Assembly (NCBI GenBank): GCA_965205025.1
Contig: CBDBFU010000028.1
Coordinates: 128,001-192,000 of the forward strand
From: Candidatus Poribacteria bacterium
GTDB lineage: Bacteria; Poribacteria; WGA-4E; WGA-3G
Length of the DNA: 64,000 nucleotides
Direction: 5' to 3'
The notes beneath the pieces were generated by a model. It was given only the letters and a program-made list of their open reading frames with translations, was not told the origin of the DNA and searched no databases. Each line of letters opens with the position of its first letter. Positions within the stretch are counted from its first letter, which is position 1. Shown one piece after another: positions 1 to 64,000 of this stretch. The translations under genes and the position numbers were made by a program.

Positions 1-1
1 A

Positions 2-1141
2 TTCGATGGACCAACAGAAGGCTACCCTACATCTGTGGATTTTAATCCAGATGGGAGGATTATCGCATCCGGAGGAATGGATAATAAGGTTCATTTATGG
101 CATGCACCTACAGGTGAATACATTACAGCGTTTTCTGGTCACACATGGTATATCGTGAGTGTTGTGTTTAGTCCGGATGGAAAATCTATAGCAAGTGCTG
201 CAGAAGATGGTACAATACGATTTTGGGATGTAGAAACGGGGACACTGAAGAACTCACTCACTGGACACCACAATATCTATTCAGTTGCATTCTATCCGAA
301 TGGTACTCAATTAATAAGTGCTAATGAAGATGGAACACTAAATGTTTGGAGTATTAAATCCAGAAGTCTTGTGAGGAGCATTACAAGTGAATATGAGGAG
401 TTAAATAGAGTTGTTTTTAATGAAAATGGTGATATTATTGCTTGTGGTATTGAAGAAATCGTAATCATAAATAAAGATAATCCGGAACAACAGAGAGTAC
501 TCTCAAAAATTAAAAAAGGTCTTCGCAGTTTGGAAATTACATCAGATGGAAAAACCTATGCAGCTGTTCATGAAAACAAGAATATTTATCTATTGAATTC
601 AAAAACAGGCAAACTCAAGAATACACTATCTGGTCATACTGATTATATCTATAGTACTGCATTCAATCCCGATAATACTCTATTAGCAAGTTGTAGTTAT
701 GATAATACTGTCAGACTTTGGGATGTTGAAGCCGGAAAGCAAAAGAGGATTCTCATGGGACATAAAACACGGGTTAAGACCGTTACGTTTAGTCCTGACG
801 GGAAAACACTTGCAGGTGGAGATGGTGATAAGAACAGTGATAAGAACATATATCTGTGGGATATTAATACTGGTGAGATAAAGATAACACTTATCGGTCA
901 TTCGGAGTGGGTCTCCTGTTTAGCTTACAGTCCTAATGGTAATATAATCGCAAGTGCTGGTAGGGACAAGATAATCAATCTGTGGAATCCTATTACTGGG
1001 GAGAAACTTAAAACTCTTTCTGGACATACTGCTTGGATTAGAGATATTGCATTTAGTCCTGATGGTGGAATATTAGCAAGTACAGGTGATGATGGAACAG
1101 TACTTCTTTGGGAAATAAATTATTCAGAACTGATACCATAA
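2..1141 (+). CDS. WD40 beta-propeller protein, 5'-truncated by the window edge; paralogue of 1240..3945, probably also an ECF-WD40 fusion
   Basis: Frame open from the window start; repeated GH...WD/WE units; close match to the last ~380 aa of the next gene. Confidence 0.9.
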   Translation, partial: FDGPTEGYPTSVDFNPDGRIIASGGMDNKVHLWHAPTGEYITAFSGHTWYIVSVVFSPDGKSIASAAEDGTIRFWDVETGTLKNSLTGHHNIYSVAFYPNGTQLISANEDGTLNVWSIKSRSLVRSITSEYEELNRVVFNENGDIIACGIEEIVIINKDNPEQQRVLSKIKKGLRSLEITSDGKTYAAVHENKNIYLLNSKTGKLKNTLSGHTDYIYSTAFNPDNTLLASCSYDNTVRLWDVEAGKQKRILMGHKTRVKTVTFSPDGKTLAGGDGDKNSDKNIYLWDINTGEIKITLIGHSEWVSCLAYSPNGNIIASAGRDKIINLWNPITGEKLKTLSGHTAWIRDIAFSPDGGILASTGDDGTVLLWEINYSELIP

Positions 1142-1175
1142 GAACTATGAATCAACTGCACCTTTATGACACTCT

Positions 1176-1203
1176 TGCAACCCACCAATCACAAAAAAGC
1201 GTC
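1176..1203 (+). promoter_or_regulatory. Possible ECF-type promoter (TGCAACC-N17-CGTC)
   Basis: AAC and CGT motifs typical of ECF promoters, upstream of an ECF gene; short motif that could be chance. Confidence 0.3.
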
Positions 1204-1239
1204 ACCCAATTGTAACACCTATATTATGCCGAGGTAAAA

Positions 1240-3945
1240 ATGGAAGTAAACTATTCTAAACTAATCCAAAAGATCTTAGCTGGGGATGAAACTGCTTTTA
1301 CAGTATTAGTCCACAAATTCCAAAAAAGTATTCATGCACTCGCATGGAAGAAAATAGGGGATTATCAGATAGCCGAAGAGATAACTCAAGACACATTCCT
1401 AAAGGCATACAAAAAACTTGATACACTAAAGAATCCAGATCAATTCCCGGGTTGGTTATATGTAATTGCAAACCGACATTGTAATTCATGGTTAAGAAAC
1501 CAATCTAAAAGGAAACAATCCCTTGAAATCACTGATGAAATAATAGAAGAAACCTCATATTCAAAATATATTAGTGATGAAAAAGAATATGAAGCAATTG
1601 AGCACAGACGACATATAGTACAAAAACTTATGGAAAAACTACCTGAGAGTGAACGTACAGTTATGGTTCTTCACTATCTGGGAGAAATGAGTTGTGAAGC
1701 AATTAGCAGATTCTTAGGTGTATCACCGAACACTGTAAAAAGTAGACTTACCCGGGCAAGGAATCGTTTAAAGTATGAAGAAACACTATTTCAGGATACC
1801 TTTGGAAGTGTTCAACTATCTCATAATCTTTCTGAAACAATCAGTAAACAGATTGAGAAGATAAGCCATAATACACCTAACCATTTCAAACCTTTACCAT
1901 GGGGTATTGTCGCCACATCTACAATTATTATGATTCTGTTGTTTGGCATAGGTAATCAGCTCATCAGTCCATATCAGAATCCATATAATGTTGAAGCACA
2001 ATCTGAGTCGTCAATAGAGATTGTTGATGCTCCAAGAGTACAAGATATACTACCGCAGCCAAAGGTACAAAATCGAAATGGAAAGAATATTCAGGAAGGT
2101 CAAAATCAGAATGAAGGTTTATCGGAAGAGGGAGAAAACATGCAGAACGACTCCATAGATGATACTATGCAATGGAACTTACCCAAGGATGCAATAGCGC
2201 GTTTTGGTAAGGGTGGTATAAGAGATATATTGTATACGCCAGATGGATCAACGTTAGTTGTCGCAGGAAAAATTGGTCTTTGGCTTTACGATACATCCAC
2301 TTATGAAGTAATAGATATGATACCGTTAGAATCTACTGAATTTAATTGCTTAGCTTACAGTGCTGATGGAAATCTCTTTGCAGCAGGCGATAGGCTGGGA
2401 ACTATACATTTAACAAATAAAGAGACAGGGAATAAAACTGAGATAAATGCTCATACCAGTTGGGTGAATGGACTATCCTTCAATCCTGATGGTACAATCC
2501 TGGCAAGTGCTGGCCGTGACTTTATTATTCAACTTTGGGATGTTAAAACCGGTAAACATATAAAAACTCTCAAAGAAACGAAATCAGAAATTCAATGTAT
2601 TACCTTTAGTCCAGATGGCAACACTTTGGCAAGTGGAGAGGATAATGTTATTCGTTTCTTCGATATCCATAGTGGCAATGAAAAATCCCTTAATGCACAT
2701 TCCAGCTGGGTTGATGATTTATCTTACAGTCCTGATGGAAAATCAATACTTAGTATCAGTGATGATAACTCTATTTTTCTTTGGGATGTCAATACACATG
2801 AAAATATGATGATATTTGCTGGACCAGTTGAAGGTTATCTTACATCTGTGGATTTTAATCCAGATGGAAGGATTATAGCATCTGGAGGGATGGATAATAA
2901 GGTTCATTTATGGCATGGACCTACAGGTGAATACATTACAGCGTTTTCTGGTCACACATCATATATCACCAGTGTTGTGTTTAGTCCGGATGGAAAATCT
3001 GTAGCAAGTGCTGCAGAAGATGGTACAATACGATTTTGGGATGTAGAAACGGCGACACTGAAGAACTCACTCACTGGACACATAGACAATATCTATTCAG
3101 TTACATTCTTTCCCAATGGTACACAATTAATAAGTGGGAATGCTGATGGAACACTAAATGTTTGGAATATAAAATCCAAAAGTCTTGTGAAGAGCATTAC
3201 GAGTGATTATAAAGAGTTAGATAGAGTTATTTTTAATGAAAATGGTGATATTATTGCTTGTGGTACAGAAGAAATCGTAATCATAAATAAAGATAATCCG
3301 GAACAACAGAGAGTACTCTCAAAAATTAAAAAAGGTCTTCACAGTTTTGAAATTACATCAGATGGAAAAACCTATGCGACTGGTCATGAAGACAAGAATA
3401 TTTATCTCTGGGATTCAAAAACAGGTAAACTCAAGAATACACTATCTGGTCATACTGATTATGTCTATAGTACTGCATTCAATCCCGATAATACCCTATT
3501 AGCAAGTGGTAATGATGATAATACTGTCAGACTTTGGGATGTTGAATCTGGAAAGGAAAAGATGATTCTCACGGGACATACAAAAGGGGTTAAGACTGTT
3601 ACGTTTAGTCCTGACGGGAAAACACTTGCAAGTGGAGATGGTAATAAGAACATATTTCTTTGGGATATTAATACTGGTGAGAAAAAGATGACACTCATCG
3701 GTCATTCGGAGTGGGTGCACTGTTTAGCTTACAGTCCAAATGGTAATATACTCGCAAGTGCTGGTATTGACAAGGGAATCAATCTGTGGAATCCTATTAC
3801 TGGGGAAAAACTTAAAACGCTTTCTGGGCATACTGCTTGGATTAGAGATATTGCATTTAGTCCTGATGGTGGAATATTAGCAAGTACAGGTGATGATGGA
3901 ACAGTACTTCTTTGGGAAATAAATTATTCAGAACTGATACCATAA
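1240..3945 (+). CDS. ECF sigma-70 factor fused via one TM helix to WD40 repeats
   Basis: Sigma region 2 (AEEITQDTFLKAY, FPGWLYVIA) and region 4 (LPESERTV...LGVSPNTVKSRLTRAR); hydrophobic WGIVATSTIIMILLFGIG; about 14 WD40 repeats; GAGG RBS. Confidence 0.93.
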   Translation: MEVNYSKLIQKILAGDETAFTVLVHKFQKSIHALAWKKIGDYQIAEEITQDTFLKAYKKLDTLKNPDQFPGWLYVIANRHCNSWLRNQSKRKQSLEITDEIIEETSYSKYISDEKEYEAIEHRRHIVQKLMEKLPESERTVMVLHYLGEMSCEAISRFLGVSPNTVKSRLTRARNRLKYEETLFQDTFGSVQLSHNLSETISKQIEKISHNTPNHFKPLPWGIVATSTIIMILLFGIGNQLISPYQNPYNVEAQSESSIEIVDAPRVQDILPQPKVQNRNGKNIQEGQNQNEGLSEEGENMQNDSIDDTMQWNLPKDAIARFGKGGIRDILYTPDGSTLVVAGKIGLWLYDTSTYEVIDMIPLESTEFNCLAYSADGNLFAAGDRLGTIHLTNKETGNKTEINAHTSWVNGLSFNPDGTILASAGRDFIIQLWDVKTGKHIKTLKETKSEIQCITFSPDGNTLASGEDNVIRFFDIHSGNEKSLNAHSSWVDDLSYSPDGKSILSISDDNSIFLWDVNTHENMMIFAGPVEGYLTSVDFNPDGRIIASGGMDNKVHLWHGPTGEYITAFSGHTSYITSVVFSPDGKSVASAAEDGTIRFWDVETATLKNSLTGHIDNIYSVTFFPNGTQLISGNADGTLNVWNIKSKSLVKSITSDYKELDRVIFNENGDIIACGTEEIVIINKDNPEQQRVLSKIKKGLHSFEITSDGKTYATGHEDKNIYLWDSKTGKLKNTLSGHTDYVYSTAFNPDNTLLASGNDDNTVRLWDVESGKEKMILTGHTKGVKTVTFSPDGKTLASGDGNKNIFLWDINTGEKKMTLIGHSEWVHCLAYSPNGNILASAGIDKGINLWNPITGEKLKTLSGHTAWIRDIAFSPDGGILASTGDDGTVLLWEINYSELIP

Positions 3946-4047
3946 TCGCTACTTATACTTTCTAAATAAAAAAATAAATGAAGAAAACATAAACATCTAA
4001 CAACTAACACATATATATCACAATAACATAAAATAAATTAAATATAT

Positions 4048-4075
4048 TTGTCAAAATATAAAAAAATGTTATAAT
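4048..4075 (+). promoter_or_regulatory. Sigma70-like promoter
   Basis: TTGTCA-N16-TATAAT with TG extended -10. Confidence 0.4.
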
Positions 4076-4189
4076 ACTATATCGTTCACTAATCATAAAC
4101 TAATGCTAACACATTACTTGGAAGATACGAAATATTGTTTATGCCGTGAAAGTGTAACTATTTTCTAATTATTTAGGCTTCTAAACTTT

Positions 4190-4765
4190 ATGCCAAATTC
4201 AACTAAATCCACTATCTGGGAAATAGGAAAATCCATGTTAGAAGTACAACGAAAACATTCAGAATTATCACCTTATAAGCAGATACAGAGGAATATCAAT
4301 GCGAATTCAACCGAATATTTTTTTAGTTTTTCTAATTTTAAAATTTTACACCTATTAATCAAATCCTTTGTTATCCTAACCCCCAACAGGGTTTACGGTT
4401 CATTAAAAAATCATTTCTTAAAAAGCAACTCGAAAAACTCGAAAAACTTGAAAAACTCAAAAAACTTGAACATAGACCGACTTCAAACAAAACAGACTAT
4501 CATACACACCAGAAAACTACAGTGTATCTCATTACTACGAATCGTCCATACAGATATAATTCTCTTCATAGAATTCGGATTTCCCAGTCCGTTGGTTGAA
4601 AATATAGCAAATGGCACATACAAAGAATCCTCCAAATCTATGATTTATCGAATATATTCTAATACCATGTCAAAATGGAAACACAAAATATTTCACATTC
4701 AAACAATCCAAAATCAATGGATCAAAAGAAGAGTAAAAGATACAAAATTCAACCCAACTTTATAA
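4190..4765 (+). CDS. Hypothetical protein (doubtful ORFan)
   Basis: 191-aa A-rich ORF with internal 9-bp repeats (KNS/KNL); promoter upstream but no clear RBS or recognisable domain. Confidence 0.25.
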   Translation: MPNSTKSTIWEIGKSMLEVQRKHSELSPYKQIQRNINANSTEYFFSFSNFKILHLLIKSFVILTPNRVYGSLKNHFLKSNSKNSKNLKNSKNLNIDRLQTKQTIIHTRKLQCISLLRIVHTDIILFIEFGFPSPLVENIANGTYKESSKSMIYRIYSNTMSKWKHKIFHIQTIQNQWIKRRVKDTKFNPTL

Positions 4766-4815
4766 TTGGGGCAAATTCTTGTAACCTTAAAAAAGTGTCT
4801 CTAAACCCAGTTTAG

Positions 4816-4955
4816 TACTGACGGGAGAGGAGTTTTACCAATGTCACACCATGTGACAAAAAGTGTAACAATTATAAACATATAGAAAATATAAATATAA
4901 CTATTGTGAATATTAAAAACAGCAAATTTACAGTAAAATTACCCTCGGTTCAGTA
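4816..4955. repeat. Degenerate inverted-repeat-bracketed element
   Basis: TACTGACGGGAGAGGAGTTTTAC ... GTAAAATTACCCTCGGTTCAGTA imperfect IR around palindrome TGTCAC-N5-GTGACA. Confidence 0.4.
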
Positions 4956-5000
4956 TAATAAATGTGAAAAAAGAACACTATGATTCCGTAATATTCATGC

Positions 5001-5618
5001 CAAAAACTTTACACACCCCTTACGTTTGGGTATGTAAAATAATTGTCACTTTTACTTAACACCAATGAAATCTCAAATCCAATTTATCCAGTCTGAATTT
5101 CGAGATTTACAGCTTATTCTTCACTACTATAATTTTGACAATTCTATTTCAGGGTAACTGAGAATCTAATGATAAGTCTATTTTGTCGAGTTTTCTATAT
5201 CAAAAATACCGTACTCCAGCGGAGTACTATGTCTATAGAAAACAATATCGGAATAGTCTAGCACTCCAGCGGAGTGCTATGTGCCAATACACTGCGTATG
5301 AAAAACATATAAGTACTTAATACATACTTAAGTTATAGTGTAATTAACGTGTGTGATTCACGGAGAATTGGTCTACTTTAATTATAAACCCTTATAGAAT
5401 AAGGCTTCGTAAAATTGCTCCGTGAAGGTTTCCGTGAAAGTGTAAGCATTTCAAGACGACAAATATTAACAGTTTTTTACAATACACAGTATCCATAGAT
5501 CTAACATAACTGGGGTTGAGATGTATGCTAAAGAATGAAACTTGGGATAATCATTGGTATCCAGATGCAATAGCAGCATAATGTTTAGTGACAAAAACTT
5601 TACACACCCCTTACGTTT
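5001..5618. repeat. 27-bp perfect direct repeat pair
   Basis: CAAAAACTTTACACACCCCTTACGTTT at 5001-5027 and 5592-5618. Confidence 0.85.
5211..5282. repeat. REP-like palindrome doublet
   Basis: GTACTCCAGCGGAGTAC and GCACTCCAGCGGAGTGC, each followed by TATGT; TGTCTATAGAAAA tail shared with the 55929 family. Confidence 0.7.
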
Positions 5619-5625
5619 TATACAC

Positions 5626-5654
5626 TTGCAAATATTAACTTATGCTGCTATAAT
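5626..5654 (+). promoter_or_regulatory. Sigma70 promoter of ABC operon
   Basis: TTGCAA-N17-TATAAT with TG extended -10. Confidence 0.6.
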
Positions 5655-5732
5655 CGCAACAAAAATTCGTAAAATCCGTGCATTAGAATCTTATTTAATG
5701 TCCGGTACAGATCGAAAGGAGTAGTTATCTAA

Positions 5733-7046
5733 ATGAAACAGTTTTCCATAATTACTTTGCTTATTATATCAGTGGTGATGATATGTATTCCTTTCACTGC
5801 TGAAGCACAAGAGACCTTAACTATTGTTTGGGCAGAATGGGATCCTGCAAACTATTTGCAAGAGTTATCAAAGGATTTTACAGCAGAAACTGGAATAAAT
5901 GTTGATGTTGTACAGATACCGTGGGGTAATTTTCAGGATAAAGTTTTTACAGCATTTGTTGGTAAGAGTAAGTTATACGATATCGTAATTGGGGATAGCC
6001 AATGGCTTGGTAGAAATTCAGTTGGTGGCCATTATATTGATCTCACAGATTGGATCAATGATAACATTGATGTTGATAAGATCTACGGTCCTGCAATGAC
6101 CGCTTTTGCCGAATATCCGAAAGGTAGTAAAAAATACTGGGCACTACCAGCAGAGGTAGATGCAGCAGGATATGTGTATAGAAAAGATCTTTTTGAAGAT
6201 CCAAAAGAGATGAAAGCCTTTTCAGATAAGTATGGATATGACCTGGCACCCCCTAAGACATATTCACAACTACGTGATGTTGCCGAATTCTTTACACGTC
6301 CCGAACAAGATTTATATGGGATAGCGACATGGTACAGTAAAGAATACGATGGAATATCAATGGGATTCCAGCAAGTCATGTGGAGTTTTGGCGCTTCCTA
6401 TGGTGATTCAGAAAAATATAAAGTGGATGGTCATATCAATAGTAAGGATGCCGAAAAAGCTCTCGACTATTACACAGACTTGTTAAAATTTGCACCACCA
6501 GATGCCCCTAATTACTATTGGCAAGAAACGCTTAATGCCTATATTTCTGGAAAAGTGGCTATGGGAATGAACTACTTTGCATTCTTCCCAGGTGTTGTAA
6601 ATAAAGAAACCAATCCTATTTCTCATGACAAGAGTGGCTTCTTCATAGCTCCCGCAGGTCCAAAAGGACACTATATTAGTATTGGTGGACAAGGAATGTC
6701 CATTTCCGAATATTCTGAAAATAAGGATATTGCCAAACAATATATGAAATGGTTTATGCAGAAACCTGTACAGGAAAAATGGGCAAAACTGGGTGGTTTT
6801 ACACCTCACAAAGAAGTTCTTCAATCAGAGACATTTAAGACTGCAACACCATTTAATGAAGCATTTGCTGCAAGTTTCCCTTATCTCCGTGATTTCTGGG
6901 CTGTTCCAGAATATGCAGAGTTATTGGAAGTTTGTCAGACCAACTGGAGTGAAGCTATTTCAAAGATAAAGTCTGCTAAAGAAGCACTGAACACCATTGC
7001 CAGAAAACATGAAGAGATCTTCGAAGATGCGGGGTACTACGATTAG
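5733..7046 (+). CDS. Sugar ABC transporter substrate-binding protein (CUT1)
   Basis: Signal peptide; YRKDLFEDP and GKVAM SBP_bac_1 motifs; AGGAG RBS; adjacent permeases. Confidence 0.93.
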   Translation: MKQFSIITLLIISVVMICIPFTAEAQETLTIVWAEWDPANYLQELSKDFTAETGINVDVVQIPWGNFQDKVFTAFVGKSKLYDIVIGDSQWLGRNSVGGHYIDLTDWINDNIDVDKIYGPAMTAFAEYPKGSKKYWALPAEVDAAGYVYRKDLFEDPKEMKAFSDKYGYDLAPPKTYSQLRDVAEFFTRPEQDLYGIATWYSKEYDGISMGFQQVMWSFGASYGDSEKYKVDGHINSKDAEKALDYYTDLLKFAPPDAPNYYWQETLNAYISGKVAMGMNYFAFFPGVVNKETNPISHDKSGFFIAPAGPKGHYISIGGQGMSISEYSENKDIAKQYMKWFMQKPVQEKWAKLGGFTPHKEVLQSETFKTATPFNEAFAASFPYLRDFWAVPEYAELLEVCQTNWSEAISKIKSAKEALNTIARKHEEIFEDAGYYD

Positions 7047-7107
7047 AAGATATTAGAATAGCAGGCAATATGTACTTACTAAACGAAATAGGGTATAATC
7101 CGATAAT

Positions 7108-7139
7108 TAGGTAGGCGCGCTCTTCGCGCGCACTACCTA
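7108..7139 (+). other. Intercistronic GC-rich hairpin (mRNA stabiliser or REP-like)
   Basis: TAGGTAG-GCGCG...CGCGC-ACTACCTA between SBP and permease. Confidence 0.5.
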
Positions 7140-7161
7140 TGTTATTGCATAGATTGACTAT

Positions 7162-8064
7162 ATGCAGACCAACCGTTTTACTCGCGGAATGAGCGACTAC
7201 CAACTTAAGATGGCATTCATCATGCCTACGATGATATTGCTCATCTTAATGAATATCTTTCCTCTTCTCTGGTCGCTTTTTCTAAGTTTTCATCGTTATA
7301 AGGCTTCAATGCCTACAGCACCAAAGTATATAGGTGTTCGAAATTATACACGACTCCTCTCGGATCCAGAAGTATGGGGTTATTTTCGTACGACTGCATA
7401 TTTTGTTGTATTGGCTGTGACCGCACAATTTTTTATCGGTTTTGGACTTGCTCTTCTACTAAATCGTAAATTCCCTGCCAAAGGTTTTGTAACAACATTA
7501 CTCCTTCTTCCAATGATGTTGTCTCCAGTAGTAGTGGGTCTTTTCTGGCGATTTATACTGGCATCAGATAATTCTGGTATATTAAACTATTTTCTTGATA
7601 TATTTCTAAAATCACCTATACGATGGACAACGGATCCTAATATAGCAATGATAGCAGTTGTCATTGTTGATACATGGATGTGGTCACCATTTATGATGCT
7701 CATATCACTGGCAGGATTAAGTGCTGTACCAAAATCATTATATGAAGCAGCAGATGTTGACAGGGCATCTGGATGGTTCAAATTTAGAAGGATAACTTTA
7801 CCATTAGTTTCTCCTCTGCTACTCATTGCATTACTGTTTAGGACTATGGACGCATTTAAGATGTTTGATATTGTGTATGTATTGACACGTGAAGGGGGAC
7901 CAGGAACTGTAACTGAGACTGTTTCAATGAATCTTTATAAATTGGCATTTCGTAATTTCAACACTGGAAAAGCCTGTGCAATGGCTTATATTCTGCTTAT
8001 CATCATTGTCGCTCTGAGTAATATCTATGTGAAATACCTAAATAAAGTTAAGGCAGATGCATAA
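7162..8064 (+). CDS. Sugar ABC permease (MalF/UgpA-like)
   Basis: Six TM helices; EAA loop LYEAADVDRAS. Confidence 0.93.
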   Translation: MQTNRFTRGMSDYQLKMAFIMPTMILLILMNIFPLLWSLFLSFHRYKASMPTAPKYIGVRNYTRLLSDPEVWGYFRTTAYFVVLAVTAQFFIGFGLALLLNRKFPAKGFVTTLLLLPMMLSPVVVGLFWRFILASDNSGILNYFLDIFLKSPIRWTTDPNIAMIAVVIVDTWMWSPFMMLISLAGLSAVPKSLYEAADVDRASGWFKFRRITLPLVSPLLLIALLFRTMDAFKMFDIVYVLTREGGPGTVTETVSMNLYKLAFRNFNTGKACAMAYILLIIIVALSNIYVKYLNKVKADA

Positions 8065-8082
8065 CCAAAGGTCAACACTGGA

Positions 8083-9405
8083 ATGATCCCATCTATATTC
8101 TTCAATCTGTTTATAATTACTTACTTATTAGGAGTATTGTTTCTATTAATAATAATATACAAACAATACAATTCTGTCTGGAGAAAAATTGTCTTCTTCT
8201 CTATATTGATAGTTATCGGCATCATGGTAATTGTTTATATTATGCCAATATACTGGATTTTAGTCACATCGTTGAAATCGCCGGGAGATATAAATACCAA
8301 GATACCTAAGTTTTTCTTTAATATTTCCTTTGAAAATTATCGTAAACTCCTCCCTTCAGAAAATATGCCAATTGTTGGCTATTTTTTCATCATACAGGCT
8401 ATTTGTGGACTTTTTCTATTTTTATCGTTCTCTCTGATTAAACAACTTCAACAACGGGCAGGATTACTAAGAAAAACAGGTTTAGCTTGGAATATTCTGT
8501 TTATCATTACATGCTTATACGGATTCTATACCACTCAGACAATCTCCAGTCGAACACAAATTGATGTGCGTTATCACTTATTTACACTAATTATATGTAC
8601 TGTCATTATATATTTAATAGTTGTCCCTCGGAAAAAACAACAATCATTTGACACAACTACAAATATTGGCTTTCAAAATAAAAATAAAGAACGTTTCGCG
8701 TTTGTTACCCCAGTCATATTATCGATAATTGGTGTCTGTATTATCTTAGCTAATGGTGGTTCAAAGTATTTTTATCAACTTCTCAATAGCATAATTATCG
8801 GTGGTGGTAGTACTGTCCTTGCTGTTGGCTTAGGCACGTTTTCTGCCTATGCTTTTTCAAGGTTCAATATTGCAGGTAAAGATGATCTACTCTTCTTCAT
8901 CTTAAGTACAAGAATGCTGCCTCCTGTTGTAGTCGTAATTCCTATATATCTTATGTATAGTGCATTGGGGTTACGTGATACGCATTTCGGTTTAATTCTA
9001 CTATACACAACCTTTAATGTCTCGTTTGCAGTATGGTTGATGAAAGGGTTTATCGATGAGATACCTAAGGAATACGAAGATGCTGCCTTAGTGGACGGTT
9101 ATACAAGATTTCAAACTTTCATGAAGGTTGTCTTACCCCAATCCGTTACTGGAATTGCTGCTACAGCAGTTTTCTGCTTGATTACTGCATGGAACGAGTT
9201 TGCCTTTGCACTTGTACTCACAGAAACTGGTGGACGTGCTGTGACCGCACCACCCTCAATTACAAGTGCTACTGGTTCAGCAGGGATGGACTGGGGTAAA
9301 ATAGCAGCTTCAACCTTCGTATTTCTACTCCCTGTCGCTATATTCACATTCTTAATGCGGAATCATCTACTCCGCGGTGTCACTTTTGGTGCTGTAAAGA
9401 AATAA
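8083..9405 (+). CDS. Carbohydrate ABC permease (MalG-like) with extra TM insertion
   Basis: PIYWILVTSLK, EYEDAALVDG, AWNEF, LRGVTFGAVK. Confidence 0.92.
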   Translation: MIPSIFFNLFIITYLLGVLFLLIIIYKQYNSVWRKIVFFSILIVIGIMVIVYIMPIYWILVTSLKSPGDINTKIPKFFFNISFENYRKLLPSENMPIVGYFFIIQAICGLFLFLSFSLIKQLQQRAGLLRKTGLAWNILFIITCLYGFYTTQTISSRTQIDVRYHLFTLIICTVIIYLIVVPRKKQQSFDTTTNIGFQNKNKERFAFVTPVILSIIGVCIILANGGSKYFYQLLNSIIIGGGSTVLAVGLGTFSAYAFSRFNIAGKDDLLFFILSTRMLPPVVVVIPIYLMYSALGLRDTHFGLILLYTTFNVSFAVWLMKGFIDEIPKEYEDAALVDGYTRFQTFMKVVLPQSVTGIAATAVFCLITAWNEFAFALVLTETGGRAVTAPPSITSATGSAGMDWGKIAASTFVFLLPVAIFTFLMRNHLLRGVTFGAVKK

Positions 9406-9516
9406 GTTCTCTTACTTATAACTAACTTTGTAATCTTCAACAAACATATTTAATGCGATGCATATATCCCTGGTGTGTAAATATGCATCCAAAATTGGTT
9501 AAATTGGAGGAGACGG

Positions 9517-10956
9517 ATGGCACAAAAAAGAAAAGTAAATCCACGCAAAATTGATGTCAACACTCTACCAGGTGCAATGAAAAGACATATCGAACAACTT
9601 GGTATATCTTCAATAGATGAATATAAGAGTTGGTGTAAGAAGAATAACTTTAGTGCGGGTTTAAATAAAGATTCTCAACAACGACGTAATGAACTAAGTA
9701 AAATTGCCATACAGAAAATTGACGGTTTAATGTCAAATGAGAAAAGGTCTCGTAATCTGAAGGATGTCATACCAAAGATATATAATGGAGAATTAACACC
9801 TGATAAACTTAGAAATGATATTACCAAAGAAATCGCACAGATATTTCAAAATCAGGAACAATCAGAAAATCTTCTCAACCTATTATTGAATATTGAAGAA
9901 AAGTCTGAATTGTTAAATGATATAAGATTTGTTAAAGCAATACATACTATATCTAAGTATTCTAATAGATGGATCCGTCCTATACAAACATGGAAGGTGA
10001 AAAAACATAATCGAAATAGACAGTTCGCTAATTTACTACGTCACCTGTTTGTTGCCTATGATATGCCTGCATTTATGGATAATGTGTGGTTTACAGATAA
10101 TTCATCCCATCATGGATGGTATATTCACATTGGATCTGGGCAGAATATTAGATCAGCACCTGATTTTCCAGTGCCTCTAACAAAGAAAATGGCACATCAT
10201 TTTCTTAAGGCACCAAAACAGTATTCTATAGAGGAAGCAATCCGATGGGGACAGGTTCAGGCACTTGGTGGGGATAAACGACTGACGGATGCACTGCGAG
10301 AAACACACCTAATTACTAATTTTTCTAACGACGATTTTTGGTTAAGTGTTATTCGGTTTTTTATAGCGAATCCTATGTTAGATGTAAGTCATGTTAATCC
10401 AATTGTTGATTTCATTCAGAATCAAAAATTTACTATCAGACAGATTATAGTTAATAGAGGTGAAGCAGAAGAGATTGATCCTCCCCAACCCAATTTTACA
10501 ATGAAAGGTAGAACTGCTGAAACACTTTTACATCAAGTGAATGAATGGCATCGACAACTCGGTAGAGAAACACGGGGTGGACATTTTCAGTGGACACGAT
10601 CCAATATCGGCGAGGTACAGATAATACAAGGAAGTAAGGAGAAGGAGAGAATTTGGGAAATTCGAGAACTTCTAAGCTCTAACGAGTTAATAGACGAAGG
10701 ACGAAGAATGAATCATTGTGTTAGCACCTATGGAAAATCTTGCCACGCTGGAAAAACATCAATTTGGACATTAGAAGTAAATGAGAAAGATAAAATTAGA
10801 AAGGCCTTAACTATTGAAGTATTATTGGCAACTAAACTGATTCGTCAAATTCGGGGGAAAAGTAACAGGTTACCAACATTGAGTGAAAAGAATATTATTT
10901 TGCAATGGGCAGCAAGTGAAGACCTTAAAATTGCTGAATATGTAAGATTTGTGTAG
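9517..10956 (+). CDS. PcfJ domain-containing protein
   Basis: C-terminal ELxxEGxxMNHCVxxY...TIEV...QIRGKSNRLP motif; GGAGG RBS. Confidence 0.8.
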   Translation: MAQKRKVNPRKIDVNTLPGAMKRHIEQLGISSIDEYKSWCKKNNFSAGLNKDSQQRRNELSKIAIQKIDGLMSNEKRSRNLKDVIPKIYNGELTPDKLRNDITKEIAQIFQNQEQSENLLNLLLNIEEKSELLNDIRFVKAIHTISKYSNRWIRPIQTWKVKKHNRNRQFANLLRHLFVAYDMPAFMDNVWFTDNSSHHGWYIHIGSGQNIRSAPDFPVPLTKKMAHHFLKAPKQYSIEEAIRWGQVQALGGDKRLTDALRETHLITNFSNDDFWLSVIRFFIANPMLDVSHVNPIVDFIQNQKFTIRQIIVNRGEAEEIDPPQPNFTMKGRTAETLLHQVNEWHRQLGRETRGGHFQWTRSNIGEVQIIQGSKEKERIWEIRELLSSNELIDEGRRMNHCVSTYGKSCHAGKTSIWTLEVNEKDKIRKALTIEVLLATKLIRQIRGKSNRLPTLSEKNIILQWAASEDLKIAEYVRFV

Positions 10957-10981
10957 TATAATTTCTATATTATTAGAATAA

Positions 10982-11137
10982 TAACGTGAGTTTGGTAAAA
11001 GTCCATTGTAGCGTAAACTTTCCAGTTTGCGCACATAGACCACAAACTGCAAAGTTTGTGGTACAAGAACAGTAAGGTGTGCCTTCCAAGAAAGGACATG
11101 TTTTGAGCTGATGCCATTTATTATCAAACTGGCGTTA
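10982..11137. repeat. REP doublet bracketed by inverted repeats (MITE/REPIN-like)
   Basis: TAACGTGAGTTTGGTAA ... TTATCAAACTGGCGTTA (14/17 IR) around TGTAGCGTAAACT..AGTTTGCGC and CACAAACT..AGTTTGTGGTACA. Confidence 0.65.
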
Positions 11138-11246
11138 GAATAGTGTCAAAAGTTTAGTATGATTTTAAAACTAAGATATTTATGTAACGGACTATATTGT
11201 TGCACATAAGATGCATCAACAGTCATGTTTAATTCGGAGGAATAGA

Positions 11247-12692
11247 ATGGCAAAAAGAAGAAAATTGGATCCTCGAAAGACAGATATAAATACCTTACGA
11301 AGTGGCATGAAAAGACATTTCGAACAACTCGGACTGTTTTCAATAGAGGAATATAAGATGTGGTGTCGTGAACATAACCTTAGTTGTGGTTTAAATAAAA
11401 GTTCACGACAACTTCGTGATGAACGAGACCTGATTACTACAAAAAAATTAGATGGGTTAATGACGGCTGAGAAGAAATCACGTAATTTGAAGGAAATCAT
11501 ACCAAAAATACATAATGGTGAATTAACTGCTGATGAAATAAGGAATGATATTGCCAGGGAAATTGCACAAGTATTTCAAAATAATGGACAAAGTGATGTA
11601 CTTGTCAACTTGATGATGTACCTTGAAGAAAACTCTGAGTTATTTGAAGATAGAACATATATTAGAGCAATACATTCAATTTCAAAGTATGCCGATAGAT
11701 GGATCCGTCCACTTGAGACATGGCGTGTTAAAAGACATAATCGAAATAGACAGTTTTCTGATCTACTAAGACATCTATTTGCTGTTTATGATATTCCATT
11801 ATTTATGGATAGTGTTTGGTTAACGGATAATTCCTCCCATCATGAATGGTATATTCACATCGGATCTGGTCAAAATATAAGATCTGCTCCTGATCTTCCA
11901 GTAACCCTTACCAAAAAGATGTCACATCACTTCCTATCGGCACCAAAACACTATACTGTTGAAGAGGCAATTCGTTTGGGACAGGTTCATGCTCTCGGTG
12001 GGGATAAACGACTGATGGAAGCGCTCCGAGGAACACACCTTATACCGGATTTTACTAACGACGAATTTTGGTTGAGTGTAATACGATTCTTTATAGCGAA
12101 TCCTATGTTGGACCTAAATCAGGTGAATCCAATACTTGATTTTATTTGGAATCAGAAATTTGAGAACCAGCAGGTATTTGTTGAGAGAGGCGTTGTAGAG
12201 GAAATTGTTCCTCCGCAACCAAACTTTACTATGAAAGGTAGAACAGTTAAGACTCTCTTACATCAAATGAACGATTGGCATCGTCAACTTGGTAAAGAAA
12301 CCCGTGAAGGAGAATTTCAATGGAAACGGTCTGATATTGAGGAGTTATATCGAATAAAAGGAAAGAAAAAGAAAAAGGATATGAAAATTTGGAAAATACG
12401 GGAACTCCTTAGTACACAAGAGCTTAGATACGAAAGTCGTAAATTAAATCATTGTGTTAGTTCCTACGGAAAGTCCTGTCATGCAGGGAAGACATCAATT
12501 TGGACATTAGAAAAAGAAGAAAATGATGAACTTAATAAGTTATTGACTATAGAGGTGTCATTACCTGATAAGGTGATACGTCAAGTGCGTGGCAATCGGA
12601 ACAGACTACCTACATTGAGTGAAAAGAGTATACTAACACAGTGGGCAACAAAGGAAAATCTCAGAATGTCTGGTTATGTAAGATTTGAATAG
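11247..12692 (+). CDS. PcfJ domain-containing protein, tandem paralogue
   Basis: Colinear with 9517..10956; NHCVSSY motif; start moved to MAKRRK after GGAGG RBS. Confidence 0.8.
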   Translation: MAKRRKLDPRKTDINTLRSGMKRHFEQLGLFSIEEYKMWCREHNLSCGLNKSSRQLRDERDLITTKKLDGLMTAEKKSRNLKEIIPKIHNGELTADEIRNDIAREIAQVFQNNGQSDVLVNLMMYLEENSELFEDRTYIRAIHSISKYADRWIRPLETWRVKRHNRNRQFSDLLRHLFAVYDIPLFMDSVWLTDNSSHHEWYIHIGSGQNIRSAPDLPVTLTKKMSHHFLSAPKHYTVEEAIRLGQVHALGGDKRLMEALRGTHLIPDFTNDEFWLSVIRFFIANPMLDLNQVNPILDFIWNQKFENQQVFVERGVVEEIVPPQPNFTMKGRTVKTLLHQMNDWHRQLGKETREGEFQWKRSDIEELYRIKGKKKKKDMKIWKIRELLSTQELRYESRKLNHCVSSYGKSCHAGKTSIWTLEKEENDELNKLLTIEVSLPDKVIRQVRGNRNRLPTLSEKSILTQWATKENLRMSGYVRFE

Positions 12693-12839
12693 TCTATTTT
12701 TAGATGGTAGATTCTACATCTCAACATTAAGTTATCAGAACAATAGTTATACAATGTTGATTTTACAAAAGGGTTATGGTAAACTTCTAAACACAATCTT
12801 CAGGTGAGAAGAAATTGATTTTTACAAGGAGGATACATA

Positions 12840-13070
12840 ATGGAACATTCTAACACAATGCAGGAAATTGTAGAACGATTAGGAAAACTAACACCATTAC
12901 AACAGAAGCAAATTCTGAATAATATACTCACACTTTTAGGAGAACCCATTAAAGGTACTACTGGTGAGGAATTGCTTAAATTTGTTGGTTTGATTTCAAA
13001 AGAGGACTTAAAACTAATGAAGCGTGCTATTGAGAAGGATTGCCGACAGATTGATGTCTCAGAATGGTAA
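12840..13070 (+). CDS. Putative antitoxin of a VapBC pair
   Basis: 76-aa ORF with AGGAGG RBS overlapping a PIN toxin start. Confidence 0.7.
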   Translation: MEHSNTMQEIVERLGKLTPLQQKQILNNILTLLGEPIKGTTGEELLKFVGLISKEDLKLMKRAIEKDCRQIDVSEW

Positions 13071-13449
13071 TTATCTCTTGGATACAAATATTGTTATAGA
13101 ATTATTCAATGGCAACAATACAATTCTCCATAAAATGCAAAATGGGGGTAACTTCTTTTTAGCTTCACCAATGATTGGGGAACTTTATTATGGTGTACAG
13201 AAATCGGATAAAATCACAGAAAACCTAAATAGAGTTGACAGTTTTATTGAAAATCATATGATTCTATCTTGTGATTTGGTTACTGCACAATGGTATGGAA
13301 TCATTAAAAACGAATTACGTATAAAAGGCACTCCAATTCCAAATAATGACATTTGGATCGCTTCTGTGGCAATGCAGCATGAATTAATCTTGGTGACACG
13401 TGATTCACATTTTGATGAAGTGGAATCTCTACAAACGGAACGCTGGTAG
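13054..13449 (+). CDS. vapC: VapC family PIN-domain toxin
   Basis: YLLDTN, GELYYG, GTPIPNNDIWIA, LVTRDSHF. Confidence 0.92.
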   Translation: MSQNGNYLLDTNIVIELFNGNNTILHKMQNGGNFFLASPMIGELYYGVQKSDKITENLNRVDSFIENHMILSCDLVTAQWYGIIKNELRIKGTPIPNNDIWIASVAMQHELILVTRDSHFDEVESLQTERW

Positions 13450-13605
13450 ATTTTAGAATGAATTAGACAGAAGTTATACATACCATAAAAGACAATAATA
13501 TATATATATAGAGTTTAATCAACACCATTAATAAAAAATAAGGTAAGAATTATACTTTTCTGTTGGTTTCAATTATAGGTTGGGATGTAAAAAAATCTGG
13601 AAAAC

Positions 13606-13655
13606 AATACTAATGGAGCAAACGAGAAAAGAAATCCGTCTTCTCCATTAGTATT
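13606..13655. terminator. Hairpin between convergent vapC and dctP
   Basis: AATACTAATGGAG ... CTCCATTAGTATT 13-bp stem. Confidence 0.5.
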
Positions 13656-13670
13656 ATCAATATTACTAAT

Positions 13671-14705
13671 CTACTTCTTACTTCTATATTCCATCAACAA
13701 CTTATTGATCTTATCAAGAAACTCCTGAGAATAGATTTCACCTACAAGAGCATTGTGGGTTTCAACGGAATATGTATCCCATGCTTCTATTGAATCCTCT
13801 TCAAATTCCACAACTTGTATTCCAGCCTTCTTCTTGAGTGCTTCAATAGCTTTTTCATTATCTGCCCTAATATCCTGAATCAAACCAGCCTGGAATTTAT
13901 CTCCAACTTCAAGTATGACTTTCTGTTGATTAGGTGTTAATTTATCGAACTTTTCCTTTGTAACTACTGTTGCACCAACTCCAACACTTACAGGAAAGTT
14001 TGTCATATACTTAAACTGTGGATACCATTGAAGTGCAACTGTAACATAAGGAGAAGCAGTAAGCGTATTAATCTGTCCAGAATTAAGAGCAGAGATAACC
14101 TGTGTTACCTCCCTTGGTACAGTTGCAATATTTGCTCTCTTATAAAATTCAAGACCAATTCTATCGCTTGTCCGTACCCACATCTTCACATCTGAGGCTT
14201 GTAAGTCTTTAATATTTCTAATCGGCTGGTTACTAAATATATAATAGAAACCTATGTCTCCCATCCCAATTAGAACATAACCTTTTTCTAAGAAGACATT
14301 ATATAAGTCATCCCGTAGGTGATCACGTACGTAATCCAATTCTTCATAGGTCTTGAAAAGACGAGGTAACTGGAAAATAAGCACTTCTTGATTTATCTCA
14401 CCAAGTCCGGTCGCTGTCATAGCCCCCGAGTGAAGTGCACCGACACGCATTTTACTGATGACATCCAGTTCATCTCCCATCACACCATTTGCATAAAAAC
14501 GGAATTTGATTTCACCATCTGTGTTCTGTGTAATCTCTTTACCCATTGCAGCAAAGTTGTTCATCCACGTTGACCCTTTTGGAGCAAGCGTGGCGAACTT
14601 AATAGATTCAACAGCGTATACATCTATACATACACTACATAAAAATAGAATGATATAAAGGAAAGATGTGATACGCGTTTTCTTATTCAAGTATTGATAA
14701 TTCAT
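13671..14705 (-). CDS. dctP: TRAP substrate-binding protein DctP (TatP type)
   Basis: IKFATLAPKGSTW, GVMGDELDVISKMRVGAL; adjacent to tatT. Confidence 0.88.
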   Translation of the reverse strand: MNYQYLNKKTRITSFLYIILFLCSVCIDVYAVESIKFATLAPKGSTWMNNFAAMGKEITQNTDGEIKFRFYANGVMGDELDVISKMRVGALHSGAMTATGLGEINQEVLIFQLPRLFKTYEELDYVRDHLRDDLYNVFLEKGYVLIGMGDIGFYYIFSNQPIRNIKDLQASDVKMWVRTSDRIGLEFYKRANIATVPREVTQVISALNSGQINTLTASPYVTVALQWYPQFKYMTNFPVSVGVGATVVTKEKFDKLTPNQQKVILEVGDKFQAGLIQDIRADNEKAIEALKKKAGIQVVEFEEDSIEAWDTYSVETHNALVGEIYSQEFLDKINKLLMEYRSKK

Positions 14706-14719
14706 TAGTTAATTACTCC

Positions 14720-15613
14720 TTATTCAATTTCAGAATCAAACAGTTCATCAATTTGTGATAGCCAACGTTTTGATCGAGATTTTGCAAGAGATGTTGCTGC
14801 ATTTTCTCCAGGATATATATCGTCGGGGGCATCAATGACAGCCTGCAATGATTTCCTGTAAAGTTCTTCATCCAATTTAGGATATGCATAATATCGTGCA
14901 AGATAGAACTTACTCATAAGGAATTTTCCATCATTGATTTCATCTACTCGGTCAATATGTTCCTTTGCTTTATTCAGATCACCGCCAATAGAAGGGGGAC
15001 GATCTCCATAGTAGACGGCATAGAATAGATGTGCACTCCCGAAATAAAAGGACTCATCTAATTCTAAAACACGTCGCATCATCATTTCCACACGAGCAAG
15101 GTCGATCACTTGCATGGGGTCATCTTTTTGGAGACTGATTCCTCTGGCGATAGAATAGGCTAACCAGAACATTGGTTCAACATCCTTCTTCTTTACCCTT
15201 TGGATTGCGCTTTCAAGCAATTCCAAATCGACAGTTCTGACATCCTTAAAGGTCTTATCAGATTTACGCAATGCTTTGATAGCATACATTTCTGATTTCT
15301 TGTAGTTTTCAATTGCTTGTTCGCGCATATCTTCTGCTGTATCATAATCACCTGCAATTTCTGCATCCTCCATTTTATCTTCAAGAAATCCGCTATAAGA
15401 AGAGAATGCACGTGATGTTTTTACAATTAGTGACTTGTTCCCTGTTTTGGCTAATCCTTCGAGGGTCCCTAAGTTTTTCTCAAGGGTAGATTCAACAACC
15501 ATCAAGTCACCCTCCTGTTGGATTTTTGATAATTTACTCAAACCACACCCAGTGACTAAGAATGGTATAATAAACAATAGAGATATACGATAAAAAATAA
15601 AATTGTTTTTCAT
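14720..15613 (-). CDS. TRAP transporter TatT component lipoprotein
   Basis: Lipobox LVTGC; RVLELDESFYFGSAHL and RPPSIGGD motifs; upstream of dctP. Confidence 0.82.
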   Translation of the reverse strand: MKNNFIFYRISLLFIIPFLVTGCGLSKLSKIQQEGDLMVVESTLEKNLGTLEGLAKTGNKSLIVKTSRAFSSYSGFLEDKMEDAEIAGDYDTAEDMREQAIENYKKSEMYAIKALRKSDKTFKDVRTVDLELLESAIQRVKKKDVEPMFWLAYSIARGISLQKDDPMQVIDLARVEMMMRRVLELDESFYFGSAHLFYAVYYGDRPPSIGGDLNKAKEHIDRVDEINDGKFLMSKFYLARYYAYPKLDEELYRKSLQAVIDAPDDIYPGENAATSLAKSRSKRWLSQIDELFDSEIE

Positions 15614-15775
15614 AGGTTTATATTTATCTCCTATACTTTTTAAATTAAAGAAAATCATTTGAACTCGCTATATTATATAAATTAATGGAATAAAAAGAGA
15701 GGAATATCGGTGTCCTGAATTAGATAATGTAATTTTACTTCAAGATTAAGAATCTATAAATTACAGATTGTTTTC

Positions 15776-16852
15776 TCAAGATAGAAAAGGTAACACAGCA
15801 ATTGTTCCAGTTATATGACCATCTGATACTTCAAGTTGTACTACACATCCTTGATCAGTATACGCCATACGAACATACCCAAGTGCAATCTGTTTTTCAA
15901 GGGATGGAGAATAAGTAGAACTGGTTACCCAACCAATTTCTTTATCAGCATCATATATTTTTGTATTTTCAGGTATTAGTGATTCAGATTTAATTTCAAT
16001 TCCACGTAATAATCTATTTGGATGACCACGATATTTCATTCTGGCAACTATTTCTTGTCCTATATAGCATCCTTTCTCAAAATCAATAGCATAGTCTAAT
16101 TCCGCTTCCAATGGGATTACTGAATCAGTTAATTCCTTTGAATACAGAGGGGTTCCAGCTTCAATTCGTAAAGATTCTTGGGTCTGATATCCAAACGGAG
16201 TGACATTAGATCTATTCGAAGTCAACGAATTCCAAAGTTCCTCTAAATTGCCAGATGAAGTAATAATTTGGAATCCCATTCCACCGAAAAAATCTGATCT
16301 TATGCAAAGTATCCTATCAGTATTGAATTCAACACTAACTGAGCCATATTCAGTTAAACTATCCAAATTTTCAGTATTTAACACAGATTCAACTAATTCA
16401 CTTGCCTTCGGACCCACAACTCCGATAATACCAACATCTGTTACCTTTTTCAATTCTACATCATCAGCAATGATATACTTGTCTAATTCTGTGAAAAGAC
16501 TGTCAATTGCTTGTGGAGCAGTAATTAAATAGATAGACTCTTCAAGATTATAGACGTTGATATCTGCTATTATTTTACCACGATGTGTTAAAAGTGTGGC
16601 ATAATTCCCATCACCAACACTTAGATTCTCGACGTCGTTGGATATAAGTCTATGAAGAAAACTTGCTCTATCCTCCCCCGTCAATTCTAACACACCTTGG
16701 AATGAAATATCAGTAATCCCAACATCACTTCTTACTGCTAAATGCTCGGCTATAGGATCAGAATAATGTAAAGGTAATGTCCAACCATCAAGACTTTCTG
16801 CAAAAGTAGCGTCAAGTTTACTGTGAAGGTTATACAAGGGTGTCGTTTTCAT
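15776..16852 (-). CDS. Folate-binding aminomethyltransferase family protein (YgfZ/GcvT-like)
   Basis: KTTPLY, LRIEAG, YgfZ signature KGCYIGQE, VTSSTYSPSL. Confidence 0.88.
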   Translation of the reverse strand: MKTTPLYNLHSKLDATFAESLDGWTLPLHYSDPIAEHLAVRSDVGITDISFQGVLELTGEDRASFLHRLISNDVENLSVGDGNYATLLTHRGKIIADINVYNLEESIYLITAPQAIDSLFTELDKYIIADDVELKKVTDVGIIGVVGPKASELVESVLNTENLDSLTEYGSVSVEFNTDRILCIRSDFFGGMGFQIITSSGNLEELWNSLTSNRSNVTPFGYQTQESLRIEAGTPLYSKELTDSVIPLEAELDYAIDFEKGCYIGQEIVARMKYRGHPNRLLRGIEIKSESLIPENTKIYDADKEIGWVTSSTYSPSLEKQIALGYVRMAYTDQGCVVQLEVSDGHITGTIAVLPFLS

Positions 16853-16905
16853 CAATCTCCTAAATTCAACTACTACTTTAAGTAGGATATTATATTACAA
16901 TTATA

Positions 16906-19900
16906 CTAAAACATGCGTTCTAAACGTAATATAATTGGATATGCTTTTAAATAATAAGACTTGTTGACAGGAAAGGCAAATTCAATAGCAGCACTAAATG
17001 GGTTAAAACCTTTCGGGGGACTAATATAACATGATAATCCTAAACCGATTGATGTATAAAAATTCCTCAGAGAAGAATCTGGGAAAGGATTTTCTCCATA
17101 CTCCCAAGTTTTTCCTGAATCCATAAACACACATAGAGACATACCAATTGCTGCATCAGAACTGGGGTCTATGAGAATTTCATTAAGTAGTCGGTATTCA
17201 ACATTCAATAGAACTCTATTGTCTCCAGCAAATGCATTGAGTGGATATCCGCGTAGGGTGGTAAAACCTCCAAGATAGAGAATTCGTTGTCTTGGTAATA
17301 TATTATCTGAAAAATCACCTGCAATTCTGATATTGATGTTATGAGGTCCAGATACCTTGGTGTATTTATTCACTTCAAAACTGTAAAGTCTATATGAGAA
17401 ATCTCCACCAAGCGATTTTCCTGCAGTCTGAACTCCTATATTACCACGCCAACCACGACGATTACGTTCATTTGGCCATAGAATCAACTCCCCACCAAAT
17501 TGATCTGTTCTACCAGTGAGTGATTTCCTGTCCCGTGTATCAAAGGTATAACTCAACGATAATATACTTTGTTGTCCATCTTCAATACGTAAATTTCCGT
17601 TTTTCACTCGACTTCTAAAGAAATAACTCCAATCAGTCGTTTTTGCAAGATTGTCATGTTGCTCATGCCGATACCCTAAACGGAATTGCGATATATTTCC
17701 AATTGGTTTAGAGAACCAATATTGTGTCCCCATACGTTCATAATAGTTTTCAGAGGAAGATCCATAAAGAGCACCCAAAAGATCAATATCTGCTGGTCTT
17801 AACCTAAATACTTGTGTACTTGAATCTGTTAATCTATATAGACCTATACCAAATTTCATAGGAAAAAAATCAAACACTTCATCTTCAATTCCAAATCGAT
17901 AATTCCATTTCTCACTTGTAAAACCTCGTCTAACTGAAACGAAGAGTTGTTCATTACCCCAAACTTGTGTAGACAGAGTACCACCTGCACCAAGCGTAAT
18001 TCCATGAACTCGGTTAAACCCAAAAATAGGAAACCAACCAGGTTGAAATCTCGGTTGTTCTTCTATATCAATTATTAGTAGATTCTTACCACCTTCACGT
18101 TGCACATACCAATCTCGAATTGACTTAAACTCATCATTGTCCTTACTCAACTTTTTCTTAAGGTCATTTATTTTTGACTGTCCCAGAGAGTGAAAGAAGA
18201 CTTCATCCTTATCGAATTCAAAAGCTTCTTTCAAATCGTATTGTGATATACGACGATTTCCAGTAAAACGAATTTCATCTACATAACCTTCCTTAATATT
18301 TAAGATAAATTCATCATTCTTAATCTGATCGGTTACCTTGGCAAAAGGAAATCCTCTATTAATATAAAAATCCTCAACCATTTGCTTCTTTAAGTTGATA
18401 CTTGAATCAACAAGATATCCATCCCTAATGTTAAACCAATTCATGATAAAACTGGATGGAAAATACTTATTACCATCTATGTTAATTTTTCTAATATATT
18501 TTATATGAGCTTCAGTTATATCTAATTGTAGATTCACCTTTAATGAGGAACTATTTTGATGATTGAAATCTTTCCCATTTGTGTTGGCTGTATCAGCTCT
18601 ATTATTAGATAAATCCTGTTCTGAATTCACTTGTTCTTTATTTTCTTTATTCTCTACAAGTGTCGATTGTAATCTTACCCCTTTAAACCAGTCAATAGTA
18701 GATAATTCATCTAACATCCAACTGAGTTGTACATTAGAGATTATATTTCCAGTAGAATAGGGTAGACGTTTCATTATGATATCAGGTGGAATTGTATTGT
18801 TTCCCTTTATGTCAATAGAAGAAATTTCCAAATTATTAGCATAAGTGTATGATTCATCTATATTTTCATTCTTATCGAAAATCAGTATACCCATAACTTC
18901 TCTCGAATGAGGCCACCAAGGATGTTCTTCATTGTGTATTGGAAGCCAATAACTATATTCTCTTTGAGTTATTCTATCTATACTTTGATTATCTTTCAGA
19001 CTTCCTTGTGCCTTTCGGTGGATATTTAATAGCCAGGTATTTGAGTCTATGTCATCTTCAGGTCTCCGTTTTATGGCAAGTTCCAAACTCCAAAAGCTGG
19101 AATTAATCTTGGTTTCCGCAATAACATCTGAATTCCATGAACTATCACCTTTAAAATTCACATAGTTATGTTTAAGATTAATTTTTCTTGTATTATTTGG
19201 ATGGAATTTAATAGTAGGATAACCTACTTTTTCAACCAATTGATCAAATACTGCCCCAATAGGATTGATTACAATATGTTGATACCTCTCTGTATCTGGA
19301 TTCATATCAAGGAGTATCTCTATGCATTCATCTTCCCATATAGGAGAATCCAATTGTGTTTGTGATACTCTGGGGATTATATTGTTTTGAATGTATATTT
19401 TAGCCCCAATATAAAAGAACTTTTCATCGTACATTAATGACACATCTGTTTGAGAATCAATTCCTTCTTTACCATCATGACTTTGGAATGGAGTTAATTG
19501 AGTAGAATAAAACCATGCTTTCTCAGATAAATTCCCATCAATTTTAGGACGAATTGATGTCTTAGGAATGTTGATATTTATAATTGAGGACATGTCATCT
19601 AAAATATCAGATTGAGAATCATCGGTAGTTCCTTGAAGGGTTGGAGCTGGTAGAATAGAAATCATTCCTGTCGAAGTCAAATTGAGTAATGGTCCACCAT
19701 CATTTATAAGACCCGAATTATCGTCAATTTCTGCTGGCACGTTAACTACAATTTGTTCTTTAACACTATTATATGAAAGATCAGCAGGGTAATCTTTAGG
19801 AAGTAGTAAACGGATCCCCCCACCAAGTGCAGTTAATTTTAATGGTGCAGCAAGGTTATCAAGGACGATGAGTTCAATTGAACCGTTTCTTGTTGTAATA

Positions 19901-20559
19901 TTAGATTGATCCGGAGTTAACAATATACTTCCCTTGATATATCCGTCTGATAAAATGATGTTATATGTTCCTAAAGTCTCAAAAAGGTTGATATTTCCCT
20001 CATCAACTGTAATCTCAAGGTTTCCTCTAATATTGTAGACGTTAATATTTCCTTTGGTTGCTGTTATCTTTAGGGAAACATCTGGGGGTGTAATAATTGA
20101 GTATGTTAAATGAGATCTGTCGTAATTATCTTTAGGAATATATAATATCTGAGTGTTCAGTCGAAGTGTTCCTTCGTTTAATACACCATCTAATATTATA
20201 CTATCAGTAGGGAGTTCTGTATACTCTTCAGAATCTCCAACTGGATTCTGTATAATGTCTACCTTAATTGAGTTTGATTGTAAGTTATTATCCTGATTCG
20301 TTGTGATGTCAATATTTGCTGGAAAGTCAAGGTTAAGTTCAATTGCAAAGATCCCAATGTAATCAAAGGACTGGGTGGTAATTGTCTTGCTTTCTTGTGT
20401 ATTTTGAGGAGTTGATTGTGTAGTGTCTTTTGTTGTTTCAGGAGATATAACTTGATGGCCGAATGCACCAATTGAATTAATAGAGAGAAATAACATTGAC
20501 AACAAGAGACAAAAATGAAAAGGAATTGGAGATATATTGATGGTAGACATGGAAGCCAA
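16906..20559 (-). CDS. Omp85/BamA-TamA family outer-membrane protein with N-terminal DUF4097-like and CBM9-like domains and POTRA repeats
   Basis: Signal peptide; GxI beta repeats; PKIDGNLSEKAW/DECIEILLD CBM9-like; three IxIxGN POTRA starts; LRGY motif; terminal F. Confidence 0.8.
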   Translation of the reverse strand: MASMSTINISPIPFHFCLLLSMLFLSINSIGAFGHQVISPETTKDTTQSTPQNTQESKTITTQSFDYIGIFAIELNLDFPANIDITTNQDNNLQSNSIKVDIIQNPVGDSEEYTELPTDSIILDGVLNEGTLRLNTQILYIPKDNYDRSHLTYSIITPPDVSLKITATKGNINVYNIRGNLEITVDEGNINLFETLGTYNIILSDGYIKGSILLTPDQSNITTRNGSIELIVLDNLAAPLKLTALGGGIRLLLPKDYPADLSYNSVKEQIVVNVPAEIDDNSGLINDGGPLLNLTSTGMISILPAPTLQGTTDDSQSDILDDMSSIININIPKTSIRPKIDGNLSEKAWFYSTQLTPFQSHDGKEGIDSQTDVSLMYDEKFFYIGAKIYIQNNIIPRVSQTQLDSPIWEDECIEILLDMNPDTERYQHIVINPIGAVFDQLVEKVGYPTIKFHPNNTRKINLKHNYVNFKGDSSWNSDVIAETKINSSFWSLELAIKRRPEDDIDSNTWLLNIHRKAQGSLKDNQSIDRITQREYSYWLPIHNEEHPWWPHSREVMGILIFDKNENIDESYTYANNLEISSIDIKGNNTIPPDIIMKRLPYSTGNIISNVQLSWMLDELSTIDWFKGVRLQSTLVENKENKEQVNSEQDLSNNRADTANTNGKDFNHQNSSSLKVNLQLDITEAHIKYIRKINIDGNKYFPSSFIMNWFNIRDGYLVDSSINLKKQMVEDFYINRGFPFAKVTDQIKNDEFILNIKEGYVDEIRFTGNRRISQYDLKEAFEFDKDEVFFHSLGQSKINDLKKKLSKDNDEFKSIRDWYVQREGGKNLLIIDIEEQPRFQPGWFPIFGFNRVHGITLGAGGTLSTQVWGNEQLFVSVRRGFTSEKWNYRFGIEDEVFDFFPMKFGIGLYRLTDSSTQVFRLRPADIDLLGALYGSSSENYYERMGTQYWFSKPIGNISQFRLGYRHEQHDNLAKTTDWSYFFRSRVKNGNLRIEDGQQSILSLSYTFDTRDRKSLTGRTDQFGGELILWPNERNRRGWRGNIGVQTAGKSLGGDFSYRLYSFEVNKYTKVSGPHNINIRIAGDFSDNILPRQRILYLGGFTTLRGYPLNAFAGDNRVLLNVEYRLLNEILIDPSSDAAIGMSLCVFMDSGKTWEYGENPFPDSSLRNFYTSIGLGLSCYISPPKGFNPFSAAIEFAFPVNKSYYLKAYPIILRLERMF

Positions 20560-20851
20560 TACAGATTAATTTCTTCGTGATTTTCTTCGTTTTATGAAAC
20601 GAGTGTAATAATGATATATTTATATAATGGCATGATTATGAATTTCTTAGTTAGTCAAAAGAATATAATTGTCTATGGTACAACATAGACAAACAGGGAA
20701 ATTGAAAATAGAATCATATTAGAGTGAGAAATCGAATAGGGTAGATAGGGGAATAATACGACTGATAGTCAATCAATATAACCATTAGGTGGTCAATTAA
20801 TGGTAGTTGGCATCCCAACAAACCCCATTATTACTCTCGCAATAAAAGGAC

Positions 20852-20880
20852 TTGACACTTTTTAGATAATACTTTATACT
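20852..20880 (+). promoter_or_regulatory. Sigma70 promoter upstream of xylA
   Basis: TTGACA-N17-TATACT. Confidence 0.55.
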
Positions 20881-21007
20881 TAAAAAAAAGTCAAGCAGTT
20901 TCCAAATATAATGGTAACTTATTCGTTGACAGAATCGTTAACGTTAGGATAAGTTGCCGTTGTTTTGTTGGGAACATATTTATTTTTGTTTTACATCGGA
21001 GTGTTTG

Positions 21008-22054
21008 ATGTCCAGTTCGCAAACAGAATACCGTTTTTCCTTTGGACCATGGAATATTCATGAAGGGGCAGATCCGTTCGGACCACCCGTTAGAGAATCA
21101 TACAGTTTTGATGAGAAAGTAGAATTCTATAGAGACCTTGGTTTTGTAGGTATTCAGTTCCATGATGATGATGTTGTACCTGATATTGATGAGAAAAACC
21201 ATACCCAATTAATATCCCGTGCCAAAGAGGTTAAAGCACAAATTGATAATCACGGATTGATTGCTGAGGTAGTTGCTCCACGACTCTGGGAATCTCCTTT
21301 AACTATTGATGGGGCATTTACATCTAATTCAGAAAAAGAAAGACAGTACGCAATTGATCGGTCAAAACGATGTATTGATGTAGCAAATGAACTTGAGTGT
21401 AGGAATTTTGTTCTGTGGCTTGCCCGTGAAGGAACATATATTCGGGAATCAAAAAACTCTTCAGATGCTGTAGGACAGATATTAGATGCAATAAATGTCT
21501 TGCTTGAATATGATTCGAATATACGTATTCTGATTGAACCAAAACCCAATGAGCCGATGGATATAGCCTATATTCCAACAATAGGTCATGCTATTGGGTT
21601 AGCCTATGCCAGTAAGGCTCCAGATCGAGTAGGTGGGTTGATTGAAAGCGCTCATGCTATTCTTGCTGGGTTGGAACCCTCCGATGAAATGGGATACGCG
21701 CTCCAACATAAAAAACTGTGGAGCGTCCACCTAAATGATCAAAACGGTTTAAAATTCGATCAAGACAAAGCATTTGGTTCTGCAAACTTGCGGCGAGCAT
21801 TTAATCAGGTGAGAGTCCTTGAAGAGAACGGTTATGGTAGTCGTGGAGAATTCGTCGGTTTAGATGTTAAGGTTATGCGTACACAACCCCGTGAGATTTC
21901 AACCAAACATCTTTTGAATAGTCGTAGGACATTTCTTAACCTACTTGATAAGGTACGTAGTTTGGATAGGAAAGTAGAGCAGGAATTTATTTCAGCACAG
22001 GATTACGAAGGATTAGATTACTATATTCTCGAACACTTACTTGGAAAGAAATAA
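21008..22054 (+). CDS. xylA: Xylose isomerase-like TIM barrel enzyme
   Basis: GADPFG, FHDDD, EPKPNEP, ESAHA, HLNDQNGLKFDQD metal-binding motifs. Confidence 0.8.
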   Translation: MSSSQTEYRFSFGPWNIHEGADPFGPPVRESYSFDEKVEFYRDLGFVGIQFHDDDVVPDIDEKNHTQLISRAKEVKAQIDNHGLIAEVVAPRLWESPLTIDGAFTSNSEKERQYAIDRSKRCIDVANELECRNFVLWLAREGTYIRESKNSSDAVGQILDAINVLLEYDSNIRILIEPKPNEPMDIAYIPTIGHAIGLAYASKAPDRVGGLIESAHAILAGLEPSDEMGYALQHKKLWSVHLNDQNGLKFDQDKAFGSANLRRAFNQVRVLEENGYGSRGEFVGLDVKVMRTQPREISTKHLLNSRRTFLNLLDKVRSLDRKVEQEFISAQDYEGLDYYILEHLLGKK

Positions 22055-22142
22055 TAGTGTAAGTATTGACTAAAACACCTCCTACCAGAATGAATAAAAC
22101 TCCCCTAAAAAATATAATACTATCAATGAGGATATTTTATAT

Positions 22143-22811
22143 ATGTCAGTAGATAAGGATCACCTATCTCCTGAAAAGATTATGTCTGAGGAATTAGAAC
22201 CACGTTATAGATCAGTAGTTCTGGTCGGTCCACCTGGTGTAGGTAAAGGAACACAAGGCAAATTACTTGCCTCTATCCCCGGGATTTTCCATCTATCCAG
22301 CGGAGATATGTTCCGTGAACTTGATGATGAATCTGATTTTGGACAACTCTTTCATGAATACGCAACACGCGGAGACTTGGTCCCAGATGATATAACTGTT
22401 AAGATATGGTTGCAATATGTAAAGAATAAAGTTAATCAAGGTGTATATGACCCTGAGTCCGATTTACTGATTCTTGATGGAATTCCTCGTAACCTTGCAC
22501 AAGCGGAATTATTGTCTCCTTATGTTAAAATCCTGAAAATCCTATTTATGGTTTGTGAAGATCGCGAAGTAATGTTTGAACGGATTCGGGGGCGTGCCTT
22601 AAAAGAGAAACGTCGTGATGATGCAGACGAATTGGTTGTTCGATATAGATGGGATTTATACAAACGCGATACTGAACCGATGATAGACCACTTCACCCAA
22701 GAAATGGTCCGTATTATTGATGCAGACATGATTCCTGCAGGTGTTCTACATCAGATATTATCCGCATTAGTTCCAATTCAGAAAAGCTGCTTCTCCCCTC
22801 CACACATATAA
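22143..22811 (+). CDS. adk: Adenylate kinase family NMP kinase (short LID)
   Basis: GPPGVGKGTQ, HLSSGDMFR, GDLVPDD, LDGIPR, RRDD. Confidence 0.82.
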   Translation: MSVDKDHLSPEKIMSEELEPRYRSVVLVGPPGVGKGTQGKLLASIPGIFHLSSGDMFRELDDESDFGQLFHEYATRGDLVPDDITVKIWLQYVKNKVNQGVYDPESDLLILDGIPRNLAQAELLSPYVKILKILFMVCEDREVMFERIRGRALKEKRRDDADELVVRYRWDLYKRDTEPMIDHFTQEMVRIIDADMIPAGVLHQILSALVPIQKSCFSPPHI

Positions 22812-22890
22812 TATATATCCTATCGTATAATTTCCACCCTTGGTAGATTGGTTTATTGATAAGAATTTTACGTTCATTTGGTTGATGGCC

Positions 22891-23120
22891 GTATGTTATA
22901 CCAATTTTACTTAATTAGTTTACGTTAATAGCAAATCGGAGAAGGTAATTTTGTTCAAAGGGATTCTATAAACATTCCGTCCCTATGGGACTCAAGATAG
23001 CGGACAAATACCTTTTCTATAGACATTTCGTCCCTACGGGACTCATTTATCTGTATATGATTGTCCCTGTTTTACTTAAATCATAATGTAGGTATATCAA
23101 TTGAAAATGGTATAACATAC
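22891..23120. repeat. REP doublet bracketed by inverted repeats
   Basis: GTATGTTATACCA ... TGGTATAACATAC perfect 13-bp IR; core of two GTCCCTAYGGGAC units, reverse complement of the 55929 unit. Confidence 0.75.
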
Positions 23121-23179
23121 TTTTCTGGCACTCACTGTTGTGGAATGTATATAACCTACAATATCTGTAACTATTCTCA

Positions 23180-24823
23180 TTAATCCAATCTTTTATATAG
23201 ACGTATTTCTGGATGGATAAGTGAATTCACAGGAAACGGAGCAGCACTATCAGAAAATTCTATACCAAGAAAACTTGGTTTCCTATGAAAAGTCTTAACA
23301 AGTTGATATCTACTATCCTCTTTCCATATCAATCTATAAAATTCTAATGTTTCTTCTATATTTACATCCTCATGTGGGAACCAGTCAATAGGTTTAAAAT
23401 CCTGTGGTTTCTCATAGTATTTCCGAAAAATATCGTTATCAGTTCGGGTAATTAGTATCCATTCAGATTCAACCTGAGTCATATCTCTATCTAATTCAGG
23501 CATCAACCAATCACATAAAACTTCTGGTGGACGCATTATTCCGCTATCTACTGGGATATTCTCTGATATCCATTCAGATGCTTCTTGTCCAGTAGGTTGA
23601 GTCCACATGACGGATGCAAAAGCACATGTATAGAGTAACGATGCAACCCATACAATACAACCCCAAAACAATACGATGCGTCTGTGAAATGAATATAAGA
23701 AAACAGAGGCAAAGATCATAAGAACAGGATAAAGGATGATAAGATGACGAGTGAAGGTGACCTTGTAGGAACCGATAAAAAGTAGATAAGTGATTATGAA
23801 GATAACTATCCCAAATCCCATCCTGGTATTGTTTTCTGGATTATAATCCGTCTGCAGTCTTTTATTATATATTCGTGAAAAGAAATTACGAATGCCTGGT
23901 ATAGATTTGACATACTTTTCAAACTCCCATATTAATCCGCATCCAACGAGTAGTGCTAAAGGAAATCCCATACCCCATTTTATTAATGTCCCTAAATGTA
24001 AGAAACGATACATGAATCCAGTTTCACCGGTTGTGAATAATCCGAAATGTCCTTTATTATAATGACTTGACTCGTACCAAAAATCATTGAAGAAGTGATT
24101 CCACTCGGTTGAAAAAAGATCAATTATCCAATATGGACAGATGGCTGTAAATACTAAGACAGTCATACTTAGAATCAATAATAATTTTCGAAAAAAATGT
24201 TCTTCTTTTATAAAGGTGAGGATAGAGAAAAGAGCAAATATTGCAGGAAATTTTACGGCAATTCCTACTCCTACTACTAATCCCAATTTCAGGCATGTGG
24301 ATATTTTTAGATTTGATTCTCGAGATAGTATATAAAAAAATGAAGTAATACAAAATGTTGCAGGTATATCTACGATGGCAAAACGGGATTCGTTTGTCGC
24401 ATGTAGCATGGTAACTGCAAGAAATGCAGCAGAAATTATACCGACCTGTCTGTTGTATAGTGATTTTCCAAGTTTGTATGTTAGCCAAATTGTTCCTATT
24501 CCTAATAGGACATTTAGAAAACGTCCTATCAATATAACATTACTATTTGTTAGGGTAAAACCAAAGATAGAGAGTAGTTTTCCAACTATGGCAATCAGGT
24601 AGAACCAAGCTGTACCGGGCCAGTTATAAATTGTCGGAGGAGAGTCTAACCTGATGAGATTAAGGACATCTTCTGCAATTAGAACTTCACGTGGGTCAGG
24701 TGTATAGGGTAAACCTACTCCAATTCCAGGAAGACGGATAAGAAGTGCTATGAATATAATAGTAGGAAGGAGGAATTGTTTAGGTTTTAGTCGATAATGT
24801 TGGACTAGGGTAATCGACTTCAT
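23180..24823 (-). CDS. Glycosyltransferase family 39 (ArnT/PMT-like) membrane protein
   Basis: PDPRE loop, GRFLNVLLG, SRFAIVD, AVKF, RHLIILYP; many TM helices. Confidence 0.85.
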   Translation of the reverse strand: MKSITLVQHYRLKPKQFLLPTIIFIALLIRLPGIGVGLPYTPDPREVLIAEDVLNLIRLDSPPTIYNWPGTAWFYLIAIVGKLLSIFGFTLTNSNVILIGRFLNVLLGIGTIWLTYKLGKSLYNRQVGIISAAFLAVTMLHATNESRFAIVDIPATFCITSFFYILSRESNLKISTCLKLGLVVGVGIAVKFPAIFALFSILTFIKEEHFFRKLLLILSMTVLVFTAICPYWIIDLFSTEWNHFFNDFWYESSHYNKGHFGLFTTGETGFMYRFLHLGTLIKWGMGFPLALLVGCGLIWEFEKYVKSIPGIRNFFSRIYNKRLQTDYNPENNTRMGFGIVIFIITYLLFIGSYKVTFTRHLIILYPVLMIFASVFLYSFHRRIVLFWGCIVWVASLLYTCAFASVMWTQPTGQEASEWISENIPVDSGIMRPPEVLCDWLMPELDRDMTQVESEWILITRTDNDIFRKYYEKPQDFKPIDWFPHEDVNIEETLEFYRLIWKEDSRYQLVKTFHRKPSFLGIEFSDSAAPFPVNSLIHPEIRLYKRLD

Positions 24824-24831
24824 CTATGCAA

Positions 24832-25428
24832 TTACCGAGATGTTTTTTCCCACAATTCCGGGGAAAGTAAATTACGAAGTTGTTGAATCTCATAATCCAT
24901 AAATGGGAGATCTAAAGTTTCGAAAATCTGTTTCCAACGAGAATGTTGTGTAGCCTCAACATATAATGGAATAAATCCTAAATTGAGATAGGTTTTAATG
25001 GCTGGAATACGAAAATCATCAGTATCAAGCATTGAACAAATGAAACCGTTATCACGAAAATAATACAATACTGCAAGAGAAACCCATTTCCCAAGTTTGT
25101 GTCCAGTGTGTTTACTATCTACTCCGACCATATGGACATACCCCACTTCGGTTTCGTCAACAGACTGTCTCCAAGCACATGCTGTTCCCACAGGTATATC
25201 TTCATACGTTGTAAAAAAGAGTCCATCCGGTACAAAAACATCACGCTCAATAATTTCCTTGCGTGTGTCCTCAGCAGTCCGTTTTGATCCGCCAAAAGAA
25301 TCTGTAATTATATTTGCCCAATGAATTTCATCCCCTTTGATATAACTTCGTAAACCGTATTCTTCTGGGATTATAATTTCCGGTAAATCCTCAAGATTCG
25401 GGCGAACCATCCTAAGTTGTCTGGACAT
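24832..25428 (-). CDS. GNAT family N-acetyltransferase
   Basis: VGVDSKHTGHKLG acetyl-CoA motif; AIKTYLNLGF. Confidence 0.9.
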   Translation of the reverse strand: MSRQLRMVRPNLEDLPEIIIPEEYGLRSYIKGDEIHWANIITDSFGGSKRTAEDTRKEIIERDVFVPDGLFFTTYEDIPVGTACAWRQSVDETEVGYVHMVGVDSKHTGHKLGKWVSLAVLYYFRDNGFICSMLDTDDFRIPAIKTYLNLGFIPLYVEATQHSRWKQIFETLDLPFMDYEIQQLRNLLSPELWEKTSR

Positions 25429-25522
25429 CGTATATACTCCATGTTATTAATCCTACATTTAAGTATATTATAACATAGTGGGAAATCTTAGACAAAACTG
25501 CAAGTGAGATAAGAAGGTCATT

Positions 25523-25671
25523 TATAGTAAACAATAAAATGAATACTACATTTTCTATTGGCTCAACTTACGTTCGCGTCCCACACCTCTTCTGTAGGAG
25601 CGACCTCCCGGTCGCGACCAGGAGGTCGCTCCTACAAGTAAAGTGTCTAATTAAATCTAAAGTTTACTATA
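25523..25671. repeat. GTAG-type REP pair bracketed by inverted repeats
   Basis: 44-bp near-perfect palindrome TGTAGGAGCGACCTCC...GGAGGTCGCTCCTACA (25593-25636) within TATAGTAAAC...GTTTACTATA. Confidence 0.8.
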
Positions 25672-25760
25672 GTTCTTGGGTTGACGTTCCCCGGGGTTAC
25701 AAACCACACTTACCGGGGTGAGGAAATATTTTTGTATCATCTAATGTGTTCTATGACTTT

Positions 25761-28487
25761 TTAATGACTTCTTAAGACTGTATCTGTATTTCTTGTTTTA
25801 AGGGGTAAGTGGCTATTGTTCTCATGGGATAGTATAGTAAAAAATTGTCTTGCATCTTTATACTGATTGACAGAGATATTTCTCTGTTTTAATTTAAAAA
25901 ATAAATGGTAAGAAACTGAATTGTTAAATTGGTTATATCTTCTCTCCATTTCCGCAAATTCTGTATTCTTCCTGATATCTTTTGGTAATGTTGCAATCCA
26001 CTCATCGGGTAGGTGTATTTTAATGGTCTTTTCAATTAGCATGGGATAACTTAAGTCAAGAGGAAAACTGCGTTCTGGTGCGGAAAATGAGTCTGCGAAA
26101 CCTGTAAATTCATCTATGGGTAGGGGTAGTAAAATCTGATTTTTGATTCTTCTGATGTAATTATTTACACCAAAATTCAAAGTTATCCCTAATGGTTGTT
26201 CTATATTGTTCAAGTTCTCAAATTTCACTGATTCTATAGAGATATTTGGAAACAGTTGACTAAGTTCAGCAGCGAATGTATTGTTCCAATTCGATGGTGG
26301 AATCTGTTGATAATTCCATCTGGGATTAATGGTGTTTTGACCAAACATTGTCACCCGTATAATACCCTTTACTGAACCATCAGGATTTAACCACAATTCA
26401 GTATTAGATAAAAGCTTATTGTTTTCAGCCGGAAACACAGGGATTTCAACAAATATTCCTTGGAAGTCACCAATTAAGAATCCTATTCGTCCTTGGTCAC
26501 TATAGGGTAAATCCTCATAACTGCAGGTTGACGAGGTTGGATCTAACCATATATAACTGTCCTTCTCCTTTGGTATGGCGACAATCATATGGTTGAATTG
26601 GCTTAAGGAAGGAAGTGATGTATCAATTTTCCCATAGGGAGATGTACTAAGCATTACAGGATATGCTCTGATACCGACAAGATCAAGCATGGAGATGAGA
26701 AGTGTAGTTTTATCCTTACAGTCTCCATATTGTTTTTTTAGCACTTCAACTGCAGGTGAGGGTTGATATGCACTCTGTCCCAACTCAATACCAACATATC
26801 GAATCTGCCGTGCTACATAATCGTAAATTGCTCTAATCTTAGATTCGTCTGTAGTGAAATACTGGGTTAAATCTTCAACAGTTTGCATTATCTGTTCATC
26901 CGGTGTATATCTATCTTTAGCCAGATTCTTATACCAATCATATACTCTTTCCCAAGACTGTATTGAGGAGTATGTTAATCGTGGGGTAACATCATTTATA
27001 TTTGGCATTCCATCTTCTATTTTTAATGCTGGCATCTCCCCAACAGCCCAAATATATTCAATCGTACCATCTTGATTAGATGTTATCTGTGGTTCAATTT
27101 CGGAATTACGAACCTTCCACTGAATTGACCAATCTTGAGGTAACTTAAGTGCATAAGTAGTTGCAAGTGTTAGCTCTGAGGATTGGAAGTTATATCCTCC
27201 CGTGATCCAAGTTTCGTTGACTGACACGTTTTCTAATTTATCCTCAAGCGTGACCTGATATTCAATACACACACCGGGAGAGAGTCCAACCATAGAGATA
27301 ACCTTCCACATCAAATCTGAGTAAAGATTTCGTGATAACAGTCCTGGTGGTGTTACATCATTATATGCTTCATCTGGTGGGGTATGTATCGTACCATCAG
27401 GTGCAATTGTCCGTGCTATATTAATCCCGATATTCTGTGAATTTGGTTGATATGGAATCGCGATATCACCATATTTATTAATGCCTCTCTCAGTCAGTAT
27501 TTTTACAACCTGATGTGTAGTATATCGTGACTGCCCAGAAGGTAATACTTCATGTGAGAAATTGTTGAATAAAATTGCAACATCTGCATTTGGGTAATCG
27601 TCAGTAGTAGGTGCATCCGCTATAATTTGTAACACCTGTGGATTTAGGATTGTAACAGGTGGTACTGTTGCAGGTTGTGATCGATTTGGATCTAATTGTG
27701 ATAAGGCTTGTAATCTTGTTACCGCTAACAGATTATCTGGATCTATTTCCAATAATTGTTGATATTGTAGCTGTGCCTCAAAATATCGGTGGTTTTCCTC
27801 ATATAGTGATGCGAGTTGTTTTCTTGCCCAAACATCTTGCGGAAATAACCGTATGGATTCTCGAAATTCTGCGATTGCTTCACCAATATCTTCACGACTC
27901 AAATGAATTAATCCCAAGTAATTATGTAAGTTCTTGCTATCAGGACTTTTACATTTTGGATCAAGATCTAAAGCTTGTCTTAGAACATATTCAGCATTAT
28001 CAAGCTGATTTAACTGTATATAGACCAAACCGAGATGGTTTAAGGCATATAGATTGTCTTTAGAGATTGCTATTACTTGCTCATAGTATTGGGCTGCGTA
28101 TTCATAGTTACCCAGATTTTCAAATATATATCCAACATAGTTTAGAGAAACTATGTGATTTGGATGATGATGTAAATAATCAAGAAAAGCATCCTTTGCC
28201 TTTTCATATTCCTCAAGTTGAATTAATACCTCAGCAATCTTTACTTGTATATCACCATAGTTTGGTCGGATATTTATTGCATTTTGATATGCAGTAAGTG
28301 CATCTTGATAATGTCCGTTTTGTATTGCAGTCTTCGCTTTTGCAACCTCTTCACGCCATTGTTGATTTCTTATAATGAGAGGATCAACAATTTCTTCTCT
28401 GGTAGATTGTGATTTGGGTAAGAAAACACAACCTCCTAAGAACAATAGGAGCATTAACGATGAAAAATAGAAACATCTGTAAATCAT
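25761..28487 (-). CDS. Lipoprotein with TPRs, DUF3857 and a transglutaminase-like domain
   Basis: Lipobox LGGC; TPR array; IRYVGIELG, YGDCKD (catalytic Cys), FNHMI, WLDPT. Confidence 0.88.
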   Translation of the reverse strand: MIYRCFYFSSLMLLLFLGGCVFLPKSQSTREEIVDPLIIRNQQWREEVAKAKTAIQNGHYQDALTAYQNAINIRPNYGDIQVKIAEVLIQLEEYEKAKDAFLDYLHHHPNHIVSLNYVGYIFENLGNYEYAAQYYEQVIAISKDNLYALNHLGLVYIQLNQLDNAEYVLRQALDLDPKCKSPDSKNLHNYLGLIHLSREDIGEAIAEFRESIRLFPQDVWARKQLASLYEENHRYFEAQLQYQQLLEIDPDNLLAVTRLQALSQLDPNRSQPATVPPVTILNPQVLQIIADAPTTDDYPNADVAILFNNFSHEVLPSGQSRYTTHQVVKILTERGINKYGDIAIPYQPNSQNIGINIARTIAPDGTIHTPPDEAYNDVTPPGLLSRNLYSDLMWKVISMVGLSPGVCIEYQVTLEDKLENVSVNETWITGGYNFQSSELTLATTYALKLPQDWSIQWKVRNSEIEPQITSNQDGTIEYIWAVGEMPALKIEDGMPNINDVTPRLTYSSIQSWERVYDWYKNLAKDRYTPDEQIMQTVEDLTQYFTTDESKIRAIYDYVARQIRYVGIELGQSAYQPSPAVEVLKKQYGDCKDKTTLLISMLDLVGIRAYPVMLSTSPYGKIDTSLPSLSQFNHMIVAIPKEKDSYIWLDPTSSTCSYEDLPYSDQGRIGFLIGDFQGIFVEIPVFPAENNKLLSNTELWLNPDGSVKGIIRVTMFGQNTINPRWNYQQIPPSNWNNTFAAELSQLFPNISIESVKFENLNNIEQPLGITLNFGVNNYIRRIKNQILLPLPIDEFTGFADSFSAPERSFPLDLSYPMLIEKTIKIHLPDEWIATLPKDIRKNTEFAEMERRYNQFNNSVSYHLFFKLKQRNISVNQYKDARQFFTILSHENNSHLPLKTRNTDTVLRSH

Positions 28488-28840
28488 TATTCTTTATCTT
28501 GATTTTGCTTTTGTAGTTTTGGATTATTGATATGTCGATTCTTATCCCGTTGTGTCTTTTTGTTCATAGATTGTATAAAAGCGTCTTCAAGTTGAACTCC
28601 TGTTTGGTTTGCGAGACAGATAAGAACAAACAGAATATCCGCCATCTCTTCTCCAATGTTTAGATCTTCCTCATTTTCTTTGAAACTTTGATCCCCGAAT
28701 TTACGCGCCATAATTCTTGCCAATTCACCGACCTCTTCCATGAGGATTGCGGTGTTAGTTAATTCTGAAAAATAACGGACACCAATTGTATTTACCCACT
28801 CATCAACTATTTTTTGACAACCTTCAAGTGTATATTCCAT
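28487..28840 (-). CDS. MazG-like nucleotide pyrophosphohydrolase
   Basis: EEVGELAR...EEMAD; TAATG overlap with the downstream gene. Confidence 0.9.
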   Translation of the reverse strand: MEYTLEGCQKIVDEWVNTIGVRYFSELTNTAILMEEVGELARIMARKFGDQSFKENEEDLNIGEEMADILFVLICLANQTGVQLEDAFIQSMNKKTQRDKNRHINNPKLQKQNQDKE

Positions 28841-28957
28841 TTATTAGTCCATTCCATTACGAACGTATATGGGTATTGTAGCAGCATAAGCAATTAGTAG
28901 TAAACTTTTTAATGGTCTATAGTTGTTGGTTATAGATAGTCTATCAATATCCGTAGA

Positions 28958-29106
28958 CATCAGGTAAAGCACGCAAGGAAACACCTTCTTTAGTCAACCA
29001 GACAAGGATGGAGAGAAACCGTCTACAATCTTGTGTATCCCACACATAGACGTTGGGATACACCCGGAGAAATAGCAAGAGACTTTTACAAGCTGCGTCC
29101 CTGATG
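28958..29106. ncRNA. Candidate structured RNA, family unknown
   Basis: Closing stem CATCAGG/CCTGATG and ACGCA/TGCGT; 10-bp hairpin GTGTATCCCA/TGGGATACAC; GC-richer than flanks. Confidence 0.3.
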
Positions 29107-29508
29107 GAATGTGTGAGTTCTTGAGATTCTTCTGTTTTTCGTTTTTCATATATACAAAATACTATAATGTCTGTAAAATATCAATACAATTAAATGTAAA
29201 CACAACATAGTAACCATAAAAATGAAAAAGCAGTTTTACGAGGTACATGTAATTTCGTTGTCAGATTCCAGTGGACTGAAAACGGCATATAGTATTTTAC
29301 CAGATACGGAATTACCTAAATACTTCCTTAAACTTCATATACATTGTAACACGTAAATCAACGCTGAACATTTCTACATAAATTCGTTGTATTGACCTAT
29401 ATGATTCAATGTGATTAAAAATTGCACATACTTAGAAATAGTCCTACATAAATCAAAGCAGAATTTGATCACACGATTCGATTATCATAAATAATAATTG
29501 GAGTAATA

Positions 29509-32388
29509 ATGAAGATATTTCTAATTAGAACACCTATTCTGATTTTATTTCCTATATATATATGTCTTGTTTTCACGAGAATGAGTTACGGACAGGTAAA
29601 TCCTGCAGTAATCTCTGTGAATCCTGCTACAATTGAATCTCCAATGATCGGAGATGAATTAACAATCAGTCTTGATATTACTGGCGGAGTAAATGTCGCA
29701 GGATATCAAGTAACCGTTAACTTTGATTCCACTGCTCTCAGATTTATCTCAAGTGAGAATGCCGATTATCTTCCTGCGGGTGCATTGTCAGTACCACCAT
29801 TAGTCTTGGATGATTCAGTAACTGTTGCTGCTGTAGCTATAGGTGTATCCGCGCCAGAAGATGAAGGCACCCTTGCCAGAGTAACATTTGAAGTAGTGTC
29901 AGTAAAAGACTCAACACTTAAACTAACCAATGTCATACTGTCTGATACTAATAGTTCCGAACTGCCAAATTCAACTGCAGACGGTATAGTTACCGCACCG
30001 GTCTCTACTGAAGTATTCTCAATTGCAGACATAGTACTGATTATAGATAGTTCAGGGAGTATGGAGTGGAATGACCCGAATATCCTACGGAAGACTGCTA
30101 CGAAGTACTTTATAGATTTAATGGATCCTGGAATTCAAATTGCGATTGTAAATTTAAACGGAACAACAAAGACGTTTGCTGAACTCACTTTCGCGGATGG
30201 AACTGGAAAAGAACAATTAAAGAATGCTGTGGATAGAGTTGATTCTGATGGGGATACTGATATTGCTGCGAGTCTGCAGTTAGGATATGAGCTTTTATCT
30301 GCATCTTCCTCTCCAGATGCAAGAAAAGCAGCTGTGTTATTAACCGATGGTCAGGATTTGGAACCAAAGACTGCATCATCTTATGTTCAAAACTATATAC
30401 TCCAAGGTTGGGATGTATATACAATAGGATTAGGGCTTGAAGTTGATAAAGAGTTACTTGAGGACATAGCTACACTCACTCCAGAAGGTGACTATTTTCC
30501 CGCTTCTCTTGATAATATACAGAAAATATATAATGAGATCTTCGCAAGAGTAACGAGAAAGGAAATCCTTTTTAACAACATTGGATATATCAATCAAAAT
30601 CAACAAATTACCAAGAAGTTTCTCATTGATTCCTCAGTAGAACAGATGGTCCCTTCTGCGAATTGGCAGGGAAGTACAATAGAATTAATCCTCGTTGATC
30701 CGAACGGTTTGGAGATAACACCCCAAGATGCCCTCACGAACCCAAGAATAAAATATCAAGATGCCTCTACTTACGCTATCTATACCGTTGATGATCCGAT
30801 GCCAGGTGAATGGGGAATGAAAGCAACTGGTACAGATATTCCACCGGAGGGTGAACAATTTAACTTAATTGTTTCTGCATCGTCAGACATTGTCACCAAT
30901 TTCTTGAGTTTTGAACCGAGTTATAATATTGGAGATCCAGTACGTATTGGCATACGTGCCAGAACCAAAACAATCCAAAGTACTAACCCAGTATTAGGAG
31001 TACAAACCTCAGCCGAAATTGTTCGTCCGGACGGTGGTATTGACACCCTTGATTTGCTTGATACAGCAACAAACGGTGTTTATGTGAACGATTATTTCGG
31101 AGTAGATATAGAGGGAACATATCTCATCCGTGCGACAGTAGAGAATGGGTTTACTCGTGAAATACAAGAGCAAATTGTGGTTGGTGACATTTCTAATATA
31201 TTCATTGATGGGAGCACATTGACACCCGCTGCTGGTACGACGCTTGACGCATCACCGAGTGTTATCAGTGCGGTTATTTCAGGACCAGCAATTCAAATTA
31301 ATAGCGATACAATTGAACTACAAGTTAATGGATCAACTGTTTCCCATGGGTATGATAAGGTTAATCAACAGGTGTTATACCGTCCTCCCGGTCTATCTCC
31401 GGGTGAACACACCGTAAAACTGAATGTTAACAACGAACTTGAGACGACATGGACGTTTAATCTTGGGTTTTCTGAATCGCGTTTTGAATTGTTACTCGAC
31501 CCTGGTCTTAATGTAGTCTCCTTACCATTAAAACCGAGAGATCCCTACACTGCTAAATCATTCAGCGAATTACTGAATGCAACACTTGTTGTGAGACACG
31601 ATTCAACATCCCAGACATACATAGCGTATGTTGCTACAGATGACACAGATGAAGGTTTCATGATTGAAGGGGGCCGTGGATATATAGTCAATACCCCTGA
31701 GCCAACGACAGTTGATTTCATTGGTACAGCTTGGTCAAACCAACCGTCAATTGCAACCGCTCCAAGCAATACGACCACGACAACGACTTGGGCATTTGCA
31801 ATTAATAGTAAATTGCAAATGATGGAACCAGATAGACAATACACACTTACAGCGAAAAACCTTCGTACTGGTGCGGTTGTATCTGAAAGCATATCAACTA
31901 CCGGCAAAAGTTCCACAGCTGTATGGGCAGATATGAACCGTAATAGTGTCGTTCAATTAGGTGACATGCTTGAATTCACTGTAAACGATTCAACAGGAAA
32001 TATCATTTCTGGACCTTTTAATCAGCTGGTCACTATTTCAGATATTCGTAATGCATATATGTTTGTCCAAATGACGGTAGGAGATATTCGTCCGAGAGAT
32101 ACACTTCTCGGTCAGAACTACCCAAATCCATTTAACCCAGAAACCTGGATTCCGTATCAGATAAGTAATCCAACTGACGTTTCGATCCTGATTTATAATC
32201 ACACGGGACATATAGTAAAAACACTGGAACTTGGTATGAAACCAGTAGGTATCTACGTGGACCGTTCGCAGGCTGCATATTGGGATGGGACAAATGAAAC
32301 TGGTGAATCCGTAGCAAGTGGTGTGTACTTCTATACGCTCATCGCTGGCGAATTTTCTGCTACACGCAAGATGTTAATAATGAAATAG
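29509..32388 (+). CDS. Secreted cohesin + vWA protein with C-terminal T9SS-A/FlgD-Ig-like domain
   Basis: Signal peptide; cohesin-like VAGYQVTVNFD; MIDAS DSSGS and LLTDG; QNYPNPFNPETWIPY...WDG...GVYFY. Confidence 0.88.
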   Translation: MKIFLIRTPILILFPIYICLVFTRMSYGQVNPAVISVNPATIESPMIGDELTISLDITGGVNVAGYQVTVNFDSTALRFISSENADYLPAGALSVPPLVLDDSVTVAAVAIGVSAPEDEGTLARVTFEVVSVKDSTLKLTNVILSDTNSSELPNSTADGIVTAPVSTEVFSIADIVLIIDSSGSMEWNDPNILRKTATKYFIDLMDPGIQIAIVNLNGTTKTFAELTFADGTGKEQLKNAVDRVDSDGDTDIAASLQLGYELLSASSSPDARKAAVLLTDGQDLEPKTASSYVQNYILQGWDVYTIGLGLEVDKELLEDIATLTPEGDYFPASLDNIQKIYNEIFARVTRKEILFNNIGYINQNQQITKKFLIDSSVEQMVPSANWQGSTIELILVDPNGLEITPQDALTNPRIKYQDASTYAIYTVDDPMPGEWGMKATGTDIPPEGEQFNLIVSASSDIVTNFLSFEPSYNIGDPVRIGIRARTKTIQSTNPVLGVQTSAEIVRPDGGIDTLDLLDTATNGVYVNDYFGVDIEGTYLIRATVENGFTREIQEQIVVGDISNIFIDGSTLTPAAGTTLDASPSVISAVISGPAIQINSDTIELQVNGSTVSHGYDKVNQQVLYRPPGLSPGEHTVKLNVNNELETTWTFNLGFSESRFELLLDPGLNVVSLPLKPRDPYTAKSFSELLNATLVVRHDSTSQTYIAYVATDDTDEGFMIEGGRGYIVNTPEPTTVDFIGTAWSNQPSIATAPSNTTTTTTWAFAINSKLQMMEPDRQYTLTAKNLRTGAVVSESISTTGKSSTAVWADMNRNSVVQLGDMLEFTVNDSTGNIISGPFNQLVTISDIRNAYMFVQMTVGDIRPRDTLLGQNYPNPFNPETWIPYQISNPTDVSILIYNHTGHIVKTLELGMKPVGIYVDRSQAAYWDGTNETGESVASGVYFYTLIAGEFSATRKMLIMK

Positions 32389-32604
32389 CATAACTCATGG
32401 GTCATCTGATACAATCTATAGGTAATCTTTATTGGATGTGTAGCGTTATATTGTAATATTAGGTCAGAATCATTTAGTATCCTTAAACCTCATAATCAAT
32501 ATGAGCTTAATATAGAAGAAACTTAGTTTCGAATTCTTTAGTATCTTGAATTATTAATCATTATGGTTTATAATTCAGATAAAATTATTGTAGAAGGATC
32601 GGAT

Positions 32605-33345
32605 ATGGGAATTACAGATAAAGAGAAAGAATTTTATGAATCAAATGGATATCTATTGAAAAAAGGACTTGTCTCTGCGGAGGATATTGAGAGTATTCTT
32701 GAAGAGATTGACGATATCCATAATCGTATGGCAGAGAATCCCACGGAAGGTATAGGAATTTCGTGGGAAGTATACGAAGATGATCCTGATCATCCCCCTC
32801 TTATAAAACAATTAATGCATAGTGAAGTAGTTAGTGCTACACTCAACAAACTACTTAGATCTGATGATGTTCTCGATGTTTTAGAGGGAATGATGGGACC
32901 TGACATATCATTATATCACAGTAAGCTGCTTCCGAAGGCTGGTGGTGATGGTACTGCGATTCCATGGCATCAGGATTATGCTTATTGGAAGAATGATAAC
33001 AATAAACCCGTGATGATTAATTGTCAGTTAGCAATTAGTGAAGCGAACCTTGATAACGGTTGCATACAATTTGTGCCTGGTAGCCATAATTGGGGATTAC
33101 AGGAACACGAACGCAAACAACAGACCTTCGGTGTCTTTCTTCCCGGTCACTATCAGGAACGTGAAGATGCTGTTGCTGTTGAAATGGAACCCGGTGATGG
33201 TGTCTTTTTTAATGCCCTCATAATACATGGGTCGGCACCAAATCTATCCAAGAAAGATAGATTGATGAATACCTTTGCCTATAATGTAACGGGTAACGGT
33301 ACATCTCAATCTCGTGAAGTCTTACGGGGCAAGGAACTAAATTAA
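32605..33345 (+). CDS. Phytanoyl-CoA dioxygenase (PhyH) family protein
   Basis: WHQD, NGCIQFVPGSH, HGSAPN...R. Confidence 0.9.
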   Translation: MGITDKEKEFYESNGYLLKKGLVSAEDIESILEEIDDIHNRMAENPTEGIGISWEVYEDDPDHPPLIKQLMHSEVVSATLNKLLRSDDVLDVLEGMMGPDISLYHSKLLPKAGGDGTAIPWHQDYAYWKNDNNKPVMINCQLAISEANLDNGCIQFVPGSHNWGLQEHERKQQTFGVFLPGHYQEREDAVAVEMEPGDGVFFNALIIHGSAPNLSKKDRLMNTFAYNVTGNGTSQSREVLRGKELN

Positions 33346-33347
33346 AA

Positions 33348-34355
33348 ATGAAAATAGGTTGTATTAGGATCTATCTCATTTTGTTGTTAATTGGAATCAT
33401 CTGTGGTTGTGGTGAGGATGAAGCCGGGAATAAGAATTTAGCACCGGTAATTTCTGTCTTTGAAGCAGAATCTGAGTTGGTTCAACCGGGTGGAAATGTT
33501 GTTATTCACTTAGAAGCTGTTGACCTTGAGAACGATATTTTGACTTACGAATGGTCGGTTGATTATGGAGAAATACAAGGAGATGCATCTGGTGCGACTT
33601 GGACTGCACCTGAAACAGAACGTAAGTATCAAATACAGGTAGTTGTTAGCGATGGTGAGAATACTACGACCAGTTCACTTGATATACAGGTGTGGAAAAT
33701 ACGTCCTGGCGATTATTATCCTTTAGCTGTTGGTAATATATGGCGTTACAGAGACGATGCTGACACGCAAATCGTTTTTGAGATTGTTGATACAATACAG
33801 ATCCAACTGGCAGGTGGAAAAACAGTTGAGAGTTATGTTCTGCAAAAATCGAGTTCAGAAGAAGGTTTAGAGAACATTGTCAACTATTCCTATTTGGGTT
33901 TTGATAGGGACGATGATGGTGAAATATCCGCCATCCTGCAACATGCCCAAAATACTAAATCCGGCACGGAAGACACGATTATGTTCACACCTTTTATTCC
34001 ATTATATCAATTTCCTCTCATCACAGGGGAGAAATGGGAAGTTAATTTTGAAGCAGGATTAGTTCCGGAACTCTTTCCCCTCGGTGGAGGCGTGGATGCC
34101 TTTGAAGTCCTCTCTGAAGAAACGGTTTCTGTTCCAGTAGGCACATTTGATAGTGTCTTCTTAGTACAAGAGACATTTCAATGGGGATTCGATATTGGTG
34201 CCAATCAAGATTTTCCAATAGACTTAACTGTAGTTCAAAAATGGCTTGCTCCTAATGTAGGTATAATTAAATTTACGCAATCACAAACTCGTGGGGAAGA
34301 AAAAGTAGTATCTGTCTTTGAGCTTGAATCCTATGAGTTAAATCAATCTAATTAG
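33348..34355 (+). CDS. Lipoprotein with PKD/Ig-like domain
   Basis: Lipobox ICGC; NLAPVI...DILTYEW...WTAP; YYPLAVGNIWRY and WLAPNVGIIK C-terminal domain. Confidence 0.7.
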   Translation: MKIGCIRIYLILLLIGIICGCGEDEAGNKNLAPVISVFEAESELVQPGGNVVIHLEAVDLENDILTYEWSVDYGEIQGDASGATWTAPETERKYQIQVVVSDGENTTTSSLDIQVWKIRPGDYYPLAVGNIWRYRDDADTQIVFEIVDTIQIQLAGGKTVESYVLQKSSSEEGLENIVNYSYLGFDRDDDGEISAILQHAQNTKSGTEDTIMFTPFIPLYQFPLITGEKWEVNFEAGLVPELFPLGGGVDAFEVLSEETVSVPVGTFDSVFLVQETFQWGFDIGANQDFPIDLTVVQKWLAPNVGIIKFTQSQTRGEEKVVSVFELESYELNQSN

Positions 34356-34369
34356 AGAGTATTATATTG

Positions 34370-35383
34370 ATGGGAGTAAACCGACCTAAAATCTTAACAA
34401 CGACAGTGGGTTCGTATCCTGTTCCTGCGTGGTTACATGCAACACCAACAGAACAGTCCTTAATAGATGCTACCCGTGTTGTTGTAGATATTCAACGACA
34501 AAAGGGTATTGACCTACCCACCGATGGAGAACTCTATCGGTTTGATGTGAACCATCCTGAAACAAACGGGATGATCGATTATTTTATAAGACCTTTATCA
34601 GGAATAAGTTCAGAAGTAGGTCGACAAGATTGGAATGAGTTTAGACAGATGCATACTATGTCGTTTCGAGCAAAACCTGCAGGAGTTGTGGAAGGTGAAT
34701 TAGGTGAAGGGACACTCAATCTTGTATCAGATTGTGCGCGGGCTGTTAGTGTTGCTGGTAGAAACCTGAAATTTACTGTTACTAGTCCATATATGCTTGC
34801 TCGTACTCTACTTGACAAATATTATGAGGATTTTGACGCTCTACTCTCTTCTTTATCTGAAGTATTAGCTGCCCAAGTAAAAGAGTTAGATTGTGAATGC
34901 ATTCAAATTGATGAGGCAAATATCCCTGGTAACCCAAAAGATGGACCTCGTGCAGCGAAAGCAATTAATATTCTTCTTGATGCATTTGAAGGAAAAAAGG
35001 CAGTTCATTTTTGCTTTGGTAATTATGGTGGTCAGGTCATACAAACGGGTGGTTGGGAAGCACTTATTGATTTCCTAAACTCGCTTCGATGCGATCATCT
35101 TGTATTAGAGTTAGCACATCGACCTGAAGCTGATCTTGAAGCACTTAAAGGCGTAACCACCGATATTACACTTGGTATTGGTGTGATTGATGTAAAGGTG
35201 AACCCTATAGAAACACCTGATGATGTTGCTATGAGTATAGAAAAGGCGGAGAAGGTGCTGGGAACCGGGAGAGTCGGTTGGATTCATCCTGATTGTGGAT
35301 TCTGGATGCTTCAACGTTCTATTGTTGATCAGAAGATAGAATCTCTTGTTAAAGGTAGGGATAAATATCTTGGCATAGATTAG
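34370..35383 (+). CDS. Cobalamin-independent methionine synthase II family protein
   Basis: TTTVGSYP, TDGELYR, IQIDE, HFCFGN, HPDCG; catalytic half only. Confidence 0.9.
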   Translation: MGVNRPKILTTTVGSYPVPAWLHATPTEQSLIDATRVVVDIQRQKGIDLPTDGELYRFDVNHPETNGMIDYFIRPLSGISSEVGRQDWNEFRQMHTMSFRAKPAGVVEGELGEGTLNLVSDCARAVSVAGRNLKFTVTSPYMLARTLLDKYYEDFDALLSSLSEVLAAQVKELDCECIQIDEANIPGNPKDGPRAAKAINILLDAFEGKKAVHFCFGNYGGQVIQTGGWEALIDFLNSLRCDHLVLELAHRPEADLEALKGVTTDITLGIGVIDVKVNPIETPDDVAMSIEKAEKVLGTGRVGWIHPDCGFWMLQRSIVDQKIESLVKGRDKYLGID

Positions 35384-35413
35384 TAGAGTTTCTCATAGAT
35401 ACCTATAATTGCA

Positions 35414-35451
35414 GTAGGTGGTGTGTGTTGTATCACATACCACCTATTTTA
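35414..35451 (+). terminator. Probable intrinsic terminator
   Basis: TAGGTGGTGTGTG...CACATACCACCTA stem followed by TTTT. Confidence 0.55.
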
Positions 35452-35512
35452 TTAGTAGTTGGCAAGCAATATTCGGTTTTAATCTTTGTGTGTATTGGTA
35501 GGTATCATGATA

Positions 35513-35631
35513 TTATACTATTTCTATAAATTATTGTCTCATTAGGCGGTTATTATGGTAGTCATTTTTCAGGTCACAAACTGAAAGTTTGTGGTACAAA
35601 AAAGAGACATTTTCAATTAGAAATGGTATTA
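35513..35631. repeat. REP core bracketed by inverted repeats
   Basis: ATACTATTTCTA..TGTCTC / GAGACA..TAGAAATGGTAT around CACAAACTGAAAGTTTGTGGTACA. Confidence 0.6.
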
Positions 35632-35724
35632 CCTAAATCTAACAGTTTGCAGTACATGACAAATTGTCATTCAACTTGCGTAAGACAGCACTTACGTTTA
35701 TTCGATTAGTAGTTAGATATCAGT

Positions 35725-35973
35725 ATGAAAAAGTATCAGAATATAGCGGGAATTGCAGGAATCATCGGATTAATTCTTGGGATAACAATTCCGAGTATAG
35801 GTATGTTATTATACAATTGGAACTGTCCGTTTGGAAACGGTATTCTACAAAGAATTGGTTTTCTGGTTGTTAGTGGATTTGGAAGTGCGGTTGTAATTGG
35901 TAACCTTGTTGGAATTTTATTGATTGGAATATTAAGATTATATTCTTATTTTCAACAAAAAGATGGAGGTTAG
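35725..35973 (+). CDS. Small two-TM membrane protein
   Basis: 82 aa, two hydrophobic segments, ends 1 nt before the tauE-like start. Confidence 0.55.
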   Translation: MKKYQNIAGIAGIIGLILGITIPSIGMLLYNWNCPFGNGILQRIGFLVVSGFGSAVVIGNLVGILLIGILRLYSYFQQKDGG

Positions 35974-35974
35974 A

Positions 35975-36799
35975 ATGGGAATAGAGATACTTAATCTGGA
36001 TTTAATGTATATTCTGCTGCTTATGGGAGTTGGTATATGTGCAGGGTTTGTCAACACAGTTGCTTTCGGAGGTTCATTGTTAACTCTTCCTGCCTTAGTT
36101 TTCGTCATGGAAGCCATTCCCAGTTTTTCTTCTGGTATTCAAGTGACTGCCATTGCAAATGGAACGAATAGGATTGCGATATTTTTTCAAAATTTCAGTG
36201 CGATCTTAGGGTTTCGTAGCAAAGGTGTGTCAAACTTCCGACATGCCATCTCCCTAACTATCCCCGCCGTCATAGGTGCGTCAATTGGTGCTTTTATAGG
36301 TACCGAAATTCCAGATAAAGCCTTTAAACCTATTCTTGCTGTTGTCATGGTTTCAATGCTTCTATTGGCACTATTTAACCCAACTGAACTATTACAGAGG
36401 AAAGTAAATCCAAGTGGAGCTCAACATAAGATAATCACTACAATTGCACTCTTTTTTGTTGGTATCTATGGTGGATTCATTCAAGCAGGTGTGGGTCTGT
36501 TAGTTATTGCTACGTTACGTATTCTTGATGGTGGTGATCTTGTTATTACGAATGCACATAAGGTATTTATAATCTTTTTCTATACGATTATTGCACTTGG
36601 AATCTTTGTCAGTAAAGGACAAGTGAATTGGGTTTTAGGTATTTCGCTTGCATTCGGAAATGCTACAGGTGCATGGATTGGTAGTAATTTTGCAGTGAAG
36701 ATGGGAGATAAGTGGATCAAAGTGGTTCTAATAATAGCAGTTATCGGGTCTGTGACGAAATTGTTGTATGATACCCTTAGAGTATATGGGGTGGTATAA
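35975..36799 (+). CDS. Sulfite exporter TauE/SafE family protein
   Basis: AGFVNTVAFGGSLLTLP, ANGTNR, GIYGGFIQAGVG; GGAGG RBS. Confidence 0.9.
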   Translation: MGIEILNLDLMYILLLMGVGICAGFVNTVAFGGSLLTLPALVFVMEAIPSFSSGIQVTAIANGTNRIAIFFQNFSAILGFRSKGVSNFRHAISLTIPAVIGASIGAFIGTEIPDKAFKPILAVVMVSMLLLALFNPTELLQRKVNPSGAQHKIITTIALFFVGIYGGFIQAGVGLLVIATLRILDGGDLVITNAHKVFIIFFYTIIALGIFVSKGQVNWVLGISLAFGNATGAWIGSNFAVKMGDKWIKVVLIIAVIGSVTKLLYDTLRVYGVV

Positions 36800-36862
36800 A
36801 ACAACGGTAGGAAGATTGGAAGAATGGATGGGTAAAAGAATAGAGATGTTTGGATAGTAGTC

Positions 36863-37462
36863 TTATTTTGGGATATTGAAACTTTCCAAACGGCAGTTGA
36901 TTAATTCTTCTGTTGATATCTTAGATAATTCATGTAATAGTGTGAGTATTTCCATCTGGAGATCATCTTGTTTATGGGTGATTTTCAGATGGTTTTGTTT
37001 TAACTTTGATAGTTCTATGGGTTTTTGATTATTCGGTATAACTATAATGGAACCATCTACCGACTCAAATTCTTCTGCGATGTCTTTCCAATCGTAACTT
37101 TCATCAAAAACTGTAATGATAGGGTGAGGAAATCTAAGTATTTCTGTTTGTATATTACCAATTGCGGTACTTAATGCTAAAGAGGTATTATATAATTTTA
37201 TGGCAGATTGACGTATTGGTAAATTCCAGAATGTGGCAGGTAAATTAAGACGTTGTGCAAGATTGATTAATCTATACAGTCGTCTCCAATCATGTGTTTC
37301 TTTAAGACTCTGTGAATTCCCATGAACTAATAGAATCTTCTGATTCTGCAGTTCAGCTAAGCCGGCAAATTCAAAGTTTCCTTGTCCGCCAGCTCTGTCC
37401 CCATAGAGTTGTATAGTTTTTGTAAAATGATTGTGATTATAGTTAAAATCAAGTGAAGACAT
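36863..37462 (-). CDS. Degenerate AccA (carboxyltransferase alpha)-like protein
   Basis: LYGDR, AGLAEL, RLINLAQRLNLP, PIITV and ELSKISTEELINCR echo AccA; GEGGSGG absent. Confidence 0.55.
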   Translation of the reverse strand: MSSLDFNYNHNHFTKTIQLYGDRAGGQGNFEFAGLAELQNQKILLVHGNSQSLKETHDWRRLYRLINLAQRLNLPATFWNLPIRQSAIKLYNTSLALSTAIGNIQTEILRFPHPIITVFDESYDWKDIAEEFESVDGSIIVIPNNQKPIELSKLKQNHLKITHKQDDLQMEILTLLHELSKISTEELINCRLESFNIPK

Positions 37463-37475
37463 TTTATACTACTAT

Positions 37476-37514
37476 AAAAAAAGCAGGGAGGTGTAGTTTT
37501 CTGCACCTCCCTGC
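37476..37514 (-). terminator. Intrinsic terminator of the giant-protein operon
   Basis: GCAGGGAGGTGCAG-aaaa-CTACACCTCCCTGC-T7 on the minus strand. Confidence 0.85.
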
Positions 37515-37536
37515 CAGAATGATCTAATGAATTTAA

Positions 37537-38400
37537 TTATTCGCCGCTTCGTCCACCGATTGAACTAAGAACGAACCAACCGATTCCAGCGACAGCAGTT
37601 GTTACGAATACCAGAGCACGTTTTCCTGAAGATACCTCTTCATGTATACCTTTAGCATTCTTAATCATCATCTGTAATTCACTGATAGCCTTTTGATTTG
37701 TCTCAATTTTCATCAGAATAGATTTTACACTTTCTTGAATATTTCCAATAGAATCTTGAGTTGCCTTCAGATCTTTCTGAAGTGCTCCTAACATCTCATT
37801 AGAAGAATCAAGATGTCCGTGTAAATCTTCTAACTGTTTTACTATTGCATTCTTAGCATTTCTAACAGCTTTCTTGACATCAGCAGTGGATTCATCACCA
37901 GACTTCTTGACAGCATCAACGACTTTATCCTGTGATTTTAGGCTGTTTTCCAAAGCTTTAATTTGAGCTTGAAGTTTAGCAGTACTTCCCTTCATAGCTT
38001 CAATATCAGCCATCAATTTTTCACGTTTTGCCTCAGATTCTTCAAGTTCTGCACGTAGTTTATCTAATTCATCCTTTTCAATTTTTACGACATCTTCGGC
38101 ATCATCAACAATTTCCTTTGCCAAGGAAACAGGAATACGCAACTTTTCACCTGGATAAATCAGGTCAGGATTGGTGAAGTCATTATACTTTTTCAATTCT
38201 GGCCATTTTGTAGGATCTTTTAAGTGTTCTTGACAGAGATCCCAGAGTGTATCACCCTTAACAATAGTGATTAACTTGGTTTCTTCATCAGTCTCCTTTG
38301 GAGTAATCCGTGCGGAGGCAGATAAGACATAAACACCAGTAAGAGCAACACATATATAGAGAACCAGTGTTAATTTTAAAGTGTTTTTAATAATAGTCAT
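37537..38400 (-). CDS. LysM protein with coiled coil and C-terminal TM helix
   Basis: Signal peptide; IVKGDTLWDL...NPDLIYPGEKL; heptad region; C-terminal hydrophobic helix. Confidence 0.88.
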   Translation of the reverse strand: MTIIKNTLKLTLVLYICVALTGVYVLSASARITPKETDEETKLITIVKGDTLWDLCQEHLKDPTKWPELKKYNDFTNPDLIYPGEKLRIPVSLAKEIVDDAEDVVKIEKDELDKLRAELEESEAKREKLMADIEAMKGSTAKLQAQIKALENSLKSQDKVVDAVKKSGDESTADVKKAVRNAKNAIVKQLEDLHGHLDSSNEMLGALQKDLKATQDSIGNIQESVKSILMKIETNQKAISELQMMIKNAKGIHEEVSSGKRALVFVTTAVAGIGWFVLSSIGGRSGE

Positions 38401-38420
38401 CAGTATTCTCCTCTTTGGTG

Positions 38421-39434
38421 TTAAAATTCATAGGAGACAGAAACATAATGGGTGCTTCCTGCTCCACTGATTTCACTTGCCATACCATCTTGTATAGCAT
38501 AGTCAACCTGCAGTCCAGCAATGTTAACCCCAAATCCACCATAAAGCGTTCGTACATCACGTGATGCTTTCATCCCAGTACGTAGTGCGAAGTTGGTAGA
38601 TCTGTTAGTGAAAAGGTTATATTCAACACCGCCGCGGAGGCTGGTTGCACTTTCATCAAGATTAACGAATTCCTGTTCAATATCAACGGCGAATGTTACA
38701 ACATTCCCCATGTATAGATCATAAGCTACACCAGCATTCACTACCATTGGTACAGTTGCTTCACCTATAGAAGCCCCAAGGTATTTTGCGACCAACCCAT
38801 AATGGAATGTTGGAACCATTGCCTCATGATGTTGGTTATGTAATGCTTGATCCATCATATCTTCAGCAACATCAATGTGTAATGCATGTCCCATGATCCC
38901 GATATCTACACCGCCTAAACCGCTTTGGTTTTCAACAGTATCAACACCAAAGTTATCAGATAGCATACGACCTGTTAGACCGATATTGAAGTTTCCGAAA
39001 GCGATTCCATAAGAGAGTGAATAAGCATTTGTACTATAATCTGCTGTTCCACCATAGGTTGCCGATGAATCGTATATTGGGTAATTACCCACACCAGAAT
39101 TTAATGCGGCTAATCCTATTGAACCGTATGAACCGAGTGATTTTGTAATTGCGATAAAGTTATGACTTCTATCATGTGACAATCTTTGTGTAGAGAAATT
39201 TAGGCTTAGATCAGCCGCAGATCCCAGTCCGGCGGGATTCCAGACAGTTGCTGTGGCATCTTCTGCTATTGCTGTAAATGCGCCACCTAAACCGATAGAA
39301 CGCGCACCGGCACCGAGGCGTAAGTGAGGCATAGCGTTAACCTCTCCCTCAGCAAAACAGACAGGCGATATAGCCATGAGAAGTAATAATACGGGGATAA
39401 CACCGTATAGCAATTTTTGCTTTGTAGTAGACAT
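38421..39434 (-). CDS. PorV/PorQ (UPF0164, FadL-like) outer-membrane barrel
   Basis: GARSIGLGGAFTAIAEDATATVWNPAGL signature; VDYA; terminal SYEF. Confidence 0.85.
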   Translation of the reverse strand: MSTTKQKLLYGVIPVLLLLMAISPVCFAEGEVNAMPHLRLGAGARSIGLGGAFTAIAEDATATVWNPAGLGSAADLSLNFSTQRLSHDRSHNFIAITKSLGSYGSIGLAALNSGVGNYPIYDSSATYGGTADYSTNAYSLSYGIAFGNFNIGLTGRMLSDNFGVDTVENQSGLGGVDIGIMGHALHIDVAEDMMDQALHNQHHEAMVPTFHYGLVAKYLGASIGEATVPMVVNAGVAYDLYMGNVVTFAVDIEQEFVNLDESATSLRGGVEYNLFTNRSTNFALRTGMKASRDVRTLYGGFGVNIAGLQVDYAIQDGMASEISGAGSTHYVSVSYEF

Positions 39435-39456
39435 TAATTAATATCCTCCTTGGTAG

Positions 39457-39500
39457 CCGTTATCGTAAGTTGGACATTCTGTCCAACTTACGATTTACGG
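39457..39500 (-). other. Strong intercistronic hairpin
   Basis: ATCGTAAGTTGGACA-ttc-TGTCCAACTTACGAT 15-bp stem, no U-tract. Confidence 0.7.
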
Positions 39501-39512
39501 ACCATCTTTTAC

Positions 39513-42500
39513 TTAGCGCGTCAGTGCGAGCTTTAGCATGACGAATTCAGGTTCAATACCATCATTCACTTCTATTTGACAGAAATAGATACCTCGAGCT
39601 AAGTCTTCGCCACTGCTGGATTTACCGTCCCAACCGATTGCATTAGAACCAGCACCGGCAGGATTCTTTGTATAGTTACCAGCATCCATTACCTCGTTAT
39701 CAACAAGGACTCGGACTGGACGTAATGTAGAATCCAATATTGTGATACTAACATTTGCCCTGCGTGCGAGTACAAGAGAAATCCGAGTATTCTTACTGAA
39801 TGGGTTCGGGTAGTTGAAGGGTGCTGCCCACATAATTGGGGTGTCTCCACGCTCGACAAAGAAACTAAACTCATAAACAGCTGTGTTAGCTTCACGAGCA
39901 CCTTTATTCTTCTCAGAGACATTCCCCTGTTGATGTGCGTTGTCAGACACTTCTAACTTGACCACATATTTCCCAGGTTCCAAGTCAGCAGGAGGTGTAT
40001 AATTCACCTGTGATGCAGACTTCTGCTTGGATGTGAGGTTAATCAATTGATCATTGAAGACAAACCTGATGGAATCAACATTGACACCTGTACCAGCATC
40101 AGAATAAGCAATCGAAATATTTGGTTTACGTTCTTCATCGTGTTTATATGTCAAACGAGAACCATTTTGTGGTGATGCCATTGTGATGATAGGTGCAGCG
40201 GTATCAAAGGTAACAGTGAAGCCACCTTTTGCGGTAGAGGAATTACCGTATCCATCTGTTGCTCGAACATTAATCGTGTATGTTCCCTCTTCAAGTGGAG
40301 CATCAGGATTGAAGTCTAAGCGTGTGATTCCTTCATTGGCTCTATCTTCGTCATCATCAGAAGTTTTACCCTTCACCTCTTTGCCTTCACTGTCCATTAG
40401 GGTAATAGACATTTCTTCTACACCAGTATCATCCGTTGCACTCGCCGAGATAGTCGGGAGTCCAGCAAGGACTGTACCAGAAGGTGTAATGTTTGTAATG
40501 GCAGGTGCTGCTTCATCTACTTCTACAGTGAATGTCCATCTGAATTCCTTCGAACCACCTTCACTTGCAGCTATCAATGTTATTGAATGTGTTCCTGCAT
40601 TAAAACTATGCGTAACTTCAAACTTATTACCAGCATTATCAACTGGGTAAGAATGAGTTGGTGCAGTGTCATTAATCAGGTATTTCACACTCAAGAGATC
40701 AGACTCAGGATCAGAGATATCAGCGGAGATAGTTATTCCCATATCCTCATCAGCAACATCAGCTTTATTCAAGCGAACGACTCCTGTCGGAGCGTATGCT
40801 GAGATTATAGGTGCTGTCTTATCTTTCATCACTGAGAAAACGACCGAAGCTTCTGCTGTCTTCTTATTTGCATCAGTAACTTCAACAACAACAGTGTGCT
40901 CGCCGTCACCCAATGCTGGATCAACTGTATATGTGAGTTGGTTATCTTCAACTTCACCATCGGCATCTTCACCATTAATTGTAAATGTAGTTACATTAAC
41001 TTCCGTGGAACCCATGAATTCAGCCCTAATCACTGGTGTGCCGTGATCATAGGTTTGACCAGAAGCAGGTGAAAGGATTGAAACAGAAGGTCCAGGAATA
41101 TCAACAGTAAAGACAGTAGTTGCTTGTGCAGTCTTGCCATTGGCATCCGTCACTTCAACTGAAATTGTATGGTCGCCATGTGCTAATGCTTCAGCAAGAT
41201 CATGAGTAAATTGATTACCATCAACCTTTACTTCTGCATCTTCACCGTTAATAGAGAGTTTCACTTCTACTGGAGCGACACCTGTGAATTCACCAGCAAT
41301 AACGGGTGACCCATTATCATAGGTTAGACCTGCAGCGGGTGACTTAATTGTTACAGTAGGTTCAGGTAATCTTACGGAAAATACTGCAGTTGCTTTGGCT
41401 GTTTTACCATTCGCATCCACAACTTCTGCTACGACTGTGTATTCCCCATCATCTAAACCATCAGCAGGTGTAAATGTAAATTCGTTACCATCTACCTCTA
41501 CTTCAAGTTCTTCATCGTTAACCATTACTGTCAATTCAGGATCCACACCTGAAAATTCACCTTGAAGCATTGGTTTACCATGATCGAACAATTGTCCTGA
41601 CGCCGGTGAATGAATTGCTACTGAAGGACCAGGAATATCAACGGTAAAGACCGATGAAGTCTCAGCAGTCCTTCCATTTCCATCTGTTATTTCAACAGCA
41701 ATCGTATGTTCACCATGACTCAGAGCATCAGCCGGAGTATATGTGAATTCGTTGTTGTCGTTCACAGATGCTTCTACTACATTACCATCAATTGTCAATG
41801 CAACTACAATCTCATCAGCACCAGAGAAATTACCAGATATGACTGGTTTACCGTGGTCTAAAATCTGACCAGCAGTCGGTGATAGAATTGCAACTGTAGG
41901 TACAGGTAAACTAACGGAAAATACAACGGTTGCTTTGGCTGTTTTACCATTCGCATCTGTCGCTACTGCGACGACTGAATATTCACCATCACCGATTCCA
42001 ACTGGTGGGGTAAATGTAAACTCATTACCATCTACAACAACTGGAATAGCTTGACCATTAACTGTTACTGCAACTGTAGCCTCAACACCTGAGAACTCAC
42101 CTTGAAGCATTGGTTTACCGTGATCAAACATTTGTCCTGCAGCAGGTGAATGAATAGCTACCGTAGGACCAGGAATATCAACGGTAAAGACCGATGAAGT
42201 CTCAGCAGTTCTGCCATTTCCATCTGTCACTTCAACAGCAATCGTATGTTCACCATGACTCAGAGCATCAGCCGGAGTATATGTGAATTCGTTGTTGTCG
42301 TTCACAGATGCTTCTACTGCATTACCATCAATTGTCAATGCAACTACAATCTCATCAGCACCAGAGAAATTACCAGATATGACTGGTTTACCGTGGTCTA
42401 AAATCTGACCAGCAGTCGGTGATAGAATTGCAACTGTAGGTACAGGTAAACTAACGGAAAATACAACGGTTGCTTTGGCTGTTTTACCATTCGCATCTGT

Positions 42501-45500
42501 CGCTACTGCGACGACTGAATACTCACCATCATCTATTCCAACCGGTGGGGTAAATGTAAACTCATTACCATCTACAACAACTGGAATAGCTTGACCATTA
42601 ACTGTTACTGCAACTGTAGCCTCAACACCTGAGAACTCACCTTGAAGCATTGGTTTACCGTGATCAAACACTTGTCCCGCAGCAGGTGAATGAATAACTA
42701 CTGAAGGACCAGGAATATCAACGGTAAAGACCGATGAAGTCTCAGCAGTTCTGCCATTTCCATCTGTCACTTCAACAGCAATCGTATGTTCACCATGACT
42801 CAGAGCATCAGCCGGAGTATATGTGAATTCGTTGTTGTCGTTTACAGATGCTTCTACAGCATTACCATCAATTGTTAATGCAACTACAATCTCATCTGCA
42901 CCTGAGAAATTACCAGATATGACTGGTTTACCGTGGTCTAAAGTCTGACCAGCAGTTGGTGTTAGAATTGCAACTGTAGGTACAGGTAAACTAACGGAAA
43001 ATATAACGGTTGCTTTGGCTGTTTTACCATTCGCATCTGTCGCTACTGCGACGACTGAATATTCACCATCATCTATTCCAACTGGTGGTGTAAATGTAAA
43101 CTCATTACCATCTACAACAACTGGAATAGCTTGACCATTAACTGTTACTGCAACTGTAGCCTCAACACCTGAGAACTCACCTTGAAGCATCGGCATACCG
43201 TGATCATAGGTTTGTCCTGGAGCAGGTGAATGAATAGCTACCATAGGACCGGGAATATCAACGGTAAATATAGTGGATGTCATAGCAGTCTTTCCGTTAG
43301 CATCTGTAACTTCAACGGCGACTGTATGTTCACCATGACTTAACTCCATTGCAGGAGTGTAAGAGAATTGATTACCGCTTGTTTCCACTGCAACAGTCTC
43401 TCCATCAATAGAAAGTGCAACCATTACAGGATCAGCGCCAGTAAATTCACCCGTTATAATAGGTGTACCATGGTTATATACTTGAGTTGGTTCTGGTGAT
43501 AGAATTGCCACTGTCGGAATAGGTAATGTAATTGTAAAGGTTAAACCTGTCTGAGATGTTAATCCACTACCATCCGTAACTTCAACAGAGACGTTATGAT
43601 CGCCTTCAATGAAACCACCATCAGGCATATAAGTGAAGTTGTTTCCCTCTACATCCGCGGTTACATCAGCATCATTGACCATAAACTTCGTAATGTTTAC
43701 CTCACCACCACCAGTATAGAAACCGGTGATACTTGCTGGACTTGCATCAAATTGTTGTCCAGAAGCAGGGGCAGTTATTACGACTGTTGGGTTGATACCT
43801 TCTACAGCAAATGCGACTGAATGATTACCGATGTTACCAAGACTATCACTTACCTGAACAGCGAACTTATAGGCTCCACCTGCAAGTTTGTCTATTCGTG
43901 TATAGACGACAGAATCGCCATCTTGTTCAACCATACCTTGGTCAACATCAATCGGCATCTCTTCCTGAGTGTCGCTGTTAGGACGTAGCCGTGCTAAACT
44001 TACAGCTGCTGTATTATCAGCACTTACACCGACACCTAAATCGCCATCGTTATAGGTCGCCTGGAGGGTTGGCAAGTCATTGACTGTTGCCCCTTCAGTA
44101 GGCGTTACAAATTCAACCATTGGACCGGTGTTATCAAGATTAATCATTGCTAATGGGAAGGCTACCGAACCGTTTCGTTTGGTAGCCTCACCATGGGGTG
44201 TATACCATCCGTCAACGACGCTGCCGAGTTCATCTGCCATTAATGAGAATGAATTCTCAGCATCACTACCAGCTGTATACATAACACGGTGACCATCAAC
44301 AAGGACGCCAGTAAGATCATCAACCATCAACGAACCATTATTCACATTGAAACTAACGGAGATAGAATCACGGAGTGGGATCGTTTCTGGGAGCTCACCT
44401 TCGACAAGTTCACCATCAACTGCTGTTACTGTTAGATCAGTAATATCACTGACACGGAAGTTGAGGACATGTACGGTGACTATCGGTGAAGGCATATCAA
44501 GTTCACCTTGAACTTGCCAGTTCCCGAATTCGTCTGCAACAAGCGCATGATACATATATGTACCATTTGCCAACTGACCAACATCAACAGTAACAGTGCC
44601 GTCTTCCAGACTACCATCTGTTGCTGTCATGTTTCCATCGGCATCAGTTTGTACGACTCTGATACTACCACCTTCATAGGTAATAGGATTAGCAGTTGGT
44701 TCAACAGTGAATATAGCAACGGGTGTATCAACGGTAGGATCAACAATACCGCCAACAGTGTAGCTGTCATCTTCATTAGCTTCAATTGAGCCAGCGGCAT
44801 CAGCAACATCTGTGATGTTTGTCGGACCGAGTGGTGGCACATCATCAAGATTGTCTAATGAGAAGGACGTTTCGACACCACCTCGTTCTAAATATTCATC
44901 CCGTTTTGGATATTCGACTTGAGCCAGATTTGCCGGTGTGAGTGCATACGCACGTACCACATACTGGTTCTCGTCTTCGACTACAGAGCGTTCAGAAGCA
45001 CCATCGCCTCGGTTGATTGTATCATCAAGTTTGATGGTATTTTCTGCTGTGACGGTATCTTCCAATGCCAACTTACGCGTATCCACTTTATAAGACCATT
45101 TCCTAAGGGTCGCGGGACTTGTCCCTTCTGCCTCAGAAATGTCAACAAGTGCACCAATAACACCAACATTCGTAATTCCAGCATTTACCTCAGGAATATC
45201 GTACAAATCTGTAATTGGCACTTCGGATACATTCACAAGTTCAGATGGCTCTGCAGTACCAGTAATACGTTCCCACGTATCATCAACGGGGCGTTTAACT
45301 TCAACACGAATGCCTTCGGTTGGAGCTGAAGTAGTACCGTGCGTATAGACATCGAAAGTGAGTTCACCTTGCGGTGCGCCACTGTCCGGATTTACCATGC
45401 CATCTGAATTCACAACGGCAATTGCTAATACACCCGGATCAGGTCTGTAGGAATTTTGGACATTAACTGTGACTTTATTGTCAACAGTCTCAATGATTTG

Positions 45501-48500
45501 ACCATCGGCATCACGATCATGGGATTGAATCCATTGCATATTCCCTTCCATGTCCGCGTCATAAGCCCTGGCATATACTTTAAAACTAAATACTTTGCCC
45601 TTTGGATTATAGATATTCTTGTCCGCATTTTCGATATATGCATCTTCCAAATATGTATCATTGTGGACATCATCATCTTCATCCATCAGTGTACCGACAT
45701 CAACAGTTACAGTAAAGACACCTGCTTCAGTTTCGGTTATATCCCCGATAATAGCACCTGCAGGTAGATCTGTGTTGAATTCCACGGATGCGTAGGTATC
45801 ACGTTTCGCTGTCGCTGTAATCGTGAACGTAACTACAGGAGATTCCGAGGTATATTTATCAACAAGACCGCCAACTGTATAAGTTCCGTCACCATTATCC
45901 ATAAAGACAGAATTTTCTGGGTCAATGCTTGTTGCGACGACGTTTGTCGGACCGAGTGGACCAACGTCGTCATCATTGTCTACTGAGAATTTTTCGGTAA
46001 ACGCATCGCCTTCAGCAACTCCAGCTTCATCCTTCCCCTCGGTGGTAACTGGGTACGCACGTACCATGTAACGGTTACCATCCAACTCTACATACGTCAT
46101 GTCAGGATCGGATGCAGCGTGTGCAGCATCAAGATCAGCTTCAGTGATACTGTCTGCTAAAGCAGTGGTATCAACATCAACAGACCATTTGACGTAGCTG
46201 CTGGTTGAATCAACGTGGGTATCTGAAGCCTCATAGACAGCTGCTAAAGTTTTACCTTTAAACATGGCATCGGCTGTCATAGCACCATCAACAACATTAT
46301 CACCATCAGGTGCAGTCTCGACTTCAGCAGTACCAACATCCATCCAATCGTTGCCGTCCATACTGACTTGAACCAGAATAGCAGTTGTCTCTGGCACTGT
46401 CCGACGTGCTGCATATCCATCAAGTGTGATTGTACCTTGCGGTGCACCACTATCCGGACTTCTCATCTTGATGGAATCTTGATCAACATCGGCAATCAAG
46501 ACCTTCGGATCAACTGGAAGCACATCCGCATCAAGATGTATTTTGAACATCTCTGATGTATGTGAAAACTCTAATTCATTAGTAGTTACAGTTTGAATAG
46601 CGACTTCAGAACCGGCAGCGACTAAGTCTTGGAAATCTGTTACTGTCCAATGGACTTGGATAGTATCACCAGCTGTTTTATCGGCTTCTTTCAAGTCAAA
46701 CGTATAATCAGGATCATCAGACGTTAAATCAGGATCATAAATTGTAACCCATTCTCCATCGGCATTCTGATACTGTACCTTGATTTTTCCTGGATGGACT
46801 GTCCGTTCAGTGAGTGTAACTGTTAGAGTGATCATATCAGTATTACTGTAGAGATGATCATTTTCATAGGAGTCAACTTTACCGTTATGGTTGATATCAC
46901 CTAAACTTGCGGCTGTTACCTTTGATCTATCAGTCTCAGGACCAACGATTCTTAGTCTTGTTGGTGGCACATGAGAACCGACATTAAAGACTGTATCAAT
47001 CCCCATAGCACGGATACCAAAATCACCAGTTAGGAGTGGTATATTTTCACCTTGGATAGGCATTCCCATGGGACGTGCCGGATCAAATACTAAAGGAATT
47101 AGATTAAAGTCTTGGATGACAGCTCCAAACAGGCCACCAATTAATTTTAGTTGCTCATCACTGAGTTTTATATTTAAATTAGCCAAGAATGGTCCTGCTA
47201 ATCCTGCAATATCAGCATTTAGCAAACCAATCAATGCATTTACATCTAATCCTGCCAATACTTGGATATTTGGATCTGTCTGTCCTTGTAATTCTTCTCG
47301 GATTCGATCCCAAATATCTGATGCTAACATTGAATTTTCAACTGTCAATGGCAACCAAGTGCCTACCGGATTTCCATCAGCATCCAAATCAATTAACTGA
47401 TAAAGGAAATATCCTGTAGCTGTATCAAAACCAACTGTGTCACCAATACCAACTGCGTTACTTGCATGTATGTTTAGTACAGATGGTAGTGATGAATCTT
47501 TAGCAGTAGCGACAAAAATACCATCTTTATTCAAATAACCTGCAGTATTTGCATCCGCGGGTTCGATTGCGATATCTGCTGTTGGCGCAGTGGTGTCAAC
47601 CGTTAGGTTCGCAGTAATATGATCAACTGCAGCACCATTTGCATTATATACAACCGCTTCAATCTTAGATGTGCCACCTATTGGCGAATCTTCAATTGAA
47701 CCGATATCTGCATACCATAGCGATTCAATAGCATTATCAACATCCCCTATAGTGAATACTGATGATAAACGCGGATCAAAATTGCCTTCAAATGTTGTAA
47801 ACAATGCATTGGCATTTCGTAGTATCAACCTTCCCAATTTGTTTACATCACTACCTTTAATTTTAAATTCAGATGCAGGTTTACCCAATTGGGGTAGGAC
47901 TATCGTTGCAACTTCTGCTGCGACATCTGGGGTAATCAGATCCTCAAGAATACCACGATCAGCAAATTGAAGGTTTTTGGGATCTGGCATTGACCAACTA
48001 CTTATAGTGTATGTATTAGTAGGATCAAGGCTGTGTGTACCTGCTTTTGAATCAAGTGCTTCAAAAACTGCTTCAGGATTAATTACCTCAAGCATGACAG
48101 GTTCAACCAATGTAACTTCAAAGTAGTAGTAAGTACTACCTTTGGGAAGGATACCTATCTTACTTTCCCAAACAACGCCGTTTTCACCATGCACTGGGTC
48201 CATATCAACGGCGATGTAATCTCCATCCAAACCTGTCTCTGAATACCGTAGCACAACACCTGAGAAGAGTTGGTTGCCTAAAGCTGGCCATGCAGGTAAG
48301 TTAGTTGCAGCAAGTGATTCCTCTAAACTGAAGACATAAGGAATCGTATCAGCTTGAAATTCATCGGTAGTTATTCGTTTTCCTTCACCGACGATGTAGT
48401 CGTCGATCCTGAATTCAACACGTCCTCCTTCAAGTGTAGACGGAACACGTACATTAAGATTTAGACTATCACTTGTGAGATACTTCTGTTTGAACGGACC

Positions 48501-49445
48501 TTCTGGATCATCAAGGTTGAAAATTGCGCTCAGCAGTGAAGGTGTAATTCCATTTCCAAAGTTATCAGGGTCCAACTGATCTTCATTAAGAGGATAGAAA
48601 GGAGACCGTGGATTCCGTGCAGTGAGTACTTGTTTAATTTGTTTCTTTGGTAGGAACCCTTTTGGAACTTGTGCAAGAATAATGTCAACAACATCATCAA
48701 CATATTCATCTGCTAAATCCTTAGATAATCCAGCAGCTTCAATCATATCTCTGATAAAGGCTCGTCCGTGTACTCTATTCAGGGAAAGTCCACCGAGTTT
48801 TGACTTGCCATTTATATTTGATGGAGTCAATTCAACAGGATCACCCATCCCTTCTTTTGGGGGGTCAGGTTTCACTGGTGGTGGTACAGGATCCACTGGT
48901 GGTGGTACAGGATCCACTGGTGGTACAGGATCCACTGGTGGTGGTACAGGATCCACTGGTGGTGGTACAGGATCCACTGGTGGTGGTACAGGATCGGTTG
49001 GAGTTGCCGCAGCAATCAACGCTGCGAGTTCATCAAGTGCAGTGGCAAGCTCATCACCCTTTAAACTAAGTAAAGCCACAGTGGTATTATCTTTTAGCAC
49101 TGCTTGGACATCCGCATCTGCTATCAAAGCAATGTGATCATCAGTTAGTGTGATACCTTGAGCCGCAGCAATGCCTTTTAACGTGGCTCCTGTAGGATCG
49201 GACGTAACTAAAGTGATAGCAGTATTGATTAGGGTCGGTATATCAAGAGGTGAGCCCTTAAGACCATCCAAAAGCGGTGGCAGGTGAACTTTCACGTCAT
49301 CACGCAAAAGTGTATCTTTATGTTCATCAAACACTTGTTGCGCTAAAGAGGCATCCTCTTGCGCTAACACAATGCCTGGGGTTAAACTGTGAAAAACACA
49401 CAATGTAAAAATCAAAAACGAAACAAAGAGTGTTCGTTTTTTCAT
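39513..49445 (-). CDS. Giant (3310 aa) secreted acidic Ig-like repeat surface protein with C-terminal T9SS-A/FlgD-like domain
   Basis: Signal peptide; Pro linker; many ~90-aa Big-type repeats; NYPNPF...WDG...GIYF; GAGGAGG RBS. Confidence 0.9.
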   Translation of the reverse strand: MKKRTLFVSFLIFTLCVFHSLTPGIVLAQEDASLAQQVFDEHKDTLLRDDVKVHLPPLLDGLKGSPLDIPTLINTAITLVTSDPTGATLKGIAAAQGITLTDDHIALIADADVQAVLKDNTTVALLSLKGDELATALDELAALIAAATPTDPVPPPVDPVPPPVDPVPPPVDPVPPVDPVPPPVDPVPPPVKPDPPKEGMGDPVELTPSNINGKSKLGGLSLNRVHGRAFIRDMIEAAGLSKDLADEYVDDVVDIILAQVPKGFLPKKQIKQVLTARNPRSPFYPLNEDQLDPDNFGNGITPSLLSAIFNLDDPEGPFKQKYLTSDSLNLNVRVPSTLEGGRVEFRIDDYIVGEGKRITTDEFQADTIPYVFSLEESLAATNLPAWPALGNQLFSGVVLRYSETGLDGDYIAVDMDPVHGENGVVWESKIGILPKGSTYYYFEVTLVEPVMLEVINPEAVFEALDSKAGTHSLDPTNTYTISSWSMPDPKNLQFADRGILEDLITPDVAAEVATIVLPQLGKPASEFKIKGSDVNKLGRLILRNANALFTTFEGNFDPRLSSVFTIGDVDNAIESLWYADIGSIEDSPIGGTSKIEAVVYNANGAAVDHITANLTVDTTAPTADIAIEPADANTAGYLNKDGIFVATAKDSSLPSVLNIHASNAVGIGDTVGFDTATGYFLYQLIDLDADGNPVGTWLPLTVENSMLASDIWDRIREELQGQTDPNIQVLAGLDVNALIGLLNADIAGLAGPFLANLNIKLSDEQLKLIGGLFGAVIQDFNLIPLVFDPARPMGMPIQGENIPLLTGDFGIRAMGIDTVFNVGSHVPPTRLRIVGPETDRSKVTAASLGDINHNGKVDSYENDHLYSNTDMITLTVTLTERTVHPGKIKVQYQNADGEWVTIYDPDLTSDDPDYTFDLKEADKTAGDTIQVHWTVTDFQDLVAAGSEVAIQTVTTNELEFSHTSEMFKIHLDADVLPVDPKVLIADVDQDSIKMRSPDSGAPQGTITLDGYAARRTVPETTAILVQVSMDGNDWMDVGTAEVETAPDGDNVVDGAMTADAMFKGKTLAAVYEASDTHVDSTSSYVKWSVDVDTTALADSITEADLDAAHAASDPDMTYVELDGNRYMVRAYPVTTEGKDEAGVAEGDAFTEKFSVDNDDDVGPLGPTNVVATSIDPENSVFMDNGDGTYTVGGLVDKYTSESPVVTFTITATAKRDTYASVEFNTDLPAGAIIGDITETEAGVFTVTVDVGTLMDEDDDVHNDTYLEDAYIENADKNIYNPKGKVFSFKVYARAYDADMEGNMQWIQSHDRDADGQIIETVDNKVTVNVQNSYRPDPGVLAIAVVNSDGMVNPDSGAPQGELTFDVYTHGTTSAPTEGIRVEVKRPVDDTWERITGTAEPSELVNVSEVPITDLYDIPEVNAGITNVGVIGALVDISEAEGTSPATLRKWSYKVDTRKLALEDTVTAENTIKLDDTINRGDGASERSVVEDENQYVVRAYALTPANLAQVEYPKRDEYLERGGVETSFSLDNLDDVPPLGPTNITDVADAAGSIEANEDDSYTVGGIVDPTVDTPVAIFTVEPTANPITYEGGSIRVVQTDADGNMTATDGSLEDGTVTVDVGQLANGTYMYHALVADEFGNWQVQGELDMPSPIVTVHVLNFRVSDITDLTVTAVDGELVEGELPETIPLRDSISVSFNVNNGSLMVDDLTGVLVDGHRVMYTAGSDAENSFSLMADELGSVVDGWYTPHGEATKRNGSVAFPLAMINLDNTGPMVEFVTPTEGATVNDLPTLQATYNDGDLGVGVSADNTAAVSLARLRPNSDTQEEMPIDVDQGMVEQDGDSVVYTRIDKLAGGAYKFAVQVSDSLGNIGNHSVAFAVEGINPTVVITAPASGQQFDASPASITGFYTGGGEVNITKFMVNDADVTADVEGNNFTYMPDGGFIEGDHNVSVEVTDGSGLTSQTGLTFTITLPIPTVAILSPEPTQVYNHGTPIITGEFTGADPVMVALSIDGETVAVETSGNQFSYTPAMELSHGEHTVAVEVTDANGKTAMTSTIFTVDIPGPMVAIHSPAPGQTYDHGMPMLQGEFSGVEATVAVTVNGQAIPVVVDGNEFTFTPPVGIDDGEYSVVAVATDANGKTAKATVIFSVSLPVPTVAILTPTAGQTLDHGKPVISGNFSGADEIVVALTIDGNAVEASVNDNNEFTYTPADALSHGEHTIAVEVTDGNGRTAETSSVFTVDIPGPSVVIHSPAAGQVFDHGKPMLQGEFSGVEATVAVTVNGQAIPVVVDGNEFTFTPPVGIDDGEYSVVAVATDANGKTAKATVVFSVSLPVPTVAILSPTAGQILDHGKPVISGNFSGADEIVVALTIDGNAVEASVNDNNEFTYTPADALSHGEHTIAVEVTDGNGRTAETSSVFTVDIPGPTVAIHSPAAGQMFDHGKPMLQGEFSGVEATVAVTVNGQAIPVVVDGNEFTFTPPVGIGDGEYSVVAVATDANGKTAKATVVFSVSLPVPTVAILSPTAGQILDHGKPVISGNFSGADEIVVALTIDGNVVEASVNDNNEFTYTPADALSHGEHTIAVEITDGNGRTAETSSVFTVDIPGPSVAIHSPASGQLFDHGKPMLQGEFSGVDPELTVMVNDEELEVEVDGNEFTFTPADGLDDGEYTVVAEVVDANGKTAKATAVFSVRLPEPTVTIKSPAAGLTYDNGSPVIAGEFTGVAPVEVKLSINGEDAEVKVDGNQFTHDLAEALAHGDHTISVEVTDANGKTAQATTVFTVDIPGPSVSILSPASGQTYDHGTPVIRAEFMGSTEVNVTTFTINGEDADGEVEDNQLTYTVDPALGDGEHTVVVEVTDANKKTAEASVVFSVMKDKTAPIISAYAPTGVVRLNKADVADEDMGITISADISDPESDLLSVKYLINDTAPTHSYPVDNAGNKFEVTHSFNAGTHSITLIAASEGGSKEFRWTFTVEVDEAAPAITNITPSGTVLAGLPTISASATDDTGVEEMSITLMDSEGKEVKGKTSDDDEDRANEGITRLDFNPDAPLEEGTYTINVRATDGYGNSSTAKGGFTVTFDTAAPIITMASPQNGSRLTYKHDEERKPNISIAYSDAGTGVNVDSIRFVFNDQLINLTSKQKSASQVNYTPPADLEPGKYVVKLEVSDNAHQQGNVSEKNKGAREANTAVYEFSFFVERGDTPIMWAAPFNYPNPFSKNTRISLVLARRANVSITILDSTLRPVRVLVDNEVMDAGNYTKNPAGAGSNAIGWDGKSSSGEDLARGIYFCQIEVNDGIEPEFVMLKLALTR
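41560..43270 (-). repeat. 540-bp near-identical intragenic tandem repeat (about 3 copies, two Ig domains each)
   Basis: ACGGTAAAGACCGATGAAGT at 41641, 42181, 42721. Confidence 0.92.
48873..48995 (-). repeat. 21-bp minisatellite encoding (DPVPPPV)x6, one copy 18 bp
   Basis: CCACTGGTGGTGGTACAGGAT tandem units. Confidence 0.92.
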
Positions 49446-49907
49446 TAACTTTTCCTCCTCGTTAAGTCACGCTAAAACGAGACTAAATACTGAAGTTTTA
49501 AATGGGCGATAAACACGACATAAAAGACCGGAGGTAGGTGTTTGCCCATCCAAATAACATCCTACTACCAAGTATAAAAATTCTTTTTCCTACTACGTAA
49601 GTCAACCCAAAGATAGTGTTAACATATCTTGAATAAATGTCAAAAGCAGCAATTCTTGGCACCGAAGATTGTAGCATCCCAATGTGGATACGAAGCGATA
49701 GTTTACCTAATAGATTCGGTTGATTACGTATATCTAATGTTTTATTGACTGAAAATGAGTCCATAATAAAGGAACATCGGATATTTTAACAAATGTCAAA
49801 ATAATACACAAGTATTTAATTGGAAAATAGTGTTTAATTCTTGTAAAAATATCAAATTTCCCATCCTATCATTTTATATCAACGATTAAATTATAGTCAT
49901 AGATAAC

Positions 49908-49936
49908 ATATTACCATAAATTAAAATATAAGTCAA
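49908..49936 (-). promoter_or_regulatory. Sigma70 promoter for the giant-protein operon
   Basis: TTGACT-N17-TAATAT with TG extended -10 on the minus strand. Confidence 0.45.
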
Positions 49937-50018
49937 ATGATTTTCTTAATTTATGTATACAAATTCTTACCTTTTTAGTATTGATATTTCCAATTTACAA
50001 TTGGCAAAAATCTATTAA

Positions 50019-50046
50019 TTGACAGAATACTATTAAAGGTTAAAAT
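50019..50046 (+). promoter_or_regulatory. Sigma70 promoter for the second phyH-family gene
   Basis: TTGACA-N16-TAAAAT. Confidence 0.5.
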
Positions 50047-50079
50047 TGTCAACAAAGATTCATGTTGGAGAAAATAGGT

Positions 50080-50820
50080 ATGTTAAACACCTCAGAAAAA
50101 TCTCATCTTGATGAATACGGATATTTATTGTTGGAAAATATGATTTCAACAGATACAGCCGCGATATTACGGGAACGTTCTATGGAACTTGCAGAATTAG
50201 AACAAGCATCTGGTCATGGTCATACATATATGCAGGATGATCGTGCTCAACGAGTTTGGAATCTCATTGATAAAGGAGAAGTCTTTGAAGAGGCAATTCA
50301 ACACCCGAATATGCTTCCTGCGATGGAATATCTTCTTGGTGGTGATTGTACGCTCAGTTCTTTTACAGTCAATATCCTTTATCCTGGAGCACCAGATGGT
50401 GGTCTCCATATTGATTATCCCTTATCATCGCTTCCGACACCTCGTCCAAACTTTCCATTGGTTGCCAACAGTGTTTGGTTTTTAGATGATTTTACACTTG
50501 AAAACGGAGCTACCAGTTGTGTACCAAGTAGTCATCATAGGTTGGAAGCAGTGCCTGAATCGGGAGTGGAATATGATGATGAGAAACAGATCTGTGGACC
50601 TGCGGGATCAGTTTTAATTGTCAATGGTGCGGTTTGGCATGGTTCATCAGAGAATAGAAGTGATACGACTCGTGTCGCGTTACTCGGCTTTTTCTGTCGT
50701 TCTGTTCTAAAACCACAACAGGATCATATTAAGATTGTATCTGATGAAGTAATTGACCGTGCTTCTCCGACCTTAAAACGTTTACTTGGATTTAATTCGT
50801 TGCCAAATTTGAATACGTAG
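50080..50820 (+). CDS. Phytanoyl-CoA dioxygenase (PhyH) family protein
   Basis: LHIDYP, DDFTLENGAT, WHG; 3' end overlaps hemY by 29 nt. Confidence 0.9.
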   Translation: MLNTSEKSHLDEYGYLLLENMISTDTAAILRERSMELAELEQASGHGHTYMQDDRAQRVWNLIDKGEVFEEAIQHPNMLPAMEYLLGGDCTLSSFTVNILYPGAPDGGLHIDYPLSSLPTPRPNFPLVANSVWFLDDFTLENGATSCVPSSHHRLEAVPESGVEYDDEKQICGPAGSVLIVNGAVWHGSSENRSDTTRVALLGFFCRSVLKPQQDHIKIVSDEVIDRASPTLKRLLGFNSLPNLNT

Positions 50821-52237
50821 TAATTGAATCTAAGAGGGATAGGGCAGCTTGTTCACCACTGTGGATACAATCTGGGATTCCGATGCCAGTGTATGCGTTC
50901 CCTGCTAATGTAATTCCTTTAATGTTTTTTATTATAGCTTGGATATCACTAATATTGCTCTGGTGTCCTACCAAATATTGTGCCATTGATTGGCTATGAT
51001 GGCTGACAACTGTAAATATAGGTTCGGTTTTAATACCGAGTAAATTGGACACATCTTTTATAGTCAGAGAAACAACTCCCTCAAGACCCAAATTTTGCAT
51101 TGTATTCTCACCCACGAATGCACGAATTAAGACATTTTCCAGAGGTACGCGATTCTCAAATTTAACACTGCTAAATGAGCAACCAATTAAATTCAGTTGT
51201 TCTGTTATAGGGACAACAAAACCCATTCCGTTGAGAGGATGTGAAATATCTTCACGACGGAAAGCCATATTAACTGTGGTTGAGGATGTGTATGGTATAG
51301 TATTGAGTTTTTCTGCTACAGTAGGGATTTCATTGTTTATGATTTGACTTGTACGTGGCGCGGGTAGTGCAATGCAGAGTAAATCTGTTTCTACAGTAGT
51401 ATCGTTTTCAAGAACAACCTGCCAAGTGGAGTTGCCATCATATTTGTGAATTGTCTTAACTGTAGTGTTGTGTTGGATACACTCTGAGAGTTGCTCGGTA
51501 AGTGTATCAACTAAGGTCTGCATACCATTTGTGAAGGATAAGAATAGACTGTATCGTGGTCCACTTGTATCCCTACTTGTTTGGGATGCTCTCTTTTTTT
51601 GGTTAATGAGTGCTCTTATGATACTGCCATGTTCCTTTTCCATTTCCAAGAATCGGGGGAATGTTGCTTTCAAACTTAGATTTTCTGCATCTGAAGTGTA
51701 GATACCACCAATCATGGGTTGTGCCATACGTTCAAATGCTTCAGTACCAAGTCGGCGTCTAACGAACTCTGCAACCGATTCATCATCAGGATTTTCTTGG
51801 GGTGAAATGATCAGATCTAATAATATTCGGAGTTTACCTTTCAAACTGAATATAGGTGTTTTTATAAATGGTAGGAAAGATCCGGGAGCCATCATGTAAA
51901 ATCCTTCTGGTACAGGAATGAGTTTTCTGTTCCGTACTACGAAGCTTCTTCTGACTTTGGAATTTGTACTGATCAGATGTTTATCAATCCCGAGTTCTTC
52001 ACATAACGCTTTTGCCCACGGTTTTGTTGATATAAAGGCGTCTGGACCGTGTTCAATGACAAATCCATCTCGATGTTCTGTTTGTATAACACCACCAACT
52101 CTGTTGCTTGCTTCAAGTAACTTTAAGTCGAGAGGGATATCTCTTTTTTCTGCTTCAGTTTTTAGTCGATAGGCAGCTGCCAAGCCAGTAATTCCACCTC
52201 CGATGACGATGGCGCGTTTGTTTGGTTGGGTCATCAT
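50792..52237 (-). CDS. hemY: Protoporphyrinogen/coproporphyrinogen oxidase (HemY type)
   Basis: GGGITGL FAD motif, EHGPDAF, GGIY, GIGIPDCI; often annotated hemG. Confidence 0.93.
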   Translation of the reverse strand: MMTQPNKRAIVIGGGITGLAAAYRLKTEAEKRDIPLDLKLLEASNRVGGVIQTEHRDGFVIEHGPDAFISTKPWAKALCEELGIDKHLISTNSKVRRSFVVRNRKLIPVPEGFYMMAPGSFLPFIKTPIFSLKGKLRILLDLIISPQENPDDESVAEFVRRRLGTEAFERMAQPMIGGIYTSDAENLSLKATFPRFLEMEKEHGSIIRALINQKKRASQTSRDTSGPRYSLFLSFTNGMQTLVDTLTEQLSECIQHNTTVKTIHKYDGNSTWQVVLENDTTVETDLLCIALPAPRTSQIINNEIPTVAEKLNTIPYTSSTTVNMAFRREDISHPLNGMGFVVPITEQLNLIGCSFSSVKFENRVPLENVLIRAFVGENTMQNLGLEGVVSLTIKDVSNLLGIKTEPIFTVVSHHSQSMAQYLVGHQSNISDIQAIIKNIKGITLAGNAYTGIGIPDCIHSGEQAALSLLDSITTYSNLATN

Positions 52238-52254
52238 CTATGTTTCAGTTAAAA

Positions 52255-53196
52255 TTATTCAGATTTCTCACAGACAAAATCTGCTAACATGGAGATAAAG
52301 TTCGGATGGTCTCCAACAGTTTGTGCCCGGATAAAATCTATTCCGTTTTCTTTTGCAGTTTCTTTTGCTTCAATATCAAGGTCGTATAACACCTCAACAT
52401 GATCGCATAGAAAACCGATTGGTGAAACAACAACCGTATCAACACCTTGCTCCTTTTTTGTTTTCAACAGATCATTGATATCGGGTTGTATCCAAGGGAT
52501 AGGACTGTTTTCTACCTCACTTTGATAAGCTAATGTGAAGTCAGATTTTGCTAACATTGCTGTTGTTGCTTCGGCGGTTTTTCTAAACTGTTGTGTATAT
52601 TGTGAATTATCCGCGGCAGCCTGAGGAATTGAATGTGCTGTGAAAATAAGCTCGGATATCTCAAACTTATCCCCACATGCGGTCTTGATAAGATCTGCAA
52701 TTGCACTCACATATCCATCGTGCGTATACCATGGCTCAAGGTAATCAATTGTTATGTTCGTATTCTCAAGAGCATCAATACCTTTTTGGACGGCATTTTG
52801 ATACCATTCCCAACTGACTTTTGCTTGGTGTGGTGCCATAATAATACCGAGGATATTACGGTGACCTTTTTGTGCAATTTCAGCGATGACTTCCTTTAGG
52901 TAAGGTGTCCAATGTCTGAATCCTGCATAAACCGGTAATCGCAAATTCCGTTCTTCCAATGCATTTTGTAACGCTTTTGCTTGTTTATAGGTTAATTCGT
53001 TAAATGGTGAATATCCACCTAATTTAATGTAATGAGTTGAGATATCTCTAACCCGTTCTTTTTGTGATTCTGCATCCCCCGCAATCCCTTCAACAAAACA
53101 GTAGGCTTCCCCAGGACAAGAATTTATATTATACTTATTGCAACATCCCGGTGTTGGACCACCAAATGCGACCAGTAATACACAATCATAATTCAT
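52255..53196 (-). CDS. hemH: Ferrochelatase
   Basis: FGGP, GGYSP, FTAHSIP, YQS, PIGFLCDHVEVLYDLD. Confidence 0.95.
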   Translation of the reverse strand: MNYDCVLLVAFGGPTPGCCNKYNINSCPGEAYCFVEGIAGDAESQKERVRDISTHYIKLGGYSPFNELTYKQAKALQNALEERNLRLPVYAGFRHWTPYLKEVIAEIAQKGHRNILGIIMAPHQAKVSWEWYQNAVQKGIDALENTNITIDYLEPWYTHDGYVSAIADLIKTACGDKFEISELIFTAHSIPQAAADNSQYTQQFRKTAEATTAMLAKSDFTLAYQSEVENSPIPWIQPDINDLLKTKKEQGVDTVVVSPIGFLCDHVEVLYDLDIEAKETAKENGIDFIRAQTVGDHPNFISMLADFVCEKSE

Positions 53197-53205
53197 TATC
53201 ATCTC

Positions 53206-54663
53206 CTATGTCATATTAGCAAATTGTGCTGGCATGAAACCAGGATCAGTATCAATTGCCTGTTGAAAAGCTTCACGAGCGAGGGTTTCATTTCCATTTG
53301 TACGATGTGCTAACCCAATTGAAAAATAAGCTTGAGCAAGTTTCGTACCCTCAAGACCACTGACTAAAGCCTTATAGATGGATTCCACACCGAGGTTAGG
53401 ATCGTCTCCATTCCTGAAGGATGAGAGTATATGATTATATCCGTACAAAAGATGTGCAGGTGCGTATTCAGGATCTAATTCAAGTGCGATGTTTATAGCA
53501 TTTTTTGCTTCATAGAAAAAATCACCTTTCTCCAGAACACTGGACACCGTTCGGGATGCTTGTATAAGTGTATCCGCGTATTCAGTCCATGCTTCTGGTA
53601 GGTTAGAGAATTTCTCTGTGGCACTTTTCATAATGGCAATTGCTAAGCCTAAGTCGTCCCCTTCTGCAACTTCTTCTGCAGTCTCCCTATACACATCATA
53701 GTCTTCTAATTCTTTTGTTTTTTGGTGTAGTTTTTCAATATCTGCTTTAGGTATTGCAGAAGGTTTATAATGTTGCCATCCCGGTTCAGGATCATCAATT
53801 AATCCTCTGTAGACGCGTAAAATGGCATACCGAGGTGTTCCCCATACCTCAGCTATTTCACTTATCCAACCCGGCATGTTTGATTCCATGTCATTTAATA
53901 CATCTGATAAAGACAAGTCTTGCTCTACACGTTTACGGACTTCTGTAATGAAATATGATTCAATTTTAAGAAGTAAATCTATTTCCTCATCATGAGCTAA
54001 AGGACCGTGTCCCGGGAGAACATGATCTGGGGAATATGTCCTCAGTTCTTCAATTGTGTTAATCCAATCGTGATTCGCCATGAGTCCTTCATTCATAACT
54101 GGTTGTCCAAAAATCGGGAAACTCCCTGTCATGATGGTATCACCTGAAACAATACATCCTTCAGCTGGAATCCTAATGGCTGTAGCATCATCTGTTTCTG
54201 CTTTTCCTAAATGAATAAGGTGAAGCAGCTGATTTCCTAAATCGAGTTCTGTTTCGTATTCAAATGTATGTTGTGGAAGAAAAGGTGGATCTCCTAAAGT
54301 AAAACCACGGGAACGTAGAAATGCTTCCTGACGGGGAGCTCTATTAACCATAAAATCTTTGGTCAGTTCACGTGCTATAACAGTAGCACCCTCTTGTTGG
54401 AAGATTGTATTCCCATTTGTATGATCCCAGTGATAATGTGTATTGATGGCATAAAGAATCGGTTTATCAGTGACGGATCTAATAGCCGCAAGTAGACGTT
54501 TTCCCATCATTTGGTTAACTTGTGTATCAATTACCGCAACGCCATTATCCCCTATAATAATTGATGAGTTTACAATATTTCGAAACAGATAAACCCGATC
54601 TGTTATTTTAACGAGATGTCCATATTGTCGAGGGACAAAAGGATTTTCAATTGTCTTGTTCAT
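53206..54663 (-). CDS. MBL-fold metallo-hydrolase with C-terminal TPRs
   Basis: THYHWDHTNGN, SGD, PGHG; TPR helices. Confidence 0.88.
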   Translation of the reverse strand: MNKTIENPFVPRQYGHLVKITDRVYLFRNIVNSSIIIGDNGVAVIDTQVNQMMGKRLLAAIRSVTDKPILYAINTHYHWDHTNGNTIFQQEGATVIARELTKDFMVNRAPRQEAFLRSRGFTLGDPPFLPQHTFEYETELDLGNQLLHLIHLGKAETDDATAIRIPAEGCIVSGDTIMTGSFPIFGQPVMNEGLMANHDWINTIEELRTYSPDHVLPGHGPLAHDEEIDLLLKIESYFITEVRKRVEQDLSLSDVLNDMESNMPGWISEIAEVWGTPRYAILRVYRGLIDDPEPGWQHYKPSAIPKADIEKLHQKTKELEDYDVYRETAEEVAEGDDLGLAIAIMKSATEKFSNLPEAWTEYADTLIQASRTVSSVLEKGDFFYEAKNAINIALELDPEYAPAHLLYGYNHILSSFRNGDDPNLGVESIYKALVSGLEGTKLAQAYFSIGLAHRTNGNETLAREAFQQAIDTDPGFMPAQFANMT

Positions 54664-54671
54664 TAATGTTC

Positions 54672-55751
54672 CTAAAAACTTTTTGCGATTTTTACAAAAT
54701 GTTTAACATTTTCAAAAGGTGTATCTCTGTGAAGTCCGTGGCTTAAATTCAGTATATGTCCTATTTTTCCGCCTTGTTCTAAACAGGTGTGAACTGCATT
54801 AGATATATCAGAGAATGAACCATCCCTAAGTATATCGTTATCAACATTTCCTTGAAATGCGATAGAGCTATTTATGTCGGTCTTTACTTTCTTCAGATTC
54901 AAACATTTCCCAATGCTAAGCACACCCGCTCCACTTTGGTGCATCATATCAATATAAGGACACTCTTTAGCAAATAGAATAGCCGGGGTTTGAGAATTAA
55001 TAGCAGAGAAAATTCGTTGATGGTATGGTAGGGCAAATGTCTTGTATATTTCACTGGATAATACATCTGCGATAGATTCGAATAGTTGAACAATCTGAAC
55101 CCCTCGACTTATCTGAAAATTCAGATAATGTATCGTCATTTCTGTCAACTTATCTAATAAGCAATGCATTAAATTTGGTTCAGATTCCATCATTTGGAAA
55201 ACAGGTTTAGCTTTTTCTGATATCCCTTCACCTTTTTTCATAGGACTCTCTCCCGCTATAAGGAAAAAGGCAAGTGTTAATGGAGCACCTGCAAAACCGA
55301 TTAAAGGTAATTCACCATTCAGTGTTTCACGGAGGGAGTGTATGACATTACCCGTGTATTCCAATTGTATCTGTGGATTGTCAAGAGGTTTAAGTCCATC
55401 AATTTGTTCTTTGTTCCGTATAGGTGGATTCAAGAATGGTCCAGGACTAAACCGGAAGTGTGCCCCCATTGAAGCGAGTGGAGTCAGAATATCTTTATAG
55501 ACTATAATTGCGTCAACACCAATACGTTTTGGGAGGAGGGAGATTTCAACTGCTAAGTCCACATCGGTGTGTGAATCGGGACCAGGGCAAGTACGGAAAA
55601 GTCGCTCTAATGGTAGGTTTTTCTCTTGTCGTATCTTTCGATATAATGGATCTGATCTACCAGCTTGTCGCATCATCCAAACAGGTACACGTTCTACAGG
55701 TAGACATTTTGCAGCGCGGAGAAGTAGATCGTTTTGTAATTGTTGTTCCAT
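54672..55751 (-). CDS. hemE: Uroporphyrinogen decarboxylase
   Basis: PVWMMRQAGR, LIGFAGAP, QGNVD, NLSHG. Confidence 0.95.
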   Translation of the reverse strand: MEQQLQNDLLLRAAKCLPVERVPVWMMRQAGRSDPLYRKIRQEKNLPLERLFRTCPGPDSHTDVDLAVEISLLPKRIGVDAIIVYKDILTPLASMGAHFRFSPGPFLNPPIRNKEQIDGLKPLDNPQIQLEYTGNVIHSLRETLNGELPLIGFAGAPLTLAFFLIAGESPMKKGEGISEKAKPVFQMMESEPNLMHCLLDKLTEMTIHYLNFQISRGVQIVQLFESIADVLSSEIYKTFALPYHQRIFSAINSQTPAILFAKECPYIDMMHQSGAGVLSIGKCLNLKKVKTDINSSIAFQGNVDNDILRDGSFSDISNAVHTCLEQGGKIGHILNLSHGLHRDTPFENVKHFVKIAKSF

Positions 55752-55928
55752 ATTTTTAATGGATTTACCTTTACCGCGCTTTAATTGCAAGAAGTACTAA
55801 TGTTAATTCCCTAAACACAAGTGAAATATAATTACTCTAACGAGTTGTGTTAAATAACTTTTAGCAACCAATAATTTCACATATATAATAGTTGATATGA
55901 ATATCCTACATTAGTTAAGACTTTCTTT

Positions 55929-56111
55929 AGTCCCGTAGGGACGGAATGTCTATAGAAAAACGTGTTTGACCACTATCTTGAGTCCCGTAGGGACGGAATG
56001 TCTATAGAAAAACGTGTTTGACCACTATCTTGAGTCCCGTAGGGACGGAATGTCTATAGAAAAACGTGTTTGACCACTATCTTGAGTCCCGTAGGGACGG
56101 AATGTCTATAG
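55929..56111. repeat. 52-bp perfect tandem repeat x3.5 carrying a REP-like palindrome
   Basis: Unit AGTCCCGTAGGGACGGAATGTCTATAGAAAAACGTGTTTGACCACTATCTTG. Confidence 0.92.
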
Positions 56112-56196
56112 TAAAAAAACAAAATCCGTAAAAACAACAAATACATTTAGTTAACTGGCACAAGTCGTTACTCTAAAGTTTAGTTAGACAAATTCC

Positions 56197-56544
56197 TCAT
56201 TCTGTTATACGTTTTTTCTGATACCGTTCTATTAGTTGTCTTAATTTTGCATAACTCTTCACATTTTTCATGATTCTCCCACTTTCTCTTTCTTCAAGAT
56301 AGAGTAAGAATCCCATAAGGTATAGGCTTGCAAGGAACAGTATAAAACCGGAACAACACTGTACTAATGCCCCATGGTTAGAGAGGTTTAAATTTATGTA
56401 TGGGGTGACAATAACATCTTCGCTTAGTGAATCAGGTGATACCTGTTCTGGCCAATCGATTGAAACGAGGTCACCCCATCCAGTAATACCAATTGAGAGA
56501 AAAGCAATTGAAAGAGTAAAAACAATAAAGAACGGAATACCCAT
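56197..56544 (-). CDS. Hypothetical two-TM membrane protein
   Basis: Two hydrophobic segments; directly follows the dehydrogenase. Confidence 0.55.
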   Translation of the reverse strand: MGIPFFIVFTLSIAFLSIGITGWGDLVSIDWPEQVSPDSLSEDVIVTPYINLNLSNHGALVQCCSGFILFLASLYLMGFLLYLEERESGRIMKNVKSYAKLRQLIERYQKKRITE

Positions 56545-56556
56545 ATCGTATACCAA

Positions 56557-57627
56557 CTAAGAAGATACTTTTATCAGTCCCTTCGTACAACTATCTTCTC
56601 TATTACGAACTTTCGTGATACCTTCAACGAGTGAATCGAGTGGAAATTCATGACTAATAATCTTATCCATATCAACATCTCCACTTGAAATAAGTTGAAC
56701 AGCTTCTTCCCAAGTATTTGGTGCCAACCAGGAAAATCTAATTGTCTTATCCATAAGGATAGTATCAAGTATAGGAACCTGCATTACATCAGTATCCCCG
56801 GGGAGACCGAAGATTACGATTGTAGCGTGTCGTCCTGTAACTTCAAGTGCTGTATGGATAGCATCAAGTGAACTTGTAGCAGTTATAGCACGATCAGCCA
56901 ATTCACCTTCATTCATATCTTCAATCAATGCCCCAAGGTCTGCTACATAGTGTGGAGAATCGGTGTCTTTAACATTAACTACTTCATCTGCTCCAAGATC
57001 TTTACCACAATCAAGACGATAGTCGCGTGTACCTACAAGTAGCACGTTTTTCAATCCACGACTTTTCAATACCTGAACCATCATAAGACCTATTGGTCCT
57101 GGACCAAAAACAACAGCTGTCTGTCCTTCTTCTGCGTTAAGATTATTGACTGCATATAGTCCACATGCCAGTGGTTCGGTAAGAGCACCTTGATCGTATG
57201 TAACGTTGTCAGGTAATTTTACTGTCCAACGGTAATCAGAGACTGCATATTCCGCGAAACCACCATCGACACCTACACCCAATACACGTTTTTCCGGACA
57301 TAGGTTGGATAGTCCTTTTTTACTCCAAGATGATTCTGGGTTGGATTGTACTGGATTAACAACAACGCGATCACCAACCTTAAATCCACCAGTTTTTTCA
57401 GCTTCGTTTCCAACTTCAACGACTTCACCAGTAAATTCATGTCCGAGAATTAAAGGTCCTTTTCCATCATCGGTTTCAAGTGAACTGTTCCCAAAATAGT
57501 ATGCCACATCTGACCCACAGATGCCAACTGAACGTACTTGAACCAATAAGTCTGTATCGGACGGTGCGGGTACTGGTCTATCTTCAAGATTCATTGATTC
57601 TGGTTCATAGAATATTTGCGATTTCAT
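56557..57627 (-). CDS. Zinc-dependent MDR dehydrogenase (sorbitol/threonine dehydrogenase-like)
   Basis: GICGSD, GHE, EPLAC, GPGPIG; AAGGAGG RBS. Confidence 0.92.
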   Translation of the reverse strand: MKSQIFYEPESMNLEDRPVPAPSDTDLLVQVRSVGICGSDVAYYFGNSSLETDDGKGPLILGHEFTGEVVEVGNEAEKTGGFKVGDRVVVNPVQSNPESSWSKKGLSNLCPEKRVLGVGVDGGFAEYAVSDYRWTVKLPDNVTYDQGALTEPLACGLYAVNNLNAEEGQTAVVFGPGPIGLMMVQVLKSRGLKNVLLVGTRDYRLDCGKDLGADEVVNVKDTDSPHYVADLGALIEDMNEGELADRAITATSSLDAIHTALEVTGRHATIVIFGLPGDTDVMQVPILDTILMDKTIRFSWLAPNTWEEAVQLISSGDVDMDKIISHEFPLDSLVEGITKVRNREDSCTKGLIKVSS

Positions 57628-57742
57628 TTTATTCCTCCTTATATGAACAGAGTTAGTGTATCATACCTATACAAAATATACAATGTAATTCCTTGTATGT
57701 TTATAACTGATTTCGTGAGTTTTTTTGAATATCTCAGTATAT

Positions 57743-57907
57743 TTAATCAGGACTTACGCATTTCATCTTAAAGTCCCCCTGACAAGGGGCGGGGAATGCC
57801 CTAAGGCATTCATACCGTTGATTCTTTAGGGGGTTAAAACACTGAAATGACGGCTTTTTAAGTCAAATTTCACCTTTTTCTGCTTATATTGCGTAAGTCC
57901 TGGTTAA
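57743..57907. mobile_element. MITE-like element with 18-bp terminal inverted repeats
   Basis: TTAATCAGGACTTACGCA ... TGCGTAAGTCCTGGTTAA (17/18); internal hairpins CCCCT..AGGGG and GAATGCC..GGCATTC. Confidence 0.65.
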
Positions 57908-57917
57908 TATTCTTATA

Positions 57918-58760
57918 TTACAATAAATATTTCATTGTTAAGAATAGATAACGACTACAGAATTCTCCCATGAGGACTGTTATGATAGCTATGAAAAGAA
58001 ATCCTGTTGCAGCTCGCGTTGCCCCTACCTCATCGCGTTCAACAGACCTTGGTCGTAGACAATCCCATGTAATGAAATATAGGAGTAGTGTAGCAGCAAA
58101 ACCTAACCCTATTCGCATATAAAAAATCAATTTAATATGGAAACTAAAAGGTACCGTATTTGCTGCATGTGATCTAAAAAACAGACCCAGACAAAACAGG
58201 ACTATAGATACAATCAGCACGACTAATAGAGTTGTATTATATCTTCTTAATAAATGTACAGGTAATTCGGGTGTTACAAGATACCAATGTCCAAACCACA
58301 TACCAGTATGAACTATACCAATAAGTGCAGCGGAAATAAGGAATTGGAACGGTAAGATAAAATGTATTACCGGTAATTGCACCTGATTAATGTATGTTAA
58401 GGCACTGATAATAATCAAACCACACCCACAAAATGACCCACCACCAAATAACAGCATTCTGATAATTGGATACTTGAACCACCAGCTGATAGTATAGGCA
58501 AAAAGTAATAGGAAAAATACGATTATCAGAATAGCTTCTGTATCTTCCCAGTAGAAGAAGAAATTTGAGATACTTACAGACTGCTGATGTAGGTATAGAT
58601 TAGCACACCTTGCTAACCCCACAACAAGAAGATATATTCCACCCATAAGACGATAAAAGTTTGCACCAACTACACCTTTGGGTATAAGGATAAGTACGAC
58701 AAACCCACCAACAGACAGTTGTGTGAATACAAGGTAGAAGATTTCGCTAATACTAAACAT
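57918..58760 (-). CDS. Polytopic membrane protein (about 8 TM, weakly DmsC-like)
   Basis: LVFTQLSVG start, GMWFGHWYL, GEFCSRYLF end. Confidence 0.7.
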   Translation of the reverse strand: MFSISEIFYLVFTQLSVGGFVVLILIPKGVVGANFYRLMGGIYLLVVGLARCANLYLHQQSVSISNFFFYWEDTEAILIIVFFLLLFAYTISWWFKYPIIRMLLFGGGSFCGCGLIIISALTYINQVQLPVIHFILPFQFLISAALIGIVHTGMWFGHWYLVTPELPVHLLRRYNTTLLVVLIVSIVLFCLGLFFRSHAANTVPFSFHIKLIFYMRIGLGFAATLLLYFITWDCLRPRSVERDEVGATRAATGFLFIAIITVLMGEFCSRYLFLTMKYLL

Positions 58761-58765
58761 AGTTT

Positions 58766-58803
58766 AAAAGAAACCCCATTATAGTAAAACCATAATGGGG
58801 TTC
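58766..58803 (-). terminator. Terminator after rplL
   Basis: AACCCCATTAT...ATAATGGGGTT stem followed by TCTTTT on the minus strand. Confidence 0.65.
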
Positions 58804-58854
58804 AGATACTTAACTATAGAAGGTTACCTTCATATATGAAGGTCTGATTTTATA

Positions 58855-59253
58855 CTATATGATTTCGACTTCAGCACCGACAGCTTCAAGTTGCTCTTTA
58901 GTTTTCTCTGCGTCTTCTCTGCTTAAACCTTCTTGAATAACAACAGGAGCAGATTCAACTTTCTCTTTTGCTTCCTTCAAACCAAGTCCTGTGATAGAGC
59001 GTACCTCTTTGATAAGAGGAATCTTCTGACCACCGATCTCTTTGATTTGTACATCAAATTCGGTTTTTTCAGCAGCTTCTTCACCCTCACCATCTGCTGC
59101 TGCCCCTGGCGCAGCAGCGACACCTGCTACTGCCATTGCAGGCATGGCTGAAGCACTAACTCCAAACTTTTCTTCAAGAGCTTTAACTAATTCAGACAGT
59201 TCTAAGACCGTCATTTCACTAATCTCATCAATGATTTTTTCTAAATCTGCCAT
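58855..59253 (-). CDS. rplL: 50S ribosomal protein L7/L12
   Basis: [24 protein letters not shown]. Confidence 0.98.
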
Positions 59254-59284
59254 TTTTCAATCCTTTCTAAGAAAATTACAAAGC

Positions 59285-59845
59285 CTATTCAGCGGCTTTC
59301 TTTTGTTCGGCGACCTGTGTTAGGACAGATGTCACCTGACCGATTGTATTATTTAGTACATTCACAAACCCTTGTATCGGTGATCCATTGTTAAGCACAT
59401 TTACAAGTCCATATAGAGGAGCACCTATTCCACCAATTGTTTTAGCAATAAGTTCATCTTTTGATGGCATATCTTGTAGTGCTTTAACACCATCAGCATC
59501 AATGACTGTTGATCCAAGAATGCCACCTTTAATTTTTAAATTTTCATGCTCTTCAATGAAATCGTATAGTAATTTACTCGATGCAGCAGGATCATCACAC
59601 CCTGCAAGAGCAGTGTTACCTTTTAAGTATGGCGCAATACCTTCAAGTTCTCTTTCTTGCGCAACGACATTAATTAACGTATTCTTACAAACCTTATACT
59701 GGATATTAGCATCACGAAGTCGTTGGCGTAAATCGTTAACCTCCGCAACAGTTAGTCCTTGAAAATCTGTAAGAAGAATGACATCCGAACTTTCAAAAAG
59801 CTCGCGAATTTGTCCAACCTGCTGAACATTAGCTTCATTCGGCAT
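59285..59845 (-). CDS. rplJ: 50S ribosomal protein L10
   Basis: DFQGLTVAEVNDLR, KNTL, KIKGG; synteny. Confidence 0.97.
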   Translation of the reverse strand: MPNEANVQQVGQIRELFESSDVILLTDFQGLTVAEVNDLRQRLRDANIQYKVCKNTLINVVAQERELEGIAPYLKGNTALAGCDDPAASSKLLYDFIEEHENLKIKGGILGSTVIDADGVKALQDMPSKDELIAKTIGGIGAPLYGLVNVLNNGSPIQGFVNVLNNTIGQVTSVLTQVAEQKKAAE

Positions 59846-59884
59846 AGGTTAGCTCCTTTCCCAATTTGGCTATTTCATCCGAAA

Positions 59885-60020
59885 TAGAAAAACCCCCATT
59901 GGACTGGAGGCTTGACTCAACTACGGAAAGTAAAATGTTCTACTACCTAAGTAGTATTCAATGAACTCAATCCGAGTCTCGGTAGGTAATTAAGCCAAAG
60001 CCCCTACTTTCTACAACTCT
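59885..60020 (-). promoter_or_regulatory. L10 leader autoregulatory RNA
   Basis: Minus strand AGAAAGTAGG...TTAA...CCTACCGAG upstream of rplJ; boundaries approximate. Confidence 0.65.
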
Positions 60021-60055
60021 ATTCTGGTATGATAAATATAGTTTAAACCTTAATT

Positions 60056-60196
60056 ATGTACCGTATGTATGAAGATTAAGAAAATATTTCGGTAATTCTA
60101 ATTTTACCAAACCTGGTAGGTGCGGTTTCCTAACCGCACTGGATCTTTCTTTAAAATTACCGAATTTAAAAATTAATCTACATATATACGGCACAT
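60056..60196. repeat. GTAG REP within two nested inverted-repeat layers
   Basis: ATGTACCGTATGTATGAAGATTAA / TTAATCTACATATATACGGCACAT; TTCGGTAATT / AATTACCGAA; core GTAGGTGCGGTT..AACCGCAC. Confidence 0.7.
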
Positions 60197-60280
60197 CTCC
60201 AATTTTTTTGGATTATTTGATTAATATCTGCATGTATGTGTTCTGGTATAGATAATAAGTTAATTTGGACAATTAAGTGT

Positions 60281-60979
60281 TTATGTAAATTGCTGTGGAT
60301 CTATACGAATACCAACACCCATTGTTGATGAAATTGCTACACTTCTAATATACCGACCTTTAGTTGAGGATGGACGTGCCTTCACAAGAACATCCATAAC
60401 TGTCGTCAGATTATCCTTAATTTGGCTTTCTTCAAAGGATGTCTTGCCAATAGGAACATGTACGATCCCTGATAAACGTTCAACACGATATTCAATTTGT
60501 CCTGCCTTAATATTTTGAAGTGTTTCTGTAATATCCATTGTAACCGTTCCGGCTTTTGGGTTCGGCATAAGTCCTCTTGGACCCAGAACTCTTCCTAATT
60601 TTGGCATAATACTACGCATGAGATCAGGGGTAGCAATTGTAGCATCAAATTCAAGCCACCCATCAGTGATCTTATCAACAAGTTCATCTGATCCAACAAA
60701 ATCTGCACCTGCTTCTTCAGCTTCTTTAGCTTTATCACCTTCAGCAAAAACAACAACTCGAACAGATTTTCCTGTACCGTGTGGTAATGCAACTGTTCCA
60801 CGTATATTTTGGTCAGCGTCCCTTGCATCTAAACCAAGTCTGGATGCCAAATCAATGGTTTCATCAAATTTCGCTGTACTTGTTTTTTTCAAGAGTGATA
60901 CAGCCTCGTCAACTGTATATAAACTAAGTCGATCAACATTCTCCTGAATATCGTTATATCGTTTTCCTCTTTTCGCCAT
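60281..60979 (-). CDS. rplA: 50S ribosomal protein L1
   Basis: [23 protein letters not shown]. Confidence 0.98.
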
Positions 60980-60986
60980 TTTACAC

Positions 60987-61032
60987 TCCAAGTTCATTTA
61001 ACCTATTCATCCAAGTTCATTTAACCTATTCA
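60987..61032. repeat. 23-bp tandem duplication
   Basis: TCCAAGTTCATTTAACCTATTCA x2. Confidence 0.85.
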
Positions 61033-61089
61033 AATGAATAAAACCTATAATGTATTCATAGTCTATTATTTGATAGATTAACCAGTTAT

Positions 61090-61512
61090 TTAGTTTATAT
61101 TCAATCCCATGCTTCGTGCGGTACCTTCAACCATTCGGACAGCTGCTTCAATGTCATTTGTATTGAGATCAGGTAATTTCGTTTGAGCAATCTCTCGGAT
61201 CTGATCACTGGAAACCGTTGCGACTTTATTTCGGTTTGGTTCTCCCGAACCTTTAGCAATTTTTGCTGCCGATTTAAGCAATACTGCAGCAGGGGGCGAT
61301 TTCACTATAAAGGTAAAAGATCTATCGCTATAACATGTAATGATCGTGGTAACAACCATTCCAGTTTGCTGCTGTGTTTGTGCATTGAAGGTCTTAATAA
61401 ACTCCTGCAGGTTGATTGCATAAGGTGCTAAACTCGGACCGACGGGAGGCTGTGGTGTTGCCTGACCAGAAACCAATTGAAGTTTGACTACACCTGCTAC
61501 TTTTTTTGCCAT
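61090..61512 (-). CDS. rplK: 50S ribosomal protein L11
   Basis: [21 protein letters not shown]. Confidence 0.98.
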
Positions 61513-61543
61513 TATCTTACTACTCCGTTACTTCTAAATAAAA

Positions 61544-62116
61544 TTAAAGTCTTTCAACCCCTAAGAACCCTAATTCAAGAGGGGTTGAACGTCCAAAAAT
61601 TGAAATAGAAAGGCTGAGTCGCTGCCTTTGCATATCAATTCCGAGTATCTCAGCAGTAAAACTACTGAAAGGCCCTTCAATAACACGTACTTTATCACCG
61701 ACAGAGTAGGTAATCTCAGGCATAGGTGCTTCTTCTTGTACGGTGGAACTATGTAGCATGCGTTCTATATCTTCTGCCCCTAAGGGTGTTGGATTGGCAT
61801 TCCCTAAAAAATTCATTACCCCCGGCGTTTCTTGGATAAACGCCCAACTCCTTTGACCGATTCCATTATCAACGTGAGGACCAATTTCATGTAAACAGTT
61901 TACAAGAACATATCCAGGATAAGTTGGTGATGTCCTTTCCTTACGTTTTCCGTCCTCATTCTTCACAGTGGTAGACATAGGTACGTTAATCTGGAGAATC
62001 TCCTCGCGAAGTTCTTTATCGGAATCAGAATCCGATGCAAGTCGTCTTTCTAAATTAAACTGTATTTTCTTTTCATGTCCAGTATATACCTGAACAATAT
62101 ACCAGAATCCGCTCAT
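61544..62116 (-). CDS. nusG: Transcription termination/antitermination factor NusG
   Basis: WYIVQVYTGHE, YPGYVLV, TPGV, KOW GPF, IFGRSTP. Confidence 0.96.
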   Translation of the reverse strand: MSGFWYIVQVYTGHEKKIQFNLERRLASDSDSDKELREEILQINVPMSTTVKNEDGKRKERTSPTYPGYVLVNCLHEIGPHVDNGIGQRSWAFIQETPGVMNFLGNANPTPLGAEDIERMLHSSTVQEEAPMPEITYSVGDKVRVIEGPFSSFTAEILGIDMQRQRLSLSISIFGRSTPLELGFLGVERL

Positions 62117-62226
62117 AGATTACTCTCGCTGTGATATGACAAGCTTAAGTCGTTTTATAGAATTTCGTACTCCGAATCAGTAGTAATATTAATGGGATTG
62201 TTAGAAAATCTATACTTTTTAACCTT

Positions 62227-62342
62227 TTATAAGGAATAAATTCCTTAAGAAAGACATTCCCCATCCTGACATAGGTTCATTTAGTTATAAGGAATAAATT
62301 CCTTAAGAAAGACATTCCCCATCCTGACATAGGTTCATTTAG
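62227..62342. repeat. 58-bp tandem duplication of the secE 3' end
   Basis: TTATAAGGAATAAATTCC...GGTTCATTTAG at 62227-62284 and 62285-62342. Confidence 0.9.
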
Positions 62343-62657
62343 GTTAAGTGCATAGGTCGTAATGAGTACAACTACTAATGGAATACAAGCAACAACAGTA
62401 TAGTGTATACGGCGGTTCTCCAATCCTTTACCAAAGAAAAATACAGCAACAGGAATTATAACCAAGATAATATTAGCAGGCCATTCCCATTTTGGCTGAG
62501 CGGAACTACCATCCACTAACCAAAGAAAAAGTCCCAGTAAACCACTGGCAATTAAAACAACTACCGTACTACCGCGCACCTGTTCCCAATCAGGTTTAGA
62601 CACCTTCTGCCATTCTAATATAATATTCTGTATGTAAGCTTTGAAACGTGCAATCAT
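62277..62657 (-). CDS. secE: Preprotein translocase SecE, atypical three-TM form
   Basis: EWQKVSKP...STVVVL...VD motif; between tRNA-Trp and nusG. Confidence 0.85.
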   Translation of the reverse strand: MIARFKAYIQNIILEWQKVSKPDWEQVRGSTVVVLIASGLLGLFLWLVDGSSAQPKWEWPANIILVIIPVAVFFFGKGLENRRIHYTVVACIPLVVVLITTYALNLNEPMSGWGMSFLRNLFLITK

Positions 62658-62670
62658 AAGTATTTAAAGG

Positions 62671-62744
62671 CAGGCCAGGAGGGATTCGAACCCCCAACAT
62701 CCGGTTTTGGAGACCGGCGCTCTACCAGTTCGAGCTACTGGCCT
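62671..62744 (-). tRNA. tRNA-Trp(CCA)
   Basis: Cloverleaf; anticodon loop CTCCAAA; GTTCGAATC. Confidence 0.95.
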
Positions 62745-62756
62745 ACAGATTATATT

Positions 62757-62909
62757 CTACCGATTCTCCTTATGGAGTGTATGTTTACGACAGAAACGAC
62801 AATATTTCTTACGTTCATACCGATCCTGTTGTGTCCGTCTATTACGTGTGGTTACGTAATTTCTTTGTTTACATTCATCACATGCTAAGGTAACAATATC
62901 TCTGGGCAT
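62757..62909 (-). CDS. rpmG: 50S ribosomal protein L33 (Zn-binding form)
   Basis: [13 protein letters not shown]...[15 protein letters not shown]; GAGG RBS. Confidence 0.96.
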
Positions 62910-62930
62910 TTTTCGTACCTCGTATTTTAC

Positions 62931-63006
<76 letters not shown>

Positions 63007-63024
63007 AATTAATTATGCTTCACA

Positions 63025-63097
63025 AGCGGGAGACGGGATTCGAACCCGCGACGCATGGCTTGGAAGGCCAATGCTCTACCAGCTGAGCTACTCCCGC
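63025..63097 (-). tRNA. tRNA-Gly(TCC)
   Basis: GCGGGAG acceptor; anticodon loop CTTCCAA. Confidence 0.96.
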
Positions 63098-63108
63098 ACA
63101 ATCTGAGA

Positions 63109-63190
63109 TGGGGGCGGACGGATTCGAACCGCCGTAGGCGTAGCCAACAGATTTACAGTCTGCCCTTTTTGACCGCTCAAGCACACCCCC
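63109..63190 (-). tRNA. tRNA-Tyr(GTA)
   Basis: Anticodon loop CTGTAAA; long variable arm. Confidence 0.95.
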
Positions 63191-63196
63191 AATATA

Positions 63197-63268
63197 AGCT
63201 GACGAGAGGAATCGAACCTCCAACCTAGTGATTACAAATCACTTGCTCTACCATTGAGCCACGTCAGC
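63197..63268 (-). tRNA. tRNA-Thr(TGT)
   Basis: GCTGACG acceptor; anticodon loop TTTGTAA. Confidence 0.95.
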
Positions 63269-63402
63269 ATTCTACTGTTCTTGTCTTATTATGTCAGAAA
63301 AACTAAACACCTCAAAATAAACTGTATCGGGAATCATTGGTTAAATAAACGCAGATTAACTTGTGCCTTACAGATATACATAAGGCAAAAATATACCCTT
63401 AA

Positions 63403-63431
63403 AGTATACTTAATCTTTAAGGGTATGTCAA
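63403..63431 (-). promoter_or_regulatory. Sigma70 promoter of the tRNA cluster
   Basis: TTGACA-N17-TATACT. Confidence 0.75.
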
Positions 63432-63449
63432 GTAAATCTATGTCTATGT

Positions 63450-63827
63450 TTACCCTTCGTCCTCAATATCCGTTCCACTCTCTTCGTCAGTTTCTGATTT
63501 ACTTTCCTCTTCATCACTGACTTCTTGTGCATTTTCTCCATATAGTTCTTCAAAATGTTCTTCAGCATCAACAGCATCAAATCCAGAAGACTCTGATGCA
63601 AAGATGGAGGGAGTGTCGGATTCTATTGGCTCAGGATCAACTTTCTTGTATAACAACTCACCAGCTGCTAACTCTTCTGTGGCGATTGAAACAGGCATCT
63701 TTTTCTTTGATAAACCTGCTCCTAAAAGTTCATCATTTAGTGCACGAGCCCTTTTGGCAATAATATTAACAGCAAGATATTTATTACTAACCTGCTCATC
63801 TAATTCTTCAAGATAAACAATTGGCAT
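63450..63827 (-). CDS. rpoZ: RNA polymerase omega subunit with acidic tail
   Basis: NKYLAVNIIAKRARAL and PVSIATEEL omega motifs; AAGGAG RBS. Confidence 0.85.
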   Translation of the reverse strand: MPIVYLEELDEQVSNKYLAVNIIAKRARALNDELLGAGLSKKKMPVSIATEELAAGELLYKKVDPEPIESDTPSIFASESSGFDAVDAEEHFEELYGENAQEVSDEEESKSETDEESGTDIEDEG

Positions 63828-63880
63828 TGATCCTCTCCTTTATGCAAAGACTCCATTGTGTAAAGACTCGTTATACTCTA

Positions 63881-63909
63881 ATTATATTCTTTATCTACAT
63901 TGAAGTCAA
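63881..63909 (-). promoter_or_regulatory. Sigma70 promoter of rpoZ
   Basis: TTGACT-N17-TATAAT. Confidence 0.7.
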
Positions 63910-64000
63910 ATTTATTTTGACTTCTTAAGGGTTAAGATGGTAAAATTCTATATTATTAAATGACACTCAGGTATAAGGAATGACGAATGGATAAGACTGT

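Follow-up and report, generated by a model that had tools for sequence, protein, structure and literature searches.

A conserved poribacterial locus that may encode a surface display module around a PorV-like outer-membrane barrel

Introduction

In many Bacteroidota porU is found just 5′ of porV, the proteins of the attachment complex are anchored through their retained C-terminal sorting domains (CTDs), and the sprB-sprF pair of F. johnsoniae is an example of a cargo gene located beside its shuttle gene. According to the portions of the literature drawn upon here, the attachment complex contains the PorV-PorU and PorQ-PorZ pairs (PMC12365241), in all cases studied type A CTDs act as signals for export across the outer membrane (PMC12618676, PMC10994853), and type B CTD cargo genes are linked to those of cognate PorP/SprF-like outer-membrane shuttles (PMC12618676). 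In solved substrate-translocon structures, as presented in the relevant passages of one paper, the extracellular loops of PorV bind the CTDs and a conserved CTD lysine touches the PorV main chain (PMC10994853). The T9SS (type IX secretion system) is placed in the FCB superphylum only in the parts of two reviews used here (PMC9127263, PMC11205867).

In the NCBI taxonomy Poribacteria are filed among the candidate phyla and not within an FCB grouping. They are dominant, uncultivated symbionts of sponges. A 2014 study based on incomplete single-cell genomes reports, in the text considered here, many CTD proteins in this phylum, yet the structural genes of the T9SS were not found (PMC3909097), which left the export route of these proteins open; our search of the literature on Poribacteria and the T9SS yielded only this negative statement. 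The locus described here encodes a barrel that gives a concrete handle on that question.

Results

The window, i.e. the whole 64-kb stretch of poribacterial DNA that was analysed, contains three closely packed ORFs on the minus strand, to which all coordinates of the unit refer, with intergenic gaps of 78 and 20 nt. The first (39513..49445), delineated by the ORF itself and by Pfam and NCBIfam matches, codes for a giant putative cargo protein of 3310 aa; the second (38421..39434) for a 14-strand outer-membrane β-barrel of the PorV/PorQ family, 337 aa long including its signal peptide, assigned from NCBIfam, fold and co-fold data; and the third (37537..38400) for a LysM protein of 287 aa, recognized by Pfam, sequence and synteny. 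Shine-Dalgarno sequences (GAGGAGG, AAGGAGG and AGAGGAG, respectively) can be read directly 6-9 nt 5′ of the three ATGs. Thus, the three co-oriented genes with strong ribosome-binding sites that had been proposed in the sequence-only reading are found, at the positions given there.

The unit is closed by an intrinsic terminator (37476..37514) with an 11-bp GC-rich stem followed by seven T residues, as had been claimed; its predicted hairpin has a free energy of -25.3 kcal/mol (z -4.3), which is equalled by one of 200 shuffled sequences. This terminator was missed by a consensus scanner. No terminator occurs before the end of the third gene, and intergenic gaps are 5-78 nt. A second stem-loop, lacking a U-tract, lies between the stop codon of the giant gene and the Shine-Dalgarno sequence of the barrel (39451..39504); it is more stable (-30.5 kcal/mol, z -6.8, equalled by none of 200 shuffles) and is conserved, with compensatory changes in 7 of 20 pairs in an alignment of 13 sequences, formed by the window and 12 of the 80 loci described below. 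The tight packing, the common terminator and this intercistronic hairpin together argue for co-expression of the trio. Conversely, the promoter indicated upstream is unsupported: the candidate site (49908..49936), a sigma-70-like, TG-extended TTGACT-17-TAATAT, is a consensus match only, at 9 of 12 positions, and such hexamers are as frequent in shuffled sequences (38.0 expected) as in the window (38 found). A further promoter-like site, matching at 10 of 12 positions, occurs at 50024-50052 on the same strand. The long leader or intergenic stretch 5′ of the giant (49446..49907) holds an 88-aa ORF (49498-49764), which was not counted as a gene, having a tblastn match in 7 of the 80 loci and no Pfam or NCBIfam family. 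A search of the whole window with Rfam returned five tRNAs only and no known leader RNA 5′ of the giant.

Conservation was evaluated on 80 genome-contig loci, all from Poribacteria. A CTD-bearing giant is encoded directly 5′ of the barrel in 78 of the 78 loci with upstream DNA (the remaining two start within the barrel gene and were left out of this count), and the LysM gene is 3′ of the barrel in all 80; the distance between the two measures 5-26 nt in 76 loci and 41-73 nt in three, and in one the ORF calls overlap. No other protein of the neighbourhood is as conserved as the barrel, whose orthologues show 65-94% identity, compared to 47-93% for the LysM protein. Synteny of the trio across Poribacteria, which had been put forward as a check, is therefore kept in every informative locus; flanking genes of unrelated function are however syntenic as well (P0004 in 78/80 loci, TauE in 71/80, PhyH in 44/80), and since this holds within a single phylum the adjacency of the three genes represents few independent events and is weak evidence.

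The giant protein is strongly acidic (pI 4.16, with 498 Asp and Glu against 180 Lys and Arg) and begins with what reads as a Sec signal-like sequence. A variable N-terminal domain of about 145 aa is followed by a proline-rich PVDPVPP linker (48866..48995), encoded by 6.3 copies of a 21-nt tandem repeat; residues 1-200 are poorly kept, only 20-39% of 58 complete orthologues aligning there. The subsequent non-repetitive body (aa ~200-1990; 43476..48848) is conserved, since in the same 58 orthologues 0.8-1.0 of the positions mostly align, with 25-65% identity, decreasing to about 0.5-0.6 of positions at aa 1251-1350. It has no Pfam family, about the first 1850 aa remaining without a match when the threshold was relaxed to E<=0.5, and is predicted to consist of β-sandwiches with helical inserts. 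An AF2 model of aa 205-945 (pLDDT 77.3) gave only generic matches in a PDB fold search (TM <=0.15), among them complement C5, alpha-2-macroglobulin, PrgB and an S-layer protein; a PDB sequence search aimed at the first ~1850 aa found nothing under E 0.027, and an Atlas feature search retrieved generic Ig clusters only, at 0.81-0.84 against a lead level of 0.9. From about aa 1990 on, a stalk of bacterial Ig-like repeats is found (39846..43475), assigned by Pfam and NCBIfam to Big_13, Big_7, Glucodextran_B and Ca_tandemer-like domains, whose coding region includes DNA repeats of 270/540 nt (40961-43376). The protein is thus the acidic Ig-repeat protein of 3310 aa that had been described. The shortest complete orthologue has 1194 aa and the longest 3203 aa, with 58 of 59 being at least 1889 aa long, and the length is at least 3307 aa where the gene runs off a locus edge. 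Identification of the giant with PorU was considered and rejected, because the match is limited to the C-terminal Ig/CTD part of PorU, at positions 953-1078 in a profile of 1095, where it reaches 56.3 bits and the cutoff is 420; the giant has no peptidase domain.

The last 110 aa (39516..39845) form a CTD of the type A class, characterized, in an alignment of 33 sequences, by a NYPNPF motif and a near-invariant C-terminal K-L-A-L-T-R stretch. The TIGR04183 model matches aa 3212-3297 at 24.3 bits, a thin margin over its cutoff of 23, in agreement with the type-A-like CTD already noticed, and the corresponding Pfam family PF18962 reaches 25.1 bits, under its cutoff of 27; models for type B CTDs match neither giant nor barrel at E<=0.01 (NCBIfam). 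A second CTD protein is encoded in the window 7 kb away (29509-32388), with 29.8 bits to TIGR04183 and a CTD that aligns with that of the giant. Its presence, and the many CTD proteins reported in the phylum, make it doubtful that the barrel serves only its own cargo, as had been suggested.

Sequence and modelling indicate that the barrel is a divergent member of the PorV/PorQ family with the 14-strand FadL/PorV fold. Its best sequence family is NF033709 (PorV_fam), matched over profile positions 3-326 of 326 at 73.4 bits, with weaker NCBIfam matches to the PorV2, PorQ and PorV equivalog models; the last (NF033710) scores 22.3 bits, far under its cutoff of 250. The PorP/SprF model TIGR03519 matches neither barrel nor giant at E<=0.01. 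The AF2 model (pLDDT 89.0, pTM 0.85) has 14 strands, and in a PDB fold search with at least 500 matches two PorV chains rank first: 8gl6_F, with a TMq of 0.71 at E 8e-12, and 6h3i_F, with a TMq of 0.67 at E 3.7e-10, the rmsd being about 5 Å; FadL and TodX come next, at TMq of about 0.5, and for FadL the rmsd is 9-10 Å. The earlier assignment to the PorV family is therefore sustained by best sequence family and best fold match, but the family score remains under the curated cutoff of 90. This cutoff is exceeded by 20 of the 22 more distant relatives of the barrel that were scanned (97-135 bits), the other two being P0136 (70.9 bits) and P0148 (60.3 bits). In at least six of these 22 an OmpA-like peptidoglycan-binding domain is fused at the C-terminus, so that a tie to the wall recurs in this class of barrels. 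A variable His-rich insertion (aa 189-205) falls in a predicted periplasmic turn. Every NCBI-named orthologue among the matches listed is annotated as 'hypothetical protein'. A second PorV/PorQ group, the P0125 family, occurs in records named Poribacteria, and none of its members was found in the 80 trio loci or in the window.

When barrel residues 29-337 were co-folded with the giant's C-terminal 110 aa, in three runs and with three controls, the CTD-barrel interface that had been proposed as a check was predicted, with ipSAE values of 0.86, 0.87 and 0.86, whereas the highest control value was 0.00. The mark set by the tool is attained in 116 of 157 solved complexes and in 2 of 215 mismatched pairs, a calibration that is rough here because own alignments were used. 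The runs share at least 90% of their contacts, and the pLDDT of the partners is at least 83. Contact residues of the barrel (86-89, 113-125, 160-170, 223-227 and 258-261) correspond to loops L1-L5 of the model, all CTD contacts lying on extracellular loops or on the N-terminal segment and none on periplasmic turns. On the CTD side, predicted contacts include the NYPNPF motif and the lysine of the conserved C-terminal stretch, and those with the lowest error involve residue 105, which is this near-invariant Lys. The score may however derive in part from the memory that the model has of solved PorV-CTD complexes, and it is to be read as likeness and not as binding.

In the third protein the LysM domain (PF01476) is matched at aa 44-90 with 37.4 bits, against a cutoff of 20.9, and hydrophobic segments at aa 8-30 and 262-281 enclose a helical, heptad-rich stretch, so that the predicted succession of signal peptide, LysM domain, coiled coil (about 165 aa) and C-terminal transmembrane helix agrees with the original description; membrane topology and signal-peptide cleavage are read from the sequence. 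Although the sequence of the coiled coil diverges, in 78 of the 80 loci the protein measures 285-294 aa, which fits the role of a spacer. A role as motor or energizer was rejected, since there is a single C-terminal helix without acidic residue; no similarity to PorL, PorM, TolA or TonB was found with Pfam and NCBIfam, and an Atlas search gave no usable match.

Besides PorV_fam and CTD models, no T9SS family was matched in the 47 ORFs of the window by NCBIfam, with a threshold of E<=1e-6 for 35 ORFs and of E<=0.01 or 0.001 for the rest; the reported absence of SprA and PorKLMN genes from the window is thus confirmed.

Discussion

The interpretation towards which we lean, with some reserve, is that the trio is a conserved poribacterial module for surface display, organized around a PorV-like carrier or anchor. 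A barrel of this type, outside the FCB superphylum and tied to a type A cargo and to a peptidoglycan tether, would be a new variant. Once the giant has been exported by Sec and has crossed the outer membrane, its CTD would be bound by the barrel, and the protein held or handed over at the surface. If the models are correct, loops L1-L5 would clasp the CTD as PorV does with type A CTDs in the solved translocon complexes. The barrel would probably serve other poribacterial CTD proteins too. From its layout, the LysM protein may be a periplasmic strut of fixed length, with the C-terminal helix in the inner membrane and the LysM domain reaching the peptidoglycan; by analogy with PorE and OmpA-like domains it would tie the envelope layers near the barrel passively, rather than act as a motor. 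Within the trio itself there is no means for a folded protein of 3310 aa to traverse the outer membrane, a step that needs a divergent SprA-like translocon, or another pore, encoded elsewhere.

The translocon could also belong to an ordinary T9SS, whose complete, divergent set of components (SprA/Sov, PorK/L/M/N, PorU/Z) would be encoded elsewhere in the genome; the barrel would then be the general PorV, the LysM protein would be unrelated, and the barrel gene would adjoin the giant because the latter is a major cargo, or by inherited gene order. This is a less probable explanation, although a serious one. Many CTD proteins correspond to one highly conserved barrel, judging from the second CTD protein in the window and from the text considered of the 2014 report (PMC3909097), and the higher conservation of the barrel, compared with its neighbours, is expected if it is a hub on which many partners converge. 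Synteny covers the neighbourhood as a whole, the second PorV/PorQ group could provide a PorQ-like partner of the attachment complex, and the negative result of that report, as far as its cited text goes, was obtained on incomplete single-cell genomes with models of the 2013 era (PMC3909097). Conversely, barrel and CTDs are the sole T9SS components in the 47 ORFs of the window, the cited portions of the reviews limit the T9SS to the FCB superphylum (PMC9127263, PMC11205867), outside which Poribacteria are filed, and the literature search on this phylum and the T9SS yielded only the 2014 negative statement; moreover, packing, common terminator and conserved hairpin argue that the LysM gene is expressed together with the other two. 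It is unlikely, though conceivable, that Poribacteria sort type A CTD proteins without SprA and PorKLMN, barrel and LysM strut constituting a minimal type IX-like core combined with another means of outer-membrane passage; such a minimal system could be either an ancestor of the T9SS or a reduced form of it.

Two further explanations were considered. The three genes may be unrelated neighbours, the barrel being a channel for hydrophobic compounds of the FadL/UPF0164 type with no tie to the giant or to the LysM protein. A weak Pfam match of the barrel to UPF0164 (17.7 bits, under cutoff), the positions of FadL, TodX and TbuX from third to about 20th among its fold matches, and the clearly unrelated genes within the syntenic block speak for this; we regard it nonetheless as very improbable, since the PorV chains outrank FadL in both TMq and rmsd, PorV/PorQ is the sequence family that matches best, co-folding with the CTD scores well above its controls, and the genes are divided by short gaps with a terminator only after the third. 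Even less credence is given to a periplasmic scaffold, in which the giant would never cross the outer membrane and would form, with the LysM strut, a periplasmic or wall-associated structure fixed to the inner side of the barrel. From the part of the 2014 study considered, Poribacteria have no known translocon (PMC3909097), strut and giant are co-transcribed by position, and the His-rich insertion lies in a predicted periplasmic turn of the barrel; however, the predicted CTD contacts are on the extracellular loops and the N-terminal segment, with none on periplasmic turns, and type A CTDs are export signals across the outer membrane wherever studied, according to the passages cited (PMC12618676, PMC10994853).

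Returning to the display module, if the barrel binds CTDs there would be either a divergent T9SS beyond the FCB superphylum, or a CTD-carrier pair without known translocon and motor. Either outcome bears on the evolution of the T9SS and on the way in which these symbionts build the surface facing their host, for which the conserved giant would be a leading candidate. Should the SprA-independent possibility be true, the 2014 question would be answered, and the recognition pair of CTD and PorV would be separable from the rotary T9SS.

Comparison with known systems

The closest counterpart of the barrel is PorV of F. johnsoniae and P. gingivalis (6h3i; 8gl6 chain F), with which it shares the 14-strand FadL fold and the NF033709 subfamily model as best match; the CTD of the giant is predicted to sit on its extracellular loops, with the conserved C-terminal Lys in the interface. 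Differently from PorV, it has about 14% identity in the fold alignment, its gene lies between those for cargo and LysM strut, and its phylum, outside FCB, is one for which the T9SS structural genes are reported missing, without a known SprA partner.

The PorP/SprF pairs resemble the locus in that a gene for a giant adhesin-type cargo is linked to one for an outer-membrane shuttle or anchor; however, the poribacterial CTD is type A-like (TIGR04183) and the barrel PorV/PorQ-like. The pairing of giant and barrel may parallel those of PorV with its cargo, PorV with PorU, PorQ with PorZ and SprF with SprB. In PorV-PorU and PorQ-PorZ, as proposed here, a barrel of the PorV/PorQ family holds a CTD protein at the surface, unreleased, but the giant lacks the peptidase domain of PorU. 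Finally, PorE and the OmpA-like domains fused to PorV-family barrels are similar in associating a peptidoglycan-binding module with type IX outer-membrane machinery; the LysM protein has no homology to PorE, and in Poribacteria the wall module is a LysM domain carried by a separate protein, in which a long coiled coil leads to a membrane helix at the C-terminal end.

Organization and conservation of the gene unit

The minus strand between 37476 and 49936 carries, by ORF calling, three tightly packed ORFs, encoding a giant protein of 3310 aa (P0001, 39513-49445), a barrel of 337 aa (P0002, 38421-39434) and a LysM protein of 287 aa (P0003, 37537-38400); a strong Shine-Dalgarno motif can be read before each of the three ATGs. 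The unit ends on the same strand at 37476-37514 with a GC-rich hairpin and a T7 tract (-25.3 kcal/mol, z -4.3; an equally stable fold in 1 of 200 shuffles), which a consensus terminator scanner did not pick up. The sequence-only reading, which had described three co-oriented genes with strong ribosome-binding sites and a clear terminator, is thus borne out by the ORFs, the sequence and the folding against shuffles. Its promoter at 49908-49936 is not: the site matches 9 of 12 consensus positions, but the window holds 38 such matches against 38.0 expected from shuffles, and the promoter is therefore unproven. The leader upstream of the giant gene is 460 nt long, and an Rfam search of it returned no family.

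A further stem-loop (39451-39504, minus strand; -30.5 kcal/mol, z -6.8), with no U-tract, lies between the giant stop codon and the barrel Shine-Dalgarno. Compensatory changes are found in 7 of its 20 pairs among 13 aligned sequences, namely the window and 12 of the 80 trio-bearing loci, all with a gap of 72-78 nt. This element may tune how much giant is expressed relative to barrel, or shield the mRNA that lies upstream of it.

All 80 loci, taken from species-representative genomes, and all barrel homologues with names belong to Candidatus Poribacteria. The LysM gene lies downstream of the barrel in 80 of 80, at 5-26 nt in 76 loci and 41-73 nt in three, with an overlapping ORF call in one; a giant gene bearing a type A C-terminal sorting domain (CTD) lies upstream in each of the 78 loci having upstream DNA, the other two starting within the barrel gene. 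The giant end is 4-139 nt from the start of the barrel homology or ORF (4-78 nt in nearly all), and identity across loci is 65-94% for the barrel and 47-93% for the LysM protein. The trio is a real, conserved three-gene unit, and its synteny, which the sequence-only reading had left to be checked, is kept; however, its adjacency should not be over-read, since a single phylum was sampled and unrelated neighbours are syntenic too (P0004, the gene just past the terminator, in 78 of the 80 loci; the flanking TauE and PhyH genes in 71 and 44). P0004 (36863-37462, minus strand) encodes 199 aa with a weak AccA-like match and no signal peptide, and is 33-80% identical in the loci where it keeps this place.

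The giant protein

P0001 is acidic (pI 4.16; 498 D+E against 180 K+R). Its N-terminus reads as signal-peptide-like and is followed by a variable domain of ~145 aa, a PVDPVPP linker whose coding sequence is a 21-nt repeat, and a body of ~1800 aa in which no Pfam family was found; the remainder consists of Ig repeats (Big_13, Big_7, Glucodextran_B and Ca_tandemer-like), with a DNA periodicity of 270/540 nt. In the AF2 model, which covers aa 205-945, the conserved body forms beta-sandwich domains with helical inserts, and its best match in the PDB reaches a TM of only 0.15. The last ~100 aa score 24.3 bits against TIGR04183 (cutoff 23) and 25.1 bits against Pfam PF18962, under its cutoff of 27. 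The acidic Ig-repeat protein with a type-A-like CTD is thus confirmed.

The giant measures 1194-3203 aa in 59 complete copies, and at least 3307 aa in copies cut off at the edge of a locus; length varies mainly with the number of Ig repeats. From aa 200 on, ~0.5-1.0 of positions (mostly 0.8-1.0) align across 58 orthologues, with 25-74% identity per 50-aa block, which makes it a conserved phylum-wide protein rather than a fast-changing adhesin.

The barrel and its predicted binding to the CTD

P0002 aligns over the whole NF033709 PorV/PorQ profile with 73.4 bits, under the cutoff of 90, while 20 of 22 distant relatives, drawn from a search of 1.84-billion proteins, lie above it (97-135 bits) and two below. 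Its AF2 model, from a 98-sequence alignment, has 14 strands and a pLDDT of 89.0, and its two best PDB fold matches are 8gl6_F and 6h3i_F (TMq 0.71 and 0.67), the PorV chains of SprA translocon structures; FadL-type channels follow at TMq ~0.5. A His-rich insertion of variable length (aa 189-205; 38820-38870, minus strand) falls in a predicted periplasmic turn with pLDDT <50, and the alignment shows a long version in some orthologues and none in others.

When the mature barrel was co-folded with the last 110 aa of the giant, three runs scored 0.86, 0.87 and 0.86 against 0.00 for the best control, with at least 90% of contacts shared by the runs and a partner pLDDT of at least 83. Of 157 solved complexes, 116 attain the mark that these runs pass, as do 2 of 215 mismatched pairs; both counts are rough here because own alignments were supplied. 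The contact segments (86-89, 113-125, 160-170, 223-227 and 258-261) are all on odd-numbered, extracellular loops of the model and none on periplasmic turns; the lowest-error contacts involve a near-invariant CTD Lys five residues from the C-terminus. This predicted mode is the one described for Flavobacterium johnsoniae in the available text of PMC10994853, where CTDs bind PorV extracellular loops and a conserved CTD Lys bonds the PorV main chain. Since that complex is already solved, the result may partly be model memory, and the predicted interface is a likeness to PorV-CTD, not proof of binding. Sequence family, fold and predicted binding agree in pointing to a PorV-like barrel, as first proposed; P0002 is not confirmed as PorV proper, because its score lies below the equivalog cutoff and no SprA partner turned up among the 47 window ORFs.

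The LysM protein

The layout of signal peptide, LysM, coiled coil and membrane helix read in P0003 holds: the LysM domain scores 37.4 bits in Pfam, and ~165 helical, heptad-rich residues, roughly 24 nm by simple arithmetic if they form one continuous helix, separate two hydrophobic segments (aa 8-30 and 262-281). While the coiled-coil sequence diverges, length is kept: 78 of the 80 loci encode a protein of 285-294 aa, and among 120 listed homologues 119 measure 286-292 aa and one 285 aa. This constancy, the helical span and a membrane helix with no acidic residue make the protein look like a passive strut. At least six of the 22 distant barrel relatives carry a fused OmpA-like wall-binding domain, so that a peptidoglycan tie is a recurring theme of the class. 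The PorV-family barrels P0138, P0140, P0141, P0162, P0172 and P0176 have this peptidoglycan-binding fusion at the C-terminus; in P0188 the partner is instead a class D beta-lactamase/BlaR1-like sensor domain.

Genomic context

The window consists of ordinary chromosome and holds genes for ribosomal proteins, haem biosynthesis, transporters and WD40 proteins. They include a stand-alone WD40 protein (35-1141) and a 901-aa fusion (1240-3945, plus strand) whose N-terminal ~180 aa form an ECF sigma-70 factor, joined to a long WD40 beta-propeller region. Two adjacent PcfJ-like proteins (9517-10956 and 11211-12692, plus strand) and a VapC-type PIN toxin gene (13024-13449, plus strand) suggest a small mobile or accessory patch.

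NCBIfam on 47 window ORFs returned no type IX secretion system (T9SS) family besides the barrel and two CTDs, in line with the earlier remark that the other T9SS genes are missing here. The second CTD belongs to a 959-aa protein (29509-32388, plus strand) that combines a VWA domain and a cohesin-like region with a TIGR04183 tail of 29.8 bits, ~30% identical to the giant CTD; CTD-profile matches at comparable positions occur in a few loci (L001, L002, L015 and L042). Nearby, a 908-aa protein (25761-28487, minus strand) joins TPR and DUF3857 to a transglutaminase-like core of cysteine-protease fold, for which any part in the processing of CTDs would be purely speculative. A second PorV/PorQ group in Poribacteria-named records (P0125, P0275-P0393; ~308-313 aa), some named by NCBI 'PorV/PorQ family protein' or 'UPF0164 family protein', is 40-50% identical to the trio barrel and not present in the 80 loci; it may be a paralogue, or an orthologue of other lineages.

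Proposed mechanism and comparison with known systems

The giant would be exported through Sec and cross the outer membrane by a route outside the trio; at the surface, its CTD would be held by, or passed on from, the extracellular loops of the barrel. We lean slightly towards this PorV-like carrier or anchor mechanism. Omp85 proteins can translocate proteins, so a possible export route is the 1217-aa Omp85/POTRA-family outer-membrane protein at 16906-20559 (minus strand), 19 kb from the trio, with ~680 unannotated N-terminal residues.

The sequence-only reading had the barrel anchoring its own cargo. Binding of the giant CTD is indeed predicted, but exclusivity fares less well: the second CTD cargo and the reported abundance of CTD proteins make a general carrier likelier than a private anchor. 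That abundance comes from single-cell genomics of 2014 which, in the available text of PMC3909097, describes many poribacterial TIGR04183 proteins and no Por structural genes and leaves the pathway open; our search for literature on Poribacteria and T9SS found nothing further. The trio may be a stand-alone module or part of a divergent full T9SS.

The available portions of PMC9127263 and PMC11205867 place T9SS in the FCB superphylum, while NCBI taxonomy lists Poribacteria among candidate phyla, not in FCB. The trio is best described as a CTD carrier or anchor of PorV-like type whose gene is linked to those of a type A cargo and of a LysM strut, in a phylum outside the known T9SS range. Precedents for the proposed mechanism are PorV with type A cargo, the attachment-complex pairs of PorQ, U, V and Z (PMC12365241, in the part available), and type B cargo whose PorP/SprF shuttles are encoded next to it, as far as the available text of PMC12618676 describes them.
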